This document shows positions 1 through 64,000 of a DNA stretch of 64,000 bases, piece by piece. The stretch is from an uncultured bacterium (GTDB lineage: Bacteria > Armatimonadota > Hebobacteria > CAYNSX01). The notes beneath the pieces were generated by a model. It was not told where the DNA came from. It saw only the letters and a program-made list of their open reading frames with translations, and searched no databases. The stretch covers positions 5,380-69,379 of the forward strand of contig CAYNSX010000004.1 of the NCBI GenBank assembly GCA_964400165.1, in the 5' to 3' direction. Position 1 is the first letter of the stretch. Each line of letters starts with the position of its first letter. The translations under genes and the position numbers were made by a program.

Positions 1-2585
1 GCCAACTCGGGCCGCCCGCCGCCGCCGCCGCCCGCCACTGCCGCGACGCCGCGGATGAGGGTGCCGGCGTGGACGCCGCGCTTGACCAGGTCGGGCGACA
101 CGCCGCTGGCGAAGAGGACGCTGCCGTCGGTGACGCTCGCCAGCACCACGACCCCCGACCCGACCGCGCGGGTCAGTTCGTCGGCGACCATGCGCAGCGC
201 CTCGGCGCTGACGGACGGCACCCGCCCCGCCACGACGCGCACGCCGTTCACTTGCGCGGCGTTGTCAATCAGACCCCGTGCCGCCAGCGCCGCCGCCTTC
301 GCTTCGGCGGCGAGCGCGGCGCGCTCGCTTTCGGTCAGTTGCGCTTGCAGATGCGCGACGCGTTCCGGCACTTCCTCCGGTGGCGCAGCCAGCTGCGCGG
401 CCACCAATCGCTCACGGCCCGCTCGCGCAAGTTGATAGCGCACCGCGGCGAGTCCGGTCAGCGCCTCGACGCGCCGCAGGCCGGAGCCGATGCCGCTCTC
501 GCCGGTGAAAACGAACTCGCCGATCTGGCCGCTGGCGGTGCAGTGCGTGCCGCCGCAGAGTTCCTTCGAGACCCCACCGACGGCAATCATCCGCACCGTG
601 TCGCCGTACTTCTCGCCGAAGAGCGCCATCGCGCCCTTGGCGATGGCCTCGCGGTAGGGCAGCAAAGTCACGGTGACCGGATGGTCGGCGATGATTTGCT
701 CGCTGATCATCAGCGTGAGTTCGTCGAGTTCGTCGGGCGTCACGCCGTGGAAGTGCGAGAAGTCGAAGCGCAGCCGGTCGTTGTCCACCAGCGAGCCCGC
801 CTGCGCGACATGTACGCCGAGCTTCGTGCGCAGCGCCCAGTGCAGCAGGTGCGTCGCCGTGTGCGCGCGCATCAGCCCGCGCCGCCGGTCGGCGTCGACG
901 ACCGCTCGCGTGTCCTGCCCAACGCGGAGGGTGCCGGTTTCAATCTTGGCGCGGTGGACGGTCACACCATCGAGTGGGTGCTGCGTATCGGTGACCTTTG
1001 CGATCACCCCATCCGCCTGCAACACGCCGGTGTCGCCAATCTGGCCGCCCGACTCGCCGTAGTACGGCGAGTGGTCGAGGACGACCTCGACTTCCTCGCC
1101 CGCAGTCGCCTCCTGAACCGCCGCGCCCTCCTTTAGCAAACCGATGACTTTGCCGGCGCCTTCGGTCGCGTCGTAGCCGAGGAACTCCGTCTTGCCAACG
1201 AAGGGCGCGTAAGTCTTGGCGTCCGCGTACTTGAAGACCTTGGCGGCGTGCGCCTTCGCCCGCTGCCGCTGTTCTTGCATCGCCGCCTCGAATCCGGGCC
1301 GGTCCGGCGTCAATCCCCGCTCTTCAACGATTTCTTGCGTCAGTTCGACCGGGAAGCCGTAGGTGTCGTACAACTGAAACACAACCGCGCCTGGAAACAC
1401 GCTTTGCTTCGTCGCGCTAACTTCTGCGATGCTCTTTTCCAACAACTGCGTGCCCTGATCGAGCGTGCTCTGGAAGCGTTTCTCTTCTTCATGCAGCAGG
1501 CGCTCGGCGAACTCGCGGCGCTCACGCACATTCTGGTAATCCGCGAAGCCGCCGTAGTGCTCCGCAATCACTGCCGGATAGCGGTGCAGGAACGGCTCCT
1601 TGATGCCCAGCAGCGTGCCGAAGCGATAGGCGCGGCGAATGAGGCGCCGCAACGCATAGCCGCGGCCCTCGTTGGTCGGGATAACGCCATCGGCGAGCAG
1701 GAAAGTGACCGCTCGGGCGTGGTCGGCGATGACGCGGAACGCCCGCCGCGCCTTCGGGTCTACATCCACATCGGCGCTCGACTTCGCCGCCTTCAGCAGA
1801 TCACGCGTGAGGTCGTTGATCGGCGCGAAGAGGTCGGTGTCGAACACGCTCGGCACCCGCTGCATCACCAGCGCCAGCCGCTCCAAGCCCATGCCGGTGT
1901 CGATGCCGCGGCGCGCAAGCGGATTGTCCACGCCGTCGGGGTCGCGGTCGAACTGCGGGAAGACCAGATTCCAGAACTCGAAGAACCGCCCGCACGGCGA
2001 CCCGTCGGGCCGGGTGTTCTCGCACTCCGGCTTGCAGTCGGGCTTCCCGCAGCCGAATTCCGGCCCCAGGTCATAGTTGATTTCCGAACACGGCCCGCAC
2101 GGCCCCGTTGCGCCCACCGGCCCCCACCAATTGCTCTCGACCTTCACGATGCGCTCGGCGCGGATGCTGGTCAGCGTCATCCAGAGTTTCGCCGCCTCGT
2201 CGTCGCTCGGGTGGATGGTCACCCAGAACGGCGCCGGGTCGATGCGCATCCGCTCGACGAGGAACTCCCAAGCGAACTCGATGGCCTCGCGCTTGAAATA
2301 GTCGCCGAACGAGAAGTTGCCCAGCATCTCGAAGAACGACAGGTGGCGCGGCGTCAGGCCGACTGTCTCCAGGTCACCCGCCCGGGCGCACTTCTGCACG
2401 GTGGTCAGCCGCGGGGCGGGCGGGTCGGCGTCGCCCTTCCAAAAGGGGACGAACTGCTGCATGCCGGCGCTGGTGAAGAGCGTCGTCGGGTCGCTCGGAA
2501 TCAGCGACGAGCCGGGGCGCCGGAGATGGCCTTTCTCCTCAAAGAAGGCGAGGAAGATGTCGCGCAGTTCGTGGCCGGTTGGCAT
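1..2585 (-). CDS. alaS: alanine--tRNA ligase, partial (C-terminal end beyond window start)
   Basis: Minus-strand translation from the ATG at ~2583-2585 reads MPTGHELRDIFLAFFEEKGHLRRPGSSLIPSDPTTLFTSAGMQQFVP..., the canonical AlaRS N-terminus. The frame stays open to position 1 and ends in a Gly-rich C-Ala-like tail. It is absent from the ORF track because no stop codon lies inside the window. Confidence 0.9.
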   Translation of the reverse strand, partial: MPTGHELRDIFLAFFEEKGHLRRPGSSLIPSDPTTLFTSAGMQQFVPFWKGDADPPAPRLTTVQKCARAGDLETVGLTPRHLSFFEMLGNFSFGDYFKREAIEFAWEFLVERMRIDPAPFWVTIHPSDDEAAKLWMTLTSIRAERIVKVESNWWGPVGATGPCGPCSEINYDLGPEFGCGKPDCKPECENTRPDGSPCGRFFEFWNLVFPQFDRDPDGVDNPLARRGIDTGMGLERLALVMQRVPSVFDTDLFAPINDLTRDLLKAAKSSADVDVDPKARRAFRVIADHARAVTFLLADGVIPTNEGRGYALRRLIRRAYRFGTLLGIKEPFLHRYPAVIAEHYGGFADYQNVRERREFAERLLHEEEKRFQSTLDQGTQLLEKSIAEVSATKQSVFPGAVVFQLYDTYGFPVELTQEIVEERGLTPDRPGFEAAMQEQRQRAKAHAAKVFKYADAKTYAPFVGKTEFLGYDATEGAGKVIGLLKEGAAVQEATAGEEVEVVLDHSPYYGESGGQIGDTGVLQADGVIAKVTDTQHPLDGVTVHRAKIETGTLRVGQDTRAVVDADRRRGLMRAHTATHLLHWALRTKLGVHVAQAGSLVDNDRLRFDFSHFHGVTPDELDELTLMISEQIIADHPVTVTLLPYREAIAKGAMALFGEKYGDTVRMIAVGGVSKELCGGTHCTASGQIGEFVFTGESGIGSGLRRVEALTGLAAVRYQLARAGRERLVAAQLAAPPEEVPERVAHLQAQLTESERAALAAEAKAAALAARGLIDNAAQVNGVRVVAGRVPSVSAEALRMVADELTRAVGSGVVVLASVTDGSVLFASGVSPDLVKRGVHAGTLIRGVAAVAGGGGGGRPEL

Positions 2586-2648
2586 GATAGGGTGTCGTGT
2601 GCCCGCGCCATCTTACCGCGAACGCCGCCAAGCGTTCCTCTTCGCCTT

Positions 2649-2662
2649 CCCCGCGCGCGGGG
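2649..2662. promoter_or_regulatory. perfect 14-bp palindrome CCCCGCGCGCGGGG in the alaS/EamA divergent intergenic region
   Basis: Seen directly in the sequence, about 70 nt upstream of the alaS start. In E. coli, AlaRS autoregulates by binding a palindrome at its own promoter; an analogous role here is only an inference. Confidence 0.25.
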
Positions 2663-2851
2663 AGGGACGGAGGGTGGGGTTCGTGAATCGCCTCCGCCGA
2701 TGCGTCCGAATGAAATCGGCGTGAGTCGGCTGTTTCGCGCCGCGGCCGTTTCGCGCCCGGGGCTAAACCTTTCGGCTTCGCTCAAGACAAGCCCCCGGGC
2801 TCACGACCCCGAGCACACAGCGGGGCTTAAGCCCCGCCGGGTTTCGCCGTC

Positions 2852-3790
2852 ATGAGCCCGGCCGTTCAGGGCCGGGCGTCGTCGCGCCGGGCCTACGCCT
2901 CCCTCTGGATCGCCACGCTCGTCTGGGGCGCGTCGTTCCCGGTGGCGCGGTATTTGTTGCAGCCCGGCGCCGACGGGCAGGCGGCGATCTCGCCGTTGGT
3001 GCTCGCCGCGCTGCGGTTCAGCATCGCGTCGGCGCTGATGCTGATCCCGGCGGCGCGGGCGCTGCGGCGCACGCCGCTCGGCCGCGCCGACTGGTGGCAC
3101 TTGGTGCTGCTCGGGCAGGTCGGCGTCTCGATCTATTTCTGGCTGCAATATGTCGGCGTCCAGAAGACGAATGCGGGCATCTCGTCCATCGTCATCCTCG
3201 GGCTGATTCCCGTCTTCACAGCGGTCGCCGCCTGGCTGCTGCGCTACGAGCGGTTTTCGTGGATGCAGGTCGTCGCGCTCGGCATCGGCATCGGCGGCGT
3301 CTGGGTGCTGGGGCAATCGCAGAACGGCGCGGTCGCTTGGCGCGGCAACGACATGACCATCGGCCTCGTCGCGCTCGTCGCCAACGCGGCCTGCTTCGCC
3401 ATCTATGCGCTGCTGGCGCGGCGGCTGGTGCAACGCGTGCCGACGCTGACGGTGACCGCGGTGTCGATGACGAGCGGCGCGCTGGCGCTGCTGTTGGTCA
3501 CGCTCGCCAACCCCGGCGCGTGGAACGCCGTCGCGCGCTTGCACACCGGACACTGGCTGGCGGTGTTCTATCTGGCGCTGGTCTGTTCGGTGGCGGCGTA
3601 TTACCTCTTCAACTTCGCGCTCACCGTCGTGCCCGCGAGCCGCGCCGCGTTCCTGGCGCTGTTCGAGCCGGTGGTCGCCGTCGCGCTCGGCTCGGCCTTC
3701 CTCGGCGAGCGGCTGACGCTGCTGATGCTAGGCGGCGCGGCGCTGATTGCGCTCTCGGTGGCGTTGGTGCTAAGGCGGGGAAGTGCGTAG
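2852..3790 (+). CDS. EamA/DMT-family drug/metabolite transporter
   Basis: 312 aa with about 10 predicted TM helices and two EamA-like halves (..LWIATLVWGASFPVARYLL.. / ..AVFYLALVCSVAAYYLFNFAL..). It is the track ORF in the correct frame. Confidence 0.7.
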   Translation: MSPAVQGRASSRRAYASLWIATLVWGASFPVARYLLQPGADGQAAISPLVLAALRFSIASALMLIPAARALRRTPLGRADWWHLVLLGQVGVSIYFWLQYVGVQKTNAGISSIVILGLIPVFTAVAAWLLRYERFSWMQVVALGIGIGGVWVLGQSQNGAVAWRGNDMTIGLVALVANAACFAIYALLARRLVQRVPTLTVTAVSMTSGALALLLVTLANPGAWNAVARLHTGHWLAVFYLALVCSVAAYYLFNFALTVVPASRAAFLALFEPVVAVALGSAFLGERLTLLMLGGAALIALSVALVLRRGSA

Positions 3791-3798
3791 CGCCCTCT

Positions 3799-3819
3799 CC
3801 CGGCCCTATAAGGGCCGGG
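3799..3819 (+). terminator. GC hairpin CCCGGCCC-tataa-GGGCCGGG immediately after the EamA stop
   Basis: 8-bp perfect stem with a 5-nt loop, 9 nt after the TAG at 3788-3790. No U-tract follows, which is common in high-GC genomes. Confidence 0.45.
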
Positions 3820-3928
3820 CTCACAAAGCCCGCCCCATGAATGGGACGAACAAATCAATCGTAGGGGGCCGGCGCTACCGAAAATCGTCGCCGCAAGAAT
3901 GCGGCTCCTACAAGAATCCCTCTTTCCT

Positions 3929-3958
3929 CGTTTCCTTGTGACCTGCCGCTGTCTGCTA
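3929..3958 (+). promoter_or_regulatory. candidate sigma70-type promoter for secG (TTGTGA -N15- TATACT)
   Basis: The -10 TATACT ends about 13 nt before the secG ATG at 3972; the -35-like TTGTGA lies 15 nt upstream. Spacing is slightly short, so confidence is low. Confidence 0.3.
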
Positions 3959-3971
3959 TACTTTTGCTCCC

Positions 3972-4220
3972 ATGTGGTTCCTCCAGACCATCCAAGTGCT
4001 CATCTCGCTGTTGCTGATCTTTCTCATTCTGGCGCAGACGACGCGCGCCGAGGGCGGCGGCGGGCTGCTGGGCATGGGCACCATCGGCGGCCAGGCCCGC
4101 GCCGCGTTCAAGACCCGCTCCGGCTTCGAGGAGCACATCGGGCGCATCACGGCCTGGGTGGCGTCGGTGTGGCTTGTCGTCTCGGCGATCCTCTCGGTCC
4201 TCTTCCTCGCCCGCGGGTAG
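3972..4220 (+). CDS. secG: preprotein translocase subunit SecG
   Basis: 82 aa: MWFLQTIQVLISLLLIFLILAQTTRAEGGGGLLGMGTIGGQARAAFKTRSGFEEHIGRITAWVASVWLVVSAILSVLFLARG. Two TM helices flank a Gly-rich loop, the SecG signature. Confidence 0.8.
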   Translation: MWFLQTIQVLISLLLIFLILAQTTRAEGGGGLLGMGTIGGQARAAFKTRSGFEEHIGRITAWVASVWLVVSAILSVLFLARG

Positions 4221-4240
4221 CGCGCGGCGCGCTGCCTCAT

Positions 4241-4249
4241 TGGTACAAT
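4241..4249 (+). promoter_or_regulatory. extended -10 element TGGTACAAT upstream of tRNA-Leu
   Basis: TGnTACAAT matches the extended -10 consensus TGnTATAAT and ends about 10 nt before the tRNA 5' end. The same 12-mer TTGGTACAATCC recurs at 59760-59771. Confidence 0.4.
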
Positions 4250-4259
4250 CCCCACGCCT

Positions 4260-4345
4260 GCCCAGGTGGCGAAATGGTAGACGCGCTAGCTTGAGGGGCT
4301 AGTGGGCGCAAGCCCGTGGGAGTTCAAATCTCCCCCTGGGCACCA
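4260..4345 (+). tRNA. tRNA-Leu (anticodon GAG)
   Basis: Folded by hand: acceptor GCCCAGG/CCTGGGC, D arm GCGA-AATGGTAG-ACGC, anticodon stem CTAGC/GCTAG with loop TTGAGGG (anticodon GAG), a long variable arm GGGCGCAAGCCCGT as expected for type II tRNA-Leu, T arm GGGAG-TTCAAAT-CTCCC, discriminator A, then an encoded CCA. Confidence 0.85.
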
Positions 4346-4357
4346 GCACTGACCAGT

Positions 4358-4451
4358 GACCAGGAAGGCGGGGAGGCGGTGACCAGTGTGTCATGACGAC
4401 GCGTGATTGCGCCGTTCCTGCTTCCCTGCCTCCCCGCCTCCCCGGTTCCTG
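4358..4451. repeat. family-A palindromic repeat element (GACCAGGAAGGCGGGGAGGCGG ... CCGCCTCCCCGGTTCCTG hairpin)
   Basis: Inverted-repeat arms of about 22-30 nt flank a ~35-nt loop. Closely related copies sit at 14498-14570 and 16245-16312, and a half copy at 5905-5948. Confidence 0.5.
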
Positions 4452-4606
4452 TCGTTATGGAATAACCCTCCAATCCCCGTGCGCGCCGAACGGGCCGCCA
4501 AGGAGGGGTTCTGTGACCGACGCGCCGCACACACGCCGATTCCGATGCGGAGGGGCGAGACTGTGAAACGCTCGCTCACCTTCTCGCCGCCGGTCATTCA
4601 TCCCGC

Positions 4607-5812
4607 ATGACGCCGGACGACGGACAACCGAGCGGCGTGTCCGAGGGATTCGGCGCCGCACCGTCCAATGCCGCAACCGCGCGAGCGCGTTCTGCCGCAG
4701 CGCGCGGAACCGTGCGGACCGACAGCGCGGCCGCGCTCGACTCCGACACGGTGTGGCTCCTCTACCAGGCCGCGAAGTCGCTGGGCGGCACCTTCGAATT
4801 GGAACGCATCAGTGAACTCGCCGGCGCATTGCTCAATCACGCCGCGTCGGGCACGCTCACCACGATCTTTCTGCTGAACCCGGCGCGCAACATAGCGCTG
4901 GCGCCGCTGTGCACCGTCCCGGCGCGCGCCGCCACGACCTCGCCGGTGCCTTTGAGCCGCGGCGACCTCGATGCGCTGGTGGCGCTCGGCGCCCCGCTGC
5001 TGCTGCGCGGCGCCGAGGACGACCGCGCGTTCGAGTTCCTGTTCCGCGGCACCGCCTTCCGGCCGCCGGCGCTGCTCGTCCCGCTGTATGCGGACGCGTC
5101 GCTCGTCGGCGTGGCGTTGGTGGCCCTAGCCCCCGGCCACGCGGCGGTGAACGGCGAGCGCCGCGCGATCATCTCCGCGCTGGCGCGCAACATCGGCATC
5201 GCGGTGCAGAACAGTTCGTTCGTGAAGAACCTGGAAGATTTGTACCTGGGCACCATCCGCGCGCTCTCCAGCGCGCTGGGGCACGAGGATGACTATGCGC
5301 GCGGCCACGCCGACCGCGTCGCGGGCTATTGCCAGGAACTGTGTGACCGGCTGGGCGTGCCGGAAGTCGAGCGCAAGGCGCTGCTCGCCGCCGCCCACCT
5401 CGCCCAGATTGGCAAGGCGAAACTGCCCGAGTCGATCCGCCACAAGCGCGGCGGGCTGACCACCGAAGAGGTGCAGCAAGTGCGGCAGTACCCCGTCATC
5501 GGCGCCGAGTTCGTCGGCGACCTGGCGCTGCCCTGGGATGTGCAGGCGCTGGTGCGGCATCACCACGAACACTACGACGGCGGCGGCTATCCCGACCGGC
5601 TGGTGGGGGCTGCCATCCCGCGCGGCTCACGCATTCTCGGCATCGTAGACGCCTATTGCGCGATGGTGGCCGACCGCCCCTATCGCGTCCGGCTGACCCG
5701 CGCCGAGGCGATGGCGGAACTCCTCCGGCAGCGCGGCGCGCAGTTCGACCCCGTCATCGTCGATGTCTTCTGCCAATTGCTGGACGAAGAAGTCGCCCCG
5801 CCCCCCGCGTAG
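4607..5812 (+). CDS. GAF-domain HD-GYP phosphodiesterase (cyclic-di-GMP signalling)
   Basis: The C-terminal half carries the HD-GYP core ..RGHADRVAGYCQEL..HLAQIGKAKLPESI..HHHEHYDGGGYPDRL..IVDAYCAMVADRPYR. The N-terminal ~200 aa are GAF-like. Confidence 0.75.
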   Translation: MTPDDGQPSGVSEGFGAAPSNAATARARSAAARGTVRTDSAAALDSDTVWLLYQAAKSLGGTFELERISELAGALLNHAASGTLTTIFLLNPARNIALAPLCTVPARAATTSPVPLSRGDLDALVALGAPLLLRGAEDDRAFEFLFRGTAFRPPALLVPLYADASLVGVALVALAPGHAAVNGERRAIISALARNIGIAVQNSSFVKNLEDLYLGTIRALSSALGHEDDYARGHADRVAGYCQELCDRLGVPEVERKALLAAAHLAQIGKAKLPESIRHKRGGLTTEEVQQVRQYPVIGAEFVGDLALPWDVQALVRHHHEHYDGGGYPDRLVGAAIPRGSRILGIVDAYCAMVADRPYRVRLTRAEAMAELLRQRGAQFDPVIVDVFCQLLDEEVAPPPA

Positions 5813-5904
5813 TCCTCTGACGCTCCGCCAATCCACCTCACCCCGCCCTTCGGGCATCCCTCCCCGTCTCACGGAGAGGGGCCAGAGATGAAATCGTTCG
5901 GTTG

Positions 5905-5948
5905 TCCTCCTCCCCGCCTTCCTGCCTCCCTGCCTCCCCCGTTCCCCA
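5905..5948. repeat. half copy (C/T-rich arm only) of the family-A repeat
   Basis: CCTCCTCCCCGCCTTCCTGCCTCCCTGCCTCCCCCGTTCCCC matches the right arm of the 4.4 kb, 14.5 kb and 16.3 kb copies. No matching G-rich left arm lies nearby. Confidence 0.35.
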
Positions 5949-6098
5949 AGGTGTGGGGCCGCGGCCGTCACCGCCCCGTGACACGCCGCGGCCCACGATG
6001 CAATTTGTCAGTGCTCTCCGCCGGCCGGACCCGCGGATCGCTGCATGCGCGGGGGAGGAAAGCCGCCGCGGGCCGGCCGAGCAGAGAGATCACACTGG

Positions 6099-6126
6099 GC
6101 TCCGGTGGAGAGCGGTCCACCGGAGC
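6099..6126. terminator. 11-bp perfect hairpin GCTCCGGTGGA-gagcgg-TCCACCGGAGC between convergent genes
   Basis: It lies between the HD-GYP gene (+, ends 5812) and the sigma-54-type regulator (-, ends 6211). It is a candidate bidirectional terminator; no U-tract follows. Confidence 0.4.
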
Positions 6127-6210
6127 CGCCCAGGAGGAGTGAGGGAGAGGCCGAGGGGACATGCGGCTGCATGCCGACCCCCGGCGTGGAGTACTGGCCG
6201 GGACGGGAGC

Positions 6211-7449
6211 TCATGGCTCCGCGATCCCGGTGGAGTAGGCAAGTGACTCTTGTTCTGGAGGGACTGCCAATCGCCGTTCGATGAGGGCGTGCACCAATTC
6301 GTCGGGGACTTCGCCGTTCTCGGACAGGAGCAGCGCGCGCCGCATACAGGTCTCGAGTTCGCGCAAGTTGCCCGGCCAGTCGTAGCGCTCCAGCCGCGCC
6401 AGCACCGGCGGCGTCAGGTGCGGCACCGGTCGGTGCAGCGCCCGGGCGTGCAGCGCGAGGAAATGGCCGGCCAGGTGGGCGATATCTTCCACCCGCTCAC
6501 GCAGCGCCGGCAAGTGAAGCGCGACGCACCCCAGCCGCGCCGCCAGCCGCGGCGGGAAGTCGCGCAGCGTGCGCAGATCGCGCGTCGCGGTGGCGATGAC
6601 ACGCACATCGACGCGCGTCCCGCTGCCCGCGCCGACCGCGTGCACGCGCCCCTCCATCACCAGCCGCTCCAGGCGCACCAGCAAATCGTCCTGCGCCTGG
6701 TGCACGCGCCGCACCACCAGCGTGCCCAAGTCGGCCTGCAACGCCGCGCCCACTCGCTCCACCGCCCCGGCGATCGGTTCGCCCAGCAGTCCGAAGAGAA
6801 GTGCGGTCGGGTCGCTGCCGTTCCCGTTCGTGCAACTCGCCACCATCAGCGGCCCGCGGGACCGCAAACTCTTCTGATGCAGCGCCTGCGCCCAGACCAG
6901 TTTCCCGGTTCCGTGCTCGCCGAACAGCGCGACGGGCAGGTCTGAAGTGGCGAGCGCCTGCAAGGCCCGGAAGTATTCGCGCAATTGCGGGTGCGTCCCG
7001 ACCATCCCCTCGACCCGGCCCACGGCGCCGCTGTCGGGGCTGGCGTTGCGCTGCCGCGCCCGCTGCAGCGCATCGCGGAACGCCGACAGCACAAACGGAT
7101 TGGGCACCACCGCATCCGCCCCCCACGACAGCCCCTCCGACGCCCGCCCGAACACCAAACTGTCCGCCAGCAGCACCAGCACCGGCGTCGGCACCCTTGC
7201 CTTGATGCGGCTGCACAGCGACCGGGCCTCTTCGGCATTGGCGAGAAACGGCGCCACCACCAAGTCGGGCGCCGGCAGTGGCCAGGACTGCTCGTCCATC
7301 TGTGCCGCCACCGCCGTCCGATAGCCCTCTTCGGACAGGATGGTGGCGACCAGCGACGCCACCGCCTGCTCGATGCCGACCACCAGCGCGACCCGGGCCT
7401 CCGGGTGGAGTCCCGCCCGCGCGTCATCCGCTCGCCATCCGTTCGCCAC
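6211..7449 (-). CDS. sigma-54-interaction (AAA+ bEBP) domain protein with a receiver-like N-terminus; atypical (degenerate GAFTGA, no C-terminal HTH)
   Basis: Walker A FGEHGTGK is present, and the Walker B / arginine-finger region aligns with NtrC-type activators. The position of GAFTGA reads GEPIAGAV, and the C-terminus (..DWPGNLRELETCMRRALLL..) lacks a Fis-type HTH. Confidence 0.55.
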   Translation of the reverse strand: MANGWRADDARAGLHPEARVALVVGIEQAVASLVATILSEEGYRTAVAAQMDEQSWPLPAPDLVVAPFLANAEEARSLCSRIKARVPTPVLVLLADSLVFGRASEGLSWGADAVVPNPFVLSAFRDALQRARQRNASPDSGAVGRVEGMVGTHPQLREYFRALQALATSDLPVALFGEHGTGKLVWAQALHQKSLRSRGPLMVASCTNGNGSDPTALLFGLLGEPIAGAVERVGAALQADLGTLVVRRVHQAQDDLLVRLERLVMEGRVHAVGAGSGTRVDVRVIATATRDLRTLRDFPPRLAARLGCVALHLPALRERVEDIAHLAGHFLALHARALHRPVPHLTPPVLARLERYDWPGNLRELETCMRRALLLSENGEVPDELVHALIERRLAVPPEQESLAYSTGIAEP

Positions 7450-7745
7450 GGCTTCTCCATCAACCTGAAAAGCAAAACGCCCGCCGTGGTCCGAAGACCA
7501 CAGGCAGGCGTCGAGACCTGCACACTATTGTTGGGCCGGGTCGGCCCGATCAGGGTGCTCTAGTTCTCCATCGGTGTGCGGGGCGGCGACACGCCATGCC
7601 ATCCTGCAACATGCGTGTCACCCGCAGACCACACCAGCGGCTTTTTCCCCATCCGATGCACATTTTGAGAGGGGGTTTCTCCCGGCTGCGCTAGAATGGG
7701 AAAACAGGGCGACAGCCCGCCCCATACTGCCCTGTGCAATCCCAC

Positions 7746-8591
7746 ATGGCCACCGAGACGGACACCGTGACCACCGACCTGGCGCGCCTGGCCTCGACTG
7801 CCCGGCAGCTGCGCCGCGACATCATCCGGTGCACCACCGCCGCCGGCTCCGGGCATCCGAGCAGTTCGCTCTCGATGGTGGAACTGCTGACGGCGCTGTA
7901 CTTCGGCGGCGTGATGCGCTACGACCCGCACAACCCCCTCTGGCCCGACCGCGACCGCTTCATCCTCTCGAAAGGGCACGGCTGCCCGGGCTTGTACTCG
8001 GCGCTGGCCGAGGCGGGCTACTTCCCGCGCGAGTGGCTGCTGAAACTGCGCGACATCGACTGGCCGCTCGAAGGCCACCCGAAGCGCCACCCGGAACTCG
8101 GCATCGAAGCGGCGACCGGCTCGCTCGGGCAGGGCCTGTCGATCGCCATCGGGCACGCCCTCGCCTGCCGGCTCGACGGACGCGACGCGCGCGTCTACTG
8201 CATGCTCGGCGACGGCGAGTGTCAGGAGGGCCAAGTGTGGGAAGCGGCGATGGCGGCGACGCACTTCCACCTCGACTCGCTGACCGCCATCGTGGACCAC
8301 AACAAGTATCAGCAGACCGGCGCCGTCTTCACCACGATGGACTACCGCCCCTTCGCCGAGAAATGGCGTGCCTTCGGCTGGCACACCGACGAGATTGACG
8401 GCCACGACCAGCAAGAAGTGCTCGACGCCTTCGAGCGCGCCCGCGGCGTCTCCGGCCACCCGCAGGTCATCATCGCCCACACCATCAAGGGCAAAGGTGT
8501 GTCGCTGATGGAAACTGATTTCACTTGGCATGGAAGAGCATTGAGCGCGGAGCAGGCAGAGGTAGCATTGAAGGAAATCGGAGAAGACTGA
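7746..8591 (+). CDS. tkt: transketolase, N-terminal (TPP pyrophosphate-binding) subunit of a split transketolase
   Basis: ..CTTAAGSGHPSSSLSMVELLTALYFGGVMRYDPHNPLWPDRDRFILSKGHGCPGLYSALAEAGYF.. is the transketolase N-terminal section. It starts at the ATG 12 nt inside the track ORF (which begins at a GTG). Confidence 0.85.
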   Translation: MATETDTVTTDLARLASTARQLRRDIIRCTTAAGSGHPSSSLSMVELLTALYFGGVMRYDPHNPLWPDRDRFILSKGHGCPGLYSALAEAGYFPREWLLKLRDIDWPLEGHPKRHPELGIEAATGSLGQGLSIAIGHALACRLDGRDARVYCMLGDGECQEGQVWEAAMAATHFHLDSLTAIVDHNKYQQTGAVFTTMDYRPFAEKWRAFGWHTDEIDGHDQQEVLDAFERARGVSGHPQVIIAHTIKGKGVSLMETDFTWHGRALSAEQAEVALKEIGED

Positions 8592-8596
8592 ACTTG

Positions 8597-8626
8597 CAGG
8601 AAACAAGGAAACAAGGAAACGAGGGT
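8597..8626. repeat. left inverted repeat (GGAAACAAGGAAACAAGGAAACGAGG) flanking the four-helix-bundle gene
   Basis: Its reverse complement, CCTCGTTTCCTCGTTTCCTCG, recurs at 9103-9131 as an imperfect inverted repeat. Confidence 0.5.
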
Positions 8627-8638
8627 CGGCTGACCTTC

Positions 8639-9094
8639 GTGGACGAGGCCTTGCCGGGTTTCAAGAATCTGGTGGCCTGGCAGAGAGCAAGGCGTCTGGC
8701 CGCCCTGGTTGACGAGTTTGCGAAGGGATTTCCCCGCTTGGAAGGAGTTCTACGATCGCAGATGCGGCGCACCGCGATTTCAGTCGGCGCCAACATTGCC
8801 GAGGGTTACTGTCGCGGCGCGATCGGCGATTACATCCGCTACTGCGAAATCGCGCGCGGGTCTCTCGGCGAGCTCGGGAATCACCTCGCGCACGCGGAAG
8901 ACATCGGACTCGCGACACAGTGTCCGTGGTATCCCAAACTGCTCGACGCCTATAGCGAGACACTCGCGGTCCTCAACGGTTTAGTCGCCGCGCTGAAGCG
9001 TAAGAGAGATACCGGGGAATGGGATCGGTCCTTCGCCGTGCGTGAATTCGCCGCGCCGTACATCGGCACCCAAATCGAGGAATCATCGTCATGA
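8639..9094 (+). CDS. four-helix-bundle protein (TIGR02436-like, 23S rRNA intervening-sequence protein family)
   Basis: ..NLVAWQRARRLAALVDEFAKGFPRLEGVLRSQMRRTAISVGANIAEGYCRGAIGDYIRYCEIARGSLGELGNHLAHAE.. matches the conserved core of this family. The start is taken as the in-frame GTG just after the tkt-N stop; it is uncertain. Confidence 0.6.
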   Translation: MDEALPGFKNLVAWQRARRLAALVDEFAKGFPRLEGVLRSQMRRTAISVGANIAEGYCRGAIGDYIRYCEIARGSLGELGNHLAHAEDIGLATQCPWYPKLLDAYSETLAVLNGLVAALKRKRDTGEWDRSFAVREFAAPYIGTQIEESSS

Positions 9095-9102
9095 ACTCGA
9101 CC

Positions 9103-9131
9103 CAATCCTTGTTTCCTCGTTTCCTCGTTTC
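9103..9131. repeat. right inverted repeat (CCTTGTTTCCTCGTTTCCTCGTTTCCTCG)
   Basis: Partner of the repeat at 8597-8626. A shorter related motif, CCTCGTTTCCTTG, also occurs at about 3918-3930. Confidence 0.5.
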
Positions 9132-9149
9132 CTCGCCGTTGGATTTGCA

Positions 9150-10097
9150 ATGATGTCGCGCCCTCTTGGAAAGGCAACCAGAGACGGCTTCGGCGAAGCC
9201 CTCCGCGACCTCGGTGCGGTGGATGCCTCGTTCATCGTCCTCGACGGCGATGTAAACAATTCCACCCGCACCGAATACTTCGCCTCTAAGTACCCCGACC
9301 GGTTCTTCAATGTCGGCATCGCCGAGTCGAACCTGGTCGGCGTCGCGTCGGGCATCGCCTCGAACGGACGCACCACCTGGCTGGCCAGTTTCGCCGCCTT
9401 CCTGATGTGCAACGCCTTCGACCAATTGCGGATGTCGGTCGCGGTGCCCGGCCTGCCGGTCAAGTGCGTCGGCAGTCACGCCGGCATTTCCATCGGCGAA
9501 GACGGCCCCTCGCAGATGGCCATCGAAGATGTCGCGCTCGCCTGCGCGCTGCCCGGCTTCACCGTCGTCGTGCCCGCCGATGAATACACCGCCCGCGCCG
9601 CCGTCCCCGCGCTGCACCGGATGGACGGTCCGTGCTACCTGCGGGTCGGGCGCCCGAAAGTGCCCGTCGTCTACAGCAACGGCTCGGCGCTCTTTGAAAT
9701 CGGTCGCGCCAATCGCTTGCGCGAGGGCGGCGATGTGACGATTGTCGCCAACGGGTTGCTAGTCGCCCCGGCGCTCGACGCCGCCGACACCCTCGCCGGC
9801 GAGGGTGTCGAAGCCCGTGTGCTCGACATGCACACCGTCCGCCCGCTCGACGCTGAAGCGCTCCTGGCGGCGGCGAACGAGACCCGCGGCCTTGTCGTCG
9901 CCGAAGAGCACCTCATCGAGGGCGGGCTCGGCAGCCGCATCGCCGTCCTGCTCGCGCAACAGCGACCCTGCCCGATGCGGTTCGTCGGCCTGACCCGTTA
10001 CGCGGAATCGGGCAAGTCGGAAGCGCTGCTCGAGAAATACCACCTGACCGCGTCCGACATCGCCGCCGCCGCCCGCGACCTGCTGCGCGCGCGCTAG
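9150..10097 (+). CDS. tkt: transketolase, C-terminal (pyrimidine-binding plus C-terminal domain) subunit
   Basis: MMSRPLGKATRDGFGEALRDLGAVDASFIVLDGDVNNSTRTEYFASKYPDRFFNVGIAESNLVGVASGIA..GSHAGISIGEDGPSQMAIEDVALACALPGFTVVVPAD.. The start is the ATGATG 108 nt inside the track ORF. Confidence 0.85.
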   Translation: MMSRPLGKATRDGFGEALRDLGAVDASFIVLDGDVNNSTRTEYFASKYPDRFFNVGIAESNLVGVASGIASNGRTTWLASFAAFLMCNAFDQLRMSVAVPGLPVKCVGSHAGISIGEDGPSQMAIEDVALACALPGFTVVVPADEYTARAAVPALHRMDGPCYLRVGRPKVPVVYSNGSALFEIGRANRLREGGDVTIVANGLLVAPALDAADTLAGEGVEARVLDMHTVRPLDAEALLAAANETRGLVVAEEHLIEGGLGSRIAVLLAQQRPCPMRFVGLTRYAESGKSEALLEKYHLTASDIAAAARDLLRAR

Positions 10098-10120
10098 GCG
10101 CCTGGCCTGACCCGTCGCCG

Positions 10121-12802
10121 ATGAGCCATCCCGCCTCGGCCCGCTGGATCGTCTGCAAGTTCGGCGGCACCAGCGTCGCCACGCGCGCTCGCTGGGACAC
10201 GATCGTCGCCATTGCACGCGAGCGCCTCGCCGAAGGGCTGCGCCCGGTCCTGGTGTGTTCCGCGCTCGACGGCGTCTCGGACGACCTCGAGCGCTGCGTC
10301 GAGGAGGCCGTTCGCGGCAAGCAGCAACCAATCCTGGACGCCATCGCCGCGACGCACTACGCGCTCGGCGACGCCCTCGGCCTCAATGCGGACACATTGC
10401 TCCGTGCCGACTTCGAGGTGCTGACCGGTCTTCTCGCGGCCATTGCGGAGGCGAAAGAGATCACTCCGGCTCGCCACGCCCGCGTCCTGGCGACGGGGGA
10501 ACTCCTCGCCACCCGCCTCGGCGCCGCGTTCTGCAACGCCTCCAGCCTGCCGACCGCCTGGGTGGACGCGCGCTCCTGCCTCGTGTCCACCGACGAGCAG
10601 CATGTCGGCGAGACGCGGCGCATGCTCTCCGCCGTCTGCGCCGCGGAACCGGACCCGGCTCTCGCCGCGCAATTCGCGGCGCTGCCCGAATCGGTCCTTG
10701 TGACGCAGGGGTTCATCGCCCGCTTGGCCGGCGGTGACACGGTCTGCCTGGGGCGCGGCGGCTCCGACACTTCGGCGGCGATCTTCGCCGCCCGGCTGGG
10801 CGCCGTCCACTGTGAAATCTGGACCGATGTGCCTGGGATGTTTTCCGCGGACCCGCGGCAGGTGCCCGCGGCGCGGCTGCTCCGGGCGCTCGACTACGAC
10901 GAGGCCCAGGAGATTGCGACGACCGGCGCCAAAGTGCTGCACCCGCGGTGCATCGCGCCGCTGCGCCAGCACCGCATCCCCCTCCACATCCGCTGGATCG
11001 AGCGACCGGAGTGGGCCGGAACCGTGGTGTCGGGTGACCCGGGCGAAGCCGGCCCGCAAATCAAGGCGATCTCCGCCAAAGGCGACATCACGCTCATCGC
11101 GATGGACACGCCCGGCATGTGGCAGCAGGTCGGTTTCCTCGCCGACACTTTCGCCGTCTTCCAGCGGCACGGCCTCTCGATTGACCTCGTGTCCACTTCC
11201 GAAATGAATGTCACCGTCTCGCTCGACCCGGGCGCCAACCTGCTCGACCCCGGCGCGCTGCATGCGCTGCTGGAAGACCTCCGCCCGCTGTGCACTCCGC
11301 GGACCATCGGCCCCTGTGCCGCGGTCAGTCTGATCGGGCGTAACATCCGAGGGCTGCTGCACGAACTGGGGCCCGCGCTCGAATTGTTCGGGGAGCACCG
11401 CATTCATCTCGTCTCGCAAGCGGCCAGCGACCTCAATTTTACCGTCGTCGTCGACGCCGGCCAGGCGGAGCCGCTCGTCCGGCAGCTGCACGCGCTCTTC
11501 TTCGAGGACCGGGCGGATGATGCGCTCCTCGGCCCGAGTTGGCGCAGTCTGTTTGCAGGCGGCGATGCGCCCGCAGCCACGGATGAAGTGACGGGCCCGA
11601 CGGTGTGGTGGCGCCAGCGGCGCGACGAATTGCTGGCCCTGGCGCGCGCCGCTGCGCCGCTCTATGTGAACGATGCCGCGTCGCTCGACGCCGCGGCCGC
11701 CCGCCTGCAGCGGCTCGCCGCCGTCGACCGCGTGTTCTACGCGCTCAAGGCCAACTCCCACCCCACGATCCTCGAGCGCTTCGCCGCCGCGGGGCTGGGG
11801 TTCGAATGCGTCTCGCCGGGCGAGATCGCCCGGGTCTTGCACACGGTCCCCAGGATCGATCGGCAGCGTATTCTCTTCACGCCGAACTTCGCCCCGCGCC
11901 ACGAATACGCCGACGCGTTCGCCGCCGGCGTGATGGTGACGCTCGACAACGCCTACCCGCTCGAGCGCTGGCCCGATATCTTCCGCGGCAGGGCGGTGTT
12001 CCTCCGCCTCGACCCGGGCCGCGGGCGTGGACACCATGCCTATGTCCGCACCGCCGGCGCGCAGTCGAAATTCGGCATCGCGGAGTTGCAACTCGACGAC
12101 CTCGCGGCGCGCCTCCGTGCATTGGATGTCCGGGTCATCGGCCTGCACGCGCATATCGGCAGCGGCATTCGTGACGCCGGCAGTTGGCTGGAAACGGCCG
12201 AGTTTCTGGCACGGAACGCAGCAAGATTCCCGGAAGTGACCGCGCTCGACCTCGGCGGCGGCCTCGGCGTCCCCGAACAGCCCGGTCAGGTGCCGCTCGA
12301 CTTGGCGGCGTTCGACGCGTCGTTGCAGCAGTTCAAGGCCGCGCACCCGCAGTTCGAACTGTGGCTGGAACCGGGGCGCTTCCTGGTCGCTGAAGCGGGC
12401 GTGCTCCTGGCGCGTGTGACGCAGGTTAAGCGCAAAGGCGACATCACCTTTGTCGGCATCGAGACCGGGATGAACTCACTCATTCGCCCGGCGCTCTACG
12501 GGGCGCACCACGAGATTGTGAACCTGACCCGCCTCGACGAACCGCCCGACCTGACGGCGAACATCGTCGGGCCGATTTGCGAATCCGCCGATGTCCTAGG
12601 CGCCGGCCGCCATCTGCCACCGACAGAGGAGGGCGATGTCTTGCTAATCGCCACCGCCGGCGCCTACGGCGCCGCCATGTCCTCGCACTACAACTTGCGC
12701 GAACCCGCCGCCGAAGTCATGTTGCCGCCGGCTACAACCGCGCCGCGGCGCACCAATTCGCGGAAAGGGCGCCCAGCGAAACAGCCGAGGCCCGCGCCGT
12801 GA
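10121..12802 (+). CDS. lysAC: bifunctional aspartate kinase / diaminopimelate decarboxylase (LysC-LysA fusion)
   Basis: The N-terminal ~450 aa are aspartokinase (..IVCKFGGTSVATRARWDTIVAI..VLVCSALDGVSDDL.. plus ACT-like region). The C-terminal ~430 aa are a PLP-dependent DAP decarboxylase (..PLYVNDAASLDAAAARLQ..VFYALKANSHPTILERFAAAGLGFECVSPGEIARV..). Confidence 0.8.
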   Translation: MSHPASARWIVCKFGGTSVATRARWDTIVAIARERLAEGLRPVLVCSALDGVSDDLERCVEEAVRGKQQPILDAIAATHYALGDALGLNADTLLRADFEVLTGLLAAIAEAKEITPARHARVLATGELLATRLGAAFCNASSLPTAWVDARSCLVSTDEQHVGETRRMLSAVCAAEPDPALAAQFAALPESVLVTQGFIARLAGGDTVCLGRGGSDTSAAIFAARLGAVHCEIWTDVPGMFSADPRQVPAARLLRALDYDEAQEIATTGAKVLHPRCIAPLRQHRIPLHIRWIERPEWAGTVVSGDPGEAGPQIKAISAKGDITLIAMDTPGMWQQVGFLADTFAVFQRHGLSIDLVSTSEMNVTVSLDPGANLLDPGALHALLEDLRPLCTPRTIGPCAAVSLIGRNIRGLLHELGPALELFGEHRIHLVSQAASDLNFTVVVDAGQAEPLVRQLHALFFEDRADDALLGPSWRSLFAGGDAPAATDEVTGPTVWWRQRRDELLALARAAAPLYVNDAASLDAAAARLQRLAAVDRVFYALKANSHPTILERFAAAGLGFECVSPGEIARVLHTVPRIDRQRILFTPNFAPRHEYADAFAAGVMVTLDNAYPLERWPDIFRGRAVFLRLDPGRGRGHHAYVRTAGAQSKFGIAELQLDDLAARLRALDVRVIGLHAHIGSGIRDAGSWLETAEFLARNAARFPEVTALDLGGGLGVPEQPGQVPLDLAAFDASLQQFKAAHPQFELWLEPGRFLVAEAGVLLARVTQVKRKGDITFVGIETGMNSLIRPALYGAHHEIVNLTRLDEPPDLTANIVGPICESADVLGAGRHLPPTEEGDVLLIATAGAYGAAMSSHYNLREPAAEVMLPPATTAPRRTNSRKGRPAKQPRPAP

Positions 12803-13590
12803 CCCCGCACTTGCTGGTTGCGCTCATCGCGCTCTCCGCCGCGGCGCTGACGCTGTTCTCCGGCTTCGGCCTCGGCACCATCCTGCTGCCGGTGTTTGCT
12901 CTGTTCTTCCCCGTCGAAATCGCCGTCGCCGCGACGGCCATCGTGCATCTGGCGAACAACCTCTTCAAGATCGGCCTCATCGGCCGCCACGCGCACTGGC
13001 CCACCGTGGCGCGCTTCGGCATCCCCGCCGCAGTCGGCGCGCTCCTCGGCGCCGAAGCGCTCGTCCGGCTGGGCACGCTGCCGCCTGTCGCCACCTATGC
13101 GCTCGGAACGACCGACCACACCATTACGCTGGTGCATCTCGTCATCGGATCGCTCATCTTCGTCTTCGCGCTCGTCGAACTGCTGCCCGCCGGGCAGCGC
13201 CTCGGTTTTGGCCGCCGCTACCTCGGCATCGGCGGCGCACTGTCGGGGTTTTTCGGGGGCGTCTCGGGGCATCAGGGTGCGCTGCGCTCCGCCTTCCTCA
13301 TCAAGGCCGGACTGACGAAGGAGCAGTTCATCGGCACCGGCGCGGTCGCCGCCGTCTTCGTGGATGTGTCCCGGCTGGTGGTCTACGGGCTGGCGTTCGT
13401 CGGCGACCCCTGGGCCGCGCTCCGGGGCTCCGGCGCGTTGGCGCTGGTCGTAACTGGTACCGTTGCCGCGTTCCTTGGCTCCTATTTCGGCGCCCGGCTG
13501 CTCCCCCGCCTGACGCTGGCGAGCGTCCGCCTCATCATCGGCGTCCTGCTGTTGGTGATGTCCGTCGCCATCGCCACGGCCCTCGTCTAG
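12799..13590 (+). CDS. TauE/SafE (TSUP) family sulfite/anion exporter
   Basis: Two-fold repeat of 4-TM units (..LFSGFGLGTILLPVFALFFPVEIAVAATAIV.. / ..GGALSGFFGGVSGHQGALRSAFLIKAGL..). It starts at a GTG overlapping the lysAC stop (GTGA). Confidence 0.7.
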   Translation: MTPHLLVALIALSAAALTLFSGFGLGTILLPVFALFFPVEIAVAATAIVHLANNLFKIGLIGRHAHWPTVARFGIPAAVGALLGAEALVRLGTLPPVATYALGTTDHTITLVHLVIGSLIFVFALVELLPAGQRLGFGRRYLGIGGALSGFFGGVSGHQGALRSAFLIKAGLTKEQFIGTGAVAAVFVDVSRLVVYGLAFVGDPWAALRGSGALALVVTGTVAAFLGSYFGARLLPRLTLASVRLIIGVLLLVMSVAIATALV

Positions 13591-13603
13591 ACCCAGTCAT
13601 CCA

Positions 13604-13654
13604 TTGACTCCCTCCAAAAGTTAGGATAACCTAACTTTAGTTAGGCACTCCTAA
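13604..13654 (+). promoter_or_regulatory. promoter (-35 TTGACT, -10 TAACCT) overlapped by two AT-rich palindromic operator-like sites GTTAGG-ataa-CCTAAC and GTTAGG-cact-CCTAA
   Basis: A perfect 6+4+6 palindrome (13620-13635) and a second near-palindrome (13640-13654) sit between the -35 element and the RBS GGGGAGG of the outer-membrane gene starting at GTG 13671. The sequence is strikingly AT-rich for this genome. Confidence 0.5.
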
Positions 13655-13670
13655 ATCAAGGGGAGGAACC

Positions 13671-14486
13671 GTGGTGACTGGCCGATTGCTGCACTTTCCA
13701 AGATTGCTGCTGTTGCTCGCTGCACTTGCCGCAGGTCTCTTCGTTCCGATGGAGTCCGCCACGGCTGATGAAGAGGACGAATATGAATTCTCTCGCCCTT
13801 TCATCACCGAATACCCCGAAGCCGACACCGAACTGCGCTTGAGTTTCTTCGTCATCAAAGGCGACCGCGAGCCCGGGCGCACACACCTAGTCCGGCTCTT
13901 GGCCGAGTACGCCTTCCGGCACAACGCCAGCATCGAGATTGAGATCCCGTGGGCCAACTTTCGGCCGGTCGGCGGTTCCTCCGTCAGCCATGTCGGTGAC
14001 ATCGAACTCGGCCTGAAGTTCGTCACCGGCGAGAGCGAGGCGCGCGGCACCGCCACCGCGCTCGGCCTCGAAGTCCGGGCGCCGACCGGCAGCAGCGCCC
14101 TCGGCATCGGCAGCAGCAGTGTGTGGGAACTGGAGCCGTTCTTCGTATTCGGGCGCCGACACGGCGACTGGGAAACGATCGGCGTCGTCCGGCTGGGCTT
14201 CCTCTTCAACGAGCCCGCCGGCGAACCGTCAGAGACGGAACTCGGTTTCGACCTCTCGCTGCTGCGTCACTTGAGTGAGCGCTGGCAGGCGCTGGTCGAG
14301 ATCAATGGCGAGCACGGCCTGCGCGGCGAGGAGGCGGGCGCGACGCTCGTCACCCTCACGCCCGGCCTCAAGTGGCGCCCCAACCCGCACCGCGGCGAGC
14401 AAATCGGCATTGGCGCCAGTTTCCCCGTCACCGGGCCGCGCGAATTCACCAGCCGCGTCTTCCTGATGCTGTTCAAGCCGATGTAA
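13671..14486 (+). CDS. outer-membrane beta-barrel protein (MetA-pathway / transporter-like family), secreted
   Basis: Signal peptide (LLHFPRLLLLLAALAAGLFVP), alternating amphipathic beta strands, a C-terminal aromatic residue pattern, and ..VGDIELGLKFV... Confidence 0.5.
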   Translation: MVTGRLLHFPRLLLLLAALAAGLFVPMESATADEEDEYEFSRPFITEYPEADTELRLSFFVIKGDREPGRTHLVRLLAEYAFRHNASIEIEIPWANFRPVGGSSVSHVGDIELGLKFVTGESEARGTATALGLEVRAPTGSSALGIGSSSVWELEPFFVFGRRHGDWETIGVVRLGFLFNEPAGEPSETELGFDLSLLRHLSERWQALVEINGEHGLRGEEAGATLVTLTPGLKWRPNPHRGEQIGIGASFPVTGPREFTSRVFLMLFKPM

Positions 14487-14497
14487 CAACCAAAGGG

Positions 14498-14570
14498 ACC
14501 AGGGAGGCGGGGAGGCGGGGAGGCAGTGGAGCATTGACTGCGTTCCCGCCTCCCTGCCTCCCTGCTTACC
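14498..14570. repeat. family-A palindromic repeat element between convergent genes
   Basis: GACCAGGGAGGCGGGGAGGCGGGGAGGCAG ... CGTTCCCGCCTCCCTGCCTCCCTGCTTACC. Confidence 0.5.
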
Positions 14571-14576
14571 TAGTCT

Positions 14577-16160
14577 TTAGTCATTCCAATCCGGCGGCCA
14601 ATTGCCCGCCGCCTTGGCGTCGGCGCTGAAAACATCCCACTCGGCATCGGTGAAGCGCCGCACGCTCCCGTCGAGCATCGCCGCGAACACATACCCGCGC
14701 GGCCAGGCGAGGAACGCGAGCGGCACCCCCTGCGGGTTCGGCCGCCCCATCACCATCTGCCCGGGCTGAATCAAGAAACTCACCAGCGCCTCGCCCCCGG
14801 GCGCGCCGAGCGAGTCACTATTCGGCAGCAAGGAACCCACCATGCCCAGGATGCCCTCGGGAAAACTTTCCGCATTCAAGTCAGGGAACCGACTCCCCCA
14901 CACCTTGAGGACATTTTGGAGTGCCGCGGACACCTCACGCATCCGCGACTCGGCGAGTTGCAGCTTCTGCTCATCGCTCAACGGGAGCCCATAGTGCGCC
15001 CGCTCGTCGAGCGTGGCGTCATCCAGGCGAAGGTCAGCCAGCCAAATCTGCCCGCCACGGACAAAACAGACACTCAATGAATCCCCCGCCCATTCCGCTT
15101 CGAAAGACGCATCTGCCGCCACCAACAGCGTGTTGTGACTCCGTCGTTCGGGATTCAGCGCCCACAGGAGAAACAAGTTGCCCTTCCACTCATTCCGCAC
15201 CTCGTCGCGCAGCGGAATCGAAGAGCCGAAGAGCAGCAAGTCATGCTTCGCCGACCAGCCGAGAATGGGGCCCGAGTCACGGGTCACGACTTGCGACTCG
15301 CCCGAGTGCAAGTCAATGACCGACCTGAACACCGTGTCCGCGGCTTGGTCGTGTGCCAACTCGACGCGAAACCGTCCGCTCGGCGATTGCAATCGAATCG
15401 GCCATCGCGTTATGCCAACAACCATATCTCGTTCGAGCAAGACCGATTGCCCCGCTTCGAGGTCGTAATTTACCAACTTTCCTTGCCGGCGTTCACTCCC
15501 GTCGGCATCCACAACACGCTGCGACGCCAAGAATTCGATGCCGTCGCCTTCGGCGTTCCAGCGCGGGATGATTCCCTCACCCACTACGGTAACCGCTCCC
15601 GTCCTCGCGTCAGCCAGCAGGACCTGCGACGGCGTGTCGGGGCTTCGCATGGTGCCAATCAGGATTCGCGTTCCTTGCGGCTCGCAGGCGACAGTCTGTA
15701 AGCGGGCGCCGCCCAACGTGTGCGTCTGGCTCTGCCAGGTGCGCGCATCGAAGACGCGCACCTCGCGCACCTCTCCGTTCTCATTCAGCCACGGCACCAC
15801 CAGTATCGGTGCGCCCTGGCACCAACAGAGGTCGGGATTCAGCCCGCCAGCGAACATCATTTCAGCCTTTAGCAAAACCCGCGGCATCCCTCCGGATGCG
15901 GGGATGACGCTCACCCGCGGCCCCATCATCCGCACCGTGGCGCCCGTCCGGGAATCAGCAACCGGATACGACAGTTCCAGATACGCGATCCACTTCCCGT
16001 CCGGGCTGGCCGCCAGCGAATACACTTCCGCATCGTGGGTCAGTTGCCGCGAGCCGCCCGCGCGGGCGATCTGGTCACCGACGACCATGACTGGATCGGG
16101 CCGCGTAGATCCCGCCGCCGCGAGAATCATCACCCAAGGAACTAGCCAGCCGTTCGCCAT
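14577..16160 (-). CDS. periplasmic PD40/TolB-like beta-propeller protein with an unassigned C-terminal domain
   Basis: Signal peptide MANGWLVPWVMILAAAG, followed by repeated ..SPDGKWIAY.. / ..GQIWLADL..-type blades. The start is taken at M28 of the track ORF. Confidence 0.55.
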   Translation of the reverse strand: MANGWLVPWVMILAAAGSTRPDPVMVVGDQIARAGGSRQLTHDAEVYSLAASPDGKWIAYLELSYPVADSRTGATVRMMGPRVSVIPASGGMPRVLLKAEMMFAGGLNPDLCWCQGAPILVVPWLNENGEVREVRVFDARTWQSQTHTLGGARLQTVACEPQGTRILIGTMRSPDTPSQVLLADARTGAVTVVGEGIIPRWNAEGDGIEFLASQRVVDADGSERRQGKLVNYDLEAGQSVLLERDMVVGITRWPIRLQSPSGRFRVELAHDQAADTVFRSVIDLHSGESQVVTRDSGPILGWSAKHDLLLFGSSIPLRDEVRNEWKGNLFLLWALNPERRSHNTLLVAADASFEAEWAGDSLSVCFVRGGQIWLADLRLDDATLDERAHYGLPLSDEQKLQLAESRMREVSAALQNVLKVWGSRFPDLNAESFPEGILGMVGSLLPNSDSLGAPGGEALVSFLIQPGQMVMGRPNPQGVPLAFLAWPRGYVFAAMLDGSVRRFTDAEWDVFSADAKAAGNWPPDWND

Positions 16161-16244
16161 CCTGCACCTCCCCGCTGCGTTCACTCGCCTGCCGATTCTA
16201 CTCTCCCCGCCCCCGAAAACAACCGGGCCGCGATACGACAAAGT

Positions 16245-16312
16245 GACCAGGAAGGCGGGAACGCAGGGAGGCAGTGACTGCCTTCCTGCCTTCCCGCCTC
16301 CCCGGTTCCTAG
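16245..16312. repeat. family-A palindromic repeat element abutting the stop codon of the peroxiredoxin gene
   Basis: GACCAGGAAGGCGGGAACGCAGGGAGGCAGTG-ACTGCCTTCCTGCCTTCCCGCCTCCCCGGTTCCTAG is a near-perfect palindrome. The TAG stop of the upstream gene lies at its edge. Confidence 0.5.
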
Positions 16313-16914
16313 TTTTTGCCCTGCAGTTCCGCGAGCTTCTTTGCCAGGTCGGCGCCGTGCGTCTTCACACTCACCTTCAGATCGATGTAGCGGACAACGC
16401 CGTCCGGGTCAATGATGAAGGTGCCGCGCTTGGACATGAATTGGACATCGAAGCCGCGCGCTTTCATTTGGGCTTGCTGGTCAGCCGTCAGCATCTGCAG
16501 CATCCCGTAGGACTTCGAGATCTTGCCGTCGGCGTCTACCAGCAGCGGAAACTGGAAGTTGTTCTTCTCGGCGAACTCCTTGTGCGTCTCCTTGCCCTGC
16601 GCGCTGATGATGAAAATGGAAGCGTTGAGTGCTTTCAGATTGGCTTGCTCATCACGGAGCGAGCACCCCTGCAGCGTTCAGCCCCCCGTATTGTCGAGGA
16701 CATAGAACGAGAGGATGACCCAGTCCTTCCCCTTGTGGTCGGCGAGGCGCTGTCGCTTGTCGTTCTGATCGGTGGTGTCGAAGAGGGGGGCCTTGTCGCC
16801 CGCCTTCAGTTGCGGTTCGTCCACTGTCGGTCCTTCCGCGGCGGTCACGCGCGGCGCCGCCAGCATCACGGCGACCAGCGCGCACACGCCCAGCATCCGA
16901 ATGGCTTGTCGCAT
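16309..16914 (-). CDS. secreted BCP/PrxQ-type peroxiredoxin with in-frame TGA (candidate selenocysteine) at the peroxidatic-Cys position; 201 codons if read through
   Basis: Track ORFs 16678..17013 and 16309..16503 lie in the same frame and are separated only by a TGA at 16678-16680. The read-through product ..WVILSFYVLDNTGG[TGA]TLQGCSLRDEQ..GTFIIDPDGVVRYI.. aligns with E. coli Bcp ..[23 protein letters not shown].., so the TGA sits on CP and the resolving Cys is kept. An N-terminal signal peptide (MRQAIRMLGVCALVAVMLAAPRVTA) is present. Confidence 0.6.
16643..16664 (-). ncRNA. candidate bacterial SECIS hairpin 14 nt downstream of the in-frame UGA
   Basis: mRNA UGA-ACGCUGCAGGGGU-[GCUcGCUC-CGUGAU-GAGCaAGC]: an 8-position stem with one C.A mismatch and a 6-nt apical loop containing GU at +26/+27 relative to the U of UGA. 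The spacing is close to the 11-nt-spacer / apical G,U rule known from E. coli fdhF. Confidence 0.35.
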
Positions 16915-16945
16915 TGCGCTCTCCAATTCTCCAGCCCCGCGTATC

Positions 16946-17392
16946 TTACTCGGTTTTGGAAGTGCTCTCCCCCGGCCAGTGCAGCGGCATCGTCGGGCGG
17001 TCGAGCATCTCACGCACCTTCACCGGCGCGTCGGGCGCCGGATGCAGGCGCGGCAGGTCGCCCGGAGCCGCCGGGTCGCGCCCGAAGGCGGCGACGAAGC
17101 GGTCGAGGTCGCGCCGCAGCCGCGCCAAGTCGATGCCGCGGTAGCGCGGCGGCAGTTGGTCGAGTTTCTCGATGCAGTGTTCGTGCAGCCCGCGCACGCC
17201 GGCGAGATTGCCCCGGCTCCAGTGATAGACCGTCACCGCCGCCTGAATCAGCGCGTGATAGAAAGTGCGCTCGTCGCCGTGCACCTGCTTCCACAACGCT
17301 TCCAGCACCTCGTGACACTGGAAGTAGTCGCCCTCGTTGAACAGGGCGATGCCGCGCAGGAAGTCGGGGTGCAGCGCCGGGTCAGGCGGCAT
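16946..17392 (-). CDS. DUF309-family protein
   Basis: ..LRGIALFNEGDYFQCHEVLEALWKQVHGDERTFYHALIQAAVTVYHWSRGNLAGVRGL.. is the DUF309 signature. The start is M70 of the track ORF; it overlaps the upstream peroxiredoxin stop by about 11 nt. Confidence 0.55.
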   Translation of the reverse strand: MPPDPALHPDFLRGIALFNEGDYFQCHEVLEALWKQVHGDERTFYHALIQAAVTVYHWSRGNLAGVRGLHEHCIEKLDQLPPRYRGIDLARLRRDLDRFVAAFGRDPAAPGDLPRLHPAPDAPVKVREMLDRPTMPLHWPGESTSKTE

Positions 17393-17873
17393 TCCTCGCC
17401 GCGGCGAGCACCTCGTCGAACGGCGGCAGTTCGCGGATGTTCTCCCGCACATCGGCATACACGATTTTTCCGTCGCGGCCGATGACGAAAGTGGCCCGCT
17501 CCGAAAACCCCTGCGGGCGGAGGACGCCGTACAGTTCCGCCGCCTTGCCGTGCGGCCAGAAATCGGAGGCGACCGGATAGGGCAGCCCGGCCGGCGCAAT
17601 CGCCTTCACCCAGGCCTTCTTCGCCGGCATGCTGTCCACGCTGATGGAAACGACCTGCGCGCCGGCCTGGGCGTAGCGCTGCCATTCTTTCCCGACCGTG
17701 CACACCTCCGTCTCGCAAACGGCGGTGAACGCCAGCGGGTGAAACATCAAGATGACCGGCCCGTTCTTCAGGGACTCGCTCAACTTGACGGTGACATCCT
17801 TGACCTCCGGCTGCGAGACGAAGCCGGGCAGTTCGAAGTCGGGTGCGGTATCGCCTGCCTTCAGTGGTGGCAT
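17382..17873 (-). CDS. peroxiredoxin (AhpC/TSA / Prx5-like, Cys-type)
   Basis: MPPLKAGDTAPDFELPG..GPVILMFHPLAFTAVCETEVCTV..ATFVIGRDGKIVYADV.. carries the T-x-x-C peroxidatic motif. Confidence 0.8.
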   Translation of the reverse strand: MPPLKAGDTAPDFELPGFVSQPEVKDVTVKLSESLKNGPVILMFHPLAFTAVCETEVCTVGKEWQRYAQAGAQVVSISVDSMPAKKAWVKAIAPAGLPYPVASDFWPHGKAAELYGVLRPQGFSERATFVIGRDGKIVYADVRENIRELPPFDEVLAAARNAA

Positions 17874-17929
17874 CGTTGGGTCTCCTTCATTTCATGCAAA
17901 TGGGATCGCTCTCAACTCCTGGACGCTTG

Positions 17930-18150
17930 TTCTCCCCTCTCCCGAGTCGGGAGAGGGACTTCGCGTCTACCACTTGTTTAATCCTCTCCCCTCTCCGCTC
18001 GTCGGAGAGGGGCTGGGGGTGAGGGCTTTGTCCCCCTCACCCGGCCTGCGGCCACCCTCTCCCGTTTGGGAGAGGGACTACTCATCTACCATTCGTATTC
18101 AATGCCCCCTCTCCTCACAGGAGAAGGGGTCAGGGGGCTTGCCCTTCGTA
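17930..18150. repeat. tandem array of four family-B hairpin units (CCTCTCCC-N5-6-GGGAGAGGG ACT...TCTACCA)
   Basis: Hairpins TCTCCCgagtcGGGAGA, CTCTCCgctcgtcGGAGAG, CTCTCCCgtttGGGAGAG and CTCTCCtcacaGGAGAAG recur about every 55 bp between the aquaporin stop and the peroxiredoxin start. A related pair occurs at 23104-23235. Confidence 0.5.
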
Positions 18151-18175
18151 GCCTTGGCGTAGAAGGGTGAGGCCG

Positions 18176-18898
18176 TCACGCGGCGTCGGGCCGCTTCTGC
18201 AAAAGCAGCGCATACACCCACGCCGCCATCGCGCCGCCCCCCAGTGGCCCCGCCCAATACACCCAGTGGTTGGCCCAATCCATCTGCACCAGCGCCGGCC
18301 CGAACGAGCGCGCCGGATTCATCGAGGCGCCGGTCAGCGGCCCGGCGGCCAGAATATCGAGCACGATGGTCCCGCCGATGGCCAGCCCCGCGGCGCCGGC
18401 GGGCGCGCGCCCGTCCACGGCGACACCGAAAATGACAAACACCAGCAGGAAAGTCAGCACCGCCTCGATGCCTACGCCGGTCGCCGGCGTGATGTTCGAG
18501 GCCAGCATCGTCGCGCCGAGGTGCGTGTCCGTCGTCGCATCCAGCGGGTAGAGCAGCGAGATGAGCAGCGCACCCAGTGACGCCCCCGCCAATTGCACGA
18601 AGACATAGCCGAGTGCCTTCCCGAGTCCGATGCGCCCCGCCAACAGCATCCCGAAAGTCACTGCTGGATTGATGTGCGCCCCGCTGATATGGCCGGTGGC
18701 GTAGACCATCACCATAATGGCGAAGCCGTGCGCCAGTGCGATGCCGACGAGCCCCAATTGCAGCCCGGTCAGCACCACTCCGAACTGCTCCATTGACCTC
18801 GCGGTCGTCGAGTTCATCGCAATGGCGCCGATGCCGATAAAGCACAGCGTGAAAGTGGCGATGAACTCGGCGATGTACGGCTGCGCCCCGCGTCCCAT
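18176..18898 (-). CDS. aqpZ: aquaporin (MIP family, AqpZ/GlpF-like)
   Basis: Two NPA boxes (..SGAHINPAVTFG.. and ..GASMNPARSFGPA..) and six TM helices. Confidence 0.85.
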   Translation of the reverse strand: MGRGAQPYIAEFIATFTLCFIGIGAIAMNSTTARSMEQFGVVLTGLQLGLVGIALAHGFAIMVMVYATGHISGAHINPAVTFGMLLAGRIGLGKALGYVFVQLAGASLGALLISLLYPLDATTDTHLGATMLASNITPATGVGIEAVLTFLLVFVIFGVAVDGRAPAGAAGLAIGGTIVLDILAAGPLTGASMNPARSFGPALVQMDWANHWVYWAGPLGGGAMAAWVYALLLQKRPDAA

Positions 18899-19006
18899 GT
18901 GCGTCGTCCCTTTCTCCTATGCGCCGGTGTGTCGTCCCGCTGTCACTGGTGCGGATTTGCACACGCAAGCCCGATTCGGGGCGGCGCGGCGGCCTTCCTG
19001 CCTCGC

Positions 19007-19036
19007 TTGACCCACTCCCCGACGCCCCGCTACTAT
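19007..19036 (+). promoter_or_regulatory. candidate sigma70 promoter TTGACC -N18- TACTAT for the FBP aldolase/phosphatase gene
   Basis: Lies in the 196-bp divergent region between aqpZ and fbp, about 60 nt upstream of the fbp ATG. Confidence 0.35.
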
Positions 19037-19094
19037 GCATACGCGGGGCTGCGGGCGGGGTATAAGACACCACTCCACAAGTGAGGGAAGGGTT

Positions 19095-20240
19095 ATGGGT
19101 TCTCCGGTCACTTTGAGTGTCATCAAGGCCGATGTCGGGGGGTATGTCGGCCACTCGCGCGTTCATCCCGAGATGCTCGCCAAGGCCGAGGAACTGCTCC
19201 AGAAGCAGCGGGGCAAACTCCTCATCGACAGCACCGTGCTGGTCTGCGGCGACGACCTCTTCCTGACGATGACGCACGAACTCGGCAACGACAACCAGGC
19301 GATTCACTCACTCGCCTGGGACACCTTCTCCGCCGCCGCCGACATCGCGCACCGCCTCAAAATGTACGGCGCCGGACAGGACCTGCAGGCCGACGCCTTC
19401 AGCGGCAATGTCAAGGGCATGGGTCCCGGCGTCGCCGAGATGACCTTCATCGAGCGCCAATCCGAACCCATCCTGATTTTCTGCGCCGACAAGTGCGCGC
19501 CCGGCGCCTGGAACCTGCCCCTCTATAAGATGTTCGCCGACCCGATGAACTCGCCCGGCCTCGTCATCGACACCAAAATGAATCAAGGCGCGCAGTTCGA
19601 AGTTTTCGATGCCGTCGAGGGCAAGTCGCTGAAACTCAACACTCCCGAAGAGGTCTACATCCTCTTGACCTTCATCGGCTCGACCGGACGCTATCTGATC
19701 AAGAATGTCTTCATGCGCTTCTGCAACGATGTCGCCGCCACCGGTTCGGTGCAACGGCTGAAGGATGTCGCCGGCCGCTATGTCGGCAAGGACGACCCGG
19801 TGCTCGTCGTGCGCGGCCAGGCCGGCTTCCCGGCGCTCGGCGAAATCACCGAGGCCTTCACCCTCGGCCACACCACCGCCGGCTGGATGCGCGGCAGCCA
19901 CCAAGGGCCGCTGATGCCGTGCTCGTTCGACACCGCGCGCCCCGTCCGTTTCGACGGCCCGCCGCGCGTCATCTGCGCCGGCTTCCAGCTGGCGCACGGC
20001 AAACTCATCGGCCCGGTCGACATCTTCGACAACCCGGCCTTCGACCGCACCCGGGACCGCTGCAACAAAGTCGCCGATTACCTGCGGGCGCACGGCGTCT
20101 TCGAGCCGCACCGCCTGCACCCCGAAGAGATGGAATACACCACGCTGCCGGAAGTCCAGAAGCAGGTCGCCCACCGCTGGGAGTCCGAGGACAAGCTGCC
20201 CTCGAAAGTCGGCGCCGGCGTCGGCGGCGATTTCGATTAG
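19095..20240 (+). CDS. fbp: bifunctional fructose-1,6-bisphosphate aldolase/phosphatase (class V FBPase)
   Basis: MGSPVTLSVIKADVGGYVGHSRVHPEMLAKAEELL..LIDSTVLVCGDDLFLTMTHE.. is the hallmark N-terminus of the archaeal-type FBP aldolase/phosphatase. The RBS GAGGGAAGGG precedes the ATG, 60 nt inside the track ORF. Confidence 0.85.
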   Translation: MGSPVTLSVIKADVGGYVGHSRVHPEMLAKAEELLQKQRGKLLIDSTVLVCGDDLFLTMTHELGNDNQAIHSLAWDTFSAAADIAHRLKMYGAGQDLQADAFSGNVKGMGPGVAEMTFIERQSEPILIFCADKCAPGAWNLPLYKMFADPMNSPGLVIDTKMNQGAQFEVFDAVEGKSLKLNTPEEVYILLTFIGSTGRYLIKNVFMRFCNDVAATGSVQRLKDVAGRYVGKDDPVLVVRGQAGFPALGEITEAFTLGHTTAGWMRGSHQGPLMPCSFDTARPVRFDGPPRVICAGFQLAHGKLIGPVDIFDNPAFDRTRDRCNKVADYLRAHGVFEPHRLHPEEMEYTTLPEVQKQVAHRWESEDKLPSKVGAGVGGDFD

Positions 20241-20307
20241 GTTTCCGTCCTGATTTCCCGCCGTCCATTCAACCTGGAGGAGGCAGGCTGAAACGGGCGG
20301 CGGCTTT

Positions 20308-21264
20308 TTGTCGTCTGGTTTAGTGAAGGGTACAACCTCCAAGATGCCCCGACCGAAAGAACCCGCCCTGCTCATCGGCACCGACGACGGCCTGCACCAA
20401 CTGCTGCCGGAGCCGCGCGTGGTGCTGCCCGAAGAGAAAGTGACCGCCATCGCCACCAGCGGCGAAGCCGTCTGGTGCATCACCGATGAGCGCACTGTCC
20501 GCCGCCAGCGCCACGGCACCGCCTTCAAGCCCATCTTCGAACTCACCGACCGCCGCCTCACCTGCCTGGGGCTGACCAGCCACGGCGTCTTCATCGGCAC
20601 CAGCGGCGCGCACCTGCTCCGCATCAAGAACAAGAAACTGGGGATGCTGCACTCCTTCGACCGCGTCACCGGGCGCAGCGAGTGGTTCACGCCTGACGGC
20701 GACGAGGCCGACATCCGCTCCATCGCCCAGTCCGAGAGCGGCGCCGTCTTCGTCAATGTCCATGTCGGCGGCATCCCGCGCACGCTCAACGGCGGCGACA
20801 CCTGGAAGCCCACCATCGACATCGAGCAGGATGTCCATCAGGTCATCGCCCACCCGAAGAAGGAAGGGCTGCTCCTCGCCGCCGCCGCGGTCGGGCTGTG
20901 CGTCAGTGACGACGACGGCGGCACCTGGACGGTGCGCAATGACGGCTTGCACGGCGACTACTGCCGGGCGGTGGCGCTCTGCCGCGACACCGTCCTGGTC
21001 ACGGCCTCGACCGGCCCGCGCAGCCGCCGCGGCGCCGTCTACCACACCTCGCTCAACGCCGCCGACACGCTGGAGAAGTGCGAGCGCGGCCTGCCCGAGT
21101 GGTTCCCCGGCAACATCGACACCGGCTGCCTTGCCGCCCACGGTGACCGTGCCGCCTTCGGCACCAAAGAGGGCGAAGTCTATCAGTCGCTTGACGCCGG
21201 CGAGTCCTGGACGCGCATCGCCGCCGCCCTGCCCCGCGTCCGCGCCGTCTCGTTTAGCGGGTAG
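20308..21264 (+). CDS. BNR/Asp-box repeat beta-propeller protein (sialidase-like / Ycf48-like fold)
   Basis: Asp-box repeats GGDTWK, SDDDGGTWT and SLDAGESWT. The start may instead be the ATG at 20344. Confidence 0.5.
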   Translation: MSSGLVKGTTSKMPRPKEPALLIGTDDGLHQLLPEPRVVLPEEKVTAIATSGEAVWCITDERTVRRQRHGTAFKPIFELTDRRLTCLGLTSHGVFIGTSGAHLLRIKNKKLGMLHSFDRVTGRSEWFTPDGDEADIRSIAQSESGAVFVNVHVGGIPRTLNGGDTWKPTIDIEQDVHQVIAHPKKEGLLLAAAAVGLCVSDDDGGTWTVRNDGLHGDYCRAVALCRDTVLVTASTGPRSRRGAVYHTSLNAADTLEKCERGLPEWFPGNIDTGCLAAHGDRAAFGTKEGEVYQSLDAGESWTRIAAALPRVRAVSFSG

Positions 21265-21406
21265 GACGCTGGGATGAGATGCCTGCGCAACCCTCCGCGG
21301 CGTCGGTTCGTCAGGTTTGCCATTGCCTCAGTGGCTGAAAGTGAGGCCTTGGGCATGCGATTCGCTCGATTCTTATCAGTAATTCTACTGAGTTGGGGTC
21401 TGTTCA

Positions 21407-21436
21407 CTTGACAGCGTTGCGGGGCGCGGGGATGAT
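21407..21436 (+). promoter_or_regulatory. sigma70-like promoter TTGACA -N17- GATGAT at the edge of the low-GC island
   Basis: A consensus -35 hexamer with a 17-nt spacer, followed by the RBS GGGAGCGAGG and the ATG of the Cys-rich ORF. Confidence 0.4.
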
Positions 21437-21463
21437 TCGCAGCGCTTGAAGGGAGCGAGGTCA

Positions 21464-21844
21464 ATGAGACTGAGAGCGGGGTCAGCAGTTCAGGCACTTT
21501 TGATTCTGGTCTTGCTGTCGGGAAGCGCGGGACCGCTGTTCGCAGTCTGTACGGTCGACCACGGACCATGCGTCAATGATGGCACATGCGAGGTCGGGAC
21601 TCTCGAATGCCAATCATATAATGAATTGACTGGGACCAATAAAGGGGTCATCTGTATTATGTCATGGCCCTTGGAACAAATCACCCGCCACGCGGGATCC
21701 TCACCCGATTTATATTTCATGACGCGTTATTGTGTCGAACTGGGAAAATGGCCTTGGCAATGGCCTGGCTGCGCTTGCCTCGGAACTCCAGACCAAACTG
21801 AACACCAGAGTCCATATGTTAGCTGCCAGACAACATGGCCATGA
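21464..21844 (+). CDS. small secreted cysteine-rich protein (10 Cys in about 100 mature residues), no recognisable family
   Basis: Signal peptide MRLRAGSAVQALLILVLLSGSAGPLFA, then CTVDHGPCVNDGTCEVGTLECQ...CIMSW...YCVELGKWPWQWPGCACLG...CQTTWP. GC is markedly lower than in the flanks. Confidence 0.4.
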   Translation: MRLRAGSAVQALLILVLLSGSAGPLFAVCTVDHGPCVNDGTCEVGTLECQSYNELTGTNKGVICIMSWPLEQITRHAGSSPDLYFMTRYCVELGKWPWQWPGCACLGTPDQTEHQSPYVSCQTTWP

Positions 21845-21905
21845 TGGAGGAATGGCTGGTCTGCGAAGTCGGGATGACCGTCTTTGCGAATGAGGAGGAG
21901 GATCT

Positions 21906-22976
21906 GTGAACACCACACATCCGACTGCGTTTCGCGCCTTCACATTAGTCGGCTTACTCGTAGTTGGCATTCTGGGCTTCGTTCTCTGGTTGAGGTCGCC
22001 GGAACCGCAAAGGACATCAGTCGCGACTGCATCGCCGGTAGCTTCAGCGCTGACGATTGGGGCTGTCGGGGCGGATGCGAAAGCCGTAGAGCTCCTCAAT
22101 AAACTGCAGGAGCGACTCGTCTCTTTGGGGACCGTCTCGGCGATCTGGAGTGAGACTTGGGAGCAGCATCCCATTTCAGGACACAGCGCCCTTTTGGCAT
22201 TGTTGACCCGCTCTCCAAAGATACCAGTTTACGTGACGACACGCGAGTCTCGCTCTGTCTGGTTTGCCACCGACGGCACCAAGTGGCGGCTGGATTGTTC
22301 TGAAGCGGCAGAACCCGTTTATGCGGAAGGCAGCACCGGCGAACGATCTAAGGGGTCGGACGACTATTCTGTCGCGTTTGACGGACTGCTAACGACCGCT
22401 CTTTCACAGGGTGGACGGGCAATGTATATCGCTGACACATCGACTGCCCGTACCGCCGTGCCGCACAATGGCTGGGAACACACCTACCGCGCGATCCTTT
22501 TTGGGGTGCCCTATTACAACCTCGGACAAGGCAGCACTTTCGCTTATGCGGGCCGAGAGTTTTTTTCGAAGTGGTGGTGCCACCGCCTGCATGGGGAGGG
22601 CACGGTCGAAGCGCCTGCGGGTGCTAGCGGCGATTGGAGTTACGAGGTGGACCTCTGGATTACCGATGACCCGATAGGCGTGCCTGTGGGTTACGAATTC
22701 CGCGGACATCAGGGCAACGCCGGGACTAGTAAGTGGCACTGGCAGATTGACCGCTTGGAGCAGCCGGCCGCCGGTGTCTTTCTCGGCGCAGATGGGTGGA
22801 AGGCATTTTGGCCGCCGTCCTGGAAGCTGACCGAACCGGAAGCGCGGACGACCTGGACCCTGCAGCAGGCCAGTGTCGATAACTCCCCTGCAGCGGAGAC
22901 ATTCCATCTGAGTCCTCCGGTGAAATGTCTCGTCCACGATCTCGTCGCAGGGGAAACTCGGCAAACTGGCCCTTAG
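21906..22976 (+). CDS. hypothetical membrane-anchored protein (N-terminal TM helix, ~330-aa extracytoplasmic domain)
   Basis: GTG start; N-terminal AFRAFTLVGLLVVGILGFVLWL. No motif recognised. Lies inside the same low-GC island. Confidence 0.4.
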   Translation: MNTTHPTAFRAFTLVGLLVVGILGFVLWLRSPEPQRTSVATASPVASALTIGAVGADAKAVELLNKLQERLVSLGTVSAIWSETWEQHPISGHSALLALLTRSPKIPVYVTTRESRSVWFATDGTKWRLDCSEAAEPVYAEGSTGERSKGSDDYSVAFDGLLTTALSQGGRAMYIADTSTARTAVPHNGWEHTYRAILFGVPYYNLGQGSTFAYAGREFFSKWWCHRLHGEGTVEAPAGASGDWSYEVDLWITDDPIGVPVGYEFRGHQGNAGTSKWHWQIDRLEQPAAGVFLGADGWKAFWPPSWKLTEPEARTTWTLQQASVDNSPAAETFHLSPPVKCLVHDLVAGETRQTGP

Positions 22977-23103
22977 CCACAAGTCCGAGCGAATGATACG
23001 AGAAGGTCGCAACTTTTAGCGCCGCGCCGCCGCTTCCGCCTGCGCGTCCCCCTCACTCCCGCTTCCTCCTTCGCCCTATGGGCTACGAAGGACAAGTCGC
23101 GTA

Positions 23104-23235
23104 CCCCTCGCCAATGTCAGGGAGAGGGGATTACAAGCACCGTGGGGCGCTGGCTGTGCCTCTCCTCTTCAGGGAGAGGGTGTCCACCGAAGCCTGATGT
23201 TTGGGCGAAGGAGGGCGGGAGAGGGACTTTACACC
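23104..23235. repeat. family-B hairpin units abutting the mrp stop codon
   Basis: CCTCGCCaatgtcaGGGAGAGGGGA, CCTCTCCtcttcaGGGAGAGGG and GGGAGAGGGACTTTACACC. The last unit matches GGGAGAGGGACTTcgcg at about 17951. Confidence 0.4.
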
Positions 23236-24377
23236 TTCGCCGCGGCTTCCGCCTGCGCGTCCTTGATGGCCTGGCGCAATTCGTCGCGCGTCTGCTGAAC
23301 CGCCGGGGCGTCGGCGCCGCGCAGCGTCTGCACGCTGATACGCGCCGCCACCAATTCCGCCACCGCCCGGAACGCCTGCGCCGCCGGCCGGTCCGGGTGC
23401 GCCAGCACATAGGGCACGCCGGCGTCGCTCGAACGCACGATCTCCGGATCGAGCGGCAGCGTCCCCAGGAACGGCACGCCCAACTGCTCCGCCGCGGCGC
23501 GCCCGCCCCCGCGCACGCCGAAGATTTCATGTTCAGCCCCGCAACTCGGGCAGATGAAGGTGCTCATATTCTCGACGATGCCGAGGATGGGCGCCTCAAG
23601 CTTCTGGAACATTTTCAGCGCCTTGGCAGCGATGGTGCGCGCCAAGTCTTGCGCGGTCATCACGATGACGACGCCGCTCAACGGAATCAGTTGCGCCAGC
23701 GTTAGTTGCGCGTCGCCGGTGCCGGGCGGCAGGTCGAGCACCAGGTAATCGAGTTCGCCCCACTCGACATCGCCGAGCATCTGCGACACCGCCTTGTGCA
23801 CCATCGGCCCGCGCCAGATGACCGGCCGGTCATCATCGCCGAGCAGGAAGCCGAGCGACATCACCTTCATCCCGTGCGCGTCGAGCGGCAGGATCTTGTT
23901 GTTGTCGCCCCAGACCGGGTGTTCATGTACCCCCGCCAGCGTCGGCAGCGAGGGGCCGTAGATGTCGAGGTCGAGCAACCCGACGCGGGCGCCGCGCTGG
24001 CTCAACGACACCGCCAGGTTCACCGCCACTGTGGACTTCCCGACGCCGCCCTTGCCCGAGGCCACCGCCACCGTGTTGCGCACGCCGGGGATGAGTGTTT
24101 CGCCCCCCTGCTGGCCGACCGGCACCTGCGCCGTCATCTTCACTTCGACCGCGCCGACGCCCGGCACCAGCCGCCGGATGGCGTCCGCCGCCACTTCCTG
24201 AAACTGGTCCTTGATCGGGCAGGCGGGCGTGGTCAATTCGAAAGTGAAGGCGACATCGGCGCCCGCAATGCGCAAGTCCTTGATCATCCCGAGCGTGACG
24301 ATGTCCTTGCCCAGGTCGGGGTCAATGACGGTGCGCAGCGCGTCGAGCACCTGCTCTTCGGTGACTTTCGGGGCCAC
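23229..24377 (-). CDS. apbC: Mrp/ApbC/NBP35 Fe-S cluster carrier ATPase with N-terminal MIP18 (DUF59) domain
   Basis: ..VLDALRTVIDPDLGKDIVTLGMIKDL.. (DUF59) followed by ..VAVASGKGGVGKSTVAVNLAVSLS.. (deviant Walker A) and the CxxC region ..FICPSCGAEHEIFG... Confidence 0.85.
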   Translation of the reverse strand: MAPKVTEEQVLDALRTVIDPDLGKDIVTLGMIKDLRIAGADVAFTFELTTPACPIKDQFQEVAADAIRRLVPGVGAVEVKMTAQVPVGQQGGETLIPGVRNTVAVASGKGGVGKSTVAVNLAVSLSQRGARVGLLDLDIYGPSLPTLAGVHEHPVWGDNNKILPLDAHGMKVMSLGFLLGDDDRPVIWRGPMVHKAVSQMLGDVEWGELDYLVLDLPPGTGDAQLTLAQLIPLSGVVIVMTAQDLARTIAAKALKMFQKLEAPILGIVENMSTFICPSCGAEHEIFGVRGGGRAAAEQLGVPFLGTLPLDPEIVRSSDAGVPYVLAHPDRPAAQAFRAVAELVAARISVQTLRGADAPAVQQTRDELRQAIKDAQAEAAAKV

Positions 24378-24471
24378 AGTTGCCTTTCAGCCGGATTCCT
24401 GCCGTGCGCGTGAGGAACGGCAATCGCACACTACTGCCGCCGTCGCGGACGGTCAAGCGAACGACGCGCCG

Positions 24472-24774
24472 CTAATTGAGGTGCCGTTTGACGGCCTGAA
24501 TGCGGTCCTTGATGCCCATCGGGCGGTCGCGGCGGTCGTCGATCTTGATGAACATCGAGACGCGCTGCACGCCCGTCGCTGTGAAGCACCGCTCCTGCAT
24601 CGCCTGTGCCGCGGCGAGCAGGTCGGGCGTGTTGCCCTCGACGCAGGTGCCCATCGCATTGAGTTCATAGGCCATCTTGCGCTCGTCGAGCACCTTGAGG
24701 CAGGCGGCAATCGCCGCCGACAGACTGGTCGAGCCGGTGCCGATCGGGGTGAGACTGATTTCCATAATCGCCAT
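24472..24774 (-). CDS. MTH1187/YkoF-family (thiamine/HMP-binding-like) small protein
   Basis: MAIMEISLTPIGTGSTSLSAAIAACLKVLDERKMAYELNAMGTCVEGNTPDLLAAAQAMQERCF..VQRVSMFIKIDDRRD.. The RBS AGGAGG lies 7 nt before the ATG (M45 of the track ORF). Confidence 0.6.
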   Translation of the reverse strand: MAIMEISLTPIGTGSTSLSAAIAACLKVLDERKMAYELNAMGTCVEGNTPDLLAAAQAMQERCFTATGVQRVSMFIKIDDRRDRPMGIKDRIQAVKRHLN

Positions 24775-25141
24775 TGGGTCGCCTCCTACTGATAGGGTAA
24801 TGGTGCTGGGAAGAGAGGAAAAAAGGACAGGCGTAACCGATGCTACTTGGGTCGAGAAAAGCCAATCTCCGACTGCTCCGGCGCAGGCAAAACTGCCTGC
24901 AGGCACGCTCGCAATAGAGCGATTCTACTAAGAAAGGCAGTCCCGGGGATTCCGCGCTCTTCTGAAAACGGCTGAATGTGACCGATCACTTCGCTGTCGG
25001 TCAGGTGCTCTGCTGCAAGTTCCAAGATTCAGTTGAAATCATAAAGCGTCACCGGCATCGCAACCATCGCGGTGTTCGCGGAAAGTATGGCTGCCCAAGT
25101 TTCATATAGGGCCTCGGCCGCGAAATAGAGTTCTGTGACGC

Positions 25142-25399
25142 TCAATGCTTCACTACATTCTCAAATCGGCTGGGAACGAGCACCACGATCTGAAGACCGT
25201 CGCGCCACGGATACACTTCAATCCGTCGGCCGCAGGTCGGACAAACGAACTGGTCGCCGCGGGTGCCGCGCTGCGAAAAGAGCATCGGCGATGCCGGATG
25301 CCCCGCCGCGCAGTGAGGAACGGTCTGTGGGTCACGGACGGCCATTCGCATCCGCATTATCCCACAAACCCCGCTTCGCATCCCGCGCCGCGCGTTCAA
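25142..25399 (-). CDS. possible small zinc-ribbon protein (HC...CPTC); uncertain
   Basis: ..VPHCAAGHPASPMLFSQRGTRGDQFVCPTCGRRIEVYPW.. The ORF lies in a lower-GC stretch and its start is ambiguous (several in-frame Met). Confidence 0.2.
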   Translation of the reverse strand: MNARRGMRSGVCGIMRMRMAVRDPQTVPHCAAGHPASPMLFSQRGTRGDQFVCPTCGRRIEVYPWRDGLQIVVLVPSRFENVVKH

Positions 25400-25877
25400 G
25401 CGGCAGCCACTGCGCGCTGTCTACATGGCAGGGCGGCAGCGTGTAGACCACCGCCCAGCCCTCTTCGAGCAGGCGCGTGTTCAGCATCATGCCGTCGGGC
25501 AGATAGATGAGCGCCCGAGTGCGGCCGTAGCGGTCGGTCGGGCGTACCGGGCAGACCTCGACCCGCACCGCTTGCCCATCGCACAGCGCCCGCGTGCGCT
25601 CGGTCGCTTGGACGAAGCCGGGTCGCCCCCGCTCCGGCGTGTCGATGCCGATCAGCCGGATGCGCCCGTAGCCCGAGACATCGATGGTGTCGCCGTCCAC
25701 GAAGTGGGTGACGACGCCCGCGCCTTGCCGTGCGGGATGCGCGGACTGCGACTGCTGCCACAGTCGAAACGCCCCCGCGGCGAGCAGGATTGCCCAAACA
25801 ATCAGAAACGCCCACTTCGAGGCCCGTTTCGCGCGTTTTCGAGGCATTTTTCGCAGAATACCACGCTTTTTCCACAC
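25332..25877 (-). CDS. thermonuclease (SNase-like) family secreted nuclease
   Basis: ..VTHFVDGDTIDVSGYGRIRLIGIDTPERGRPG....DRYGRTRALIYLPDGMMLNTRLLEEGWA.. with an N-terminal membrane anchor. Confidence 0.7.
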   Translation of the reverse strand: MWKKRGILRKMPRKRAKRASKWAFLIVWAILLAAGAFRLWQQSQSAHPARQGAGVVTHFVDGDTIDVSGYGRIRLIGIDTPERGRPGFVQATERTRALCDGQAVRVEVCPVRPTDRYGRTRALIYLPDGMMLNTRLLEEGWAVVYTLPPCHVDSAQWLPLERAARDAKRGLWDNADANGRP

Positions 25878-25983
25878 CTATTGGGGAGGAAACAGCCTCC
25901 GCCGGGCCGAATCTAGAGAGTGGCTGGGCCCGCGGCGGCGTGGTGGCCGGGCGGGCCACTTTCTCGTCTGGGAGGGCGACGCT

Positions 25984-26823
25984 GTGCGGCAGCGACACGC
26001 CTACCGTTGGTGGCACGCGTGCCTGTGGCTGGCCGTGTGCCTGATTGTCGGCCCAATGGATGCCTCGGCGGCCGATTCGGCGCTCGCGCCTGCGGGCGGG
26101 CGCATCGCCCCCGCCATCCCGCTGACCCTGGTCGCCGACGGCGACCGGCGGGAGATCCTGGCGCCGCCGACGACAGTCGGCGACGCCCTGGCCTTCGCCG
26201 GCGTCTCGCTCGGCGAGAACGACCGGGTGGCGCCATCCCCGCGGCAGCGGGTGTCGCCGAACCTGACGATCACCGTCACCCGCGTCAAGATTGTCGAGCA
26301 AACGGAGCCCATCGACCTGCCGCCGCCGATCCTGTTCCTCGAAGATGCCGCTCTGCGCAGCGGCCAGCGGGCCGTCCGGCAGACCGGCCAGGCCGGCAAA
26401 GCCGAGCGCACCCGCGTCACCTACTTGCGCGACGGCGTCGTGACACTGGAAAAGACCACCGCACCGCGGACCATCGAGCAGCCCGTCCCCGAAATCGTCG
26501 CCGTCTGGCCGGGCGCCGTCCCGGCCGGCGGGCTGGCGGCCCGCACGATGGTGGCGACGGCGTATGAGCCCGGGCCGCGCAGTTGTGGCCGCTCCGCCGA
26601 CGGCATTACCGCCACCGGCGTCCCGGCACGCCGCGGCGTCATCGCGGTGGACCCGCGGGTCATCCCGCTCGGTTCAAAAGTGTATGTCGAGGGCTACGGC
26701 TTTGCGCTGGCGGCGGATGTCGGTGGCGCCATCAAGGGCAACAAGATCGACCTGTGCTACGCGACGGTCAGTGAGTGTCTGCAGTTCGGCCGCCGCAAAG
26801 TGCTGGTGTGGCTGCTGGACTAG
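25984..26823 (+). CDS. 3D-domain protein (YuiC/YabE/MltA-like) with DUF348/G5-like N-terminal region
   Basis: C-terminus ..GITATGVPARRGVIAVDPRVIPLGSKVYVEGYGFALAADVGGAIKGNKIDLCYATVSEC.. is the 3D domain. The start is placed at an in-frame GTG and is uncertain. Confidence 0.55.
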   Translation: MRQRHAYRWWHACLWLAVCLIVGPMDASAADSALAPAGGRIAPAIPLTLVADGDRREILAPPTTVGDALAFAGVSLGENDRVAPSPRQRVSPNLTITVTRVKIVEQTEPIDLPPPILFLEDAALRSGQRAVRQTGQAGKAERTRVTYLRDGVVTLEKTTAPRTIEQPVPEIVAVWPGAVPAGGLAARTMVATAYEPGPRSCGRSADGITATGVPARRGVIAVDPRVIPLGSKVYVEGYGFALAADVGGAIKGNKIDLCYATVSECLQFGRRKVLVWLLD

Positions 26824-26865
26824 ACGGGTGTCGGGTGTCGGGTGTCGGGTGTGGGGTGTCGGGAA
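26824..26865. repeat. (GGGTGTC)x5 heptamer tandem repeat followed by CTAACTA-type repeats
   Basis: ACGGGTGTCGGGTGTCGGGTGTCGGGTGTGGGGTGTCGGG contains six GGG runs with 4-nt spacers, so it has G-quadruplex potential. It lies in the intergenic region between convergent genes. Confidence 0.6.
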
Positions 26866-26938
26866 ACGAAGAGTGCGGGTGACGGGCCGGACAGACCGCA
26901 GTTCCTACTAACTACTAACAACTAACGCTTTCTCTGCC

Positions 26939-29068
26939 TTACCAGCGATAGTTCGCTGTCAGCGAGTAGCGCGTTTTCGGCTGGCTGAAGAGGACATCGC
27001 TGCCTTCGGTGGTGCGCACGACGCCCGACAGGTCGAGGTACCAGTCCTTGGCGTCGATCTGGCTGGTCAGCCCGAAGCGGAGCAGGTAGTCGAAGCCGTC
27101 GCGGCGGTCGCCCGTCCCCATCAAGCCGAACTCGGCGCCGAGGTAGCCGCGGGCGTGTTTGCCGAACGGCCCGTCGACGCGCAGTTCGCCGGTCAGGATG
27201 TTGCGCTGCGACGGCAGTTCGATGCGCTCCGAGAAGCCGGTCGTCAGGTCATACCGCCCGAGCGGGAGCGTCAGGCGGATGGTGTGCGCTTCGTAGGGCT
27301 GGATGCGGCGGTTGTCGTCGAGCGGGTTGATGACATGCTCGACGGACAGCGTGCTGCGCTTGCCGAGCGCCCACTCGATGCGCTGGCGTTCGCCGGCGCC
27401 CTGTTGCAGGCGGCGCTCCTTGTCGAGCGGGTTGTCGAACTGCTCGAGGGTGAGCCGCATCTGCTTCGTCGCCTGCCAGGTGAGCAGCGTGTAGGCGCCG
27501 TCACCGAGTTGCGGGCGCTCCTTCTTGTCGAGCGGGTTTTGGAATTGTGCGTACTTCACTTGCAGCCCCTTGGCGGGCTTCCACTCGGCGAGCACTTCCT
27601 GCACGCCGATCGTGTCAAGCGCTTGCGCGCCCGCCGCGGTCGTCTGGGTCAGGCCGTCGCCGGTGCGCTGTTGAATGCGGGTCGTGAGGCTGAATCCGGG
27701 GATCGGCTGCATCGTCATCGAGAGGCCGACGATTTGCTGCTCGACGCCGTCCTTCTCGCCCGCCATCCAAGTGGCGGTCAGCGTGCCGAGTTTGCCCGCC
27801 TTCCAGCCGAGATCGAGTTGTGTGCGGCTGCGGTTGTCATTGCCGGCGAGCACGAGCGAGGTGCCGGTCAGCGACAGTGCTTTGCTCACGGGCAGCGTCA
27901 GGTTGATTGCGGTCGTGCTTTGGCCGGCGTCTTCGCCCTGGCGGATGCCGTCGCGCACCGCCTGGATTTGAATCTTGCCAAGGTTCGTCTGCAACTGCAT
28001 ATGGTCGCGCACCTGGTCGCGCGTCTGCCCGTCGGGCGTCGTCACCTGCGTCGTCTCTTGCAGCGCTTGCACGATGACGCCGGCAATCTGGTAATCGAGT
28101 TGCATCAGGTCGGTCACGGTGTCGGTGCTGCGGTCGTTCTGGGTGTCGGTGAGACTGGTGCGGCGCATCGTCATCTTGGGCAGGCCGGCGAGCCCGAGGC
28201 CGAAGTCGTAGGTCATCGTGCGCTTCGACTGGCCGGCGCTCGGCTTCGACCAATCGGTGAACGCCGCCTTCAGCGACAGCGGCCCGACCAGGTTGGGCGC
28301 CATCTCGAAGCCGAGGCGGCTCTCGCCGGGCTTGATGTCGAAGCCCGACTGCTCGGCGCCGGCGAACCCGAGGCCGAGCGACACATAGGTCGCCTTCATC
28401 GAGGCGAATCCGAGACTGCCGCTGGCGTTGAGTTTCATCGCGCTGGCGTCGGTGTGCTGCTGCCCCGACGACTGCATCGCCAAGCGCTGCAGGTCGCTTT
28501 GGAACGGCGCCCGCGGGTCGGTCGCCTGGCTGAACATCACCGCGGCGTCGAACCCGAACGCGCCGGTCGTGTGGGCGAGTTTCAATCCGGTTTGCAAGAA
28601 ACTGGCGTTGGGGTTGTTCGGGTCGGTGGTCATGCGCAGCAGCGCCGACAGATCACCGGCGAAGAATGTCCCGATGGCCGCTTCGCTGGCGACATTCGAC
28701 GCGCGGATGTTCGGCTGCGAGCGCAGCGGCAAGCGGAAGTACTCCACCGTCACTTGCGTCCCCGTGGGCAGCGGCTCCGTGAAAGTTACCGCGCCCTCGC
28801 CGGGGTTGATCTGATACTGCTCGCGCGCCATCCGCTGATTGCCCAGCCGCACCACGAACCCGACCGGCGAGATGTCCTTGAAGCGCAGGTAGTAGGGACC
28901 GGGCACGCCGCGGCCCGCGACCAGGTCGCGGGTCATCAAACTGGTGGCGTCACTGGCGGTCTGGCCGGCGGGCAGACCGGGCGCCACAAACGGCGACGGG
29001 TCCGCGACTGCCGCCGAGGCAAGCGCGACCGCCAGGAGCGCTGCGCCGAGATACCGAATTCCCCGCAT
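26939..29068 (-). CDS. large secreted/outer-membrane beta-barrel-like protein with internal NPLD-K/RERR repeats
   Basis: Signal peptide MRGIRYLGAALLAVALASAAVA; repeats FQNPLDKKERPQ / FDNPLDKERRLQ / INPLDDNRRIQ; alternating beta pattern; C-terminal ..TANYRW. Confidence 0.45.
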   Translation of the reverse strand: MRGIRYLGAALLAVALASAAVADPSPFVAPGLPAGQTASDATSLMTRDLVAGRGVPGPYYLRFKDISPVGFVVRLGNQRMAREQYQINPGEGAVTFTEPLPTGTQVTVEYFRLPLRSQPNIRASNVASEAAIGTFFAGDLSALLRMTTDPNNPNASFLQTGLKLAHTTGAFGFDAAVMFSQATDPRAPFQSDLQRLAMQSSGQQHTDASAMKLNASGSLGFASMKATYVSLGLGFAGAEQSGFDIKPGESRLGFEMAPNLVGPLSLKAAFTDWSKPSAGQSKRTMTYDFGLGLAGLPKMTMRRTSLTDTQNDRSTDTVTDLMQLDYQIAGVIVQALQETTQVTTPDGQTRDQVRDHMQLQTNLGKIQIQAVRDGIRQGEDAGQSTTAINLTLPVSKALSLTGTSLVLAGNDNRSRTQLDLGWKAGKLGTLTATWMAGEKDGVEQQIVGLSMTMQPIPGFSLTTRIQQRTGDGLTQTTAAGAQALDTIGVQEVLAEWKPAKGLQVKYAQFQNPLDKKERPQLGDGAYTLLTWQATKQMRLTLEQFDNPLDKERRLQQGAGERQRIEWALGKRSTLSVEHVINPLDDNRRIQPYEAHTIRLTLPLGRYDLTTGFSERIELPSQRNILTGELRVDGPFGKHARGYLGAEFGLMGTGDRRDGFDYLLRFGLTSQIDAKDWYLDLSGVVRTTEGSDVLFSQPKTRYSLTANYRW

Positions 29069-29352
29069 TCTCCTGCTTTCGCGGGCCATCCTACGCTGCC
29101 CGCCAGGGAGGGTCAATCAGCCCGCCCGCCCTCGATGTTCCACAGCCCGACAGGCCTTGGACGGCGGCGGGAGGCGTAAAGTTCGGCGACACGGAGGAGC
29201 GCATCGTCAGCAAAGCCAGCGCGGAATTACCGCATCCGTAAGAACCCAATGGTACCGTTTGCCGCAATCCCCGTCACCGCAAATTGGGTTCGTTTCGCAA
29301 TTTTGGTTTTCCCTGGCATGCCTGGGGATGAACAGAGGGCAGGGAGAAACGG

Positions 29353-30411
29353 TTAACCGGGCGCGCGGGCCGGGCGGGCCTCCGCAATCTGCCGGCCATC
29401 CGTGCGCTTCAGCGCGACGGGCTGGCCGGTCGCTTCGGCGAGCAACTGCAGCGGCACGGTGATGCCGTAGTCATAGTGCCGCGCCGGCGAGGGGAGCTTC
29501 ACCTGCCGCCCAGCGACGCTCGCCGTTCGCGTCCCGAACGCCACCGTCACCGCGCGCCCGCCGACGGTGAACTGCACTTCCTTCGCGCTCGCCTTCACGA
29601 CCTTGCCGCCGAGCAGCGCCAGCGCCTGGTCGAGCGCGACTTCGCTCTGCCCTGCGTTGACGCGATGCGCAATCGGCCGCTGTTTTGTTCCCGACACCAG
29701 ATTGCCCGGATCGATGCGCTTGCCCCACAACAAATACCCCTCGATGCGCATATCGAGCGTGTAAATCATCTGCTCTACGAGCGACCGCTCTTCCGGGCGA
29801 AGCGGTACCGTCACGGCGTCGAAGTCCCATCGCTTTCCGCTCAAAGTCCAAACACTCACGAAGATCGGACCTCGGGTGAAATAGACGCGGTAGTAGAAAT
29901 CCTCTCGGTCATTCACTTCACCAACCGACCAGTCGCCCAGGTGTCCTGCAGGGCCTGGCGAGGGCAAGGTGCGAATGTCGAACGAAACACTCGCGACAAA
30001 GAGGCCAGCCGTCTTAGATGCTTCTAACCCCTTCGGCTCTGTCGTCCATTCCATTCCGAAACCAATCTTGCGAGTGCCCAGCGGCGCGGTGGGATCAGAA
30101 TCTTCTCTGAAGAACGACTGCCCGGCGGCCGCTATGATCGGCAGTCCCACATCGTCAGTGTGCATCCTTCTCCAGTCCTCGTATTCTGCAAATGACGGAC
30201 GCGGCGGCGGGATGTGATGCCACCGGGGCAAACCGGATTCCAGTTTCCAGCCCACTGGACCTTCCGAGTCCGCGAAACGAATAGCGTCAAACCATACAGT
30301 CGGTACGGCGCGCACTTCTTGCGACCAGCTCGGCGCCAGGCACACTGGCAAGAAAAGAGTAACCGCGGTAAGCGCCATCCAACGGCGGGCGAACCAGCGA
30401 GTGCTGTTCAT
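29353..30411 (-). CDS. secreted hypothetical protein with C-terminal copper-amine-oxidase-N-terminal-like (stalk) domain
   Basis: Signal peptide. The C-terminal ..KEVQFTVGGRAVTVAFGTRTASVAGRQVKLPSPARHYDYGITVPLQLLAEATG.. resembles the Cu_amine_oxidN1 domain. GC is lower than in the flanks. Confidence 0.4.
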   Translation of the reverse strand: MNSTRWFARRWMALTAVTLFLPVCLAPSWSQEVRAVPTVWFDAIRFADSEGPVGWKLESGLPRWHHIPPPRPSFAEYEDWRRMHTDDVGLPIIAAAGQSFFREDSDPTAPLGTRKIGFGMEWTTEPKGLEASKTAGLFVASVSFDIRTLPSPGPAGHLGDWSVGEVNDREDFYYRVYFTRGPIFVSVWTLSGKRWDFDAVTVPLRPEERSLVEQMIYTLDMRIEGYLLWGKRIDPGNLVSGTKQRPIAHRVNAGQSEVALDQALALLGGKVVKASAKEVQFTVGGRAVTVAFGTRTASVAGRQVKLPSPARHYDYGITVPLQLLAEATGQPVALKRTDGRQIAEARPARAPG

Positions 30412-30413
30412 CT

Positions 30414-31718
30414 TCAGTCCACCACCTTTGGGACATAGCCCCGGAGCACCTCGAGATCGCTCGCAGGATAGCCCTGCACCAGCGCTGCTCGATACAGATT
30501 CCAGGCGACCTTCAATACATTAGAACCAGGAGGACAGTTCACCCTCGAACAGGCATCCCACGCGTATTCTGCCGTGCTTCCTCCGGGGGATGCCATGATG
30601 GCATGATAGTTCCAACTCCAGGTCTGACAGCCATACCTGAGCCCAGTCACATCGATGGGCCATGTACAGAACTGCTTGAAGGGTTGCGACGGGTCACAGT
30701 CAGGTGAAACCGCCGTTGGAACGATCGTTTTCGAATCTCTCGAGGTGACGCCGACTGCCCGACACAAGAGCACTAACAGGTCGTTAACATCATTGCACTG
30801 TCCGTTTACGCGGACGTTCATGTGCGCGCTCTCCGCGACATACAGTTGTGCGTTGAACTCTGGCGGATCTGCCCAATAGTTCGAGTAGAAGTATGCATCG
30901 CCGTCGGCTCGCTGTTGCGGGAAGGGAGGCAAGGGATAATTGAATAGAAACATTTCCACCCATAAGGTCAAACCAGCCGCCACCGAGTCGTTTGTGTTAG
31001 ACATTATCGCGTGCCGACAGGCGTAGTCGAGGAGCGTTTGCCACGGCAGCGCACCCCAGGCCTCGCCGCTCTCAATCCATTGCGGCGCCTCAAGCAAGCG
31101 ATAGATCCGCACGGGGGCTATACCGACTGCCACATCATTGTTCCCAAACTCCCAGTGACTCTCCGTGTCAGTCTTCGTCATGACCATATTCAATTCATAC
31201 CCGATGTCATCCGGCAGCGGTCCCACCTCGAACTCAATGAGATGAATCGTTGGATTCGCGCCCCCGAACTTCAACAGCCATGACGCTTCTTCGGGATCCT
31301 CGCCGCTCCCAACATACACTGGTATGACGCGGTCGAATTCATCGCTGGCCTCTATGGTGAGAATGGTTTTCGTGATGATGGTGCACGAATACAGCACCAT
31401 CGTCACATGCAGCGTGCTTCCCATCAGAACTGCTGTCGGATCCCGGTGCGGATTCGGTCCGCCCCCGACGCTGCATCCATACGGCGCTCCGTCCCACATC
31501 CACCCCGCCGGGTCGGTGGCATGCGGTATCGCAACTTCGTTCAGCCAGATCGCGTATTCTGGCGCGCCGCTGACCTTCAGACTTCGGACGAACAGTTCAC
31601 CATCTTCGCCCTGTTGCTGCGCGTCCACAGGCGCGGACTGCAGCGAAAGCAGCCCACCGAGAATCAGGAGAGCCAGGAGGCCTGGCCTGGCCTTGCCTTG
31701 CCTTGCCTTGCCGCTCAC
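30414..31718 (-). CDS. secreted transglutaminase-like (papain-fold Cys/His/Asp) domain protein
   Basis: GTG start preceded by GGAGGG; signal peptide VSGKARQGKARPGLLALLILGGLLSLQSAPVDA. Core ..GQCNDVNDLLVLLCRAVGVTSRD....WNYHAIM....AWDAC.. resembles the transglutaminase-like C/H/D triad. Lies in the low-GC region. Confidence 0.4.
   Translation of the reverse strand: MSGKARQGKARPGLLALLILGGLLSLQSAPVDAQQQGEDGELFVRSLKVSGAPEYAIWLNEVAIPHATDPAGWMWDGAPYGCSVGGGPNPHRDPTAVLMGSTLHVTMVLYSCTIITKTILTIEASDEFDRVIPVYVGSGEDPEEASWLLKFGGANPTIHLIEFEVGPLPDDIGYELNMVMTKTDTESHWEFGNNDVAVGIAPVRIYRLLEAPQWIESGEAWGALPWQTLLDYACRHAIMSNTNDSVAAGLTLWVEMFLFNYPLPPFPQQRADGDAYFYSNYWADPPEFNAQLYVAESAHMNVRVNGQCNDVNDLLVLLCRAVGVTSRDSKTIVPTAVSPDCDPSQPFKQFCTWPIDVTGLRYGCQTWSWNYHAIMASPGGSTAEYAWDACSRVNCPPGSNVLKVAWNLYRAALVQGYPASDLEVLRGYVPKVVD
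31691..31710. repeat. (CCTTG)4 = (GGCAA)4 pentanucleotide tract inside the first codons of the transglutaminase-like gene
   Basis: On the coding strand GTG AGC GGCAAGGCAAGGCAAGGCAAGG CC encodes the n-region SGKARQGKAR of the signal peptide. Gain or loss of one unit shifts the frame. Confidence 0.6.
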
Positions 31719-31854
31719 CCTTCTTCCCTCCGAATTGATTCTACCCCCGCGATGCAAGAGTTGTGCACTGCTGACAACCGCCTGCTTGCCTGCCACGCCT
31801 TCCGCCGATGCAGTCCTTTCGCCCTGGCGATAAGATGCCATCACACAGGACTCT

Positions 31855-33291
31855 ATGACCACGGACGCCCTCATCGCGGAACTGCGCCGCCTGCTCGGAC
31901 CCGAGGCCGTCTTCTCGCGGCCGGAGGAACTGGCCGTCTACGAATGCGACGCCTACACCGTCCCGAAGATGCGGCCCGAGGCGGTCGTCCTGCCGCGCAA
32001 CACCGACGAAGTGGCGGCGGTGGTGCGGCTGTGCGCCCGGGCGCGGGTGCCTTTCGTCCCGCGCGGCGCGGGCACGGGGTTGAGCGGCGGCACGCTCCCC
32101 ACCCGCGGCGGCGTGATGATCGGCTTGAGCCGGATGAACCGCATCGTCGCGGTGGACATCGCCAACCGCCGGGCGGTGGTCGAGGCGGGATTGGTGAACC
32201 TGCGCCTGACCGAGGCGGTCAGCAGCCGCGGGCTGTGCTTCGCGCCCGACCCGAGCAGCCAGATGGTCTCGACCATCGGCGGCAATGTCGCCGAGAACGC
32301 CGGCGGCCCGCACACACTGAAGTACGGCGTCACCACCAATCATGTGCTCGGCGTGGAACTGGTGCTGCCCGACGGCGAGGTGGTCTGGTGCGGCGCCGCG
32401 GTCGAAGACCTGCCCGGCCTCGACCTGACGGGCGTCGTCGTCGGCTCCGAGGGCACCTTCGGCATCGTGACGAAGGCGATCGTGCGGCTGGTGCCGCTGC
32501 CGCAGGGCTGGCGGACACTGCTGGCCATTTTCCCGAGCATCGACACGGCGAGCCGGGCGGTGTCGGGCATTCTCGGCGCCGGCGTGACGCCGGCGGCGCT
32601 GGAGATGATCGACCAGACGATGCTGCGCGCCATCGAGGAGGCGTTCCACTACGGCTTCCCGACCGACGCCGGCGCGGTGCTGCTGGTGGAACTCGACGGC
32701 ATCGAAGCGGGCCTCGACGCGCAGGCGGACCGCGTCGAGAAGGTGTGCGCGGAGTCGGGGGCGGTCGAAGTGCGCCGGGCGCACGACGCCGACGAGCGCG
32801 CCCATTTCTGGAAGGCGCGCAAGATGGCGGTGGGCACGGTCGGGCGCCTGGCGCCGAGCGTGGCGACGCAAGACGGCGTCATTCCGCGCACCAAACTCCC
32901 CGAGGCGCTGAAGCGCATCGACGAGATCGCGGCGCGGCACCGGGTGCGCATTTGCCATGTCTTCCACGCCGGCGACGGCAACCTGCATCCCGTCACGCTC
33001 TTTGACGAGCGCGACGCCGACGAGGCGCAGCGGGTCCTCGCCGCCGGCATGGACATCCTGCGGGTGTGCATCGACCTGGGCGGCAGTCTCACCGGCGAAC
33101 ACGGCATCGGCACCGAGAAACTCGACGCGATGGCGCTGATGTTCACCGACGACGACCTGGCGGTCTTCCGCCGGGTGCGCGAGGCGTTCAATCCCGACGG
33201 GCTGTGCAATCCCGGCAAAGTGGTGCCGACGGGCGCCGAATGCCGCGAATTGCGAGTCAAGCAGGCCGCGGCGCCGGGCGCATGGGTTTGA
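31855..33291 (+). CDS. glcD: glycolate oxidase subunit GlcD (FAD-linked oxidase)
   Basis: ..VVLPRNTDEVAAVVRLCARARVPFVPRGAGTGLSGG.. (FAD PCMH) and a C-terminal FAD-oxidase domain. Confidence 0.85.
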   Translation: MTTDALIAELRRLLGPEAVFSRPEELAVYECDAYTVPKMRPEAVVLPRNTDEVAAVVRLCARARVPFVPRGAGTGLSGGTLPTRGGVMIGLSRMNRIVAVDIANRRAVVEAGLVNLRLTEAVSSRGLCFAPDPSSQMVSTIGGNVAENAGGPHTLKYGVTTNHVLGVELVLPDGEVVWCGAAVEDLPGLDLTGVVVGSEGTFGIVTKAIVRLVPLPQGWRTLLAIFPSIDTASRAVSGILGAGVTPAALEMIDQTMLRAIEEAFHYGFPTDAGAVLLVELDGIEAGLDAQADRVEKVCAESGAVEVRRAHDADERAHFWKARKMAVGTVGRLAPSVATQDGVIPRTKLPEALKRIDEIAARHRVRICHVFHAGDGNLHPVTLFDERDADEAQRVLAAGMDILRVCIDLGGSLTGEHGIGTEKLDAMALMFTDDDLAVFRRVREAFNPDGLCNPGKVVPTGAECRELRVKQAAAPGAWV

Positions 33292-34454
33292 GCGCGGCGG
33301 GGCTGGGCCACAGCCTCCGCGTCCGCAGCGCGGGAGAAGTGGCGGCGGCGCTGCGCGCGGCGACCGCGGACAACGGCACTGTGTTTCCCGTCGGCGGCGG
33401 CACCCACCAGTTTCTCTCCGACCTGCCGGCGGACGGCGCGACTTTCCTGCACCTCGCCGACCTCGACGACCTGGTGGACTATCAACCGGCCGACTTGACG
33501 GTGACCGTCGGGCCGGGAATGTCGCTCGCCCGCCTGCAGCACACGCTCGCCGAGAAGAAACAATGGGTCGCGCTCGAAGCAGCCGACGCGGAGCGGGCGA
33601 CCATCGGCGGCATTCTGGCGACCGGCTGGGCGGGGCCGCTGCGTCTCGGCCACGGCCGCCCGCGCGACCAAGTGCTCGGGATGCGGTTCGTGACCGGCGA
33701 CGGCGTGCTGGCTAAAGCGGGCGGGCGGGTGGTGAAGAATGTGGCGGGCTACGATGTCTGCCGGCTGCTGTGCAGCAGCCACGGAACGCTGGCGGTCATC
33801 ACGGAGGTGACGCTGCGCGTCCGGCCGCTGCCGGAACGCGAGGAGACTGTGGTGGCGCGGTTCGACGGCGCCGAGGATGCGGTGCATGCCGCCGAGGCGG
33901 TGTGGCGGACGCGCTGGGCGCCGACAATGCTGACGCTGCAGATCGAGCAGCAGTCGGCACGGCTGTTCATCGGGTCGGACGGCGACCCCGACTCCGTCGC
34001 CGCGCAGAGCGCGGCGCTCGCCGAGTTGCTGCGCATCCGCGGCGCGCAGCCGCAAGTGCTGCGCGAGGACCGGTGGAACGAGGCGCCGCCGCGGCAGGCG
34101 CTGCGCGCCGCCGCGGTGCCCGAGTCGGGGCACGGGCTGCGGGTGTCGCTGCTGCCGAGCGACCTGGGCGCGCTGCTGACGACGGTGGGAAGCGAGTCGC
34201 AGTCGGCGGTGGCGCACTACGCGTCGGGGATCGCGCACCTGCGCTTCGCGCCGGGGGCGGTGGCGGCGATGCGGGCAGTGCGGAAGTTCGCGCTGAAGCA
34301 CGGCGGCGCGGCGGTGCTGGAAGGGCCGGGCGTGGACGGCTTCTCGCGTTGGGGCCCGCGGCGGCCCGATTTCCCGCTGATGCAGCGCTTGAAGACCGCT
34401 TTCGACCCAAAGAGTGTCCTGCCGCCGCTGCCATTCGGCGAGGCGCCCCAATGA
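33282..34454 (+). CDS. glcE: glycolate oxidase FAD-binding subunit GlcE
   Basis: ..VFPVGGGTHQF..TIGGILATGWAGPLRLGHGRPRDQVLGMRFVTGDGVLAKAGGRVVKNVAGYD.. The ATG overlaps the glcD stop (ATGGGTTTGA). The upstream part of track ORF 33066.. is an artefact. Confidence 0.75.
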   Translation: MGLSAAGLGHSLRVRSAGEVAAALRAATADNGTVFPVGGGTHQFLSDLPADGATFLHLADLDDLVDYQPADLTVTVGPGMSLARLQHTLAEKKQWVALEAADAERATIGGILATGWAGPLRLGHGRPRDQVLGMRFVTGDGVLAKAGGRVVKNVAGYDVCRLLCSSHGTLAVITEVTLRVRPLPEREETVVARFDGAEDAVHAAEAVWRTRWAPTMLTLQIEQQSARLFIGSDGDPDSVAAQSAALAELLRIRGAQPQVLREDRWNEAPPRQALRAAAVPESGHGLRVSLLPSDLGALLTTVGSESQSAVAHYASGIAHLRFAPGAVAAMRAVRKFALKHGGAAVLEGPGVDGFSRWGPRRPDFPLMQRLKTAFDPKSVLPPLPFGEAPQ

Positions 34455-35671
34455 GTGAGCCCGCCCGCGCCGAACTCGACCAATTGAGCCAGGCCTGCAT
34501 CCACTGCGGGCTGTGCTTGGAGGCGTGCCCGACCTACCGCGTCCTGGGCTCGGAGATGGACTCGCCGCGCGGGCGCATTTATCTGATGCGCGCCGTCCTG
34601 CATGACGAATTGCAGCCGACCGCGACGGTGCAGAAACACCTCGACCGTTGCGTCGGCTGCCGGGCGTGCGAACCGGCGTGTCCGTCGGGGATGCAATACG
34701 GGCGATTGCTCGAGGGGTTCCGCGCCGCGGTGTCGGAACCGGCGCGACCGCGCGGCTGGCGGCGGACAGTGGTGCGCGCGCTGATTCGGACGGTGCTGCC
34801 GCACCCCGCCCGCTTGCGCCGGGCGCTGGCGTGGGGCGCGTTCGCTCGCGCGATCGCGCGCCTGTTCAAGCGCCGCGGGCCGCTGCCGCTGGCGCTTGAT
34901 TCGCTGCCGCAGCCGCAGGCGCGACTGCCGCTGCCGGAGACGACATACGCGGGAGGCGCGCGCGGGCGCGTCGGGTTCTTGCGCGGCTGCGCGATGTCCG
35001 TGCTGTTCCCGGCCGTGAATGCCGATACCGTGCGCGTCCTCGCCGCGGCGGGCTACGCGGTCGTGACGCCGCCGCAGCAGGGCTGCTGCGGCGCGCTGGC
35101 CGCGCATGACGGCGATCACGCGGGCGCGGCGCAGTTCGCGCGGGCGCTGATCGCGGCGTTCCCGACCGACTTGGAATGCATCGTGACGAACTCCGCCGGC
35201 TGCGGCGCCGCTATGAAACAATACGGCCACCTGCTCGGCGATGAGGACGGCGCCCGGTTCGCCGCCACGGTGCGCGATGTCAGCGAAGTGCTGGTCGATA
35301 CTCCGTTGCCGCTCGTCGAGCGGAAACAGCGCGTCGCCTACTACGACCCCTGCCACCTGAAGAACGGCCAGGGCATCACAAAGCAACCGCGGGCGCTGCT
35401 GCGAGCGGCGCCGGGCGTGGAATTGGTCGAACTCGGCGCGCTCGGCTGCTGCGGCGGCGCCGGCGCCTACTTCCTGACGCAGCCCGGACTCTCGCAATCG
35501 CTGCTCGATGCGCTGATGGACTGCGTCGCCGAGGCGAAGCCCGATGTTGTCGTCACCGGCAACCCGTCGTGCCTGCTGCAGTTGCAGAAAGGGGTGGCCC
35601 AGCGCGGCCTGACCATCCCCGTCCAGCACCTCGCCGAGTTCCTGGCTGAATCGCTTTCGACAGACCCTTGA
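34451..35671 (+). CDS. glcF: glycolate oxidase iron-sulfur subunit GlcF
   Basis: MSEPARAELDQLSQACIHCGLCLEACPTYRV..LDRCVGCRACEPACPSG.. (2x 4Fe-4S) plus two CCG domains. ATGA overlap with the glcE stop. Confidence 0.8.
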   Translation: MSEPARAELDQLSQACIHCGLCLEACPTYRVLGSEMDSPRGRIYLMRAVLHDELQPTATVQKHLDRCVGCRACEPACPSGMQYGRLLEGFRAAVSEPARPRGWRRTVVRALIRTVLPHPARLRRALAWGAFARAIARLFKRRGPLPLALDSLPQPQARLPLPETTYAGGARGRVGFLRGCAMSVLFPAVNADTVRVLAAAGYAVVTPPQQGCCGALAAHDGDHAGAAQFARALIAAFPTDLECIVTNSAGCGAAMKQYGHLLGDEDGARFAATVRDVSEVLVDTPLPLVERKQRVAYYDPCHLKNGQGITKQPRALLRAAPGVELVELGALGCCGGAGAYFLTQPGLSQSLLDALMDCVAEAKPDVVVTGNPSCLLQLQKGVAQRGLTIPVQHLAEFLAESLSTDP

Positions 35672-35759
35672 CAGGACATCCACAGGATTGGCATACTAAT
35701 AAAACAAAAGTTTGAATATCGAGACGCATGGAAAGTCTGTACAGTCCGAAGGGAAAGCC

Positions 35760-36701
35760 ATGAGTCGAGAAAAGAACGGCAGAGTTAACAAAGGGCGACG
35801 CGAACGCAGCAGATACCTCTCCCCAATCTATCTGGATGGCATCCTAACAGTCAGAGAGCAGCTTGCGCTCTATGGCTACAAGGTCATCCAACGGAAGACA
35901 CGGGGACGAAAATTCATCGCATTTGGATGGTACGGTGGCAAGTTTTCTCATCTCGATTGGCTCCTGCCGCTGCTGCCCTCGTGTCACCACTACTGCGAAC
36001 CTTTTGGCGGCTCTGCTGCGGTTCTGTTGAATCGGCCCCCTTGTCCCGTGGAAACATACAACGATATTGACGGAGAGGTAGTGAATTTCTTCCGAATCCT
36101 TCGCAGCCGACCAGAGCGACTACTCAAGGAGATTGCGCTCACACCCTTTTCCCGGGAAGAGTTCTTCTTTGCCTGCACAACCAATGGTCAGCGCATAACT
36201 GACCTTGAGCGTGCAAGGAGATTCTTCGTTCGCGCACGACAGGTAAGAACGGGACTTGCGCAGAGTGCAAGCCTTGGTCGTTGGGCAAACTGCAAGAACA
36301 CCACCCGTTCGGGAATGTCTGGCGTCGTGTCACGATGGCTTGGGAGCGTTGACACTCTGCCATCGGTCGCAGAGAGATTGCTGCGAGTGCAAATCGAGAA
36401 CCGCCCAGCTGCCGATCTCGTCAAGCTGTACGATGACAAGGGGACTCTTTTCTACTGTGACCCACCCTATCCCCACGAGGCACGCGGAGATGACAAGGCG
36501 TATGGCGCAGAGATGACAGACGAAGAGCATGCAGAGCTGTCAGAACTCTTGGTGCGCGCAAGAGGCAAGGTGGCTGTCTCGGGCTACCGTTGCAAGCTTA
36601 TGGACAAGCTATACAAGGGATTCCGTCGTATCGATGCTCCAACAAAGCTCTGCCATTCAACCAAGGGACCACGCACCGAATCCCTCTGGATCAACTACTG
36701 A
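35760..36701 (+). CDS. Dam-family (alpha-class, D12) N6-adenine DNA methyltransferase
   Basis: Motif X FGWYGGK, motif I EPFGGSAAVLL and motif IV YCDPPY occur in the Dam order. GC is about 50%, far below the flanks. Confidence 0.7.
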   Translation: MSREKNGRVNKGRRERSRYLSPIYLDGILTVREQLALYGYKVIQRKTRGRKFIAFGWYGGKFSHLDWLLPLLPSCHHYCEPFGGSAAVLLNRPPCPVETYNDIDGEVVNFFRILRSRPERLLKEIALTPFSREEFFFACTTNGQRITDLERARRFFVRARQVRTGLAQSASLGRWANCKNTTRSGMSGVVSRWLGSVDTLPSVAERLLRVQIENRPAADLVKLYDDKGTLFYCDPPYPHEARGDDKAYGAEMTDEEHAELSELLVRARGKVAVSGYRCKLMDKLYKGFRRIDAPTKLCHSTKGPRTESLWINY

Positions 36702-36719
36702 GTTACGACAAGTCCGCGA

Positions 36720-37805
36720 ATGCCTGATCTGAATCTCGAAGCCGCGCGTGAAGTACTTGAGCGCCTCTTCACCGAAGTGGAGGGCGAACTGCTTGAGGGC
36801 ACCGTTCCCTCAGTCGACCCGCGATTCAACGATGCGATCTCACATGTGTTCAGATCCTCCACTCAATCATACAGAGAGATCCTCCTTGGCTGCATCCTGG
36901 CCCGTCTCCAGGACAAGAGCATCGACATTCACCTCCCCTATGTTGGCCTAGGAGAGAATTCATACCACGGCAGAAAACTGGATGAAGACGTGGTGAATCC
37001 ATTCCTGCACGCTCACCAAATCCCAAGCACGCGGGGTGCCTTTCTAGCGGTCTTCCGCAGGTCGGTCAGTTTCGTCCCCGAGACTCGGGAGGGACTGAAA
37101 GATACAGCCGGATATGATTCCCTGCTCATCCTAATCGACTACCTTGCTCAAGAAGTGGACGATGGAGCGATAGAAAGTTTTCTAAAAGTGCTGTTGGCAA
37201 AGTTGGTCGAAGTTCGTGAGGGTGCACGTATTGAGCTAATCAATCTGCAACGACTGAGCGCGGATCAATATGGCGCATTGATTGACGGGCTCCTGGCAAG
37301 ACAGAGTGGGGGGAGATTTCCAGTCATGCTGGTCGCGGCTGCTTTCGAGGCGCTCCGCGAGAGATTCCACTTGCCCTGGGAGATACAGACACAAGGGATC
37401 AATGTAGCGGACCTTCCATCGAAGTTCGGTGGAGACATCGTAATCCTGGAAGGTGACAGGACAGTTTTGGCCGCAGAGGTCACCGAACGACGGATCGACA
37501 AAGAGCGAGTCGTGGCCACGTTTCAGGCCAAAATTGGCCCACAAGGGATTGATGACTACTTGTTCTTTGTCACTGCGGACGTGGATGAGTCAGTGATGCG
37601 CCAATCCAGGCAGTACTTCACCCAAGGTCATGAAGTGAGCTTTGTGCTCATAAAGGGTTGGATTCTCGCAATTTTGCTGACGATCGGCCCTGACGGTCGA
37701 AGGGCCTTCAACAATGCATTGTTGGAACGGTTGTCAGACTCAACGGTACCCTCTTCGCTGAAGGCCATTTGGAACGAACTGATGGTCGTGCTTACAGAAG
37801 TTTGA
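36720..37805 (+). CDS. hypothetical 361-aa protein immediately downstream of the methyltransferase; putative restriction endonuclease partner
   Basis: No recognised motif; the call rests only on adjacency and co-orientation with the Dam-like MTase and the shared low GC. A possible PD-(D/E)xK-like stretch ..GGDIVILEGDRTVLAAEVTERRIDKER.. is not convincing. Confidence 0.3.
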   Translation: MPDLNLEAAREVLERLFTEVEGELLEGTVPSVDPRFNDAISHVFRSSTQSYREILLGCILARLQDKSIDIHLPYVGLGENSYHGRKLDEDVVNPFLHAHQIPSTRGAFLAVFRRSVSFVPETREGLKDTAGYDSLLILIDYLAQEVDDGAIESFLKVLLAKLVEVREGARIELINLQRLSADQYGALIDGLLARQSGGRFPVMLVAAAFEALRERFHLPWEIQTQGINVADLPSKFGGDIVILEGDRTVLAAEVTERRIDKERVVATFQAKIGPQGIDDYLFFVTADVDESVMRQSRQYFTQGHEVSFVLIKGWILAILLTIGPDGRRAFNNALLERLSDSTVPSSLKAIWNELMVVLTEV

Positions 37806-37810
37806 CCTCT

Positions 37811-38572
37811 TCAGCTCCTTGACTTCAGCGCCTCTTTCAACAACTCCACCGTCGCGGCGACATCGGTCTCGATGTAGCGCTCGCCGCGGGCGCGGTCGCC
37901 GAGCGTCGGGTCGCCGACGACCCCGTTGCCGGTGACCTGCTTCCAGGTCTTGCTCTTGAAGTCTTCCCGCGCCTCGCGGTAGTCGCCGGTGAAGCCGGGC
38001 GCGGCCTTGTCCATCTGCACCAGGCCGCTGTGGAGCGCCAGCATGATCGAGGTCTCGACCTCGCCGGCGTGGGCGCCGGCGGCGCCGGTGCCGATGCCGT
38101 CCTTGGCGGCCACCTGATAGAAGCGGTCGAAAGCGGTATCGAGGTCAATCAGGTAGTGCACGCGCGCCGGCGCCACCGTCCGGCGCAAGTCGGCGAGCAT
38201 CGCTTCGAGCGGCGGGAAGTTGCCGCCGTGCGTCGGCAGCAGGACCAGGTCGGTGAGGCCATGCTGCGCCAGGGTGCGGCAATAATCGGTGACGACGGCC
38301 TGCAGCGTTTCGCGGCGCAGCGAGATGGTGCCGGGGAACTCCATGTGGTGGTCGCTGCAGCCGGCGGCGATGCACGGGGCGACGAACGCCTGGCCCAGCG
38401 CCCGCGCCACCCGCTCGCCGAGCGCCCGGCCGTAGGCGCTGTCGGTCATGGTCGGCAGGTGGGGGCCGTGCTGCTCGTTCGAGCCGACGGGGATCAGGCA
38501 GGTGGTCCAGCCGACGGCAATGCGGGCGGCGATTTCGGGCGAAGTCAGATGTTCCAGCGCGACGGTCTCCAC
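37811..38572 (-). CDS. creatininase / creatinine amidohydrolase family protein
   Basis: ..IPVGSNEQHGPHLP..D....HGGN.. metal-binding pattern of the creatininase fold. The start is taken at the GTG of VETVALEH (M/V45 of the track ORF). Confidence 0.6.
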   Translation of the reverse strand: METVALEHLTSPEIAARIAVGWTTCLIPVGSNEQHGPHLPTMTDSAYGRALGERVARALGQAFVAPCIAAGCSDHHMEFPGTISLRRETLQAVVTDYCRTLAQHGLTDLVLLPTHGGNFPPLEAMLADLRRTVAPARVHYLIDLDTAFDRFYQVAAKDGIGTGAAGAHAGEVETSIMLALHSGLVQMDKAAPGFTGDYREAREDFKSKTWKQVTGNGVVGDPTLGDRARGERYIETDVAATVELLKEALKSRS

Positions 38573-38652
38573 GGGGCGTCCTCCCGGAGGAAGGATACGC
38601 ACCGCGGCGCGCCGAAACAATTGGGCAGCGTCTTCCGGGAAGGGAGTCCCTC

Positions 38653-39330
38653 GTGACACGACCGATTGCACTCGGCCTCGCGGCCCTGATGACCGCCGCC
38701 ACATTGGCGGCGCCAGCCCTGGCCAGCCCCAACCTCCTCGGCGCCACCGGGCTGATCCGCACGCCGTCGGCGGATGTCCTGCCGGCCGGCGGCTACAACC
38801 TGGGCGGCTTCTTTTCCGAGAGCAACCCGTTCACGCTCGACACGACCGCGGACACATCGCTGTGGGTTGCGAACTACGGCGTGGAGGGCAATCTCGAACT
38901 GGGCATCGTCGGCTTGAGCAACAGCACGGACATTTTCACGGGGAATGCGAAACTGCTGATCGAGCCGGAGGTGGGCAGCCAAGTGGGGATTGCCGTCGGC
39001 GTGTACGACTTCCTGGACGAGACCGCCATCACCCCGTATGTCGTCTTCAGCAAATCACTGGTGCCCGGGCACGGGCTGCCGTTCGGCGCCGATGAAGTGT
39101 CGGTCGTGCGCCTGCATGTCGGCGGGTCGTCCGAGGGAATCTTGCACGGCATCTTCGCCGGCGCCACCGTCGTGGTCGGCCGGCAGTTGATGGGCATGGC
39201 GGAGTGGGACGGCGACGATTTCAACTTCGGCGGGCGCCTGTTCATCGGCACCAACTTGCGCATCCACGGCTTCTATCTGGGCGGCCCGGAGAACTTCGCC
39301 GGCGGCGTGTCCTGGAACGGGCGCTTCTAG
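38653..39330 (+). CDS. small outer-membrane beta-barrel-like protein, hypothetical
   Basis: Signal peptide MTRPIALGLAALMTAATLAAPALA, Gly/aromatic-rich alternating strands, C-terminal ..WNGRF. Confidence 0.4.
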   Translation: MTRPIALGLAALMTAATLAAPALASPNLLGATGLIRTPSADVLPAGGYNLGGFFSESNPFTLDTTADTSLWVANYGVEGNLELGIVGLSNSTDIFTGNAKLLIEPEVGSQVGIAVGVYDFLDETAITPYVVFSKSLVPGHGLPFGADEVSVVRLHVGGSSEGILHGIFAGATVVVGRQLMGMAEWDGDDFNFGGRLFIGTNLRIHGFYLGGPENFAGGVSWNGRF

Positions 39331-39334
39331 CCCC

Positions 39335-41386
39335 TCACAGCCGCGTCGCGATCACTTCGACCCAGAACTTGCTGCCGGCGCCGAACGAGAACCCCTGCCC
39401 GACGCCGGTGCCGCCGTTGGGCGAGTAGTTGGCCACCAGTTCATACAGCCCCAGCCGGTAGGCCAGCGCCACCCGGCTGTCGGTGAAAGTGCCGAGCGAC
39501 AAGTCCGAATGGCTGACCTGGGCGAAAACCCGCCAGCGCGGCGGGGCGCCGCCCGCGCTCGGGAACCGATAGCCCGCCCAGCTGCTGGCAAACAGGTCGG
39601 ACCGGGTCAGGTCGTAGGTGGCGTACAACTGCCCCTCCCAGCGCCGCCCCTGCTGTAACCCGAAGGACAGGTCGAGACTCTGCCGCGAGTCAAAGTCGCC
39701 GTCCCGGCCCTGCGTCACCGAGGTGCGGAAACTGAAGTTGCCGTAGGCGGTGCGCTGCTGATTCGCGCTCGTGCTGCGATAGGCGAGGCCGGCGCGACCG
39801 GTGTAGGACTGGCGCAGGCCGAGGATGTCGAAGTTGGTGAGCCGCGCCGTGACGGCCGTCGTCAGGCGCAGCGCGGAATTGAACTCGACCGACGGGGGCG
39901 CCAGCGTCAGCGCGCCGGTCTCGTGCAGCACCTGCTGCTCGGTTGCTTCCGCGGACGCGTCGGGGTCCTCGGAAAAGCCGGGTGCAACGATGAGCGGCCC
40001 GATGCCGACTCCCAGCCGCCAGCGCGTCCGCAGCCAGCCGCCGAAGAGCGCTCCGCCGGAATCCGCCGACAGTTCGCTCGTCCAGGCCGAGTTGTCGCCG
40101 CTCTTCACGGCGCTGCCGACAAACGAAAAGGTCGTCAATCCGATGCGGCGGGAGAGACCGGCGCTCACCGTGCCCTGGTCGGGGAGTGTCTCGAAGCCGG
40201 GGTCGTAACTGATGCCGAAGTTGCCGTCGGTCTGGTGTTCGAAGCGCTGCCAGTGGGTCCAAAGAAGCGCATGGCGGCCGGTCAGGTCGTCTACCCAGAT
40301 GCCGCCCTGGCCGCCATTCGACAGGCGGTATTGATGCTCGAACTGCACCGACCAGCCGGGGGTCACGAACTCCGGCGAAAAGCCGAACAGGGCCGTGCGT
40401 TGGACATGCAGCGCGGTAATGGCGTCGGTGCCCGCGAACAGATAGAAGGGCAGATCGAGGCCCAACCCGCGGGCGCTGTCGTAACTCAAAATCTGATTGA
40501 TGTAGCCCGGGTCGAGCCGCTGCAAGAAGGCGACATGGTAGAGCAGCGACCAGACGCGCCGGCCTTGAATGATGAAGGTCGGGCGCTTGAAGTGCACGCG
40601 GTCGCCGACGAAGACAATCGCTTCCTTCGCCTCGATCCAGACGGCGGTGCCGGCGGTCTCGAAGCCGCCGAGTTCCTCGACCGGGTCCGGGTCGCGGTCG
40701 GTGCGCGTATTGAGGCCGCGATCGAAAACCCAATGAGACGGATCCGCGCCCGGGTCGTACAGCGTGCCGTAGCCCTGCGCCAGGCGGAAAATGAGGCCGG
40801 TCCCGCGCCGGACGCGGTCCTGCCACTGCACGGTGACGGCGCCGGTCGCCCGCACGACGCCCAGCAGCGCATGACATTCGATCTCGTCGGCCTCGATGAC
40901 GAAGCCCTCCCACTCGAGCCGCGCGTGCGGGCCGGCGATGACGACGGCGGCCTGCTCGCTGAAGGCGACGCGGTCGCCCGTGAGGCGCACCACCAGCCGC
41001 TCGGCGGGCGGCGGCGCCTGTTCCTGCGGCACGAATTCGACGGAGGCCTCGCCGGTGATGCCTTCGACTGCGGCGGTGATAACGGCCGTGGCGGGGTAGG
41101 CCGGCGCGGTGAGTTCCGCGCGAGCGACACCGCCCGCGGTGGTGGCGTACGGGGTGATGGTCCCGTGTGAGGCGAGCAGCGAGACGCGCGTGCCGTCCGG
41201 CGCCGGCGCGCCGAGCCCATCGCGCACTTCAACGGTCACGGTGATGCGGGTGGCGCCGTCGGCCGGCGCCGCATCGGTGGACGTGCGCACCAGCACCGAG
41301 GCGACTTGGGCGACCGCCGCCTGCGCGGCGCACAACATCATGCACACAGCGACGGCGCGGGTGCGGCGGACCAGCGACCCCCTCAC
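39335..41386 (-). CDS. LptD/OstA-like outer-membrane protein (putative)
   Basis: Signal peptide, an OstA-like N-terminal region (..VVRLTGDRVAFSEQAAVVIAGPHARLEWEGFVIEADEIECH..GAVTVQWQDRVRRGTGLIF..), then a long beta-barrel-like C-terminal region ending ..FWVEVIATRL. Confidence 0.4.
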   Translation of the reverse strand: MRGSLVRRTRAVAVCMMLCAAQAAVAQVASVLVRTSTDAAPADGATRITVTVEVRDGLGAPAPDGTRVSLLASHGTITPYATTAGGVARAELTAPAYPATAVITAAVEGITGEASVEFVPQEQAPPPAERLVVRLTGDRVAFSEQAAVVIAGPHARLEWEGFVIEADEIECHALLGVVRATGAVTVQWQDRVRRGTGLIFRLAQGYGTLYDPGADPSHWVFDRGLNTRTDRDPDPVEELGGFETAGTAVWIEAKEAIVFVGDRVHFKRPTFIIQGRRVWSLLYHVAFLQRLDPGYINQILSYDSARGLGLDLPFYLFAGTDAITALHVQRTALFGFSPEFVTPGWSVQFEHQYRLSNGGQGGIWVDDLTGRHALLWTHWQRFEHQTDGNFGISYDPGFETLPDQGTVSAGLSRRIGLTTFSFVGSAVKSGDNSAWTSELSADSGGALFGGWLRTRWRLGVGIGPLIVAPGFSEDPDASAEATEQQVLHETGALTLAPPSVEFNSALRLTTAVTARLTNFDILGLRQSYTGRAGLAYRSTSANQQRTAYGNFSFRTSVTQGRDGDFDSRQSLDLSFGLQQGRRWEGQLYATYDLTRSDLFASSWAGYRFPSAGGAPPRWRVFAQVSHSDLSLGTFTDSRVALAYRLGLYELVANYSPNGGTGVGQGFSFGAGSKFWVEVIATRL

Positions 41387-41396
41387 GGGTCTGCGC

Positions 41397-41612
41397 TTAT
41401 CGCGGAGCGACGGGGGTGCGCGTTCCGGGTGTGATGCTCTTGGGGCCGGACGCCGAGGAGATGATTTGCAGCTGCCGCGATCGCTCGCTCGGGAGCGTCA
41501 GCGTGTAGGACGGCTGCTTGCGCAAGTCGATGACCTTGCCGGCGATTCGGTCGTAGAGTTGCAGCCGCACGCCGTCCGGGACGCCGGCCAGTCCGCGCCA
41601 ATCGAGCGTCAC
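41397..41612 (-). pseudogene. out-of-frame C-terminal FlgD-Ig-like domain belonging to the upstream 768-aa gene (frameshift or sequencing error)
   Basis: VTLDWRGLAGVPDGVRLQLYDRIAGKVIDLRKQPSYTLTLPSERSRQLQI is homologous to the C-terminus of the M6 protease paralog, VTLTWSMFQVPAGYALTLTDSVTGARTDLKRAKSYSFTLAPGQTTRALTI. It begins with GTG overlapping the upstream TGA (GGTGACG), next to a GGCGGCGGGGCGGCGG run. Confidence 0.45.
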
Positions 41613-43915
41613 CGCTCCGCCGCCCCGCCGCCGCTCGGCGCCGTCACTTCGACGGTCCAGGTCTGCGACGGGCCGGAGCGGCGATAGTCGGCGGCGAGCC
41701 CGGGGCGGTAGTCGGATGAGAGGAAGCGCAGCGACACGGTGGAGGCGATGGCAGGCGCCTTTTCGACATCTTCCGAGCCGAAGCGGTCCGCGGCGCTCGT
41801 GAGGATGCCGAAGAAGTTATCGGGGTCTTGCAGGCGGCCGCTGGTGGCCACGAGGCGGAGACGCCAGTCGGGCGCGGCGCCCGTCGCGGCCATGGTGGTC
41901 GCGGTGGCGTCGGAGGTCGGTCGGTAGTCGAGCACACCGGCGCGCTGCAGGTCGGCCAGGGCGCGCTCGCGGGCGGCATCGAACTTGGCGCGTGACGGGA
42001 GCGCCGGGCCGTTGCTGCCGCCGCGGCCGATGGTCGGCAGGCGCAACGACGGCAGGTTCACGCGGAACGGCACCGACAGCGGGTCGATGGTCGGGTCGAT
42101 CGGAATGGGCTGGAAAATCAGGAACACATCGCGCAACGCGCGAATCCAATAGCCGCGGTACGGCTCCAGGATCTGGCCGTCAAAGTCGGAGAAGCGATAA
42201 TTGCCGATGCGGCGGTCCCAGAAATAGATGTTGCGGCGGATGTACCCGCGGTCCACCGCTTCGCGCATCGTGAACACTTCGTTGTCCTTGACGATGAGCA
42301 GTGTCCCGCGGTGAATCGGGAAGTGGTACGGGGGGCTGATGCCGTTCCAACCGTCGCCACGCGAGTCGAGGAAAAATGCAAACTCCCGCTGCGGGTTGAC
42401 GGATTGGAAGTCTTCCATCAACAGCGGGCGCGCCTGCAGGCCGTTCTGCAAGGTGTACATATCGGAGGCCTGCTGGAGACTGATCCAATAGGCGCGGCCC
42501 GGGACGGTGTCGGCAAGTTCCGGCTCCAGGTTGATCGGGTCGAAGATGGCATAGCGGCGGCGGTCGGGCAGATAGGTGGCGAACCGACCGGTCAGTTCGT
42601 CTTCACCGAGCGTGACCGACCCGCGGTCGCGGGCCAGCCCCAGCGCGATCGGCGGATAGCGGTCGGTGAAATCGAAGGGGAAGCCGACAAAGTCCACACC
42701 CGTCGGGTCGCTGGGCGAGACGGCGGCCGGGAAGAAGTGCCAGGGCAGCGCGGGCACGACCACTTTTCGCTTGATGGTGCGCGCGGCAATGCCCTGCGGG
42801 CCGACTGGAGAGACGACAATCTGATACTCCAGGACGCCGTTGCGCAGATTGTCGGCAATCACATCCCAGCCGAGAAAAGTCTCCTGCTGAATGTCAACGG
42901 ACGGGAAGGCCTTGGTCGACAGTTCCCCTGGCGCCAACCGTAGCCCTTCGGGCAGGAAGATGGTGGCGGTGCCGCCGGCACCCGTCAGGTGGTTACCGAG
43001 AATGAGCGGGCCCTGGTTGAAGACTCCCATCCGCGCGGTAAACGGCTCCGGGGTGAAATGGAATGGGAACGGAAAACCGGTCTGCGAATACATGGCGTTG
43101 GCGATGCCCAGCGCCCGCACCGAGGAGGTAGTCGCCGAATAAGGTTTTTGGTATTCGCCAGACCCCCACCCCAGCCCGATGTAGACGATGAAGGTGCGCT
43201 TCTGGCCTGCGGCGACGCTGATGCTGGGGAAGATGATGCGCCAGAAGCCGGGCAGAACCGGCGGACTAACTTCCACACGGGTCGGCAACACCACTTTGCG
43301 CGGGTCCTGATCGCTGAGGCCGCTCAAGTACACCTGCGCCGTGATCTGGCCCCCGCCGACGAAGGGCGGCGTGGGGAAGAAGGACAGCAGTTGCGCGGGC
43401 CGGTCGCGTCCGGTGTATACGGGCCCGCTGAAGGGCGGCCCGGGCAGGTGGTCCGGGAACGCCTCGAACGCACTAAAGGGGTTGCGGATAATGACTTCCG
43501 GCTGCAAGGTGAAGAAAGTGCCGAAGGGGTTCACCAGACTGAACTCGAAGCGGAACATATCCCGCGTCACTTCGGCATCGGGGAAGTTCAGGTCCTCCAC
43601 GAAACTGCTGGCGACGCCGACATTGTCGAACACGGACTCCCCATTGATCAGCAGCCAGAGGTCGGCCAGGTCTTGTCCCTCATCGCCATCCCGGAAGGGG
43701 TCGCCGTTGAGCGTCGTAATCCGGAACAGCGGATTGACGCCGCCGCCGGCGAGCGGGTTATCCGTTGGAACCGGGAATGACGGCCAGAGAACCGCAAAGA
43801 GATAGTTGCTCGCCGTGACCTGCGCCGCGGACGGCAGCGCCAAGCCCATGGCGCCGACCGCCAAAAGCACCAGCGCCCGCCCGACGCCCGCGCAACCTGT
43901 CCCGATGCCGCGCAT
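41609..43915 (-). CDS. large secreted hypothetical protein (768 aa), paralogous to the C-terminal part of the M6 protease
   Basis: Signal peptide MRGIGTGCAGVGRALVLLAVGAMGLALPSAAQ. The pre-tail ..PDWRLRLVATSGRLQDPDNFFGIL.. parallels ..SEWRLRLIAETARFRDNDAILGAS.. in the M6 protein. Confidence 0.5.
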   Translation of the reverse strand: MRGIGTGCAGVGRALVLLAVGAMGLALPSAAQVTASNYLFAVLWPSFPVPTDNPLAGGGVNPLFRITTLNGDPFRDGDEGQDLADLWLLINGESVFDNVGVASSFVEDLNFPDAEVTRDMFRFEFSLVNPFGTFFTLQPEVIIRNPFSAFEAFPDHLPGPPFSGPVYTGRDRPAQLLSFFPTPPFVGGGQITAQVYLSGLSDQDPRKVVLPTRVEVSPPVLPGFWRIIFPSISVAAGQKRTFIVYIGLGWGSGEYQKPYSATTSSVRALGIANAMYSQTGFPFPFHFTPEPFTARMGVFNQGPLILGNHLTGAGGTATIFLPEGLRLAPGELSTKAFPSVDIQQETFLGWDVIADNLRNGVLEYQIVVSPVGPQGIAARTIKRKVVVPALPWHFFPAAVSPSDPTGVDFVGFPFDFTDRYPPIALGLARDRGSVTLGEDELTGRFATYLPDRRRYAIFDPINLEPELADTVPGRAYWISLQQASDMYTLQNGLQARPLLMEDFQSVNPQREFAFFLDSRGDGWNGISPPYHFPIHRGTLLIVKDNEVFTMREAVDRGYIRRNIYFWDRRIGNYRFSDFDGQILEPYRGYWIRALRDVFLIFQPIPIDPTIDPLSVPFRVNLPSLRLPTIGRGGSNGPALPSRAKFDAARERALADLQRAGVLDYRPTSDATATTMAATGAAPDWRLRLVATSGRLQDPDNFFGILTSAADRFGSEDVEKAPAIASTVSLRFLSSDYRPGLAADYRRSGPSQTWTVEVTAPSGGGAAER

Positions 43916-43936
43916 GCCGACGATCTCCCTCCCGAG

Positions 43937-46900
43937 TTAGCGTCCGGCCGGATCGACCGTGATGGTGAGCGCGCGCGTGGTCTGCCCCGGCGCCAGGGTG
44001 AAACTGTAAGACTTGGCGCGCTTGAGGTCCGTGCGCGCGCCGGTGACCGAGTCGGTGAGGGTCAGGGCATAGCCCGCCGGCACTTGGAACATCGACCAGG
44101 TCAGTGTGACTCGCTGGCCCGGCTCGCTGACTCGGATTTCGACCGGCCACACCTCGCGGCGTACCACCGGCGCCCGGACATCCAGGGCATACTGGCCGGC
44201 GAACCGGCCCCAGCCGCGCTGCGGAATGCTGACGCTGACATATTGCGGCGGCGGCGGAGACTTCTCACGGTCATAGGCCAGGTCATAGCCGCGGCTGGCG
44301 CCCGGCGAGGCGCCCAGGATGGCGTCGTTGTCACGGAAGCGCGCGGTTTCGGCGATCAGGCGGAGCCGCCATTCGCTCGGCGCCAGCGGGCGCGAGGCAA
44401 CCGGCGCTTGCGCCCCGGCGTGGGCCGGGTTCGGCGCGAAGATCATGCGGATGCCGGCGGTGCCGCTGTCGATGACCGACGGGTCCACCCGCAGCCAATA
44501 GCCACGGAACGCCTCTAGGACGCCGTCGGGGGGCCGGAAGAAGGTGTAGCGCCCGCGCATCTGTGACGGCGCCGCGACCGAGTCCGGCGCCCAGGTGTAA
44601 ACGAACGGCCGCACCCAGCCGCGCTGGATGGCCTGCGCGAAGTTCAGCAGCTCCCCCTGGTGCCGGAAGAACACCGAGGCCGACGGGATATCGAATTCAT
44701 ACGGCGTGGCAAACATATTCCACTCGCGCTTCAGCGGCACCTCGAAGGTGTTCAGTGGATCGATCGGGTCGCCGCGCAACCAGAGCGGCAATTGGCTCAC
44801 GGCGGTCGAGGTGGTGTCCTCGACATACAGGAAGACCGCCTCGGCAATCGGCTTCGCCAGGCCGGCGACGCCGGGGGTGTCTGTAACGAAACTGAAGTTG
44901 AGCGCGTCGAGGTTGCGGACATACTGCTGGGTCACCGCGTCCCAGCGGGCAATCTTGGCGACATTGATATCCGTCGTGCCGTCGTGCACCAGCCCCTGGA
45001 AGTCAAAAATGGTGGACACCACGGCGTCCGAGGCGGCGACATCGCCGAGCCCGAACGGGAGGCTGAACATGCGGAGCCCTTCGGGAATGGTCTTCGCCCG
45101 GAAAAAGTAACTGAACAAGATGGTATTGGTGTTGGGGACGAACGGACCGAAGGGGGGATTCCAGGTGCGGAACCCGGCCGGTTCCGTCGCCGCGATCGAC
45201 AGGGTGTGCCGCCCGGGCACCAGTTCGGGGCGAACCTGCACTTTGGCGCGGAACGGATCGGCGGGATCGCTGGGGTCGGGCTGCGAGGACACCGCGGAGG
45301 TGACATCGGCGCCATCAACCAGCACTTGGAGGCTGGCCGGGTCAAACCCGGCGATGCGGGCGCGGATGCTGGGCGCCACCGAGGCGGTCTCGAAGCCGGA
45401 GGTCGGCCGCACCTCGCGGAACCGCGGGAGATCACTCACGAACAGGTCGGCCAGCGCGCCGACGCCGGTGTACGACGAGGAAGCAGAGAGGGTCTGATTG
45501 CGCTGCACGCGGCTGACTTCGACGAGCGAGTCAAAACCGTCGTTCGACCGGCTGCTGGGGAGGGTATCGTGCTTAAATGTGGCCATCGACCCAAACGGCC
45601 ACATATCGCCGGCCGCAAACGCCGGAGGGGTGATGAGCAGGTGGCAGAAGACAATCGGGGTCGTGCATTCCACTTCCCCGAATCCGCCCAGCGTGGCAAA
45701 GCGGGTTCCGGTGGCGCTCATCAATGTCACCGTGGGGTGCACCGTGTCGGTGACGGTCCCGCGCTCGTCCACATGCCAAATCAGCAGGCCGTCGTTAGCG
45801 AGCCGGGTGTCGGGCGCACCGGGACGAAAACTGGAAGTGTCGGCGTCACGGTATTCGATCAGGAAGTATTCCGGAGCGCCGGGATCACTGTCGGTCCATA
45901 ACTTATACACCGTGGTCGGGCGCTCCCCAGGCGGCGTGGCGCTCCAGTCGAACGACGCCGACGCGATGAAGGTGCCGAGCCGATAACTGTCAATGATGGT
46001 CGGGATGACCCAGCCCAGTTGCAAGCGCGACCAGGCGCTAAAGTTGGCCGGACTGCTCAACCAGTCGATGCAGGCATTCGTCACCGGAGACGGGGAGTCC
46101 TTGGCATACAGTGCCCCCCAGTTGTCCATCGTGTCCCACGGACCGATGCCCCGGCCCTCCACGGCCAAATACAGATCCGGCAGGCCAAGTTGGTGTCCAA
46201 ACTCGTGGACCCAGACCCCGAACACATCCATGTTGGGCGTCGGGCACCATTCGTCGCTGCCGTCGGAGAGGCAGATGGAGCAGGACCCGATCACCCCGCA
46301 GGTGAGCGACGGATCGAAGTCACACGGCACGCAGTCGAATTCGCCCGTGTCACATCCCTTTTCGAAAGTGTCATTGTCGCGTTCCGACTCGGGCACGACC
46401 GCGAACGCCACCACATCGGCCTCGTCCAGCGTCTGGATCGCCAGCCCAAACGGCCAGAGACTGGCGAACAGCGAGTCGAAGTTGCCATTCTTCGGACACG
46501 CCGGACAATAGATGCCGTTTCCCAATTCGTTGCCCGCGCCGGCCGTCACAAAGACCACCGCGTCGGCCAGACGGAAGTTCACGAAGGTGTCGGCCACGGC
46601 CACGGTCAGCGCAGCCAAATCCAGGAAGTTGGCTTCCAGCGCGCTCTTCGTGACCGGCAGGTGAACGACCGGCGTGATGATCGGGTCGATCGTCAACTGC
46701 CCCATCGACGCGATATCATAGAAGTTGACGAAGCGCTGCACCATGCCCTGCATGAAGAACTGGACATCGAGCGTCTGAAAGGTACCGCAGCCCGTGATTT
46801 CTTCGTCTTCGCAGTCTTCGATGAACTCGACCGGGAGAAACATCACGCGCAGCGTGCCGGTCGAAGTGACGAAGCGCCCGACCTGCTTGCGCGTCCCTTG

Positions 46901-47125
46901 AGCCAATTGTGCCCCGGGCACTGCGGTCGTTCCGGGGCGTCCTGTTTGCGGCGAGGTCAGGTGAATGGGGGTTCGGCTTTCCAGCCGTTGCCGGAGCGGC
47001 GTGCCGTTCGGCACAAAGCACGGCTTCTCGATGGTGGCCGCCTCGACGACCTTTGCCTGCACGGCGCCCGCCACGGCCAGGCCCACCCCCGCGCTGACCA
47101 GCAGCGCGAGAATTGGGACTCTCAT
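43937..47125 (-). CDS. M6-family (immune inhibitor A-like) zinc metalloprotease with C-terminal FlgD-Ig-like beta-sandwich domain
   Basis: HEXXH motif in the context VWVHEFGHQLGLPDLY (M6 InhA: HEYGHNLGLPDEY). Signal peptide MRVPILALLVSAGVGLAVAGAVQA. The start is M27 of the track ORF; ATGA overlap with the upstream gene. Confidence 0.7.
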   Translation of the reverse strand: MRVPILALLVSAGVGLAVAGAVQAKVVEAATIEKPCFVPNGTPLRQRLESRTPIHLTSPQTGRPGTTAVPGAQLAQGTRKQVGRFVTSTGTLRVMFLPVEFIEDCEDEEITGCGTFQTLDVQFFMQGMVQRFVNFYDIASMGQLTIDPIITPVVHLPVTKSALEANFLDLAALTVAVADTFVNFRLADAVVFVTAGAGNELGNGIYCPACPKNGNFDSLFASLWPFGLAIQTLDEADVVAFAVVPESERDNDTFEKGCDTGEFDCVPCDFDPSLTCGVIGSCSICLSDGSDEWCPTPNMDVFGVWVHEFGHQLGLPDLYLAVEGRGIGPWDTMDNWGALYAKDSPSPVTNACIDWLSSPANFSAWSRLQLGWVIPTIIDSYRLGTFIASASFDWSATPPGERPTTVYKLWTDSDPGAPEYFLIEYRDADTSSFRPGAPDTRLANDGLLIWHVDERGTVTDTVHPTVTLMSATGTRFATLGGFGEVECTTPIVFCHLLITPPAFAAGDMWPFGSMATFKHDTLPSSRSNDGFDSLVEVSRVQRNQTLSASSSYTGVGALADLFVSDLPRFREVRPTSGFETASVAPSIRARIAGFDPASLQVLVDGADVTSAVSSQPDPSDPADPFRAKVQVRPELVPGRHTLSIAATEPAGFRTWNPPFGPFVPNTNTILFSYFFRAKTIPEGLRMFSLPFGLGDVAASDAVVSTIFDFQGLVHDGTTDINVAKIARWDAVTQQYVRNLDALNFSFVTDTPGVAGLAKPIAEAVFLYVEDTTSTAVSQLPLWLRGDPIDPLNTFEVPLKREWNMFATPYEFDIPSASVFFRHQGELLNFAQAIQRGWVRPFVYTWAPDSVAAPSQMRGRYTFFRPPDGVLEAFRGYWLRVDPSVIDSGTAGIRMIFAPNPAHAGAQAPVASRPLAPSEWRLRLIAETARFRDNDAILGASPGASRGYDLAYDREKSPPPPQYVSVSIPQRGWGRFAGQYALDVRAPVVRREVWPVEIRVSEPGQRVTLTWSMFQVPAGYALTLTDSVTGARTDLKRAKSYSFTLAPGQTTRALTITVDPAGR

Positions 47126-49455
47126 CAGTTGCCTCCGGTGCTCTTCGGTCGCGGCGCGGGCGCGCTGCCGCCGACGGGGGCATTGCGCCCGTTCCAATTC
47201 CATAACAGGCGGAGGGAGGCCCGCGGGCTGGTCGGGCCGGACAGTTGGGGCAGCAAGATGGTGACGGGCTGCCGCGAGCCGTTGCGGCGTGGGTCAGTGA
47301 GCAACGGCACTGTCACACTGGGCGGCGGCGGGATATCGCCCGTGAACGCCTGCACCGCTTGCGCCGGGCTCCAGACATAGCCGTTCCAGTTATCGTTGGG
47401 CGAGGTGCCGACCAGCGGCTGCGGGAAGTTGGGCACTGTGGACTGCGGCGTCACCCGGTCAATGGATGAACGGGCGCCGACGCGCCAGAAATACACCACC
47501 GGCTGCGTCGAGCCCGGCGGAAAGCCCGCGAATGCCAGATTCAGTTTCACGGACCAGCTGACGCGGGAGAAACTTTGCGTGGGGAAGATGCCCGGCGGGT
47601 CAAAGAAGGCCGGATTCTGTACGGCGAGGAGCGAGTTGAAGGTGACCGCGTCGGAGAAACTGGCGTTCGAGGCGACCTGTACCGCATATTCGTCCGCGCC
47701 GCCGGCGTCGGGCGCGTCCCATTCAAACAGGAGACCTTCGTTCGTGTTGACTTCCGCGTCGGGGATGGGCGAAACGATCTGCGGCGGCAGGATCGGCGTG
47801 ACGGGTCCGGCCTGCGGCCCTTCGAATTGCTCGAAGACCGCCCACTGGACGTCCAGAGTCCCATCAGGATTGCGGCCGCAAGTGACGCGGTCGCTGACGA
47901 TTTGGCGCAGCCGGTAAATGTGGCCGACGCCGGCTGCCGGGAAGTTGCCGCTCAAGTAGATGACTCCGAGCCCGGAAATGCACGAGAGCGTCGCTGCCGG
48001 CGTCGGGGTGAAGTTGGCCGCCGCCGGCGTCACCGGCGTGCGCGGGTTGCGCGGCAGGCCGGCGCCGCCCCCTCCGCCCGACGACGCGCAGTCGTCCTGG
48101 CACAAGGTTGGTGAGACCCAGGTAAACGCGGCGGAATCGGGATCCACATTCACTTCCGTGCAGGTGGCGACCAGAAAACCGTCGTCATCCAGACAAACCT
48201 GGCCCGCATAGTCCACAAAGTGGTCGGTGGCGTCAAAGCCGTTGACGAGGATCTGGACGAGGAACCCGTCCCGCTCGATGATCCAGGCCAGCGTGCCGTC
48301 TTCCACGCCGCGCGGATTCCAGCGCAGTTCGATCGCGGGATTGGGGACAATCGTGCTCAAGTCGGAGCCGCCGTTGAAGTTGGAAATGGCGTGGGCTTGG
48401 AAGCCCCCGGCCTGCCCCGGCGGAGGGCCGACGAAGGCGCCACCCTGGCCGAAGAAACTGACCAGCGCCGCCAAGGCCACGATGCCCAGGGTGCTGTTCA
48501 TCGAGCTACGGCGCCCGGCGGTGGAGGTGACGACGGGCGAGCGGCGTTCGCCGACCTCGGCCACTTGCGCCACATCGGGCTCCCAGATCGCACGGGCCTG
48601 GTCTTGCACCCAGATACCACCCGGCGCATCGATGATCTTGCAGAAGGTGTCGCGCTTGCGGACGAGGTAGGCCTTGATCGTGCCGACGCGCTGACTGCCG
48701 CGCGTCACGGCGAAGGACTGATCCGGGCGGACACCGTTATCGGCGCCGGCGTTGACCACCACATCGCTGGGCGTCGAACTCAACACGGACCCGCGCGGCT
48801 GTTTGTACGCTTCCCACTGCCGGCGGGCGCGGAAAGCCGTATCATTGGCGGCGGCCTGGGCCAGGACATCCAGGCCGAAGCCCGAGGGGCGCGGGCTGCC
48901 GCGGCCGACGACTTCGGCGCCCGATTGCGCCGCTTCCATCGCCCGGCTGAACAGGCGGACGGACAAGCCGATTTCGAAATACTCGTTGCCGTCGCGCGTG
49001 GTCACCACCTGCGCGGTTTTGATGGTCGACAGCAGCGCAAAGCGGGCATCGAGCGATTCGAGCAGCCGCAAGAGCGAGATGCCGTCCATGGCGACATTCA
49101 GACTCAGTTGCCGCATGGCATCGAGGACACGCGCCGGCGGGATTACTTCGTAGATGCGATTGTTGCCTAACTCGGAGGCCAGCGCGGCGGACATCATGGC
49201 GCCAAGGGGCGTGAGGCCCATTTGCTGGGCGGAGGCAACATCGCCCGCTATCCCGGTGTAAGCCTCGAGGTCAGTCAGTTGCGATTGGTCGATTTTCGAC
49301 GCATCGACGCAGGGCAGCACGATGACACTATCGGGGACTCGCTGCTGCACCGTTTCGATCTGCGCCACCCCGGGCCGGACCGCTCCGAGAATGCCGGCGG
49401 CCAGCGCCACCCCACCAAGGAATCCCCAACGCACAACGCTTCGGGTCGTTCCCAT
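47125..49455 (-). CDS. large secreted hypothetical protein (about 775 aa), first gene of the secreted-protein operon
   Basis: Signal peptide MGTTRSVVRWGFLGGVALAAGILGAVRPGVAQ and a Gly-rich linker SSGGGGGAG. No motif recognised. Confidence 0.45.
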   Translation of the reverse strand: MGTTRSVVRWGFLGGVALAAGILGAVRPGVAQIETVQQRVPDSVIVLPCVDASKIDQSQLTDLEAYTGIAGDVASAQQMGLTPLGAMMSAALASELGNNRIYEVIPPARVLDAMRQLSLNVAMDGISLLRLLESLDARFALLSTIKTAQVVTTRDGNEYFEIGLSVRLFSRAMEAAQSGAEVVGRGSPRPSGFGLDVLAQAAANDTAFRARRQWEAYKQPRGSVLSSTPSDVVVNAGADNGVRPDQSFAVTRGSQRVGTIKAYLVRKRDTFCKIIDAPGGIWVQDQARAIWEPDVAQVAEVGERRSPVVTSTAGRRSSMNSTLGIVALAALVSFFGQGGAFVGPPPGQAGGFQAHAISNFNGGSDLSTIVPNPAIELRWNPRGVEDGTLAWIIERDGFLVQILVNGFDATDHFVDYAGQVCLDDDGFLVATCTEVNVDPDSAAFTWVSPTLCQDDCASSGGGGGAGLPRNPRTPVTPAAANFTPTPAATLSCISGLGVIYLSGNFPAAGVGHIYRLRQIVSDRVTCGRNPDGTLDVQWAVFEQFEGPQAGPVTPILPPQIVSPIPDAEVNTNEGLLFEWDAPDAGGADEYAVQVASNASFSDAVTFNSLLAVQNPAFFDPPGIFPTQSFSRVSWSVKLNLAFAGFPPGSTQPVVYFWRVGARSSIDRVTPQSTVPNFPQPLVGTSPNDNWNGYVWSPAQAVQAFTGDIPPPPSVTVPLLTDPRRNGSRQPVTILLPQLSGPTSPRASLRLLWNWNGRNAPVGGSAPAPRPKSTGGN

Positions 49456-49553
49456 TGTGACGCGTCGTCCTCCCCTCCGTGGAATCACCGAGGTTGGTGT
49501 CCTTCCCGCGCGAGCGCGATTGTAACAAAGCGATTTTGGCCTGTAAACACGCT

Positions 49554-50234
49554 TCATGCCTTCCCGGCGCCAGCCGCGGCTGTCGCCGACGCCGCCACCA
49601 GGGCGGGCCAGAGCGCGCGCACCCGGGCGCGCGTCTCATCGAGCGCCCCGGTGGTATCCACCACATAGTCAGCGCGAGCCGCCTTCTCCGCCGCCGGCCA
49701 TTGCGCGGCGAGGCGCTGCCGCGCTTCGGCGTCCGTCAATCCGTCGCGCGCCTGGACGCGGGCGATCAGCGTCTCGTCGGGTGCGTCCGTCACGAGGACT
49801 CGGTCGACTAATCCGTCCACGCCCGCCTCATACAGCAGCGGCAACACGACGACCAGGACCGCGTCCGGGCGGGCGCGCGACTGCCAGGCGGCGATGCGGG
49901 CGCGCAATGCGGTGAGGATGGCGGGATGGGTGAGCGCCTCGAGGCGCTGGCGGGCGGCGGGGTCGGCAAAGATGCGACGCGCCAACGCCCGGCGGTCGAG
50001 TGCGCCCGCCGGCGTCACGACATCGGTCCCAATCTCCTCGCGTATGGCCGCCACGATAGGTGAGTGGGGCGCGCAGACCGCACGCGCCAGGTCATCCGCA
50101 TCAATCACCGAGGCGCCGCAGTCCGCCAGCGCCTGGGCGACTGTGCTTTTGCCGCTGGCTATTCCGCCGGTGACTCCGAGGATGAAGATGCCGGGTCTCC
50201 CGCGGTGTCCGCCGTGACCGCCTCGTCGGCGGCA
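49554..50234 (-). CDS. coaE: dephospho-CoA kinase
   Basis: The P-loop ..GIFILGVTGGIASGKSTVAQALADCGASVIDADDLA.. lies upstream of the track ORF's first ATG, so the true start is further 5'. It is tentatively the TTG at about 50234; there is no ATG or GTG in frame. It overlaps the rpsA 3' end. Confidence 0.65.
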   Translation of the reverse strand, partial: CRRRGGHGGHRGRPGIFILGVTGGIASGKSTVAQALADCGASVIDADDLARAVCAPHSPIVAAIREEIGTDVVTPAGALDRRALARRIFADPAARQRLEALTHPAILTALRARIAAWQSRARPDAVLVVVLPLLYEAGVDGLVDRVLVTDAPDETLIARVQARDGLTDAEARQRLAAQWPAAEKAARADYVVDTTGALDETRARVRALWPALVAASATAAAGAGKA

Positions 50235-51520
50235 ACTTCCGCCGCCGGGGCCACGGTCTCCGTGCGACGCAGCCCGCGCTGCAACGCGTCGCCCACCAAA
50301 TCGCCCAGGGTGATGCGCCGGTTGTCATCGTTGTTCCGGCGCTCTTTCACAAACTCTTTCGTGTCCTTCTTCGGCGTGGCTTCGCGTTCCGAGTGCACCG
50401 TTTGCCGGACGCTCAACGACATGCGCCGCTCCGTCGGTCGAATCTGCATGACGCGGACGGTGATCTCTTTGCCGACCGGCACCGCGTCGGCGGGCTTGCG
50501 GACAGTCTCGGTCGAGAGTTCCCGTGTCGGGACAAAGCCCTCGATGCCGGAGGGGAGCCGCACGAAGGCGCCGGCGGGCACGACACGCGTCACCGTGCCC
50601 TGCACTACCTGCCCGACGGTGTGGTGGTCGCCGATGTGCTGCCAGGGGTCGGGCATAATCTGCTTGCGGCTCAACGACACCCGCCCGCGCCCCGGGTCCA
50701 TCTTGAGAATGAGCACTTCAATCTTTTGGCCGGTCTTCAACACTTCTTTCGGGTGACCGACACGCGCCCAGTCGATTTCTGTGACATGAAGCAGGCCGTC
50801 GAGACCGCCCAGGTCCACGAATGCGCCGTAATCGACCAGCCGGCGCACCACGCCCTTGCGGATTTGGCCCTCGGCCAGACTGGAGACGAGCGTCTCGCGC
50901 TGGGTCTTGCGGTCTTCCTCGAGCGCCTTCTTCTGCGAGACGACGACGCGCTTGCGGTTCGGGTCGAGTTCGAGAACCTTCAGTTTGATCGACTGGCCCA
51001 CCATGCGGTCGAGGGCGCCGATGTGCTTGACCGCCACCTGCGACGCAGGCAGAAAGCCGCGCATGCCGAGGTCGACCACCAGGCCGCCCTTGACGCGCTC
51101 GATGACCATTGCGGAGGTCGTGCTCTGCGTCTTGTGCGCGTCAACCAGCCGGTCCCACACTTTTTCATAGTCGGCCTTGCGCTTAGAGAGCAGGACATGG
51201 CCTTCGGCGCTGTGCGGCTGGATGACATAGACATCAATTTGGTCGCCGACGCTCAAGCCGTCGCCGCCGGCTTCGAGTTCCGACGGCGGGATGAACCCTT
51301 CCGACTTGGTGCCGACATCCACGAACACGCCGTGGTTGTCGACTGCGACGACCTGGCCCTTGACGATGTCGCCGACGGACAGCGGCTTCAAATGCTGTTC
51401 GTATTCCGCTTCCGCGACACTCGTGGTGGTCAGTTCGTCGGTGTGGCTCGCGACGGAGTCCGGCAGCGACTCCGCGGCCACATCCGTCGGTTCGGTTGGA
51501 TCAGTCCCAGCCATTGACAA
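50159..51520 (-). CDS. rpsA: 30S ribosomal protein S1 (four S1 domains, acidic N-terminal extension)
   Basis: Repeated S1 modules: ..GDIVKGQVVAVDNHGVFVDVGTKSEGFIPPSEL.., ..GGLVVDLGMRGFLPASQV.., ..GVVRRLVDYGAFVDLGGLDGLLHVTEI.., ..GTVTRVVPAGAFVRLPSGIEGFVPTREL... Confidence 0.85.
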   Translation of the reverse strand: MSMAGTDPTEPTDVAAESLPDSVASHTDELTTTSVAEAEYEQHLKPLSVGDIVKGQVVAVDNHGVFVDVGTKSEGFIPPSELEAGGDGLSVGDQIDVYVIQPHSAEGHVLLSKRKADYEKVWDRLVDAHKTQSTTSAMVIERVKGGLVVDLGMRGFLPASQVAVKHIGALDRMVGQSIKLKVLELDPNRKRVVVSQKKALEEDRKTQRETLVSSLAEGQIRKGVVRRLVDYGAFVDLGGLDGLLHVTEIDWARVGHPKEVLKTGQKIEVLILKMDPGRGRVSLSRKQIMPDPWQHIGDHHTVGQVVQGTVTRVVPAGAFVRLPSGIEGFVPTRELSTETVRKPADAVPVGKEITVRVMQIRPTERRMSLSVRQTVHSEREATPKKDTKEFVKERRNNDDNRRITLGDLVGDALQRGLRRTETVAPAAEVAADEAVTADTAGDPASSSSESPAE

Positions 51521-51664
51521 CAGCCCTTCCCGCTCTCTGGTGAGTCTTCCCGCCGGATTGCGGTTCTAACCCCGGGAGACGCCAGCATACCCCTTCGCCT
51601 CCGAATCGACCACTCCTTCCTTGCTTGGTAGGATGGCCCTCGCCAGCCCCAAAGGAGCCACTGC

Positions 51665-52648
51665 ATGAGCGAGCCGCGACGGGCCTTGATTACCGGCGCC
51701 ACCGGCTTTGTCGGCAGCCATCTGATCGAGCACTTGGTAGCGGCGACCGACTGTCTGGTCTTCGCCTGCCGTCGCTCCCGGTCGAACTTGGAGAATGTCG
51801 CCCACCTCAACGACCCGCGCATCATCTGGGTCGAGACCGAAATCACCGATTCGTTGAGCATGGACCAGGCGATCACCGACACACGCCCGGACTTCGTGTT
51901 TCACCTGGCGGCGATTTCGTTCGTCCCGCAGTCCTGGCGCGAGCCGGAGCAGACCTTTCGCGTCAACACGCAGGGCACCATCAATCTGCTCGAGTCGGTG
52001 CGGCGGTATGTCCGCACCGGCGGTGCGGCGCGGGTGCTGGTGATCGGGTCGTCGGAAGAATACGGGCTGGTGTACCCGCACGAAGTACCCATTACTGAAG
52101 ACAACCCGCTGCGGCCGTTGAGCCCGTACGGCGTCTCGAAGGTGGCGGAAGATTTGCTCGGCTTTCAGTATCACCGCAGTTATGGGCTGCACATCGTCCG
52201 CAGCCGGGCGTTCAACCATACCGGCCCGCGCCGCGGCGCGCAGTTCGCCACCTCGAACTTCGCCAGCCAGGTCGCCGAATGCGAAGCGGGGGTGCGCGAG
52301 CCGGTGATCCGCGTCGGCAACTTGGAGGCGCAGCGCGACTTCACCGATGTGCGCGACATTGTTCGCGGCTACCACCTGGCGGTGCTGAAGGGCGAGCCGG
52401 GTGAGGTCTACAACCTCTGCTCGGGCCGCGCCGTCACGCTCGGCTGGGTGCTTGACACGCTGCTGGCGCGTTCGACCGTCAAACCGCGCATTGAAGTCGA
52501 CCCCGACCGTCTCCGTCCATCCGATGTGCCGGTCCTGCAGGGCGATCACAGCAAGTTCACCAAAGCGACGGGCTGGACGCCCACGATTCCGCTGGAACAG
52601 ACGCTGGCAGACTTGCTCGATTTCTGGCGGGCAAAACTGAAGAAGTAG
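51665..52648 (+). CDS. NAD-dependent epimerase/dehydratase (extended SDR; GDP-sugar 4,6-dehydratase/reductase Gmd/Rmd-like)
   Basis: ALITGATGFVGSHLIEHL (Rossmann) ...SSEEYG...PYGVSKVAEDLL (YxxxK). Confidence 0.75.
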   Translation: MSEPRRALITGATGFVGSHLIEHLVAATDCLVFACRRSRSNLENVAHLNDPRIIWVETEITDSLSMDQAITDTRPDFVFHLAAISFVPQSWREPEQTFRVNTQGTINLLESVRRYVRTGGAARVLVIGSSEEYGLVYPHEVPITEDNPLRPLSPYGVSKVAEDLLGFQYHRSYGLHIVRSRAFNHTGPRRGAQFATSNFASQVAECEAGVREPVIRVGNLEAQRDFTDVRDIVRGYHLAVLKGEPGEVYNLCSGRAVTLGWVLDTLLARSTVKPRIEVDPDRLRPSDVPVLQGDHSKFTKATGWTPTIPLEQTLADLLDFWRAKLKK

Positions 52649-52705
52649 AGGCCGGCAGAGAGCCAGAAGAACCTCCTCCGCAGTGCCTGCTTCCGGCGCA
52701 CTCCG

Positions 52706-55700
52706 TCAGAGGGGCAGTTGCGCCGCCCGCGTAATGAAAACTGCCATTTGGGCGCGGGTAACGATGTTCGCCGGCTTATATGTGCCGTCCGGGAATCCGG
52801 CTGTAATGCCCTTGCTGACGATGTATTCGATGAACTTGTAGGACGGGTGCGCGCACGAGACATCCGAGAAGCGCTCGCTGCCGCACGCTGGGGGAGTGAA
52901 AGCAGCAAGGTCGAGGTCGGCCAGGTCGCGCACGCGCGCAAGGAACACTGCCATCGCGCCGCGGCTGACGAAGTTGCCCGGTTTGTAGGTGCCATCCGGA
53001 AAGCCCGCGGCAATCCCCTTGCTGACAATGTACTCGATGAATTTGTAGGACGGGTGAGTGCACGAGAGATCGGAGAAGGTCTCACTGGCGCACGCTGGCG
53101 GCGCGAAAGAAGCGAAGTCGCCAAGCGTCAAATTTGCTGCCCGCGCCATGAAGACCGCCATCGCGCTGCGACTGACCATGCTGTCGGGGTGAAAGGAGCC
53201 GTCAGGGAACCCAGAAGCGATGGCGGCACGCGATACGGCTTCAATGAATTGGAATGCCCAGTAGCCGCAGGGGACATCGGAGAAGGAGTCGGCAGTTTGC
53301 TTCACAGCGTAGGAGACCGTGTCTTCCGAGGTCAGGCCACCCCAATCGGTGACGCGCAGCCGCACCGTGGTGACGCCAAGCGGCAACTCTATGACCTTGC
53401 GCTCGCCTTGCTCGTCAACGGTACCATCGTTTCCGAAATCCCACTCGAAGAAGGCAATGTTGTCGTTCGTGTGGGGCAGCGAGTCGAAGTCGGACGACCG
53501 CGTCCCATCGAGGAGTATTGTGCCAGCGGTCGCCTGGCAGCCGACGACGGTCGTCACATCGGGGCCGGCATCCGCTATCGGCTGCCGGTTCCCGCCCACC
53601 GCGACGAAGACCTCGCGTTGCAGCGCAGAATCGCGACCGAATCCGTTCGACACAGTGATCAGGGCCTCGCCGGAGTCAACAGCGGTGACAAGGCCGTCCG
53701 AAGTCACGGTGGCCACGGTCGGATCGGAAGTGGCAAACGACGTGCCGGTCGTCGTATCTGTCAGGTCGCGCCATAGCTGATCATTGAAGAGGCCCGTCAC
53801 TTGGAGCGGTTGGCTCTCTCCCATGTTTGCAAAGCGGATCGCGTCGGGCTGCACGACCAGATCAGCAAGGATCGCGTTTGGCATAGCGGTGACTGTGACC
53901 GCGGGGGAAGTGACCAGCGAACCATCTGCCAGCTGCCCCGCGGCCGAGATGGTGATGGGGCCGGAAGCGTTCGCCGATACCTGGTATGAAACAGTCCACG
54001 GGCTGCTCCCGGCCGGGTCGAGGACGACCGTGTCGTCGACTCCGAGCACGACCAGGCTTTGAGGCGCGATCCCATTGTCAGCGACGACCGTTACACTCAC
54101 GCTGCTGCCGCTTTCGACTTGCGTCCCCCCCAATGGGGCCGTGATATGCAATTGCCCATGCGAGGAGGGCCGCAACCTCGACGTGCCGGACACTGCACGC
54201 GGGGCCGCGCTCAACCTGGATAGGGCTGATGGTGCTGGTGGGAATGCGAAGGTCGCGGTATAGCTCGGGGTGTTGAGCAGCGCAAGAACGCGATCCCGGT
54301 ACACCGGGCTCGTTGTGTTCGCGGGGTGATTGAAGTCGCAGCCCTGAAACACATCGTACGCTCCGGACGGAAGCCCTCCCCGCTGGCTGTATGCGGACAC
54401 GATCCCATCGCTCGATGCACCTGAGAACACCGTATCCCATACCCCACACGCCGTATCCACGCCGCCGGCAGCGCATAGTGACCAGGTCTTAATGGCAAAG
54501 GAAAAGAAAACCCTCGCGTCAATGGAAAGACAGAACAACGCTTCACAGCCAAATCCGGCGTGCCCAATGAGCGCGTGAGTGGGGATTCCAGTCGCGCCCA
54601 TGTCCAAAATAGCCCGATTGCCAGGGACAAGGTCGTTCACTGCGCCCTGGTCGATTGGCAATCCTGCCTGGGCCATCAGCCAAGTCAGATATTCGCCGCA
54701 TAGCAAATGATTATCACGCATGTCGACGAGAGCGAGGGCGAGTCCTGACCCGAAGTGAGGGGTGTCAAGCGTAATGAGCTTGTGAACATCGCCCTGCATG
54801 AGGTTATCTCGGCGCCGGTATTCGGGCTGGTTGAAATACACCCGCGTCAGGACGCCGCCCATACTGTGTCCCACAATATCGGCGCCCATGACAGCGACTC
54901 CCGGGCGCCGCAGCTTGAACAGCGCAATTGCTTGAGCCACCGCGGTTCTCGGGACCAGAGCATTGGCAGCGAAGGAGAGCGCACTGCCTCGAGTGGAGGG
55001 ATCGTTGTCGGAATCCCCGTCGTAGTCCGCGATCCACATCACGAATCGGGAATCTTGTATGAATGATGTAAAGAACGGTGCCTGACCTTGAGACCAAGTG
55101 TCCGCGTTGGACCAGACACCATGGAGCAGTACCACCGGAGGGCGGTGAATTTCGATGGATGTGTCCGGAAGCGTTTGTGCAGAGCCTCCCGCCGGATAGA
55201 AAGTCGCGTGCAACACGACACTGCGGGTGGCGCGAAATGCGTCGCCGGGCGCGCTCATGCGCACGAAGTCGGCCGGCGCCCGGTAATAGGCAAAGGCGAA
55301 TTTCCCCCGCGAGGTGTTCACCACCGGCACTGTCAGCGCCAGTCGTGGGTCGGAGCGATTGGCGAAGTACAGGCCGCCGCCCTCGTTAGTGTTCGCCTCA
55401 TTCTGGACTGCAAAAGCCACCGTCCCGTCGGCGGTAGCCGGCAAGCGCAAGAGCACTGTCGCTTGACCGTCCGCCGCGACGCCACGTCGCGGGCCGCCGC
55501 CGACGGCTAACACCTCGGCGGCAGTGACGGTATTGCCGGTGCTGCCAACGAACTCCGGCCAGGCGTCGAGCCGCTGGACGGGTCCGCGAACTGCGCGATT
55601 CGGACCGGTCGTGAATGCTACCGTGGCGTAGTTGGAATAGCCGACCGGGTAGTCGTAGTACAAGGCAGTGCCCGTCACGAACACGGTCGCCCCATCGGGG

Positions 55701-57064
55701 CTGACAGCGAGCGCCGTATTGGTCTCCCAGTTCGAATGTGTCTCCCACAGCTGCTTCCCGGTGGCGGTGCTGTAGGCGACGGTGGCGAAGGCGTCGACGG
55801 GGCCTCCACGGGTGATCCCCGTCACTAACACAGCCCTACCATCCGGGCTGACGGCCATCGCACTCGACAGCCCCAGCGCCGTGTCGATGTACCGCGCCTC
55901 CCAGCGCTGCGTGCCAGTGGCAGCGTCGTAAGCAACGGTGGCGCAGTCGGATTTCCAGTTGAAACTATTCACCCAGAACCCCGCCGAGGACCCCGTCACG
56001 AACACGTTCGCCCCGTCCGGGCTGACTGCGGCGTCGATCGCCTGGTCGTGCCAATTGATAGGTCCGTCGTAGCGCGACTCCCACAGTTGCGCACCAGTGG
56101 CCGCGCTGTAGGCGAGAGTGACGTAGTCGTAGTCGGGGTCCGGGCCGCCGCCCAAAACGGATCCCACCACGAAAACTATCGCCCCGCCCGGGCTGGCAAC
56201 GATGGCGGCCACGAACGCTCCCCCAAAGTCCTCCCCGCAGTAGTGGGCCACCGGAATCGTCGGCAACTCCGTCCACAGTAGGGCCCCGTTTGCGGCGTTC
56301 AAAGCCACGGTGCTGATACATGAACCACTCCCCGTCACGAACACCGCCCCCCCGTCAGGGCTGACGGCGATGGCTTTCCCCGGACTCGTAATATAGGCGT
56401 CATTGACTTGCGCCTGCCAGCGCTGCGCGCCGGAAGCGGCGTTGTAAGCGACGGTGGTTAATCCCCCGACCCCGGTGATGAACACGGTTGCCCCGTCCGG
56501 GCTGACGGCGAGGACCTTTTCAGGACTGAGGCCCTGATTCGGCCCCTGGGTCCCATTTTCGTACCGCGCCTCCCAGACTTGCGCGCCGGTGGCAGCGCTG
56601 TAAGCGAGAGTGACGTGATCCCAGCCGGGATCCGCGACGCTTTTCGAAGTCCCCGTCACGAAAACTGTCGCCCCGTCCGGGCTGACGGCGGCGGCCACCG
56701 CTCGGTCGTCCGCATTGTTCGGCCCGTTGTAGCGCGACTCCCACAATTGCGCGCCGGTGGCAGCGTCGTAGGCGACGGTGTCGTAGTCGGGGTCACCGCG
56801 GTTTTCATCGTTTGCCCAGTACGACCCCGTCACAAAAACAGTAGCACCGCCGGAGCTGACGGCGACGGCGGTCGCGCCTTCAAAGCGGTGGGTCTCCGAC
56901 AGCACATCCCAGAGCACCGATACCGGCCCTTCAAGTGTGTATGTGCCCTGGAGGCCACTGCCCATGGCCGGCGCCGGGGCGCGGGTCAACAGCCCCAAAG
57001 ACCCCAGCAGAACCACTCCGGCCGCGAAGAGCCGTGGTATGCGCTGCGCCCGGTAGCCCCTCAT
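52706..57064 (-). CDS. giant S-layer-homology (SLH) anchored multidomain protein (1452 aa): SBBP-type beta-propeller repeats, alpha/beta-hydrolase (lipase-like), Big_2, PKD, and 3 C-terminal SLH domains
   Basis: About 9 repeats of ..SPDGATVFVTG..YDxVTLAYSAATGAQLWE.RY..; lipase-like ..LLHGVWSNADTW..GHSMGGVLTRVYF..; PKD ..PIADAGPDVTTVVG..; Big_2 ..DSGEALITVSNGF... Three SLH motifs: FSDVPCGYWAFQFIEAVS..GFPDGSFHP, FSDLSCTHPSYKFIEYIVSKGIAAGFPDGTYKP and FSDVSCAHPSYKFIEYIVSKGITAGFPDGTYKP. The start is set at M404 of the track ORF (signal peptide MRGYRAQRIPRLFAAGVVLLGSLGLL); the upstream 403 Arg-rich codons overlap the next gene. Confidence 0.7.
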   Translation of the reverse strand: MRGYRAQRIPRLFAAGVVLLGSLGLLTRAPAPAMGSGLQGTYTLEGPVSVLWDVLSETHRFEGATAVAVSSGGATVFVTGSYWANDENRGDPDYDTVAYDAATGAQLWESRYNGPNNADDRAVAAAVSPDGATVFVTGTSKSVADPGWDHVTLAYSAATGAQVWEARYENGTQGPNQGLSPEKVLAVSPDGATVFITGVGGLTTVAYNAASGAQRWQAQVNDAYITSPGKAIAVSPDGGAVFVTGSGSCISTVALNAANGALLWTELPTIPVAHYCGEDFGGAFVAAIVASPGGAIVFVVGSVLGGGPDPDYDYVTLAYSAATGAQLWESRYDGPINWHDQAIDAAVSPDGANVFVTGSSAGFWVNSFNWKSDCATVAYDAATGTQRWEARYIDTALGLSSAMAVSPDGRAVLVTGITRGGPVDAFATVAYSTATGKQLWETHSNWETNTALAVSPDGATVFVTGTALYYDYPVGYSNYATVAFTTGPNRAVRGPVQRLDAWPEFVGSTGNTVTAAEVLAVGGGPRRGVAADGQATVLLRLPATADGTVAFAVQNEANTNEGGGLYFANRSDPRLALTVPVVNTSRGKFAFAYYRAPADFVRMSAPGDAFRATRSVVLHATFYPAGGSAQTLPDTSIEIHRPPVVLLHGVWSNADTWSQGQAPFFTSFIQDSRFVMWIADYDGDSDNDPSTRGSALSFAANALVPRTAVAQAIALFKLRRPGVAVMGADIVGHSMGGVLTRVYFNQPEYRRRDNLMQGDVHKLITLDTPHFGSGLALALVDMRDNHLLCGEYLTWLMAQAGLPIDQGAVNDLVPGNRAILDMGATGIPTHALIGHAGFGCEALFCLSIDARVFFSFAIKTWSLCAAGGVDTACGVWDTVFSGASSDGIVSAYSQRGGLPSGAYDVFQGCDFNHPANTTSPVYRDRVLALLNTPSYTATFAFPPAPSALSRLSAAPRAVSGTSRLRPSSHGQLHITAPLGGTQVESGSSVSVTVVADNGIAPQSLVVLGVDDTVVLDPAGSSPWTVSYQVSANASGPITISAAGQLADGSLVTSPAVTVTAMPNAILADLVVQPDAIRFANMGESQPLQVTGLFNDQLWRDLTDTTTGTSFATSDPTVATVTSDGLVTAVDSGEALITVSNGFGRDSALQREVFVAVGGNRQPIADAGPDVTTVVGCQATAGTILLDGTRSSDFDSLPHTNDNIAFFEWDFGNDGTVDEQGERKVIELPLGVTTVRLRVTDWGGLTSEDTVSYAVKQTADSFSDVPCGYWAFQFIEAVSRAAIASGFPDGSFHPDSMVSRSAMAVFMARAANLTLGDFASFAPPACASETFSDLSCTHPSYKFIEYIVSKGIAAGFPDGTYKPGNFVSRGAMAVFLARVRDLADLDLAAFTPPACGSERFSDVSCAHPSYKFIEYIVSKGITAGFPDGTYKPANIVTRAQMAVFITRAAQLPL

Positions 57065-57186
57065 GGCTTCAGCCCCCTTGTGGCAAGCCAACATGCCAAT
57101 GCCCTGACTTCGTGCGCGGCGCCTCAATCCCTGCCACCCTGCCCCTGCCCTGCGTAGCCCGGAGGGCGAAGCAGGGTCCCTGGTCC

Positions 57187-59304
57187 CTAGAGTTTGTACA
57201 GCAGGGCGATGTCGGGGACATCCTGCGGGCCGCGCAGCAGAATCTGTTCGAGCCGCAAGAACCGCTCGCTGAACTGCTTGAGGAACGCCTCTTTCGTGAA
57301 GTCCTGCGCCTTGCGGCGCGCGTCGGCGCCAAGTCGGGCTCGCAACGCCGGGTCGCGGATGAGTTGCTGGGTGCGGTCGAGCAGGTCGTCCGTCGAGTTG
57401 AAGAGATAGCCGTTGTCGCCGTGGTCGACGCTCTCCGACAAGCCGCCGCCGTTGAAGACGATGGGCACGGCACCGTTCTGCATCGCCTCGACGGTGGTCA
57501 TCCCGAAGTGTTCGGTCAGGCGCGGGTCGGTCTCGCCCAGGCCGGTCAGATTCCAGAAGATGCCGGCGTTGCGATACAACTCGGCGATGGTCGGTTGCGG
57601 CACATTGGCGTCGACGGTGATGGGCAGGCGCGTCTCCTGCGCGCGCTGCACGACGCGGCGGTAATACGGGTCCTCCGTGTTCGCGCCGCCGGCGATGGCG
57701 AGGCGCCAGCCGTCCTTCACGACGCCCTGGCGCTTGTCGAGTTGCACGAACGCCTCGACGCACTCCAGCTGTTTCTTGTGGCCGGCCCGCTCGAAGCGCC
57801 CGATGGCGATGATGAGCGGCTGCTTCTCGCCGCGCTCGACCGGTGGGAAATCGACGGGCGGATAGAGCCGAAAGTCGGCGAGCAGCCCCCAGCGCAAAAA
57901 GAGGTGCGATTCGCAGAAGCGCGAACTGGCGATGAGCCAGTCGTATTTGTCGGCGAAAAAGTAGTGGTCGCGCGGGAACTCGGGGAAGTGACAGGCGAAG
58001 ATGGAAAACGCCGCCCGCGGGTAAACATGCGCCACCATATTGGCGTTGACGAACACATCGAGGGCTTCGCTGCGCTCGCTGACCAGCGTGAAGATGTTGG
58101 GCACCGGCGGGCGAATGACCGTCGGGTCGATGTGGAAACTGTCGGCGAACGGCGGCAACTCGATCGTCTCGACCGTCGCGCCCTTGAGCGGCAGGTGATA
58201 CCACTGGCGGACGCGGTCGAGGTCGATGGGCTTGTTGACGAGATAGCGCACGGGGTGCCGTTCCAGAATCCAATCGGCGATGGTGGCGAAGTACTTCTGC
58301 CCGCCGCCTGGGTAGTGGAAGGCGCGGTCGTAGATGCCCACTTCCAGGTGCGGTGACTTCGACAGCCAGCGCCGCACGCGCGTCACCAGCCGGACACCCT
58401 CATCGAAACCGAAGTGCCGAATGACCAAGTCCGCCGCCGCCCGCGCCACCGGCTCCGCTTTCGCGCCATGCGCCTTGAAGAGTTTCACCACGCCCTCGGC
58501 GAGCGACCAGAGCAGCGTGTAGCGCTCACCGGTGATGAACGCATGCGTGCGCGGGATCATCTCGACGAATCGGTCGGGGCGGTGGCGGGCGAGCCACAGG
58601 AAGCGGTTGCGATTCATCAGCCGCGCGCAGAGTTGGGAGGAGGCGGTGCCGTGGAATTCGTGGTAACTGACCAGGTCGGGGTAGAACCAGAGTTCGCCGC
58701 CCGCCTCGGTGAGGCGGAAGCCGAGGTCGATGTCCTCGGCGTACATCACATAGTCCTCGTCCACCCCGCCGATGGCGTCGAGCGCCGCTTTGCGGTAGAT
58801 AGCGCAGCCGTTGGTGACGGCCTTGCGCGGCGCGGGGGCGTCGTATTGGCCGCTGTCGCGCTCGCTGAAGCCGACATCACGTCCGTAGAAGTCGGAGTCG
58901 AGTTCGCAGCCGCAACTGTTGAGGATGCCGCGCCGCCGCTCGAAGAAGATCTTCCCCTGCAGGCCGGCACATTTCGGCTCTTGTTCGAAGTGCCGGACCG
59001 CACGCTCCAGCCAGGGCGGATCGAGATACATATCGTTGTTGAGGAAGAGAACGAGCGGGGCGTGCGCCAGCGCGGTGCCGGTGTTCAGCGCGCGGGCGAA
59101 GTTATTACGATCGGCGGCCTGCGCGCGCACCTGCGGGTATTGCTGTTGCACGAACTCGAGCGAGCCGTCGCTGGACCCGGTATCGAGCAGGATGATGTCG
59201 ATGCCGGCGGCGGGCAGCGTCTGTTGCGCCAGGCACTGCATCACCCGGGGGAGGAACTGGCGGCCGTTGTAATTGACGATGACGACGGAGACCTGCGGCG
59301 TCAT
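57187..59304 (-). CDS. bifunctional glycosyltransferase (N-terminal GT2 fused to C-terminal GT4/group-1 domain)
   Basis: N-terminus MTPQVSVVIVNYNGRQFLPRVMQCL..DGSLEF....FLNNDMYLDP (GT2 DxD-type). C-terminus ..LIIAIGRFERAGHKKQLECVEAF........FGMTTVEAMQNGAVPI.. (GT4 E-x7-E region). Confidence 0.7.
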   Translation of the reverse strand: MTPQVSVVIVNYNGRQFLPRVMQCLAQQTLPAAGIDIILLDTGSSDGSLEFVQQQYPQVRAQAADRNNFARALNTGTALAHAPLVLFLNNDMYLDPPWLERAVRHFEQEPKCAGLQGKIFFERRRGILNSCGCELDSDFYGRDVGFSERDSGQYDAPAPRKAVTNGCAIYRKAALDAIGGVDEDYVMYAEDIDLGFRLTEAGGELWFYPDLVSYHEFHGTASSQLCARLMNRNRFLWLARHRPDRFVEMIPRTHAFITGERYTLLWSLAEGVVKLFKAHGAKAEPVARAAADLVIRHFGFDEGVRLVTRVRRWLSKSPHLEVGIYDRAFHYPGGGQKYFATIADWILERHPVRYLVNKPIDLDRVRQWYHLPLKGATVETIELPPFADSFHIDPTVIRPPVPNIFTLVSERSEALDVFVNANMVAHVYPRAAFSIFACHFPEFPRDHYFFADKYDWLIASSRFCESHLFLRWGLLADFRLYPPVDFPPVERGEKQPLIIAIGRFERAGHKKQLECVEAFVQLDKRQGVVKDGWRLAIAGGANTEDPYYRRVVQRAQETRLPITVDANVPQPTIAELYRNAGIFWNLTGLGETDPRLTEHFGMTTVEAMQNGAVPIVFNGGGLSESVDHGDNGYLFNSTDDLLDRTQQLIRDPALRARLGADARRKAQDFTKEAFLKQFSERFLRLEQILLRGPQDVPDIALLYKL

Positions 59305-59729
59305 GAGTCCTCACGCCGCAGTTGGCGCTCCAATTTGGCGATGCGGTCTTCGAGCACGGCGATGCGGTCGAACATATAGAAGTTCAACCGTTCCTGCGTC
59401 GCCAGCGATTTCAGCATGAACAGTTGCACCTTGCCGAGCAGCCGAGTCAGCGCCGCCTGAATCAGGCGGCCGACCGGGCCCGGCTTGGTCGTGCGGGTGA
59501 TTTCGTAATCGAACTTATCCGTCAGTTTGAAGTCGGAAATCAGGTCGGAGGTGCGGGTCATCTGTGCGGGGCGCTGGGTGCGCACATACTCGCCGAGGGA
59601 CTGCACGAACGCCTCGGCCTCCGCGGCGGGGCGAGGAGGCGAGACGACGCCGGGAGCGGATGTCGTCGGGGGGGTCTGCGCGGGGTCGGGAATGAAGCGA
59701 TTATAGGAATCGCCTGCGCGCGGCGTCAA
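59301..59729 (-). CDS. hypothetical protein (Pro-rich N-terminus, coiled-coil C-terminus), translationally coupled to the GT2-GT4 gene
   Basis: ATGA overlap with the downstream gene. ..DRIAVLEDRIAKLERQLRRED.. is heptad-like. No family recognised. Confidence 0.35.
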   Translation of the reverse strand: MTPRAGDSYNRFIPDPAQTPPTTSAPGVVSPPRPAAEAEAFVQSLGEYVRTQRPAQMTRTSDLISDFKLTDKFDYEITRTTKPGPVGRLIQAALTRLLGKVQLFMLKSLATQERLNFYMFDRIAVLEDRIAKLERQLRREDS

Positions 59730-59759
59730 CGGCGGCGTCGTTTGGGGCTAGCGCGGCGG

Positions 59760-59771
59760 TTGGTACAATCC
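59760..59771 (+). promoter_or_regulatory. extended -10 promoter element TTGGTACAATCC upstream of the GT4 gene, followed by a small 5'-UTR hairpin CGCTTG-tcgg-CAAGCG and the RBS GGGAGG
   Basis: Same 12-mer as upstream of tRNA-Leu (4240-4251). Confidence 0.35.
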
Positions 59772-59804
59772 GCTTGTCGGGCAAGCGACCAAGCGGGAGG
59801 GCGC

Positions 59805-61163
59805 ATGCGCGTCGTGATGGCCATCCGGCCGGATTACCTGACGCGGCCGGGCGGCGACACCGTGCAATTGCTGCGGACGCGCGAGGCCTTGGTGCGCGCG
59901 GGGGTCGCCGTCGATGTCGTCACGGAGATGCCGGACTCGCTGCGCGAGTTCGACCTGGTCCACTGTTTCAATCTGACGCGCCCGCACGACGCCCTTCGGC
60001 ACGCCTGGCGCGCCCAGGCCGCCGACCGCCCCGTCGCCCTCTCCACGATCTACTGGGACATGGAAGAACTGTGGCAGCGCGGCAACCCGTTCCGCGCCGC
60101 GCCGCCGCACCAGGCCAACTGGGACGCGATGACCGCCGCGCACCTGGCGCTGTTGCACGCGCAGGCGCATGCGGTGGTGACGATGAGCGACTGGTTCCTG
60201 CCCAATTCGCGCGCCGAGGGGCAGCGCGTCTCCGAGCGCCTCGGCGCGCCCGCCGACCAGCAGACCGTCGCGGTGCTCGGCGTCGACCCGCTGTTCTTCG
60301 CCGGCGATGCGGCGCGCTTCGAGCAGGCGCACGGGCTGCGCGATTTCATTCTCTGCGCCGGCCGCCTCGACCACCGCAAGAATCAGGAAGCGCTGCTGCA
60401 CGCGCTGCGCGGCACGGACCTGCCGCTGGTGCTGGCGGGCGACGCGGCGGACGAGGCCTATGCGGCGCGCTGCCGCGCCGCGGCCTGGGAGGGCGTGCGC
60501 TTCCTGCCCGCGCTGGAGCCGGCGCAACTGGCCGACGCCTTCGCCGCGGCGCGCGTCCACGCGCTGCCGAGTTGGTATGAGACGCCGGGGCTGGCCAATC
60601 TGGAGGCCGCCGCGGCCGGGTGCGCGCTGGCCGTCACGGCCCGCGGGAGCGCCCGCGAGTACTTCGGTGACGCGGCGCACTATTGCGACCCGGGCGACCC
60701 CGATTCAATCCGCACCGCGGTGCTGGCTGCCTGGGAAGCGCGGCCCGACCCCTCGCTCGCCGAACTGGTGCGCACTCGCTACACCTGGGATGCCGCCGCC
60801 GAACAGACCCGCACCGGCTACGAGCGGGCGATGGCCGCGCACCCGAGCGGGCCGGTCGAACAGGCGGGCGCGTGGATGGCGCGCGGCGGCGCGCTGCTCG
60901 CCATGGACGAGGCGTGGCAGCAGTACCACGATGCGGAACGCGCCTATCTGTCCGAGTACGCCGAGTTCCTGCGCGTGGCGCCGGAACAGTTGCAGGCCGA
61001 GATCGCGGCACGCGGTGAGCAAGTGCTGGCCTTGCAGCAGCGCATCGACGAATTGCACGCGGACTTGAAGGAGCGCGAGGCGTTCATCGCCAAAGTGCGG
61101 CGCAACCCCGCCTACCGGGTGCTGCACGCGCTGCGCCGCCTGACCGGCGGCGGGCGCGACTAG
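59805..61163 (+). CDS. GT4 (group-1) glycosyltransferase with C-terminal coiled-coil extension
   Basis: ..FILCAGRLDHRKNQEALLHAL....HALPSWYETPGLANLEAAAAGCALAV.. The start ATG is preceded by GGGAGG; the upstream part of the track ORF is an artefact. Confidence 0.7.
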   Translation: MRVVMAIRPDYLTRPGGDTVQLLRTREALVRAGVAVDVVTEMPDSLREFDLVHCFNLTRPHDALRHAWRAQAADRPVALSTIYWDMEELWQRGNPFRAAPPHQANWDAMTAAHLALLHAQAHAVVTMSDWFLPNSRAEGQRVSERLGAPADQQTVAVLGVDPLFFAGDAARFEQAHGLRDFILCAGRLDHRKNQEALLHALRGTDLPLVLAGDAADEAYAARCRAAAWEGVRFLPALEPAQLADAFAAARVHALPSWYETPGLANLEAAAAGCALAVTARGSAREYFGDAAHYCDPGDPDSIRTAVLAAWEARPDPSLAELVRTRYTWDAAAEQTRTGYERAMAAHPSGPVEQAGAWMARGGALLAMDEAWQQYHDAERAYLSEYAEFLRVAPEQLQAEIAARGEQVLALQQRIDELHADLKEREAFIAKVRRNPAYRVLHALRRLTGGGRD

Positions 61164-62512
61164 GCCAGCGCCGAGCGCCCGTCGGCGCCGGGGAGCGTGA
61201 CGCCCGCCAGCGCCGCGACCGTGGCGCCGACATCGTGCAGCATTATCAGCCCGTCGCGCAGCCGCCGCCGGCGGACATACAGGAACGCATCGTCCACCGA
61301 ATGCATCCCCGAGAACGCCCCTTGGGCGAACACCTGGCCGCTCGGGTGGGTGCCGCGCAGGTCATAGCCGCGCTGCCAGTCGGGCAGCAGGTCGGCCGCG
61401 AGGTGGGCATAGGGACCTTCGTACGCTTCCGCGCCGCGGCGCACGCCGGCGAAGATGGTCTCGCCGCGTTCGGGGTGCGTCCACGCCGCCAGTGCCCCGC
61501 CTAACTGCTCCATCACCGTTTCGTACTCTGTGCTCGGAACTTCGCCTGTCGCTTCGCGTCCCCGCAAGTTCACATACACGCGCCCGCCGGCCAGCGCATA
61601 CGCCCGAGTGCCCGCCGCCGGGTCGAGTGTGCCCGGATTGTGGCGCGGGCCGGCGACGAACCAGCCCTGCTCGCGCAGCCAGTCGTTGACATAGACCTCC
61701 GCATGCAGGCGGCAGAAGCCGTGGTCGGCGAGCAGCGCCAGTTCCGTGCCCGCATCGAAGCGCTCGAGCGTCTGCCCGATGTATCGGTCAATCTGCCGAT
61801 AGGTTTCGAGGAAATAGTCAAAGCCCCAGCCCGACTGCGCTTCCCAGTCGGCCCAGAAAAAGTGGTGGAGCAGGTCGGTCTCCTTGCAGACACACAGCAC
61901 CGCGTCCCACGGCTCGGCATCGAGCAGCCCGAGGAACGCGCGGAAGCGCCCGTCGATGACCTGCGTCAATTGCCGGGCGAAGGCGGCGCGGTCTTGATGC
62001 CCCAAGTGCACATCGGCATCCACGATGTAGCCCCACTCTTCCAAGCGCGGCAGATATGACGCCGGGAAGGTCGCCTTCTCCAGGTTGGGCGCTTCGAAGC
62101 CGGCGATGAGCAGGCCGTTCACCGGCTGCGGCGGATAGTTGCCCGGGCAGTTGAGGACGAGTACGCGCCCGCCGGCGCGGCTGATCGGTTCCCACCACGG
62201 CGGCGCTTTGCGGTCGGCGGTGGTGGGGATGAATGTCTCGAGCGGATTCGGGCGGCGGTCGATGAACCCGAAGATGCCGTGCCGGCCCGGGTTGCAGGCG
62301 GTGGCGAACGAAGTCCACGCCACCGACGAGAGCGGGGGCCGCGACGAGTGCGTCTGCTTGCAGTCGCCCGTAACGAGCAGCGCCGCCAGATTCGGGCAAT
62401 ATCCGCCGTCCGTCAGCGTTTTCAACAGTGGAAACGGCGTCCCATCGAGGCCGATCACGGCGAGCCGGGGCGGCCGCTGGCGGGGCTTGGGAGAGGAAGC
62501 GGGGGCGCTCAT
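61160..62512 (-). CDS. alkaline-phosphatase-superfamily (type I phosphodiesterase / nucleotide pyrophosphatase-like) protein
   Basis: ..LAVIGLDGTPFPLL........SSRPPLSSVAWTSFATACNPGRHGIFGF.. (metal-ligand Asp and the nucleophile-region pattern of PF01663). The start is M30 of the track ORF (the track M1 is a GTG). Confidence 0.6.
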   Translation of the reverse strand: MSAPASSPKPRQRPPRLAVIGLDGTPFPLLKTLTDGGYCPNLAALLVTGDCKQTHSSRPPLSSVAWTSFATACNPGRHGIFGFIDRRPNPLETFIPTTADRKAPPWWEPISRAGGRVLVLNCPGNYPPQPVNGLLIAGFEAPNLEKATFPASYLPRLEEWGYIVDADVHLGHQDRAAFARQLTQVIDGRFRAFLGLLDAEPWDAVLCVCKETDLLHHFFWADWEAQSGWGFDYFLETYRQIDRYIGQTLERFDAGTELALLADHGFCRLHAEVYVNDWLREQGWFVAGPRHNPGTLDPAAGTRAYALAGGRVYVNLRGREATGEVPSTEYETVMEQLGGALAAWTHPERGETIFAGVRRGAEAYEGPYAHLAADLLPDWQRGYDLRGTHPSGQVFAQGAFSGMHSVDDAFLYVRRRRLRDGLIMLHDVGATVAALAGVTLPGADGRSALA

Positions 62513-62564
62513 CGGGGCGTATGGTACGGGTTTCGACCAGCCGGTGCGATACCATCGGAGGCGG

Positions 62565-64000
62565 CATGGGACGCTCCACCGAAGAGGAATGGCTCGCACT
62601 CGCCCGCACCGCCGGCCGGCGGCGGGTGCGCCCGGTCGGCTGGGTGCGCGCCGCGCTGCGCGTGCGTGCGGTCCGCATCCTGCTCGTGCTCGCCGGGCTG
62701 GCGGTGCTCGCCGAGGGGTCGCGGCGCTTCACGCTGTCGCGGTCGCTCTACCGGCTGAACCTCGGCGCCAACGCGGAATTGACCGAACTCCCGGAGCCCA
62801 CCGCCGCCGACCGCATCCTCCTCTTTGCGCCGCACCCGGACGACGAAATCCTGGGCGCCGGCGGATTCTTGCAGCGAGCAATGGCCGCCGGCGCTGTGGT
62901 GCGCGTCGTGCTGATGACCAACGGCGAGTTCTCACGCATTGCCGCGGCGCTCTCCGAGAAAACCGTCCCGCGCACGCCCACCTCGTTCATCGAACTGGGC
63001 TACGCGCGGCAGCAAGAGTCGCTCGCGGCCCTTGGCGGCCTCGGTCTCTCCGAGCGCGCGGTCACTTTCCTCGGCTATCCGAATGAATACCTTGACCGCT
63101 TGTGGTCTCCCGACCACTGGCTGCCGGCGAACCCGGTTCGCTCCCCCCGCCTGGCGGCAAACCGGACGCCGTACACGAATGCCTTCACGCCGCACGCGCT
63201 CTTTGCCGGGCAGTCGCTGCTCGCCGACATTCAGCACTTGCTCCTACAAGTCCGTCCGACCATCATCATCACCATCCACCCCAACGATCTTCACAACGAC
63301 CATTGGCCGACCTATGCCTTCGTGCAACTGGCCCTGCAGCGGCTCCGGCTGGCCGACCATGCCTTCGCATCGCACGCGCGCCTGTATGCCTATCTCATCC
63401 ACCGCGGTCACTGGCCGGCGCCGCGGGGGTTTCTCCCGCTGCACCACCTGGAGCCGCCGCTGGCCCTTTCGGCGCTGGAGGGCGCCGACTGGAAGGCCTT
63501 TCCGCTGACGCTGGCCGAGACGCTCGACAAGCGGGACGCCATCGCCCGCTTCGGCTCGCAAGGCGGGGCGCTCGACAAGCTGCTCGTCTCCTTCGCCCGC
63601 GCCAACGAACTCTTCTGCCTGCCGGCGCCGATTGCGTGGCAGTCGGACGGCAGCGGCAGTCGCATTCAATTCAAAGACCCGATCGGCGATTCCAATGCGG
63701 CGGCGCTCGCCCCGAGCGGGGACTTGCGTACCGTCTCGGTGAGCGCCGCGGGGCGCCGGTTGGTTGCCGGCGTGGAGACGGTTGGGCCGGTGAACCGCGA
63801 GGTGGGCTATCACCTAGTGGCGCATGTCTTGGGGGCGGCGGGCGAACTGCAGGTCTTCCAGTTCGAATGGACGGGCACGCGCGTCAGCGGCATGAGCGTC
63901 CGCAACGGCGTGTTGCGCGCCGTCACCGGCCCGCAGGTGTCGACCACCAACGGCGGCCGCGTCAGCGAATTGCGGATGCCACTGCCCTGGTCCGGCGCGC
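62565..64000 (+). CDS. PIG-L / LmbE-family N-acetylglucosaminyl deacetylase with long C-terminal extension, partial (continues past window end)
   Basis: ..ADRILLFAPHPDDEILGAGGFLQRAMAAGAVVRVVLMTNGE.. is the PIG-L HPDDE motif. The ORF runs open to position 64000 and so is not in the track. The start coordinate is +-1. Confidence 0.6.

Follow-up and report, generated by a model that had tools for sequence, protein, structure and literature searches.

The window, i.e. the whole stretch of 64,000 nt from an uncultured high-GC bacterium analysed here, part of a 71.9-kb contig, carries three palindromic hairpin elements (copies 1-3), a solo arm, and a cassette with a PF05635 gene. The initial annotation had located the repeats at these sites, which stand; including the conserved ends, the elements have approximately the limits listed. 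Arm coordinates and complementarities are those returned by the inverted-repeat finder.

4260-4345, plus strand: tRNA-Leu(GAG), preceding copy 1 and outside the repeat
4354-4451: copy 1, with a G-arm of 2 octamers (4363-4378), a loop of 40 nt and a C-arm of about 3 octamers (4419-4442); ends AGTGACCAGG and CCCCGGTTCCT; arms 4354-4382/4423-4451, 29 nt, 79% complementary, spacer 40 nt
5905-5948: solo C-rich arm (half copy) of about 4 octamers with the right-end-like sequence CCCCCGTTCCCC and no partner arm
8598-9133, plus strand: PF05635 cassette with an ORF at about 8639-9094 (23S rRNA IVS protein, 'four helix bundle')
14494-14573: copy 2, with 3+3 octamers and a loop of 9 nt; arms 14500-14527/14537-14564, 28 nt, 89% complementary, spacer 9 nt
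16227-16239, minus strand: putative remnant of an ancestral intrinsic terminator, comprising the 3' half of the stem and CCGGTTGTTTTC, from alignment with the relative and a terminator-like scan match
16242-16310: copy 3, with a stem of 33 bp and the loop TGA; arms 16246-16275/16277-16306, 30 nt, 87% complementary, spacer 1 nt

All four copies in the window are located at 3' ends, and together with most copies of the relative described below they lie 0-15 nt off a stop codon or tRNA end. Copy 1 starts 9 nt past tRNA-Leu and 156 nt upstream of an HD-GYP gene, the half copy sits between the convergent genes for HD-GYP (stop 5812) and a sigma-54 activator (stop 6211), and copy 2 occupies the 90 nt that separate two convergent stops, 14486 (plus strand) and 14577 (minus strand). 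The right end of copy 3 overlaps, or is at most 3 nt away from, the TAG (16309-16311) of a minus-strand peroxiredoxin gene with an in-frame TGA; the element is located 86 nt upstream of the start of a 527-aa gene (16160), and the terminator remnant follows directly downstream on the minus strand. The placement after tRNA-Leu, in convergent spacers and at the peroxiredoxin stop is thus as originally annotated. Bacterial SECIS elements come directly after the UGA, and a SECIS role for copy 3 was rejected as the in-frame TGA (16678-16680) is about 370 nt away. The copies are clustered in the window, with four in 12 kb and none in the other 48 kb.

Structure and abundance of the hairpin elements

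Among all inverted repeats of the 64-kb window the three hairpins rank second to fourth. The motif GGRAGGCRGG occurs 14 times in the window vs 1.33 expected, a number reached in none of 100 shuffles, and 13 of the 14 matches fall within the four elements, the remaining one (27795) being intragenic. The terminal motif AGKRACCRGGRAGG is found five times vs 0.25 expected, exclusively at element ends. As RNA, the three hairpins fold at -51 to -67 kcal/mol, corresponding to z-scores between -4.4 and -8.5; none of 200 shuffles was equally stable, and the half copy yielded no fold (z about -0.5).

The arms are built from head-to-tail octamers with a period of 8, as detected by TRF, a feature that goes beyond the initial description. 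Each arm comprises two to four tandem GGRAGGCR octamers, flanked by the end motif AGKRACCRGG on one side and the CAGT..ACTG apex on the other, with a stem of 22-34 bp, loops of 3-48 nt that contain no ORF, and a total element length of 65-100 bp. The ends are conserved and mutually complementary, i.e. terminal inverted repeats are present, and the polarity with the G-arm first is universal among the elements. Over 15 nt, A makes up 36% of the left flank and T 44% of the right flank, vs a background of 17%. Further arrays of 7-8-mers follow stop codons at 26825-26926.

The copies had been called near-identical, a description that does not hold: in an alignment of nine copies from the window and the relative the mean column identity is 58%, and octamer number and loop length vary around a common consensus. 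Across 68 units the invariance of octamer positions 1, 2, 4, 6, and 7 is 96% or more, and positions 3 and 8 are free to vary; the apparent invariance is inflated as unit detection tolerated up to 2 mismatches. Positions 3 and 8 showed no covariation with the opposite arm in these units. In the alignment 85% of the cells are paired, a level equalled or exceeded by 484 of 500 shuffles, so that the pairing is due to the common consensus and not to compensatory change. A search of Rfam gave no match above threshold, the sub-threshold hits being to generic miRNA-precursor hairpin models only.

Copies and empty sites in a related genome

A comparison with 5.8 billion proteins brought up only a single relative for this lineage, represented by a 386-kb contig (ENA ERZ27248239 k141_33957). 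The metagenome JGI 3300010391 contains a contig identical to 14435-16612 of the window. The LysAC protein has its best named relatives, 60-64% identical, in several phyla.

By the terms of the initial annotation, a lack of further copies would have refuted the family; in the relative, where copies were sought, at least eight additional ones with the same ends and apex are present at non-orthologous loci, spread over five metagenomic contigs. The excess of the terminal motif, confined to element ends, and the recurrence of ends and apex in these further copies support the dispersed palindromic family that the initial annotation had proposed. Copy 1 has an ortholog in the relative (L120, about 21060-21170) that also follows tRNA-Leu; the arms are 81-83% and the loop 74% identical, vs 64% at 4-fold sites, and octamer number differs between orthologous copies. 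Copy 2 is absent from the relative, in which 6 nt separate the two flanking genes. At the position of copy 3 the relative has a canonical terminator (GC stem and T-tract), and copy 3 appears to have replaced the 5' half of this terminator, which is intact in the relative. One and the same spacer carries different arrays at different positions in the two genomes, and a two-unit motif beside a -35-like box is conserved in both. No direct repeats that would indicate a target-site duplication flank copies 1-3, and the empty site of the relative is too diverged for the junction to be read. On balance, we slightly favour a history in which copies were gained and lost at the 3' ends of genes over evolutionary time.

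Probable transcript-end function and relation to known repeats

Anatomy, family membership, positions and presence or absence in the relative were observed directly; what the elements may do in transcription, termination and RNA processing and how they may spread is inferred. The plan of an element may be summarised as an A-rich flank, AGKRACCRGG, two to four GGRAGGCR, a CAGT-loop-ACTG apex, YGCCTYCC octamers, CCYGGTYCCT, and a T-rich flank. Transcription from either direction would give the same very stable hairpin with the G-arm first, followed by an imperfect U-rich tail, and a bidirectional role at transcript ends is therefore most likely. Judged from the sequence, the elements probably act as transcript-end hairpins, with termination and/or a block of 3' exonucleases as candidate roles; as the stem exceeds 22 bp it might also be a target of RNase III. 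A terminator or stabiliser role is made plausible by the A-rich and T-rich flanks and by copy 3 being located at the terminator site of the relative. The T-rich tails, with 44% T in 15 nt, are broken up (TTCCTGTCGTT, TTCCTAGTTTTT), giving imperfect U-tracts (UUCCUGU...). A consensus terminator scan does not call the elements, whose stems and loops are beyond its limits, and the region shows no excess of canonical terminator-like sites (15 vs 12.3 expected). Where such arrays were sampled across phyla, 20 lay in convergent spacers and 2 in divergent ones. We also considered strand asymmetry (G-U vs A-C mismatches) as a sign of selection at the RNA level and rejected it, since the better-folding strand is independent of the sense of the adjacent gene; in both genomes the copy after tRNA-Leu folds better as the antisense strand.

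With a probability somewhat above even, we regard the elements as a real, lineage-specific, REPIN/MITE-like family of non-autonomous, portable and bidirectional transcript-end elements. Such a family would extend the REP/MITE-like repeats by a new kind, from a lineage of which very little has been sampled, and would help to annotate transcript ends where canonical terminators are few, as in GC-rich uncultured bacteria. A literature search covering the sequence, PF05635 flanks and STRR returned nothing describing these elements.

REP and REPIN are short, non-coding, dispersed and often clustered sequences, mostly located just downstream of genes and presumed to form RNA hairpins (PMC3733652, PMC3116915). 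A REP has a stem of 5-13 bp in a unit of 20-40 bp, one end of which extends beyond the stem into a GTAG or CGTC tag, GTAG REPs being associated with RAYT, an IS200/IS605-like Y1 transposase (PMC3733652), and in a REPIN a short spacer lies between two inverted REPs that are themselves imperfect palindromes (PMC3116915). The elements of the window resemble them in being palindromic, dispersed, clustered and located 3' of genes, with singlets alongside doublets, and this is what stands of the REP/BIME-type match proposed initially. The remainder of that match does not: the ends are AGKRACCRGG and CCYGGTYCCT with a GTAG/CGTC tag at neither, the stem of 25-33 bp and the element of 65-100 bp exceed REP dimensions, and the arms are direct tandem octamers without an internal palindrome. 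Neither a RAYT/IS200-like transposase, for which a search had been suggested, nor any other transposase was found among the approximately 38 ORFs of the window (Pfam scan). Assignment to REP in the defined sense is hence not supported, and it is extremely improbable that they are classical REP/BIME elements moved by a RAYT whose gene lies in another part of the genome, even though 3'-end position, palindromic layout, solo arms and clustering are as in REP/REPIN families.

Several other repeat systems share individual features with the hairpins. The MITE-type Correia (Neisseria) and ERIC (enterobacterial) elements likewise combine terminal inverted repeats, a long RNA hairpin and a gene-adjacent position. 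They insert beside genes and can provide stops or terminators, and Correia hairpins are RNase III substrates. Unlike them, the elements described here have internally repetitive arms and are nearly all stem, and neither a target-site duplication nor a parent IS was found in the window. The mycobacterial TRIT, an intrinsic-terminator motif that is conserved and repeated, and the terminators formed by paired DNA-uptake sequences of Neisseria and Haemophilus have stems of ordinary length. Both are, like the hairpins, repeated families; terminator duty at many genes is known for them and putative here, whereas the stems are longer in our case and TRIT has proper U-tracts. The cyanobacterial STRR, short tandemly repeated repetitive heptamers found intergenically in one lineage, correspond to our elements in having tandem 7-8-nt units in the intergenic spacers of a single lineage, but unit and lineage are different, and here the palindromic layout with conserved ends is defining. 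A reading of the octamer as KOPS/FtsK-orienting or Chi-like was considered and set aside: the unit matches GGGNAGGG at 7 of 8 positions, never exactly, and an inverted layout makes no sense for a polar signal.

The hairpins might also have originated without mobility, each from an octamer microsatellite that grew by slippage and was then duplicated in place in inverted orientation, their likeness reflecting a common mutational process in GC-rich spacers. Plain (GGRAGGCR)n arrays lacking a partner arm are indeed common in many GC-rich phyla: a scan for three consecutive units returned more than 118 stretches from diverse phyla, most of them plain arrays without a C-arm, and in viral contigs composition-matched permuted octamers gave 10 and 7 stretches vs 11 for the real unit. 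These permuted-octamer controls show that the arrays are generic, and a single homologous array family across phyla was rejected. The 7-8-mer arrays after stops at 26825-26926, the variation in unit number between orthologs and the different positions of arrays within one spacer also suit local expansion. Against it, the non-repeat ends AGKRACCRGG (5 vs 0.25 expected) and the CAGT..ACTG apex are common to unlinked copies, and a fold-back origin in place would make the two arms of a copy more alike to one another than to arms elsewhere, which is not the case. We thus consider local expansion distinctly improbable, and still more so the notion that the arms are sequence-specific binding arrays (GGAGG Shine-Dalgarno-like, protein-binding, or G-quadruplex/i-motif) with the hairpin being secondary, which we rate as very improbable. 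The latter could account for the position-specific conservation of the octamer, with 1, 2, 4, 6, and 7 invariant and 3 and 8 free, for the universal G-arm-first polarity, for some solo G-arrays that stop a few nt short of a start codon (L138), and for the conserved two-unit motif by the -35-like box. Yet full copies bury both motifs in a stem of -50 to -67 kcal/mol, the invariance is inflated by detection with up to 2 mismatches, slippage makes units uniform without selection, and no candidate factor is known.

PF05635 cassettes with tandem-repeat arms

The preferred reading, portable transcript-end elements, has a further competitor in which the hairpins belong, in ORF-less form, to a wider class of stems with tandem-repeat arms, the cargo form of which carries a PF05635 gene. 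Genes of the uncharacterised family PF05635, which is related to the DGR accessory protein Avd, are very common. The cassette of the window is located between TktN (stop 8591) and TktC (ATG about 9150), and its arms are (AGGAAACA)x3 at 8598-8629 and the complement at 9102-9133. The relative has no cassette, and TktN and TktC overlap there, identifying the cassette of the window as an insertion with respect to this syntenic genome.

Inverted tandem 7-10-mer arrays bracket the PF05635 gene at all eight independent loci examined (the window, L143, L145, L146, L149, L150, L152, and L153). The arrays are 30-50 nt long with the purine-rich arm 5' and a complementarity of 75-94%, and each PF05635 gene is read in the same direction as its neighbours, which are co-oriented and often operon-like. 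ORF-less hairpins built from the unit of the cassette adjoin the cassettes at L145, L146, and L149, and in Gemmatimonadales (L062) a PF05635 gene is accompanied by a (GGGAGGCA)x3 arm. The long stem would loop the insert out of the host transcript, and the 3'-end hairpins would be forms with the cargo deleted or never loaded. A precedent is provided by the IVSs of 23S rRNA, in which the insert ends likewise pair in a long stem, so that the insert is looped out from the surrounding RNA, and RNase III cuts this stem, thereby excising the IVS (PMC11270868).

The hairpins differ from an IVS cassette in that they contain no ORF, lie outside rRNA and have no arm sequence in common with the cassette of the window, the likeness being confined to arm architecture and polarity. 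The link is architectural only, as the unit and ends of the cassette are non-homologous to the GGRAGGCR hairpins, and a PF05635 gene is present at 2 of the 118 GGRAGGCR-array loci listed. Moreover, every sampled cassette falls in a single subfamily, with an identity to the protein of the window of at least 37%, L014 possibly has the opposite polarity, and no mobility mechanism is known for such a class. We therefore consider it rather unlikely that the hairpins belong to it. Correspondingly tentative is the idea of an undescribed insertion class in several phyla, the ends of which are complementary tandem 7-10-nt arrays with the purine-rich arm first and of which the GGRAGGCR hairpins might be the cargo-less 3'-end form. 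In such a class the PF05635 cargo form would land in operon spacers, where the stem would join the upstream stop and the downstream start and render the insertion silent, a logic that would also hold for rRNA intervening sequences. Should it be true that PF05635 genes generally travel inside tandem-repeat stems, this would give a first handle on how they spread and are tolerated in operons and rRNA. A similar arrangement is found on a viral contig (L154), where GGAAGGCA arms about 580 nt apart surround a reverse-strand ORF.

Hairpins with tandem-octamer arms

The genes around the elements, mapped by Pfam, tRNA and ORF calls, are given below by window position. Copies 1, 2 and 3 are hairpins at 4354-4451, 14494-14573 and 16242-16310; the half copy is a solo C-rich arm at 5905-5948.

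3972-4220, SecG
4260-4345, tRNA-Leu(GAG), then copy 1
4607-5812, plus strand, HD-GYP gene, then the half copy
6211-7449, minus strand, sigma-54 activator
7734-8591, TktN
about 9150 to 10097, TktC
10121-12802, fused aspartokinase/diaminopimelate decarboxylase (LysAC fusion)
end at 13590, TauE-like gene
13671-14486, plus strand, MetA-like porin, then copy 2
14577-16160, minus strand, 527-aa protein with no assigned function, then copy 3
stop 16309-16311, in-frame TGA 16678-16680, minus strand, AhpC/TSA peroxiredoxin

The inverted-repeat hairpins reported by the initial annotation were confirmed by direct reading and by a window-wide inverted-repeat search, in which the three rank second to fourth among 93 pairs, with arms of 28-30 nt that are 79-89% complementary and gaps of 1, 9 and 40 nt. 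One arm consists of two to four GGRAGGCR octamers arranged head-to-tail (TRF period 8), the opposite arm being the complement. GGRAGGCRGG occurs 14 times in the window (1.33 expected by chance), 13 times within the four elements and once, at 27795, inside a gene. Beyond the octamers the copies carry AGKRACCRGG at the left and its complement at the right, and all five occurrences of AGKRACCRGGRAGG in the window (0.25 expected) lie at an element end. Alignment revealed a common apex, CAGT-loop-ACTG, and the 15-nt flanks contain 36% A on the left and 44% T on the right, the genome having 17% of each. As RNA the three hairpins fold with -51 to -67 kcal/mol (z -4.4 to -8.5) on either strand, with no shuffle being as stable; the half copy, having only the C-rich arm, does not fold as RNA. 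Calling the copies near-identical was too strong: they follow one consensus, but the number of units, the choice of A or G at two positions of the unit, and the loop vary from copy to copy. The remaining 48 kb of the window hold no further copy of this octamer family.

Copy 1 starts 9 nt past the end of tRNA-Leu, copy 2 lies 13-14 nt from each of two convergent stops, and copy 3 is 3 nt from the peroxiredoxin stop. Judged from such distances on the gene map, every copy in the window is located at a 3' end, as had been proposed.

In a nine-copy alignment standard pairs occupy 85% of the cells. Redistributing the 3' arms among the copies resulted in equally good pairing in 484 of 500 shuffles, demonstrating that there is no covariation and that the pairing stems from the common consensus. 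Among 68 units, octamer positions 1, 2, 4, 6 and 7 are at least 96% invariant, figures subject to some ascertainment bias as unit detection tolerated up to two mismatches; position 3 is G in 71% and A in 26%, and position 8 is A in 54% and G in 46%. Most cells that lack a Watson-Crick pair hold G-T or A-C, that is, transitions at these two variable positions. The better-folding strand does not correspond to the orientation of the neighbouring gene, Rfam gave no match (generic hairpin models were sub-threshold only), ordinary terminators are not in excess between 1 and 20 kb (15 found, 12.3 expected in a consensus terminator scan), and no transposase of any kind was detected when about 38 ORFs, which together cover most of the window, were compared with Pfam.

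The hairpins are real and are best described as a family, specific to this lineage, of long palindromic repeats whose arms consist of tandem octamers. Their role is probably that of a two-way transcript-end hairpin; this function and the means by which the elements spread are inferred. The suggested REP/BIME-type behaviour holds insofar as the family resembles REPINs and MITEs at gene ends, but by definition it falls outside REP.

Copies in the relative and arrays across phyla

In a collection of 5.8 billion proteins the 527-aa protein has one homologue (43% identity) and the LysAC fusion one at 79% identity, the second best reaching 64%, indicating that the lineage is very poorly sampled. The contig of the single known related genome (L120/L121) is syntenic across the entire 4-17 kb region, with 64% identity at four-fold degenerate sites, which is near saturation at this GC3. 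Copy 1 has an orthologue in the relative with one octamer more in the C-arm; the arms are 81-83% and the loop 74% identical. At the site of copy 2 the convergent porin and 527-aa genes of the relative are separated by a 6-nt spacer without an element. The relative's peroxiredoxin gene is followed by a textbook GC stem with a TTGTTTTC tail; in the window only the 3' half of that stem and the tail are kept and copy 3 replaces the rest. The TAG stop belongs to the end of copy 3, and the last residues of the protein differ between the two genomes. Each genome has an octamer array in the HD-GYP/sigma-54 spacer, but the two arrays differ in position and lie on opposite strands.

When metagenomes were scanned with a 23-nt pattern spanning end and arm, 20 stretches matched, and five large contigs from the sample of the relative account for eight of these. 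Inspection of the matches identified full hairpins (L123, L133, L141 and two in L142), solo arms (L130, L138, L141) and degenerate copies (L123, L142). In the relative's sample a stop codon is often 2-14 nt away or overlapped, and copies are clustered, with three within 3 kb in L142. The prospect that no further copies would turn up is thus contradicted in the only relative available, and the proposed dispersed family stands. Six further loci (L125, L129, L135, L136, L137, L139) are one locus of another organism (about 54% GC) from six metagenomes. Its hairpin has an octamer-family left end (AGTGATCAGGAAGGCAGGAACGCAGG) and a T-rich C-arm (CTTTCCTGTTTCCCTGTTTTCC) with many G-U pairs, and is therefore foldable only as RNA of one strand.

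Representative genomes of many GC-rich phyla contain (GGRAGGCR)x3 in at least 118 stretches. Among the matches listed the majority are plain G-rich arrays and about a dozen are G-arm/C-arm hairpins with their own ends, mainly in Sorangium/Polyangiaceae and Gemmatimonadales; where a crude GC3-based gene caller could call the flanking genes, 20 listed matches lie in convergent and 2 in divergent spacers. In viral contigs two composition-matched permuted octamers form tandem arrays in 10 and 7 stretches, as compared to 11 for the real unit. Because permuted octamers form arrays about as often, we rejected plain GGRAGGCR arrays as homologues of the hairpin family and treat them as generic microsatellites.

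PF05635 cassettes in inverted tandem arrays

The part most worth following is the connection to PF05635. Between TktN and TktC the window has a 560-nt insertion, absent from the syntenic relative, where the two genes overlap. It encodes a PF05635 protein (23S rRNA IVS protein/four-helix-bundle; E 1.5e-21), and the cassette (8598-9133) is bracketed by (AGGAAACA)x3 and its complement, arms of 32 nt that are 84% complementary and of which the purine-rich one comes first; TTGCA is present at both outer junctions. 23S rRNA intervening sequences are excised by RNase III, and PF05635 is their functionally uncharacterised ORF (PMC11270868), which resembles the DGR protein Avd (PMC10053308).

We fetched seven more independent homologue loci (L143, L145, L146, L149, L150, L152, L153; 37-53% identity to the window protein). 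In all seven the gene is sense-oriented between co-oriented neighbours (for example ADH-ADH, histidine kinase-response regulator, hisC-hisB or DUF58-BatA) and bracketed by inverted arrays of tandem 7-10-mers of 30-50 nt, the purine-rich arm always being upstream. The units are GGGGAAAGAA, GGGGGAACTC, GGGAGCTCGT, GGGGAACTCA, GGGAACTNNN, AGGCAAW and AGTGACGG. The arms start at most about 20 nt from the upstream stop and end at most about 20 nt from the downstream start, and three of these cassettes are adjoined by ORF-less hairpins built from each cassette's own unit. In L062 (Gemmatimonadales) a PF05635 gene is paired with a (GGGAGGCA)x3 arm. We found no description of arrays flanking PF05635 in the literature. 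The link between cassette and GGRAGGCR hairpins is one of architecture and polarity, not of sequence, and a PF05635-type gene occurs at only 2 of 118 GGRAGGCR-array loci, among the matches listed.

On a viral contig (L154, IMG/VR UViG_3300044953_000401) GGAAGGCA arms about 580 nt apart surround a reverse-strand ORF. This ORF of about 190 aa (reverse-complement coordinates about 385-1010), inside AATTTGGAAGGCAGGAAGGCAGG... inverted octamer arms, looks by eye like a candidate small cytosine methyltransferase.

Other features of the window

In the peroxiredoxin gene (16309-17000, minus strand) an in-frame TGA stands where the peroxidatic Cys would be encoded (FYVLDNTGG-TGA-TLQGC). The gene of the relative is called in two pieces, of 78 and 112 aa, that are separated at this same point, which would fit a conserved selenocysteine. 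Being about 370 nt from the TGA, copy 3 is ruled out as its SECIS.

Small hairpins of the form CCCCTCTCC-N-GGAGAGGGG, in many cases with GGGGTGAGGG after them, make up a second repeat family at 5859-5885, 17934-18130 and 23121-23129, four of them being consecutive in the spacer at 17.9-18.1 kb. There are 6 occurrences of GGAGAGGGG (0.74 expected), and one such hairpin adjoins an octamer element in L138. At 26825-26926, (CGGGTGT)x5.6 heptamers begin 2 nt past the stop of a G5/3D-domain gene and (CTACTAA)x3, not complementary to them, precede the convergent stop, indicating that this genome commonly has 7-8-mer arrays at 3' ends. In the divergent MIP/FBPase spacer both genomes keep a two-unit motif, GCGAGGCAGGAAGGCC (window 18991-19006; L120 7357-7372), directly 5' of a -35-like TTGACC (promoter-like match 19007-19036).

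A low-GC island (35712-37805; 55% versus 66%) encodes a D12-class N6-adenine DNA methyltransferase adjoined by a 361-aa ORF without Pfam match, and may be a restriction-modification system of foreign origin. Finally, a large cell-surface protein is encoded by the 1855-aa ORF at 52706-58273 (minus strand), which combines three SLH domains with PQQ-like repeats and contains a tandem repeat of 207 bp (52724-53176).

Follow-up and report, generated by a model that had tools for sequence, protein, structure and literature searches.

Within the window, by which we mean the whole stretch of 64,000 nucleotides analyzed here, the two subunits of a transketolase are encoded by separate genes, and the spacer between them is filled by a cassette that carries a gene of the 23S rRNA intervening sequence (IVS) protein family, hereafter FHB for four-helix bundle (Table 1). 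The first-pass annotation had described an FHB gene between inverted repeats, preceded by a tktN stop at 8591 and followed by a tktC start at 9150; all of this was confirmed, and the spacer measured 558 bp. The same annotation had located the right repeat in the 5′ leader of tktC, and this holds, the arm stopping about 13 nt short of the start codon. The start itself is ATG 9150 or 9153, as set by alignment with relatives, whose proteins begin MSRPLG: the N-terminus (M)MSRPLGKATRDGFGEALRDLGAVD aligns with MSRPLGRATRDGFGEALRDLGAVD of the homologous locus L082. At the other end of the spacer, the C-terminus of TktN (...KEIGED*) aligns with the ...AEIGA* and ...EEIG* of relatives. The immediate gene neighborhood consists of a sigma-54 activator gene, tktN, tktC, and a long biosynthetic gene. 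The GC content of the cassette is 0.59, as compared to 0.66 for the whole window, and its GC3 of 0.70 falls below that of tktN (0.87) and tktC (0.85). The cassette contained no promoter-like site in either orientation, and its plus strand lacked terminator-like sites; an Rfam search of 7500-10300 returned no RNA family match in the cassette region (E ≤ 1).

Table 1. Features of the tktN/tktC locus, in window coordinates.
Feature	Position	Strand	Remarks
tktN, transketolase N-terminal (TPP-binding) subunit gene	7734..8591	+	PF00456 Transketolase_N, E 4.9e-48
Whole inserted cassette, 558 bp (the tktN/tktC spacer)	8592..9149	+	Missing in closest relatives
FHB gene (23S rRNA-IVS protein family), 166 aa	8594..9094	+	PF05635, E 1.1e-21
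Left arm, purine-rich tandem array (AGGAAACA) x3.4	8598..8624	+	TRF period 8, 94% matches; repeat family D3
Right arm, pyrimidine-rich tandem array (TCCTCGTT) x3.8	9106..9135	+	TRF period 8, 95% matches; repeat family D1
tktC, transketolase C-terminal subunit gene	9150..10097	+	PF02779 Transket_pyr, E 1e-38; PF02780 Transketolase_C, E 2.2e-27

The FHB reading frame encodes a true member of PF05635/TIGR02436 with the four-helix-bundle fold of the XCC0516, BT_0352, and Avd type. It scored 77.5 bits against PF05635 (curated cut-off 33.8) and 80.1 bits against TIGR02436 (cut-off 24). The motif given for the family, GxxRxxxSxxxNxxE followed by ARGSxxE (PMC3936711), is present as GVLRSQMRRTAISVGANIAEG and IARGSLGELG, and residues S48, N52-E55, and A72-S75 are invariant in the family alignment. 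An AlphaFold model (pLDDT 90.8) contains four helices, at residues 12-29, 33-59, 62-88, and 98-125, and superimposes on XCC0516 (PDB 2GSC) with a TM-score of 0.90 (normalized to the target) and an rmsd of 1.2; the 2GSC sequence itself matches FHB with an E of 2e-11. The model also matches 2RLD, Avd (4DWL), and the DGR ribonucleoprotein 8UB7. The protein belongs to an Anaerolineae-type subfamily distinguished by a conserved C-terminal extension, G-WDRS-V+E---Y. No second FHB gene was found in the window by tblastn.

Translation of FHB most likely begins at TTG 8594, 2 nt past the tktN stop codon, and not downstream of the left array, since two residues invariant among the closest homologues, G11 and T14, precede the alternative start GTG 8639 (which would yield 151 aa). 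The same TTG is chosen in the JGI gene call for L001, a 99.5%-identical contig. With this start, translation probably includes the left array, read as QETRKQGNEG.

The unit of the right array, TCCTCGTT, is the reverse complement of that of the left, AGGAAACA. Taken as an inverted repeat (I1-I3), the arms match over 32 nt at 84% complementarity, or over 19-20 nt at 95% in two registers, and the flank inverted-repeat score of the cassette is 18 (z = 9.1 against shuffles). In both MFE and centroid structures, 8596-8630 is predicted to pair with 9100-9137; the folding energy of the whole region (8570-9170) is not unusual (z = −1.58). With a period of 8, the purine arm first, and a convergent inverted pair, the arms fall in the class of heptamer/octamer intergenic repeats. 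A CRISPR array was considered and excluded, the units being 8 nt long and set head to tail without spacers (CRISPRs have 23-50-nt repeats and unique spacers). We also considered an insertion sequence or MITE and rejected it, FHB being the sole ORF and no convincing direct repeat being present. The one candidate for a target-site duplication, the 5-nt TTGCA at 8594-8598 and 9145-9149, was not convincing, and no convincing duplication was seen in 38 further loci inspected. TTGCA touches both ends of the cassette, and its length is compatible with chance.

Related repeats occur elsewhere. When up to two mismatches were allowed, GGAAACRAGGAAAC matched the window six times (0.5 expected; 0 of 100 shuffles reached six), four of the matches being the cassette arms. 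A solo partial copy of the unit lies at 3920-3943, and related solo arrays and short gene-less hairpins are scattered through the window. Three gene-less hairpins of similar build, at 4354-4451, 14497-14566, and 16247-16306, are made of other units (GGGAGGCG, CAGGAAGG). Beyond the window, (GGAAACRA)n arrays were present on at least 120 metagenomic contigs. Among the 80 examined, 68 had no inverted partner within 1.5 kb; because most arrays are solo and unrelated to FHB, the unit alone is not diagnostic of the cassette. In nine of the 12 arrays with a partner, the loop is just 6-153 nt. Hairpins such as these, together with the ~70 convergent GGGAATC pairs of Xanthomonas (PMC4692102), lend some support to a history in which FHB was inserted into the loop of a pre-existing host hairpin, so that the arms would not belong to the element at all. 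The first-pass annotation had proposed a search for further GGAAAC copies beside similar genes, and such copies exist: on 2 of the 80 contigs an FHB gene adjoins the array and is enclosed by its inverted partner. The repeat is thus not unique to this locus.

Comparison with relatives bears on the order of events. In the two nearest, L082 (78% TktN identity) and L084 (69%), tktN and tktC are separate genes that overlap by 4 nt in an ATGA, with nothing between them. The surrounding genes are the same (sigma-54 activator gene, tktN, tktC), and what the relatives lack is the whole cassette, not the repeat flanks alone. With the repeat present at other loci too, the outcome that the first-pass annotation had named as speaking against its reading did not arise. 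At our locus, the ancestral overlap of tktC with tktN through ATGA has been lost. Among TktN homologues, the best 120 listed all have the size of an N-subunit (270-338 aa); the nearest named relatives among the matches listed are from Fervidibacterota, Anaerolineae/Chloroflexota, and Armatimonadota. The cassette was thus inserted where tktN meets tktC, two genes that were separate and translationally coupled beforehand, although with relatives at 78% and 69% protein identity as the empty sites, hairpin and gene could have come separately. The empty sites contain no hairpin at all, which argues against a hairpin that preceded the gene. The first-pass annotation had also raised the idea that transketolase was once a single gene and was split by the cassette; only its position between the two halves speaks for this, and the idea is refuted, since relatives without the cassette already have the two genes and all 120 listed homologues are N-sized.

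The architecture at tktN/tktC is widespread. In a phylogenetically non-independent sample of 76 FHB loci from many phyla, 58 were bracketed by complementary tandem arrays of 7-8-nt units (cognate flank inverted-repeat score of at least 13), as compared to 7 of 304 non-cognate flank pairs and 1 of 66 windows displaced by 500 nt; the other 18 had no clear flank inverted repeat. The subfamily closest to our FHB is likewise bracketed. The repeat period was 7 in 42 loci and 8 in eight, and the consensus unit, GG[C/G]ANTA, holds 4.9 bits (3.55 ± 0.19 for shuffled units). In many loci only a few nucleotides separate the arms from the ORF, which speaks against a gene dropped into the loop of a host hairpin. 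Paired arrays were convergent and purine-first in 57 of 58 FHB loci, and in 12 versus 0 of the (GGAAACRA)n pairs. That the purine arm precedes the gene was considered as a sign of polarity and rejected: the order is identical on both strands and so uninformative on gene orientation, although purine-first remains a real property of the pairs. No excess of G·U wobbles in the sense transcript, which would be a sign of RNA-level selection, was found among the arm mismatches (32 G·T, 33 A·C); such strand symmetry does not separate RNA-level from DNA-level selection on arm complementarity.

Crude ORF calls placed 43 of 72 FHB loci between co-directional ORFs. Confirmed neighbor pairs are pheS/pheT, atpA/atpG, nuoC/nuoD (twice), gmk/nadD, groES/groEL, prkA/DUF444, an ABC permease pair, and two adjacent ABC-transporter ATPase genes of the branched-chain amino-acid type; a histidine kinase/response regulator pair and an ADH/ADH pair were also seen. 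None of 80 FHB loci lay inside rRNA. The tkt cassette belongs to a large, cross-phylum class of cassettes in the spacers of conserved operons. We found no literature tying FHB or GxxExxY genes (see below) to flanking inverted repeats built of tandem repeats, though subscription journals or family notes in databases may contain such a description. A site right between two partner genes whose expression must be balanced could mean that the cassette benefits the host, its stem tuning the tktN:tktC ratio through processing, stability, or phase variation, with FHB as a domesticated regulator. FHB cassettes have been long inherited at groES/groEL in Phycisphaerales, and FHB genes are under purifying selection (dN/dS 0.17-0.37), as this would lead one to expect. 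Yet close relatives do well without the cassette and keep the tighter ATGA coupling, the same type of cassette occurs in unrelated operons and phyla, and both the foreign-like composition and the swapping of cassettes (described next) point away from a host device, which we judge very improbable.

Orthologous sites reveal how the arms change. Five groES-FHB-groEL loci have differing units (AGGCATC, AGGCACT, GGGGATT, GGGCAAT) and arms that are still complementary, and in their consensus stem both sides have changed in 14 of 30 pairs; the two arms co-evolve, and complementarity is kept. Whole cassettes are also exchangeable at one site between close relatives. Loci L003 and L015 are 91-99% identical at the nucleotide level in the flanks and only 56-67% identical in the cassette; dS is 0.26 for groES, 0.23 for groEL, and 0.26 for dnaJ, as compared to 1.79 for FHB. 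A second cargo is found in cassettes of the same build: GxxExxY (TIGR04256, PDDEXK_3), an ORF of 125-130 aa bracketed by inverted tandem arrays, located between groEL and dnaJ in four loci and elsewhere in one. GxxExxY is a member of the PD-(D/E)XK nuclease superfamily (PMC3424549), a fold unrelated to that of FHB, and its cassettes have a repeat unit of their own, CACAGAGG, in 5 of the 5 loci examined, while the FHB arms of that clade are AGGCANT. The groEL/dnaJ site, occupied by a GxxExxY cassette in L003 and others, contains a hairpin without a gene in L015, a contrast that would suit a host hairpin that came first. However, arms and gene were replaced together between L003 and L015, and the repeat unit correlates with the type of cargo; that the arms are a host feature is, on balance, improbable.

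We assign a probability of roughly 0.55 to the following reading: what was inserted here, over 558 bp, is a compact IVS-type cassette, an FHB gene within two complementary tandem-repeat arms. An insertional cassette of the 23S-IVS type was what the first-pass annotation had proposed, and the empty sites of relatives, the lower GC3, and the family-wide bracketing bear it out. Apparently without a promoter or terminator of its own, the cassette would, by analogy, be transcribed with the tkt operon, and the GGAG at 8580-8583 would serve translation of FHB from TTG 8594. Once transcribed, the two arms would pair across ~470 nt to give a stem of ~35 bp. A stem of this architecture is cut by RNase III in the 23S IVSs of Coxiella, Leptospira, and Salmonella; a similar cut here would part the messages of tktN, FHB, and tktC; it would also limit FHB expression, as the FHB start is overlapped by the left arm. 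The element is most likely selfish, riding on the transcription of operons that the host cannot silence, and our best guess is that FHB, a homologue of Avd, binds the repeat arms. Several points weigh against this IVS-type reading: from a start at 8594, ribosomes would compete with formation of the stem, co-transcription and RNase III cleavage are drawn from analogy, the fold energy is ordinary, arm mismatches do not favor G·U, no target-site duplication is evident, and 18 of the 76 loci have no clear flank inverted repeat.

The arrays could instead act in DNA, as recognition or hairpin sites of a mobile element that the cargo protein moves or maintains. Gene-less arrays and hairpins would then be non-autonomous derivatives, which can be likened to REP sequences around RAYT or to transposon ends. 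Action in DNA is compatible with RNA processing. Units that are specific to the cargo within one clade, the nuclease superfamily of GxxExxY, solo arrays and gene-less hairpins of related units in the window and in metagenomes, the strand-symmetric mismatches, and whole-cassette replacement at one site all favor a DNA element, and the constancy of convergent, purine-first pairs hints at a generating mechanism. Against it stand an FHB without a known catalytic fold, the lack of target-site duplications, and arm sequences that change fast between orthologous sites, unlike typical protein-binding ends. In addition, a hairpin with a 400-560-nt loop should form far more easily in RNA than in duplex DNA, and the gene-less hairpins of the window differ in unit from the cassette. 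We consider a DNA-level element doubtful, and less likely than the IVS-type cassette.

To our knowledge, no explanation has been found since the early 1990s for the 23S IVSs with their S23p/FHB ORFs, nor for the heptamer repeats (STRR, GGGAATC) that abound in many bacterial genomes. The tkt locus, the 76 FHB loci, and the five GxxExxY loci link the two: rRNA, in the case of the IVS, looks like a site where a far commoner operon-spacer cassette has rarely landed, and heptamer-type arrays look like the arms of that cassette. A broader reading, to be taken as a whole and only tentatively, has four parts. The FHB and GxxExxY cassettes would be autonomous forms of pan-bacterial mobile operon-spacer elements, so far unrecognized; the cargo proteins would recognize, or help to generate, arrays whose 7-8-nt unit is specific to the cargo; the Xanthomonas GGGAATC repeats, the cyanobacterial STRR, and the gene-less hairpins of the window would be non-autonomous relics; and the 23S rRNA IVS would be the same element in rRNA, with the "CRISPR association" of 23S_rRNA_IVP being partly an artefact of the arrays. 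Hypotheses that follow, namely RNase III processing of operon mRNAs at the stems, binding of the arms by the cargo protein, and cassette exchange at fixed sites, are testable in Flavobacterium, Nostoc, and Xanthomonas. For annotation, the risk is that arrays are mistaken for CRISPRs, translated into spurious N-termini, or break assemblies.

Among known systems, REP/REPIN sequences with RAYT also place a small gene between inverted short repeats and also occur without a gene, dispersed between genes. However, FHB does not belong to the HUH (IS200/IS605-like) transposases, each arm is built from tandem 7-8-nt units rather than from a 20-40-nt palindrome, and the dispersed copies in the window use other units. 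Avd, a nucleic-acid-binding pentamer, is the accessory protein of diversity-generating retroelements. It shares fold and family with FHB, and the FHB model matches both 4DWL and the DGR ribonucleoprotein 8UB7, but sequence identity is just ~15-18%, and no reverse transcriptase was found among the ORFs within ~2 kb of the cassette. Also comparable are the heptamer repeats: (GGGANTN)n of Xanthomonas, intergenic arrays of unknown function that are often convergent inverted pairs (PMC4692102), the Nostoc GGGGA(C/T)T/STRR repeats, and the TAACTGA repeats of Beggiatoaceae and cyanobacteria (PMC4679880). These too are G/A-rich arrays of 7-8 nt just past a stop codon, and the Xanthomonas logo matches the FHB arm consensus. 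The two papers discuss G-quadruplexes or regulation and draw no tie to FHB or GxxExxY genes (PMC4692102, PMC4679880). The unit AGGAAACA, in contrast, is without G-runs and cannot form a quadruplex.

The 23S IVSs, which are sited in helix 9, 25, or 45 of the rRNA, offer a further comparison. The tkt cassette shares with those of Coxiella burnetii and Leptospira the cargo family PF05635/TIGR02436, a length of ~430-560 nt, complementary terminal inverted repeats that would form a stem of ~28-35 bp, and residence in a transcription unit without signals of its own. Tandem repeats stand directly 5′ of the ORF in both cases, as three GACAGAT units in Coxiella and as 3.4 AGGAAACA octamers here. In Coxiella, the three heptamers are ahead of the S23p start, the terminal stem is 28 bp long, and the IVS is cut by RNase III in vitro, with ends mapped by RACE (PMC4990558). 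The tkt cassette differs in that it lies between protein-coding genes and not in 23S rRNA (helix 45 in Coxiella), and RNase III excision, demonstrated for the rRNA IVSs, is for this cassette a prediction. Finally, the Coxiella ORF is decaying, whereas the cargo of the tkt cassette is intact and conserved.

The 558 bp between tktN and tktC, the genes for the N- and C-terminal transketolase subunits, hold a four-helix-bundle (FHB) cassette of the intervening sequence (IVS) type, which landed in a tkt operon whose transketolase gene was already split. The feature is real and was correctly seen in the first-pass annotation, whose layout (repeat, FHB reading frame, reverse-complement repeat) was recovered as two tandem arrays, here called arms, enclosing the gene. 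Complementarity between the arms reaches 84% across 32 nt and, in two registers, 95% across 19–20 nt; their motif has 6 matches in the window where 0.5 were expected, with at least 6 in 0 of 100 shuffles. The GC content of the cassette is 0.59 (window, 0.66) and its GC3 is 0.70 (neighbours, 0.85–0.87). In the closest TktN relative among the matches listed (L082, 78% identity), which has the same sigma-54 activator gene upstream, tktN and tktC share an ATGA overlap and no insert separates them; L084 (69% TktN identity) has the same arrangement. The subunit termini can be aligned on both sides of the junction: in L082 TktN ends in ...EIGA and TktC begins MSRPLG..., compared with ...EIGED, the cassette, and MMSRPLG... 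in the window. The empty junctions and the lower GC and GC3 agree with the earlier proposal of an insertional cassette; the accompanying idea that it may have split the transketolase must be dropped, as both relatives have the split without the cassette. No convincing target duplication was found at the cassette ends; TTGCA abuts both, which chance allows. We place the probability of insertion, and of membership in the wider cassette class, at about 0.9.

Coordinates of the tkt cassette, its host genes and other short-repeat features of the window
Feature	Position	Description
tktN	7734-8591	upstream host gene
Left arm	8598-8624	3.4 tandem copies of AGGAAACA, at spacer start
Right arm	9106-9135	3.8 copies of TCCTCGTT, reverse complement of the left-arm unit, at spacer end
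tktC	from ATG 9150	downstream host gene
Gene-less hairpin	4354-4451	after tRNA-Leu (4260-4345)
Gene-less hairpin	14497-14566	between convergent genes
Gene-less hairpin	16247-16306	
Solo array	5905-5940	CCTCCCTG x 3.8
Solo array	26825-26863	CGGGTGT x 5.6, directly 3' of a + strand gene
Solo array	26905-26926	CTACTAA x 3.1, immediately follows a convergent - strand gene

The enclosed gene belongs to the FHB/23S rRNA-IVS family (PF05635, E = 1.1e-21; TIGR02436, 80 bits, cut-off 24). The structural model of its product contains four helices (pLDDT 90.8). It superposes on XCC0516 (2GSC) with a target-normalised TM-score of 0.90; BT_0352 and Avd, a protein of diversity-generating retroelements, are more distant matches. 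The start codon is most likely TTG 8594, a correction to the earlier description, because an N-terminal G-x-x-T motif common to the closest homologues is encoded upstream of GTG 8639. This TTG lies 2 nt past the tktN stop and 10 nt past a GGAG, and the JGI gene call on a 99.5%-identical contig (L001) has the same start; the left array would therefore be translated. Our confidence in any specific role for the FHB protein is low.

The bracketed architecture belongs to the FHB gene family and not to the tkt locus alone. Loci of FHB relatives were fetched (80, one genome per species) from Planctomycetota, Cyanobacteria, Alphaproteobacteria, Bacteroidota, Chloroflexota, Acidobacteriota, CPR, and others, and the 170 nt before each gene were scored for complementarity to the 170 nt after it. 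A score of at least 13, the threshold, was reached at 58 of the 76 usable loci, compared with 7 of 304 non-cognate flank pairs and 1 of 66 windows shifted by 500 nt within these loci. The arms consist of tandem repeats (42 loci with period 7, 8 with period 8), and the units vary by locus (GGGAATA, GGGGAGTA, AGGCAAT, AGGCACT, AGTGAGT, AGTAAAT, and others) around a loose consensus, GG[C/G]ANTA, of 4.9 bits (3.55 ± 0.19 for shuffled units). Brackets, with ~10-nt units, also enclose the three examples from the closest subfamily (Anaerolineae type). No locus of the 80 lies in rRNA. The purine arm comes first in 57 of the 58 loci; this order is the same on both strands and is thus a property of the repeat pair, not of gene orientation. 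The window cassette is one example of the widespread and apparently undescribed bracketing of FHB genes.

Several loci showed further peculiarities. L095/L096 carry a gene-less hairpin of GGGAGCTCGT arrays (~2233-2500, loop ~110 nt) upstream of the FHB gene and a third array of that unit 3' of it, so the arrangement there is compound. The cassette-unit arrays of L061 and L076 are very long (>100 nt), with right arms partly masked as N runs in the genome collection; arrays of this kind may break or bias assemblies. A group I intron in a cyanobacterial contig (L065 5726-6015; Rfam RF00028, 90 bits), ~2.3 kb downstream of the FHB cassette, is probably unrelated to it.

By crude ORF calling, 43 of 72 FHB loci lie between co-directional reading frames, with gaps of tens of nucleotides. 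In the cases checked, the two neighbours are partners from a conserved operon: pheS–pheT, atpA–atpG, nuoC–nuoD (twice), gmk–nadD, groES–groEL, a pair of adjacent genes for ABC-transporter ATPases (branched-chain amino-acid type), prkA–DUF444, and an ABC permease pair. Further pairs observed were histidine kinase–response regulator, ADH–ADH, and aldo-keto reductase–phosphoesterase. At many loci the left arm begins a few nucleotides past the upstream stop codon, and at many the right arm stops just short of the downstream Shine-Dalgarno sequence. The tktN–tktC junction is another such operon-partner site.

A second type of enclosed gene, or cargo, has the same build. Downstream of groEL in L003 (2650-3135), a 127-aa GxxExxY gene (TIGR04256, E = 1e-42; PDDEXK_3) is bracketed by CACAGAGG and CTCTGTG arrays, and four more GxxExxY loci (L219, L220, L222, L223) have an identical bracket and CACAGAGG unit, three of them at groEL–dnaJ in Phycisphaerales and one elsewhere. 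The corresponding site of L015 holds a hairpin made of AGGCACT arrays, with no gene inside. At least 120 metagenomic contigs carry the octamer array of the window cassette, (GGAAACRA)n; among the 80 kept, an inverted partner lies within 1.5 kb in 12, always purine-arm-first and never in the opposite arrangement. Loops are 6–153 nt in nine and 520–758 nt in three, and two of these three (L102, L159) enclose an FHB gene. A pair in L132 (reverse strand, ~2210-3060; (GGAAACAA/GTAGACAA)n) surrounds two reading frames, one nucleotidyltransferase-like (MLFRIDALRNVDAFLEAHGVPYAVIGG...), which by eye may be a toxin-antitoxin-type or nucleotidyltransferase pair. In both L102 and L132 the right arm is followed by CATACACAGGAGA, which provides the downstream gene's Shine-Dalgarno sequence.

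The window itself has three intergenic, gene-less, short-loop hairpins of purine-rich arrays with an 8-nt period (CAGGAAGG and CGGGGAGG units) and their reverse complements, one followed by a T-run. Among the solo arrays, the CGGGTGT and CTACTAA arrays are not complementary to each other. A partial copy of the right-arm unit (CTCTTTCCTCGTTTCCTTGT) stands at 3920-3943, within the leader of the ORF that begins at 3973, with no inverted partner found nearby. At 3787-3915, internal inverted repeats (GTAGCGCCCTCTCCC ... GGGGGCCGGCGCTAC, then ...GCGGCTCCTACAAG) mark an intergenic sequence that is REP-like and that we take to resemble the 'TGTAGGAGC' type of proteobacterial extragenic repeats. At 52724-53176 a 207-bp unit is repeated 2.2 times (76% identity, TRF score 504) where the GC3-based gene list has no gene.

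Within a cassette the two arms evolve together, and whole cassettes turn over. A cassette occupies the same groES–groEL spacer in five Phycisphaerales genomes with different units (AGGCATC, AGGCACT, GGGGATT/AGGCATT, GGGCAAT), yet every right arm fits its own left arm; in the consensus stem (RNAalifold) both sides have changed in 14 of 30 pairs. Purifying selection acts on the FHB genes (dN/dS 0.17–0.37). Between L003 and L015, groES, groEL, and dnaJ are 91–99% identical in nucleotides (dS 0.26, 0.23, and 0.26), whereas the groES–groEL cassette is 56–67% identical (FHB dS 1.79); at this one site, therefore, the whole arm-gene-arm unit has either been exchanged or been gained on two occasions. 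Such whole-cassette exchange, and the specificity of repeat units to their cargo, point to a role for the arms at the DNA level, in mobility, where the cargo protein would be what recognises them. This is a live rival reading that may complement a role in RNA. A loop of ~470 nt is commonplace in RNA but hard to accommodate in duplex DNA, and this inclines us to the RNA level.

There, the cassette would be co-transcribed with tkt and the arm stem would serve as an RNase III substrate; cleavage would yield three separate messages and curb FHB expression. We give this mechanism slightly better than even odds, because the window cassette has no promoter match and no + strand terminator match of its own, a duplex of 8596-8630 with 9100-9137 appears in both the MFE and centroid folds, and the anatomy, with repeats before the ORF and a terminal stem, is like that of the Coxiella 23S IVS. 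In the latter, the S23p start is preceded by three tandem heptamers, the terminal stem is 28 bp long, and RNase III cuts at mapped ends (PMC4990558). Two other observations gave the mechanism no support: the arm mismatches had no sense-strand wobble excess (32 vs 33), and the overall folding energy of the cassette region was ordinary (z = −1.58).

By this analogy the window cassette appears IVS-like, but it lacks the rRNA location that defines a 23S IVS. A diversity-generating retroelement was rejected (no reverse transcriptase nearby), as were an IS or MITE (neither a transposase nor a target-site duplication) and CRISPR (8-nt units without spacers). CRISPR surveys (PMC3936711, PMC10910872) list 23S_rRNA_IVP among proteins in or linked to CRISPR-Cas loci; we speculate that flanking arrays may contribute to such calls. 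No statement of the general bracket pattern was found in the literature searched, which covered few subscription journals. The cassette arms fall in a class of heptamer repeats reported from Xanthomonas and Nostoc (PMC4692102) and from Beggiatoaceae (PMC4679880), where they were not tied to FHB or GxxExxY genes.

Follow-up and report, generated by a model that had tools for sequence, protein, structure and literature searches.

A Putative Pair of DtxR/IdeR-Type Operators at the Promoter of an Outer-Membrane Beta-Barrel Gene in an Uncultured Bacterium

RESULTS

Two dyads precede a beta-barrel gene

The DNA analyzed here, called the window, is a stretch of 64 kb. Within it, a TauE-family gene and a beta-barrel gene, both on the + strand, are separated by an 80-bp gap (13591-13673). 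The upstream gene (12799-13590, + strand) encodes a TauE/SafE-family membrane protein and has a 4-nt overlap with the stop codon of a lysC-lysA gene fusion. The downstream gene (13674-14486, + strand) encodes a secreted protein of 270 aa that is predicted to form a 12-strand outer-membrane beta-barrel. Read in the direction of transcription, the gap contains TTGACT, 10 nt, GTTAGGATAACCTAAC, TTTA, GTTAGGCACTCCTAAA, TCAAGG, GGAGG, and 7 nt, followed by GTG. Further genes of the window code for a large protein with an SLH domain, a class V FBP aldolase/phosphatase, and a DUF348-G5-3D protein.

The hexamer TTGACT (13604-13609, + strand) agrees with the -35 consensus TTGACA at 5 of 6 positions. It is separated by 17 nt from TAACCT (13627-13632, + strand), a -10-like hexamer that agrees with TATAAT at 3 of 6 positions; both hexamers are candidate promoter elements. 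TAACCT lies within the first dyad, GTTAGGATAACCTAAC (operator 1; 13620-13635, no strand assigned), which is a perfect 16-bp dyad with the core TTAGG-N4-CCTAA at 13621-13634. According to the results of a repeat finder, the true extent of this dyad is 13617-13638, with two 9-nt arms (13617-13625 and 13630-13638) that read AAAGTTAGG-ATAA-CCTAACTTT and are 100% complementary. The second dyad, GTTAGGCACTCCTAAA (GTTAGG-CACT-CCTAAA; operator 2; 13640-13655, no strand assigned), has a single mismatch at the outermost position, and its core, at 13641-13654, is perfect. The repeat finder also returned the two dyads as a direct repeat, 20 bp from start to start. A Shine-Dalgarno sequence, GGAGG (13662-13666, + strand), is found 7 nt upstream of the GTG at 13674.

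TTGACT, TAACCT, and two 16-bp dyads, one of them perfect, had been described before in an annotation made from the letters of this DNA (here called the sequence-only reading), and all of them were found where it had placed them. Its GC value of 70% was too high, the window having a measured GC content of 66%. The 50-bp block that it called AT-rich has a GC content of about 48 to 51%. A consensus promoter scanner made no sigma-70 call at the dyads because TAACCT fits TATAAT at only half of the positions. From the -35 hexamer, the 17-nt spacer, and the conservation described below, we infer a sigma-70-type promoter, with a transcription start predicted at about 13639-13641, on the border of dyad 2. 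The predicted -10, which is itself weak, falls within dyad 1, and dyad 2 extends from the predicted +1 to about +16.

Both perfect TTAGG-N4-CCTAA cores present in the 64-kb window are located here, and none was found in 100 dinucleotide-preserving shuffles. When two mismatches were allowed, the 6+6 pattern again recovered these two dyads alone in the window, and the core pattern gave three extra matches, a number equal to the chance expectation. No further operator site beyond chance was present in the window or in the sister locus (see below), even with two mismatches.

The downstream gene and its product

The longest ORF of the barrel gene begins at 13671 (271 codons; GC3, 0.82). In Pfam, the product was a borderline match to PF13557 (Phenol_MetA_deg), with 21.9 bits against a cutoff of 22, and in NCBIfam it had no match. 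Among 44 close homologs, 15 matched PF13557 at an E value of ≤1e-3 (best, 1.8e-8) and 3 matched OMP_b-brl. A search of 1.84 billion cluster representatives gave 309 representative homologs at an E value of ≤1e-3; the named ones belong to Hydrogenedentes, Gemmatimonadota, and Bacteroidota. No relative was found in the PDB at the sequence level. An AF2 model based on a 63-sequence alignment (pLDDT, 90.8; pTM, 0.82) displayed a signal-peptide helix (9-22) followed by 12 strands. When this model was compared with the PDB by using Foldseek, it matched FapF (E, 1e-10; TM, 0.64 to 0.70) and the COG4313 channel 4rl8 (E, 8e-9; TM, 0.66). The model and the Foldseek results thus both describe a 12-strand barrel preceded by an N-terminal signal peptide, and the product is most likely a divergent COG4313/Phenol_MetA_deg/FapF-like channel. 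A beta-barrel of the MetA/phenol-pathway type had been proposed in the sequence-only reading, and the borderline PF13557 match, the matches of the homologs, the model, and the structural comparison all agree with this assignment.

We examined the neighbors of more distant homologs, 30 to 40% identical to the window protein, at 79 metagenome loci. They included CopD (13), CopC (12), cation-efflux proteins (10), and ArsR-type regulators (9). Most of these distant homologs have a His-rich N terminus ending in LHFSHPL, where the window protein has DEEDEYEFSRPF. Together, these neighbors and the His-rich N termini link the barrel family to metals. The neighbors of the distant homologs point to copper or other cations and not to iron; the substrate of the channel in the window may be iron or a similar divalent cation.

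The barrel gene is monocistronic. The next gene is convergent, and between the two there is a long, near-perfect, G+C-rich hairpin (14494-14578, no strand assigned; -67.7 kcal/mol; z = -7.9), which probably ends the transcription unit. This hairpin gave only subthreshold matches to microRNA hairpins in Rfam, and it is absent from the sister locus.

Conservation in a sister lineage

In a search of 5.8 billion proteins, the barrel protein had a single other 90%-identity cluster (P0002), whose sequence is 76% identical to it. The locus carrying the P0002 gene (L001; 20.8 kb), referred to here as the sister locus, is fully syntenic with the window, including the layout of the TauE/SafE-family gene and the lysC-lysA fusion. 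Three further contigs from three data sources (L202-L204) are 99.99 to 100% identical to one another; since they share a population with L001, they were counted with it as one lineage. Only two independent lineages therefore carry the barrel gene with the operator pair. Ribosomal protein S1 is 86% identical in the sister species and at most 58% identical in all others, and the nearest named relative, at 55%, belongs to Armatimonadota. The host may belong to a diderm lineage that has been poorly sampled and that is possibly close to Armatimonadota.

At the sister locus, the -35 hexamer is identical, the -10 is kept, and the distance from the -35 hexamer to the dyad is 1 nt longer, giving a -35/-10 spacer of 18 nt. 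The dyads read GTTAGGATAACCTAAT (dyad 1) and GTTAGGCATTCCTAAA (dyad 2); both 5+5 cores are intact, and the changes relative to the window affect an outer base and a spacer base. The Shine-Dalgarno position is occupied by GGAAGG. The codon at 13671, GTG in the window, is GTC at the sister locus, and the next GTG, at 13674, is common to both. Therefore, the start codon is probably the GTG at 13674 and not that at 13671. The identity of the intergenic region is little above that of the flanking coding DNA. Because the latter is about 82% identical between the window and the sister locus, conservation in these two species is supportive but not decisive.

The dyads resemble one-dimer DtxR/IdeR/TroR sites

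The motif TTAGG-N4-CCTAA can be compared with the sites of metal-dependent repressors. In crystal structures of IdeR bound to TTAGGTTAGSCTAACCTAA, one subunit occupies each CCTAA repeat, and there are four such repeats (PMC8464063). The first and third repeats, two pentamers separated by 4 bp, are occupied by one IdeR dimer (PMC8464063). A dimer placed on repeats 4 bp apart reads TTAGG-N4-CCTAA. A "half binding site," whether designed or natural, is bound by a single IdeR dimer, with KDs of about 78 to 102 nM (PMC8464063). For TroR, a DtxR-family iron regulator of Haloferax volcanii, the motif obtained by ChIP-seq is TTTAGGC-NNN-CCTAAA, and two copies of it, about 30 bp apart, are present at a siderophore promoter, where either copy is enough for repression (PMC10783522).

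Inverted pentamers with a 4-bp spacer, the arrangement read by one DtxR/IdeR dimer, occur twice in the operator region, at 13621-13634 and 13641-13654. In sequence, each dyad in the window is thus a perfect one-dimer unit of the DtxR/IdeR/TroR type. TTAGG-like pentamers at offsets of ±5 are absent from both dyads, so the full 19-bp box with four pentamers is not formed; the region has the DtxR/IdeR "half-site" form, present twice. The sequence-only reading had suggested a pair of sites for a dimeric repressor of a TetR/MarR/Fur-like kind. Our analysis likewise points to operators for a dimeric repressor, and the CCTAA pentamer narrows the family to DtxR/IdeR (PMC8464063). Among full-text papers that mention GTTAGG and CCTAAC in connection with iron and a repressor, those on the DtxR regulon of Corynebacterium ranked first.

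At the 79 metagenome loci with homologs of 30 to 40% identity, this motif, referred to below as the iron box, was not found upstream of the barrel gene in any case (0/79). The same loci contained three matches with one mismatch, all located elsewhere. Iron-box control thus seems, from these comparisons, to be specific to the lineage of the window.

The tandem motif occurs beside iron-uptake genes in other genomes

We scanned one genome per species (185,579 species; 596 Gb) for two copies of GTTAGG-N4-CCTAA separated by a gap of 3 to 8 nt, a pattern with 22 specified bases. The tandem motif was found at at least 119 loci, compared with about 0.4 expected according to our own calculation with uniform base composition. 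The majority of the matches listed were from Thermoleophilia/Solirubrobacterales and Acidimicrobiia. The other listed bacteria were Pseudonocardiaceae, Chloroflexi, Acidobacteria, WOR-3, and Omnitrophica, and the listed archaea included Methanobacteriaceae, Methanocellaceae, Bathyarchaeia, and others. In methanogens, the sites directly follow a TTTATATA box (TATA). Nine loci with plain tandem repeats (in Porphyromonas, Treponema, Phycisphaeraceae, Bacteroidales, and Holophagae) were left out, and 111 tandem sites at 110 of the 119 listed loci were retained.

Of these 111 listed sites, 51 had a gap of 5 nt between the two units, 27 had a gap of 6 nt, and 16 had one of 4 nt. A start-to-start spacing of 20 to 21 bp was thus found at 78 sites (70%), and 20 bp, the spacing in the window, was the commonest class. 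The 4-bp spacers of the 222 units at these sites displayed no preference for CTAA/TTAG.

The genes beside the listed sites were surveyed with Pfam (E ≤ 1e-5) by taking the 150 ORFs that start within 130 bp of a site on either side. Of the 150 ORFs, 26 encoded Fe3+-type ABC solute-binding proteins, 13 encoded FeoA, 8 encoded the FTR1 iron permease, and 7 encoded dihydroxy-acid dehydratase, the last being divergent from binding-protein genes. Imelysin/EfeO-like proteins and DtxR-family regulators (Fe_dep_repress plus Fe_dep_repr_C) were encoded by 6 ORFs each, Peripla_BP_2 proteins by 4, and Cupredoxin_1 proteins by 3. Among the listed matches, therefore, the genes beside the tandem motif are mostly iron-uptake genes or genes of DtxR-family regulators. 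With tblastn, DtxR-family genes were detected within 13 of the listed 8-kb loci. For instance, a tandem site lies between a DtxR-family gene and the gene for a 1162-aa outer-membrane receptor in Terriglobus, and in a Chloroflexi genome another is flanked by a DtxR-family gene on one side and an FTR1 gene on the other. In WOR-3, a tandem site is located 5' of a TonB-dependent receptor gene, and in an unclassified bacterium, one is located 5' of an Nramp gene. The Terriglobus and WOR-3 cases provide precedents from diderms.

The motif thus accompanies iron-acquisition genes across other genomes, among the listed matches, and by analogy the barrel gene in the window may be linked to iron as well. 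The earlier proposal of an operator pair placed on the -10 and +1 of a beta-barrel gene gains support from two sides, the conservation in the sister lineage and the presence of the tandem motif near iron and DtxR-family genes.

Search for a regulator gene and rejected candidates

No DtxR-family gene was detected by tblastn in the 64-kb window or the 20.8-kb sister locus with seven proteins from DtxR/FeoA clusters as queries, five of them of the DtxR family, and none was found with Pfam among the approximately 45 ORFs of the window. The nearest regulator gene, and the sole one in the vicinity, encodes an NtrC-like sigma-54 activator (6211-7449) and is 6 kb away. A sigma-54 promoter was considered and rejected: AGGCAC in dyad 2 is -24-like, but the -12 element is TC and not GC in both species. 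With no acceptable -24/-12 pair, the NtrC-like activator is not linked to the operator site.

The sequence-only reading was to be given up if the motif occurred nowhere else and no transcription factor was encoded nearby. Inside the window, this is formally the case; other genomes, however, carry the motif. A judgment limited to the window is too narrow: DtxR and IdeR act as global regulators, and it is other genomes that supply the evidence.

Three other candidates were rejected. For a CIRCE element bound by HrcA, TTAGGCACTC resembles the left arm, but its partner, GAGTGCTAA, is absent. A Crp/Fnr-type 5-N4-5 site has an equal geometry but a different half-site; in addition, the position is a repressive one, and the regulon evidence points to DtxR. 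As for a known cis-regulatory RNA, Rfam gave no match over 13600-13670 even at an E value of ≤1, and the region folds no better than shuffled sequences.

DISCUSSION

A proposed metal-dependent switch for the barrel gene

We propose, with a probability of about 78%, that the region is a promoter with two operators for a metal-dependent repressor of the DtxR/IdeR family, most probably an Fe2+ sensor. One repressor dimer would bind to each dyad, with one winged-helix subunit per CCTAA pentamer. Since the dyads are 20 bp, or about two helical turns, apart, the two dimers would lie on the same face of the DNA. The first would cover the -10 (13627-13632), and the second would cover the predicted transcription start (about 13639-13641). 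Such a placement is known for IdeR: where it represses a gene, its box overlaps the -10, the transcription start, or both (PMC10317159). With ample metal, the repressor, which the organism presumably possesses, would be metal-loaded, occupy both sites, and exclude RNA polymerase. When the metal is scarce, the apo-repressor would leave, and the monocistronic barrel gene would be transcribed; its product would then serve as an outer-membrane passage for iron or a comparable divalent cation. Iron control in Gram-negative bacteria is generally exerted by Fur (PMC10317159). Here, a function like that of Fur is probably performed by a DtxR-family protein.

The serious rival to this proposal is a Mn-responsive sensor (MntR/SirR-like) with the same architecture and from the same protein family, the barrel being in that case an outer-membrane Mn2+ channel; DNA alone does not give the metal. 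The DtxR family does include Mn sensors (PMC10317159), one of the listed tandem sites precedes an Nramp gene (Mn2+/Fe2+ transporter), and the acidic N-terminal segment of the barrel, DEEDEYEF, suits hard cations. We nevertheless consider manganese unlikely. The neighbors of the motif at the listed matches are overwhelmingly iron systems (FeoA, FTR1, EfeO-like proteins, and Fe3+ binding proteins), and the Mn-linked paralog SirR of Haloferax has a different motif, TTTwGAnnnnTCwAAA (PMC10783522).

Much less probable is a dimeric repressor from an unrelated family (TetR, MarR, Fur, or other) that shares the half-site by coincidence, or a chance or relict palindrome without function. The failure to see a cognate regulator gene in the window and at the sister locus would fit such a repressor, and 16-bp dyads with a 10-bp half-site spacing suit many helix-turn-helix dimers. 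However, the half-site is identical to the pentamer of IdeR/TroR, and the spacer is that of IdeR (PMC8464063, PMC10783522), and among the listed matches the regulator genes adjoining the tandem motif elsewhere are those of DtxR-family proteins. A chance origin is excluded by the shuffle statistics and the conservation. We give the least credence to a role at the RNA level, in which a leader hairpin formed by the four hexamers together with an upstream CUCC would mask part of the ribosome-binding site, for example in read-through from the TauE gene: the minimum-free-energy fold does pair hexamers 1-4 and 2-3 as well as CUCC (13612-13615) with GGGG (13660-13663), the sister locus has an equivalent fold with UUCCC/GGGAA, and a G-U pair would remain despite its C-to-T change in dyad 1, but the fold is no better than those of shuffles (z = -1.7 and -1.9, and +0.7 for the RNA from the predicted +1), the stems are short and A/U-rich, Rfam gave no match, and such a role leaves unexplained the occurrence of the motif beside iron genes, with variable spacers, after archaeal TATA boxes, and in >100 unrelated genomes.

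Significance of the operator pair

If the DtxR/IdeR reading is followed, the operator is of a known type, a phased pair of one-dimer iron boxes like those of DtxR, IdeR, and TroR, and the switch works like known ones. Two points are modestly new. One is the target, a small COG4313/FapF-like barrel whose diderm host seems to rely on an iron switch of the DtxR type and not of the Fur type. The other is that the phased half-site pair is widespread, the pairing recurring at the 111 listed tandem sites. An uncharacterized outer-membrane channel could thereby be assigned to a regulator family and to a physiological signal, the scarcity of a metal, which is most likely iron. It would also become a candidate for a small route by which iron or manganese crosses the outer membrane independently of TonB in a barely sampled lineage. 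In the survey, the IdeR half-site, described in 2021, is widely found as phased pairs before genes for iron uptake in Thermoleophilia, Acidimicrobiia, Chloroflexi, Acidobacteria, WOR-3, and methanogens, and such pairs are relevant to the prediction of iron regulons in metagenome-assembled genomes.

A broader interpretation, in which the nature of the channel and the form of the operator are taken jointly, is possible, although we hold it to be doubtful as a whole. The barrel would take up Fe (or Mn2+) through the outer membrane as a channel independent of TonB, recruited from a copper- or cation-linked branch of COG4313/FapF-like proteins and placed under a DtxR-type instead of a Fur-type sensor in a deep-branching diderm. 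At the same time, phased half-site pairs at 20 to 21 bp would be the common form of the operators of DtxR-family iron sensors across Bacteria and Archaea, and the interdigitated 19-bp box of actinobacteria would be a special compaction. A 2023 review of IdeR listed the occurrence of half-sites and their role in other species among the open questions (PMC10317159). If true, the joint interpretation would answer the question of what half-sites are for.

Comparison with known systems

The proposed switch may be compared with that of Fur. The outcome is alike, as genes for iron uptake through the outer membrane of Gram-negative bacteria have promoters that are blocked by iron-loaded Fur dimers, often by two or more of them. 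Fur belongs to an unrelated protein family, and its binding site has an A/T-rich 19-bp consensus, GATAATGATAATCATTATC. This Fur-box consensus is absent from the operator region of the window.

The closest parallels are found within the DtxR family. The classical 19-bp IdeR/DtxR box (TTAGGTTAGSCTAACCTAA) of Corynebacterium, Mycobacterium, Streptomyces, and Saccharopolyspora has the CCTAA/TTAGG pentamer and the 4-bp-spaced dimer geometry in common with the window (PMC8464063, PMC10317159). It also covers the -10 or the start of repressed genes and follows an iron-dependent repression logic, as proposed here (PMC8464063, PMC10317159). However, the classical box consists of four interdigitated pentamers within 19 bp, bound by two dimers on opposite faces with an offset of 5 bp, whereas the window has two complete and separate units, 20 bp apart and on the same face. 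The hosts differ as well: that of the window is no obvious actinobacterium and encodes an outer-membrane barrel and an SLH-domain protein. In Saccharopolyspora erythraea, the published cases of IdeR half-sites, such as site C23S1 at the nuo promoter, are single. In contrast, the window has two half-sites that form a helically phased pair on a predicted promoter, and this pairing recurs at 111 listed tandem sites. TroR of Haloferax volcanii, a DtxR-family iron sensor, resembles the window motif in its core, TTAGG-N4-CCTAA, and in the use of tandem copies (PMC10783522). Its sites, though, lie at archaeal promoters, where the tandem copies are spaced by about 30 bp and the sites precede the start codons by about 100 nt, whereas in the window the promoter is bacterial, the spacing is 20 bp, and 18 nt separate the end of the second site from the start codon.

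For the product of the regulated gene, the 12-strand barrel fold is common to the COG4313 channel Pput2725 (PDB 4rl8) and FapF (PDB 5o65), with TM values of about 0.65 to 0.70 at an identity of 12 to 13%. FapF is an amyloid exporter and functions in amyloid secretion. COG4313 proteins, for their part, have been linked to the uptake of hydrophobic molecules (PMC4493636). Unlike proteins with these roles, the barrel subfamily of the window is found beside genes for CopC/CopD, cation-efflux proteins, and ArsR, and here it stands behind a putative iron box.

G-rich intergenic repeats and segments missing from the sister locus

The barrel gene and the convergent gene for a 554-aa protein are separated by a hairpin (14494-14578) whose stem of about 27 bp is almost perfectly paired and which is made up of GGGGAGGC octamer repeats. 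Its predicted folding free energy was -67.7 kcal/mol (z -7.9), and a comparison with Rfam gave many matches to microRNA hairpins, all of them below threshold. No such hairpin was found in the syntenic locus of the sister species (L001), where only 6 nt lie between the barrel gene and the convergent gene. Related G-rich octamer repeats of the form (GGGAGGC/GGGAAGC)n were found in several intergenic gaps of the window, at 4420-4450, 5908-5938 and 16280-16302, and also at 14502-14562. Seven matches were observed when none was expected, which suggests that this genome has a REP-like family of intergenic repeats.

A stretch of about 2 kb (approximately 21264-23229) is missing from L001, which is otherwise collinear with the window; there, the 306-aa gene is directly followed by the Mrp/ParA-type gene. 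The ORFs of this stretch showed neither a codon-position GC bias nor Pfam matches, and it is probably a recent insertion.

Other genes of the window

Several other genes were noted. On the forward strand, an 893-aa fusion protein (10121-12802) joins an aspartokinase (AA_kinase and ACT) to a PLP decarboxylase of the diaminopimelate/ornithine type, so that one protein covers both the initial and the final step of lysine synthesis; a TauE-family gene is translationally coupled to it through an ATGA overlap. An NtrC-like sigma-54-dependent response regulator is encoded on the reverse strand (6211-7449). It was matched by the NtrC model only to position 379 of 463 and gave no HTH_8 match; the DNA-binding domain normally present at the C terminus may be missing.

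A second AhpC/TSA-like gene (16309-16900, reverse strand; 12572-13195 in L001) is broken into two short ORFs, whose lengths in L001 are 112 and 78 aa, and adjoins an intact peroxiredoxin gene (17382-17873) and a DUF309 gene. It is possibly a pseudogene or a split gene. A very large reverse-strand ORF (52709-57205) carries PQQ_2 (BamB-like) and Big_2 repeats and three C-terminal SLH domains. Its codon-position GC bias was weaker than that of neighbouring genes, and, taken as longest ORFs, it and a glycosyltransferase gene (57187-59304) overlap.

Distant barrel homologs and the tandem operator in methanogens

The distant barrel homologs from metagenomes (loci L122-L200) reside in a recurring cluster (e.g., L171, 2374-8743), which comprises ORFs of about 570 and 460 aa, a CopC-like protein (~130 aa), the barrel, a cation-efflux-like protein (~210 aa), an ArsR-type regulator (~105 aa) and a methyltransferase. 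A His-rich N terminus is present in the majority of these barrels. The cluster resembles an outer-membrane module for copper or other cations that has yet to be characterised.

Among the matches listed for the tandem operator, those from Methanobacteriaceae (L004, L005, L014, L075, L097, L108 and L116) lie directly 3' of a TTTATATA TATA box and precede feoA-like genes; genes of the DtxR family are located at a distance of 2-4 kb. Such an arrangement suggests that repression in these methanogens operates through blocked polymerase recruitment.
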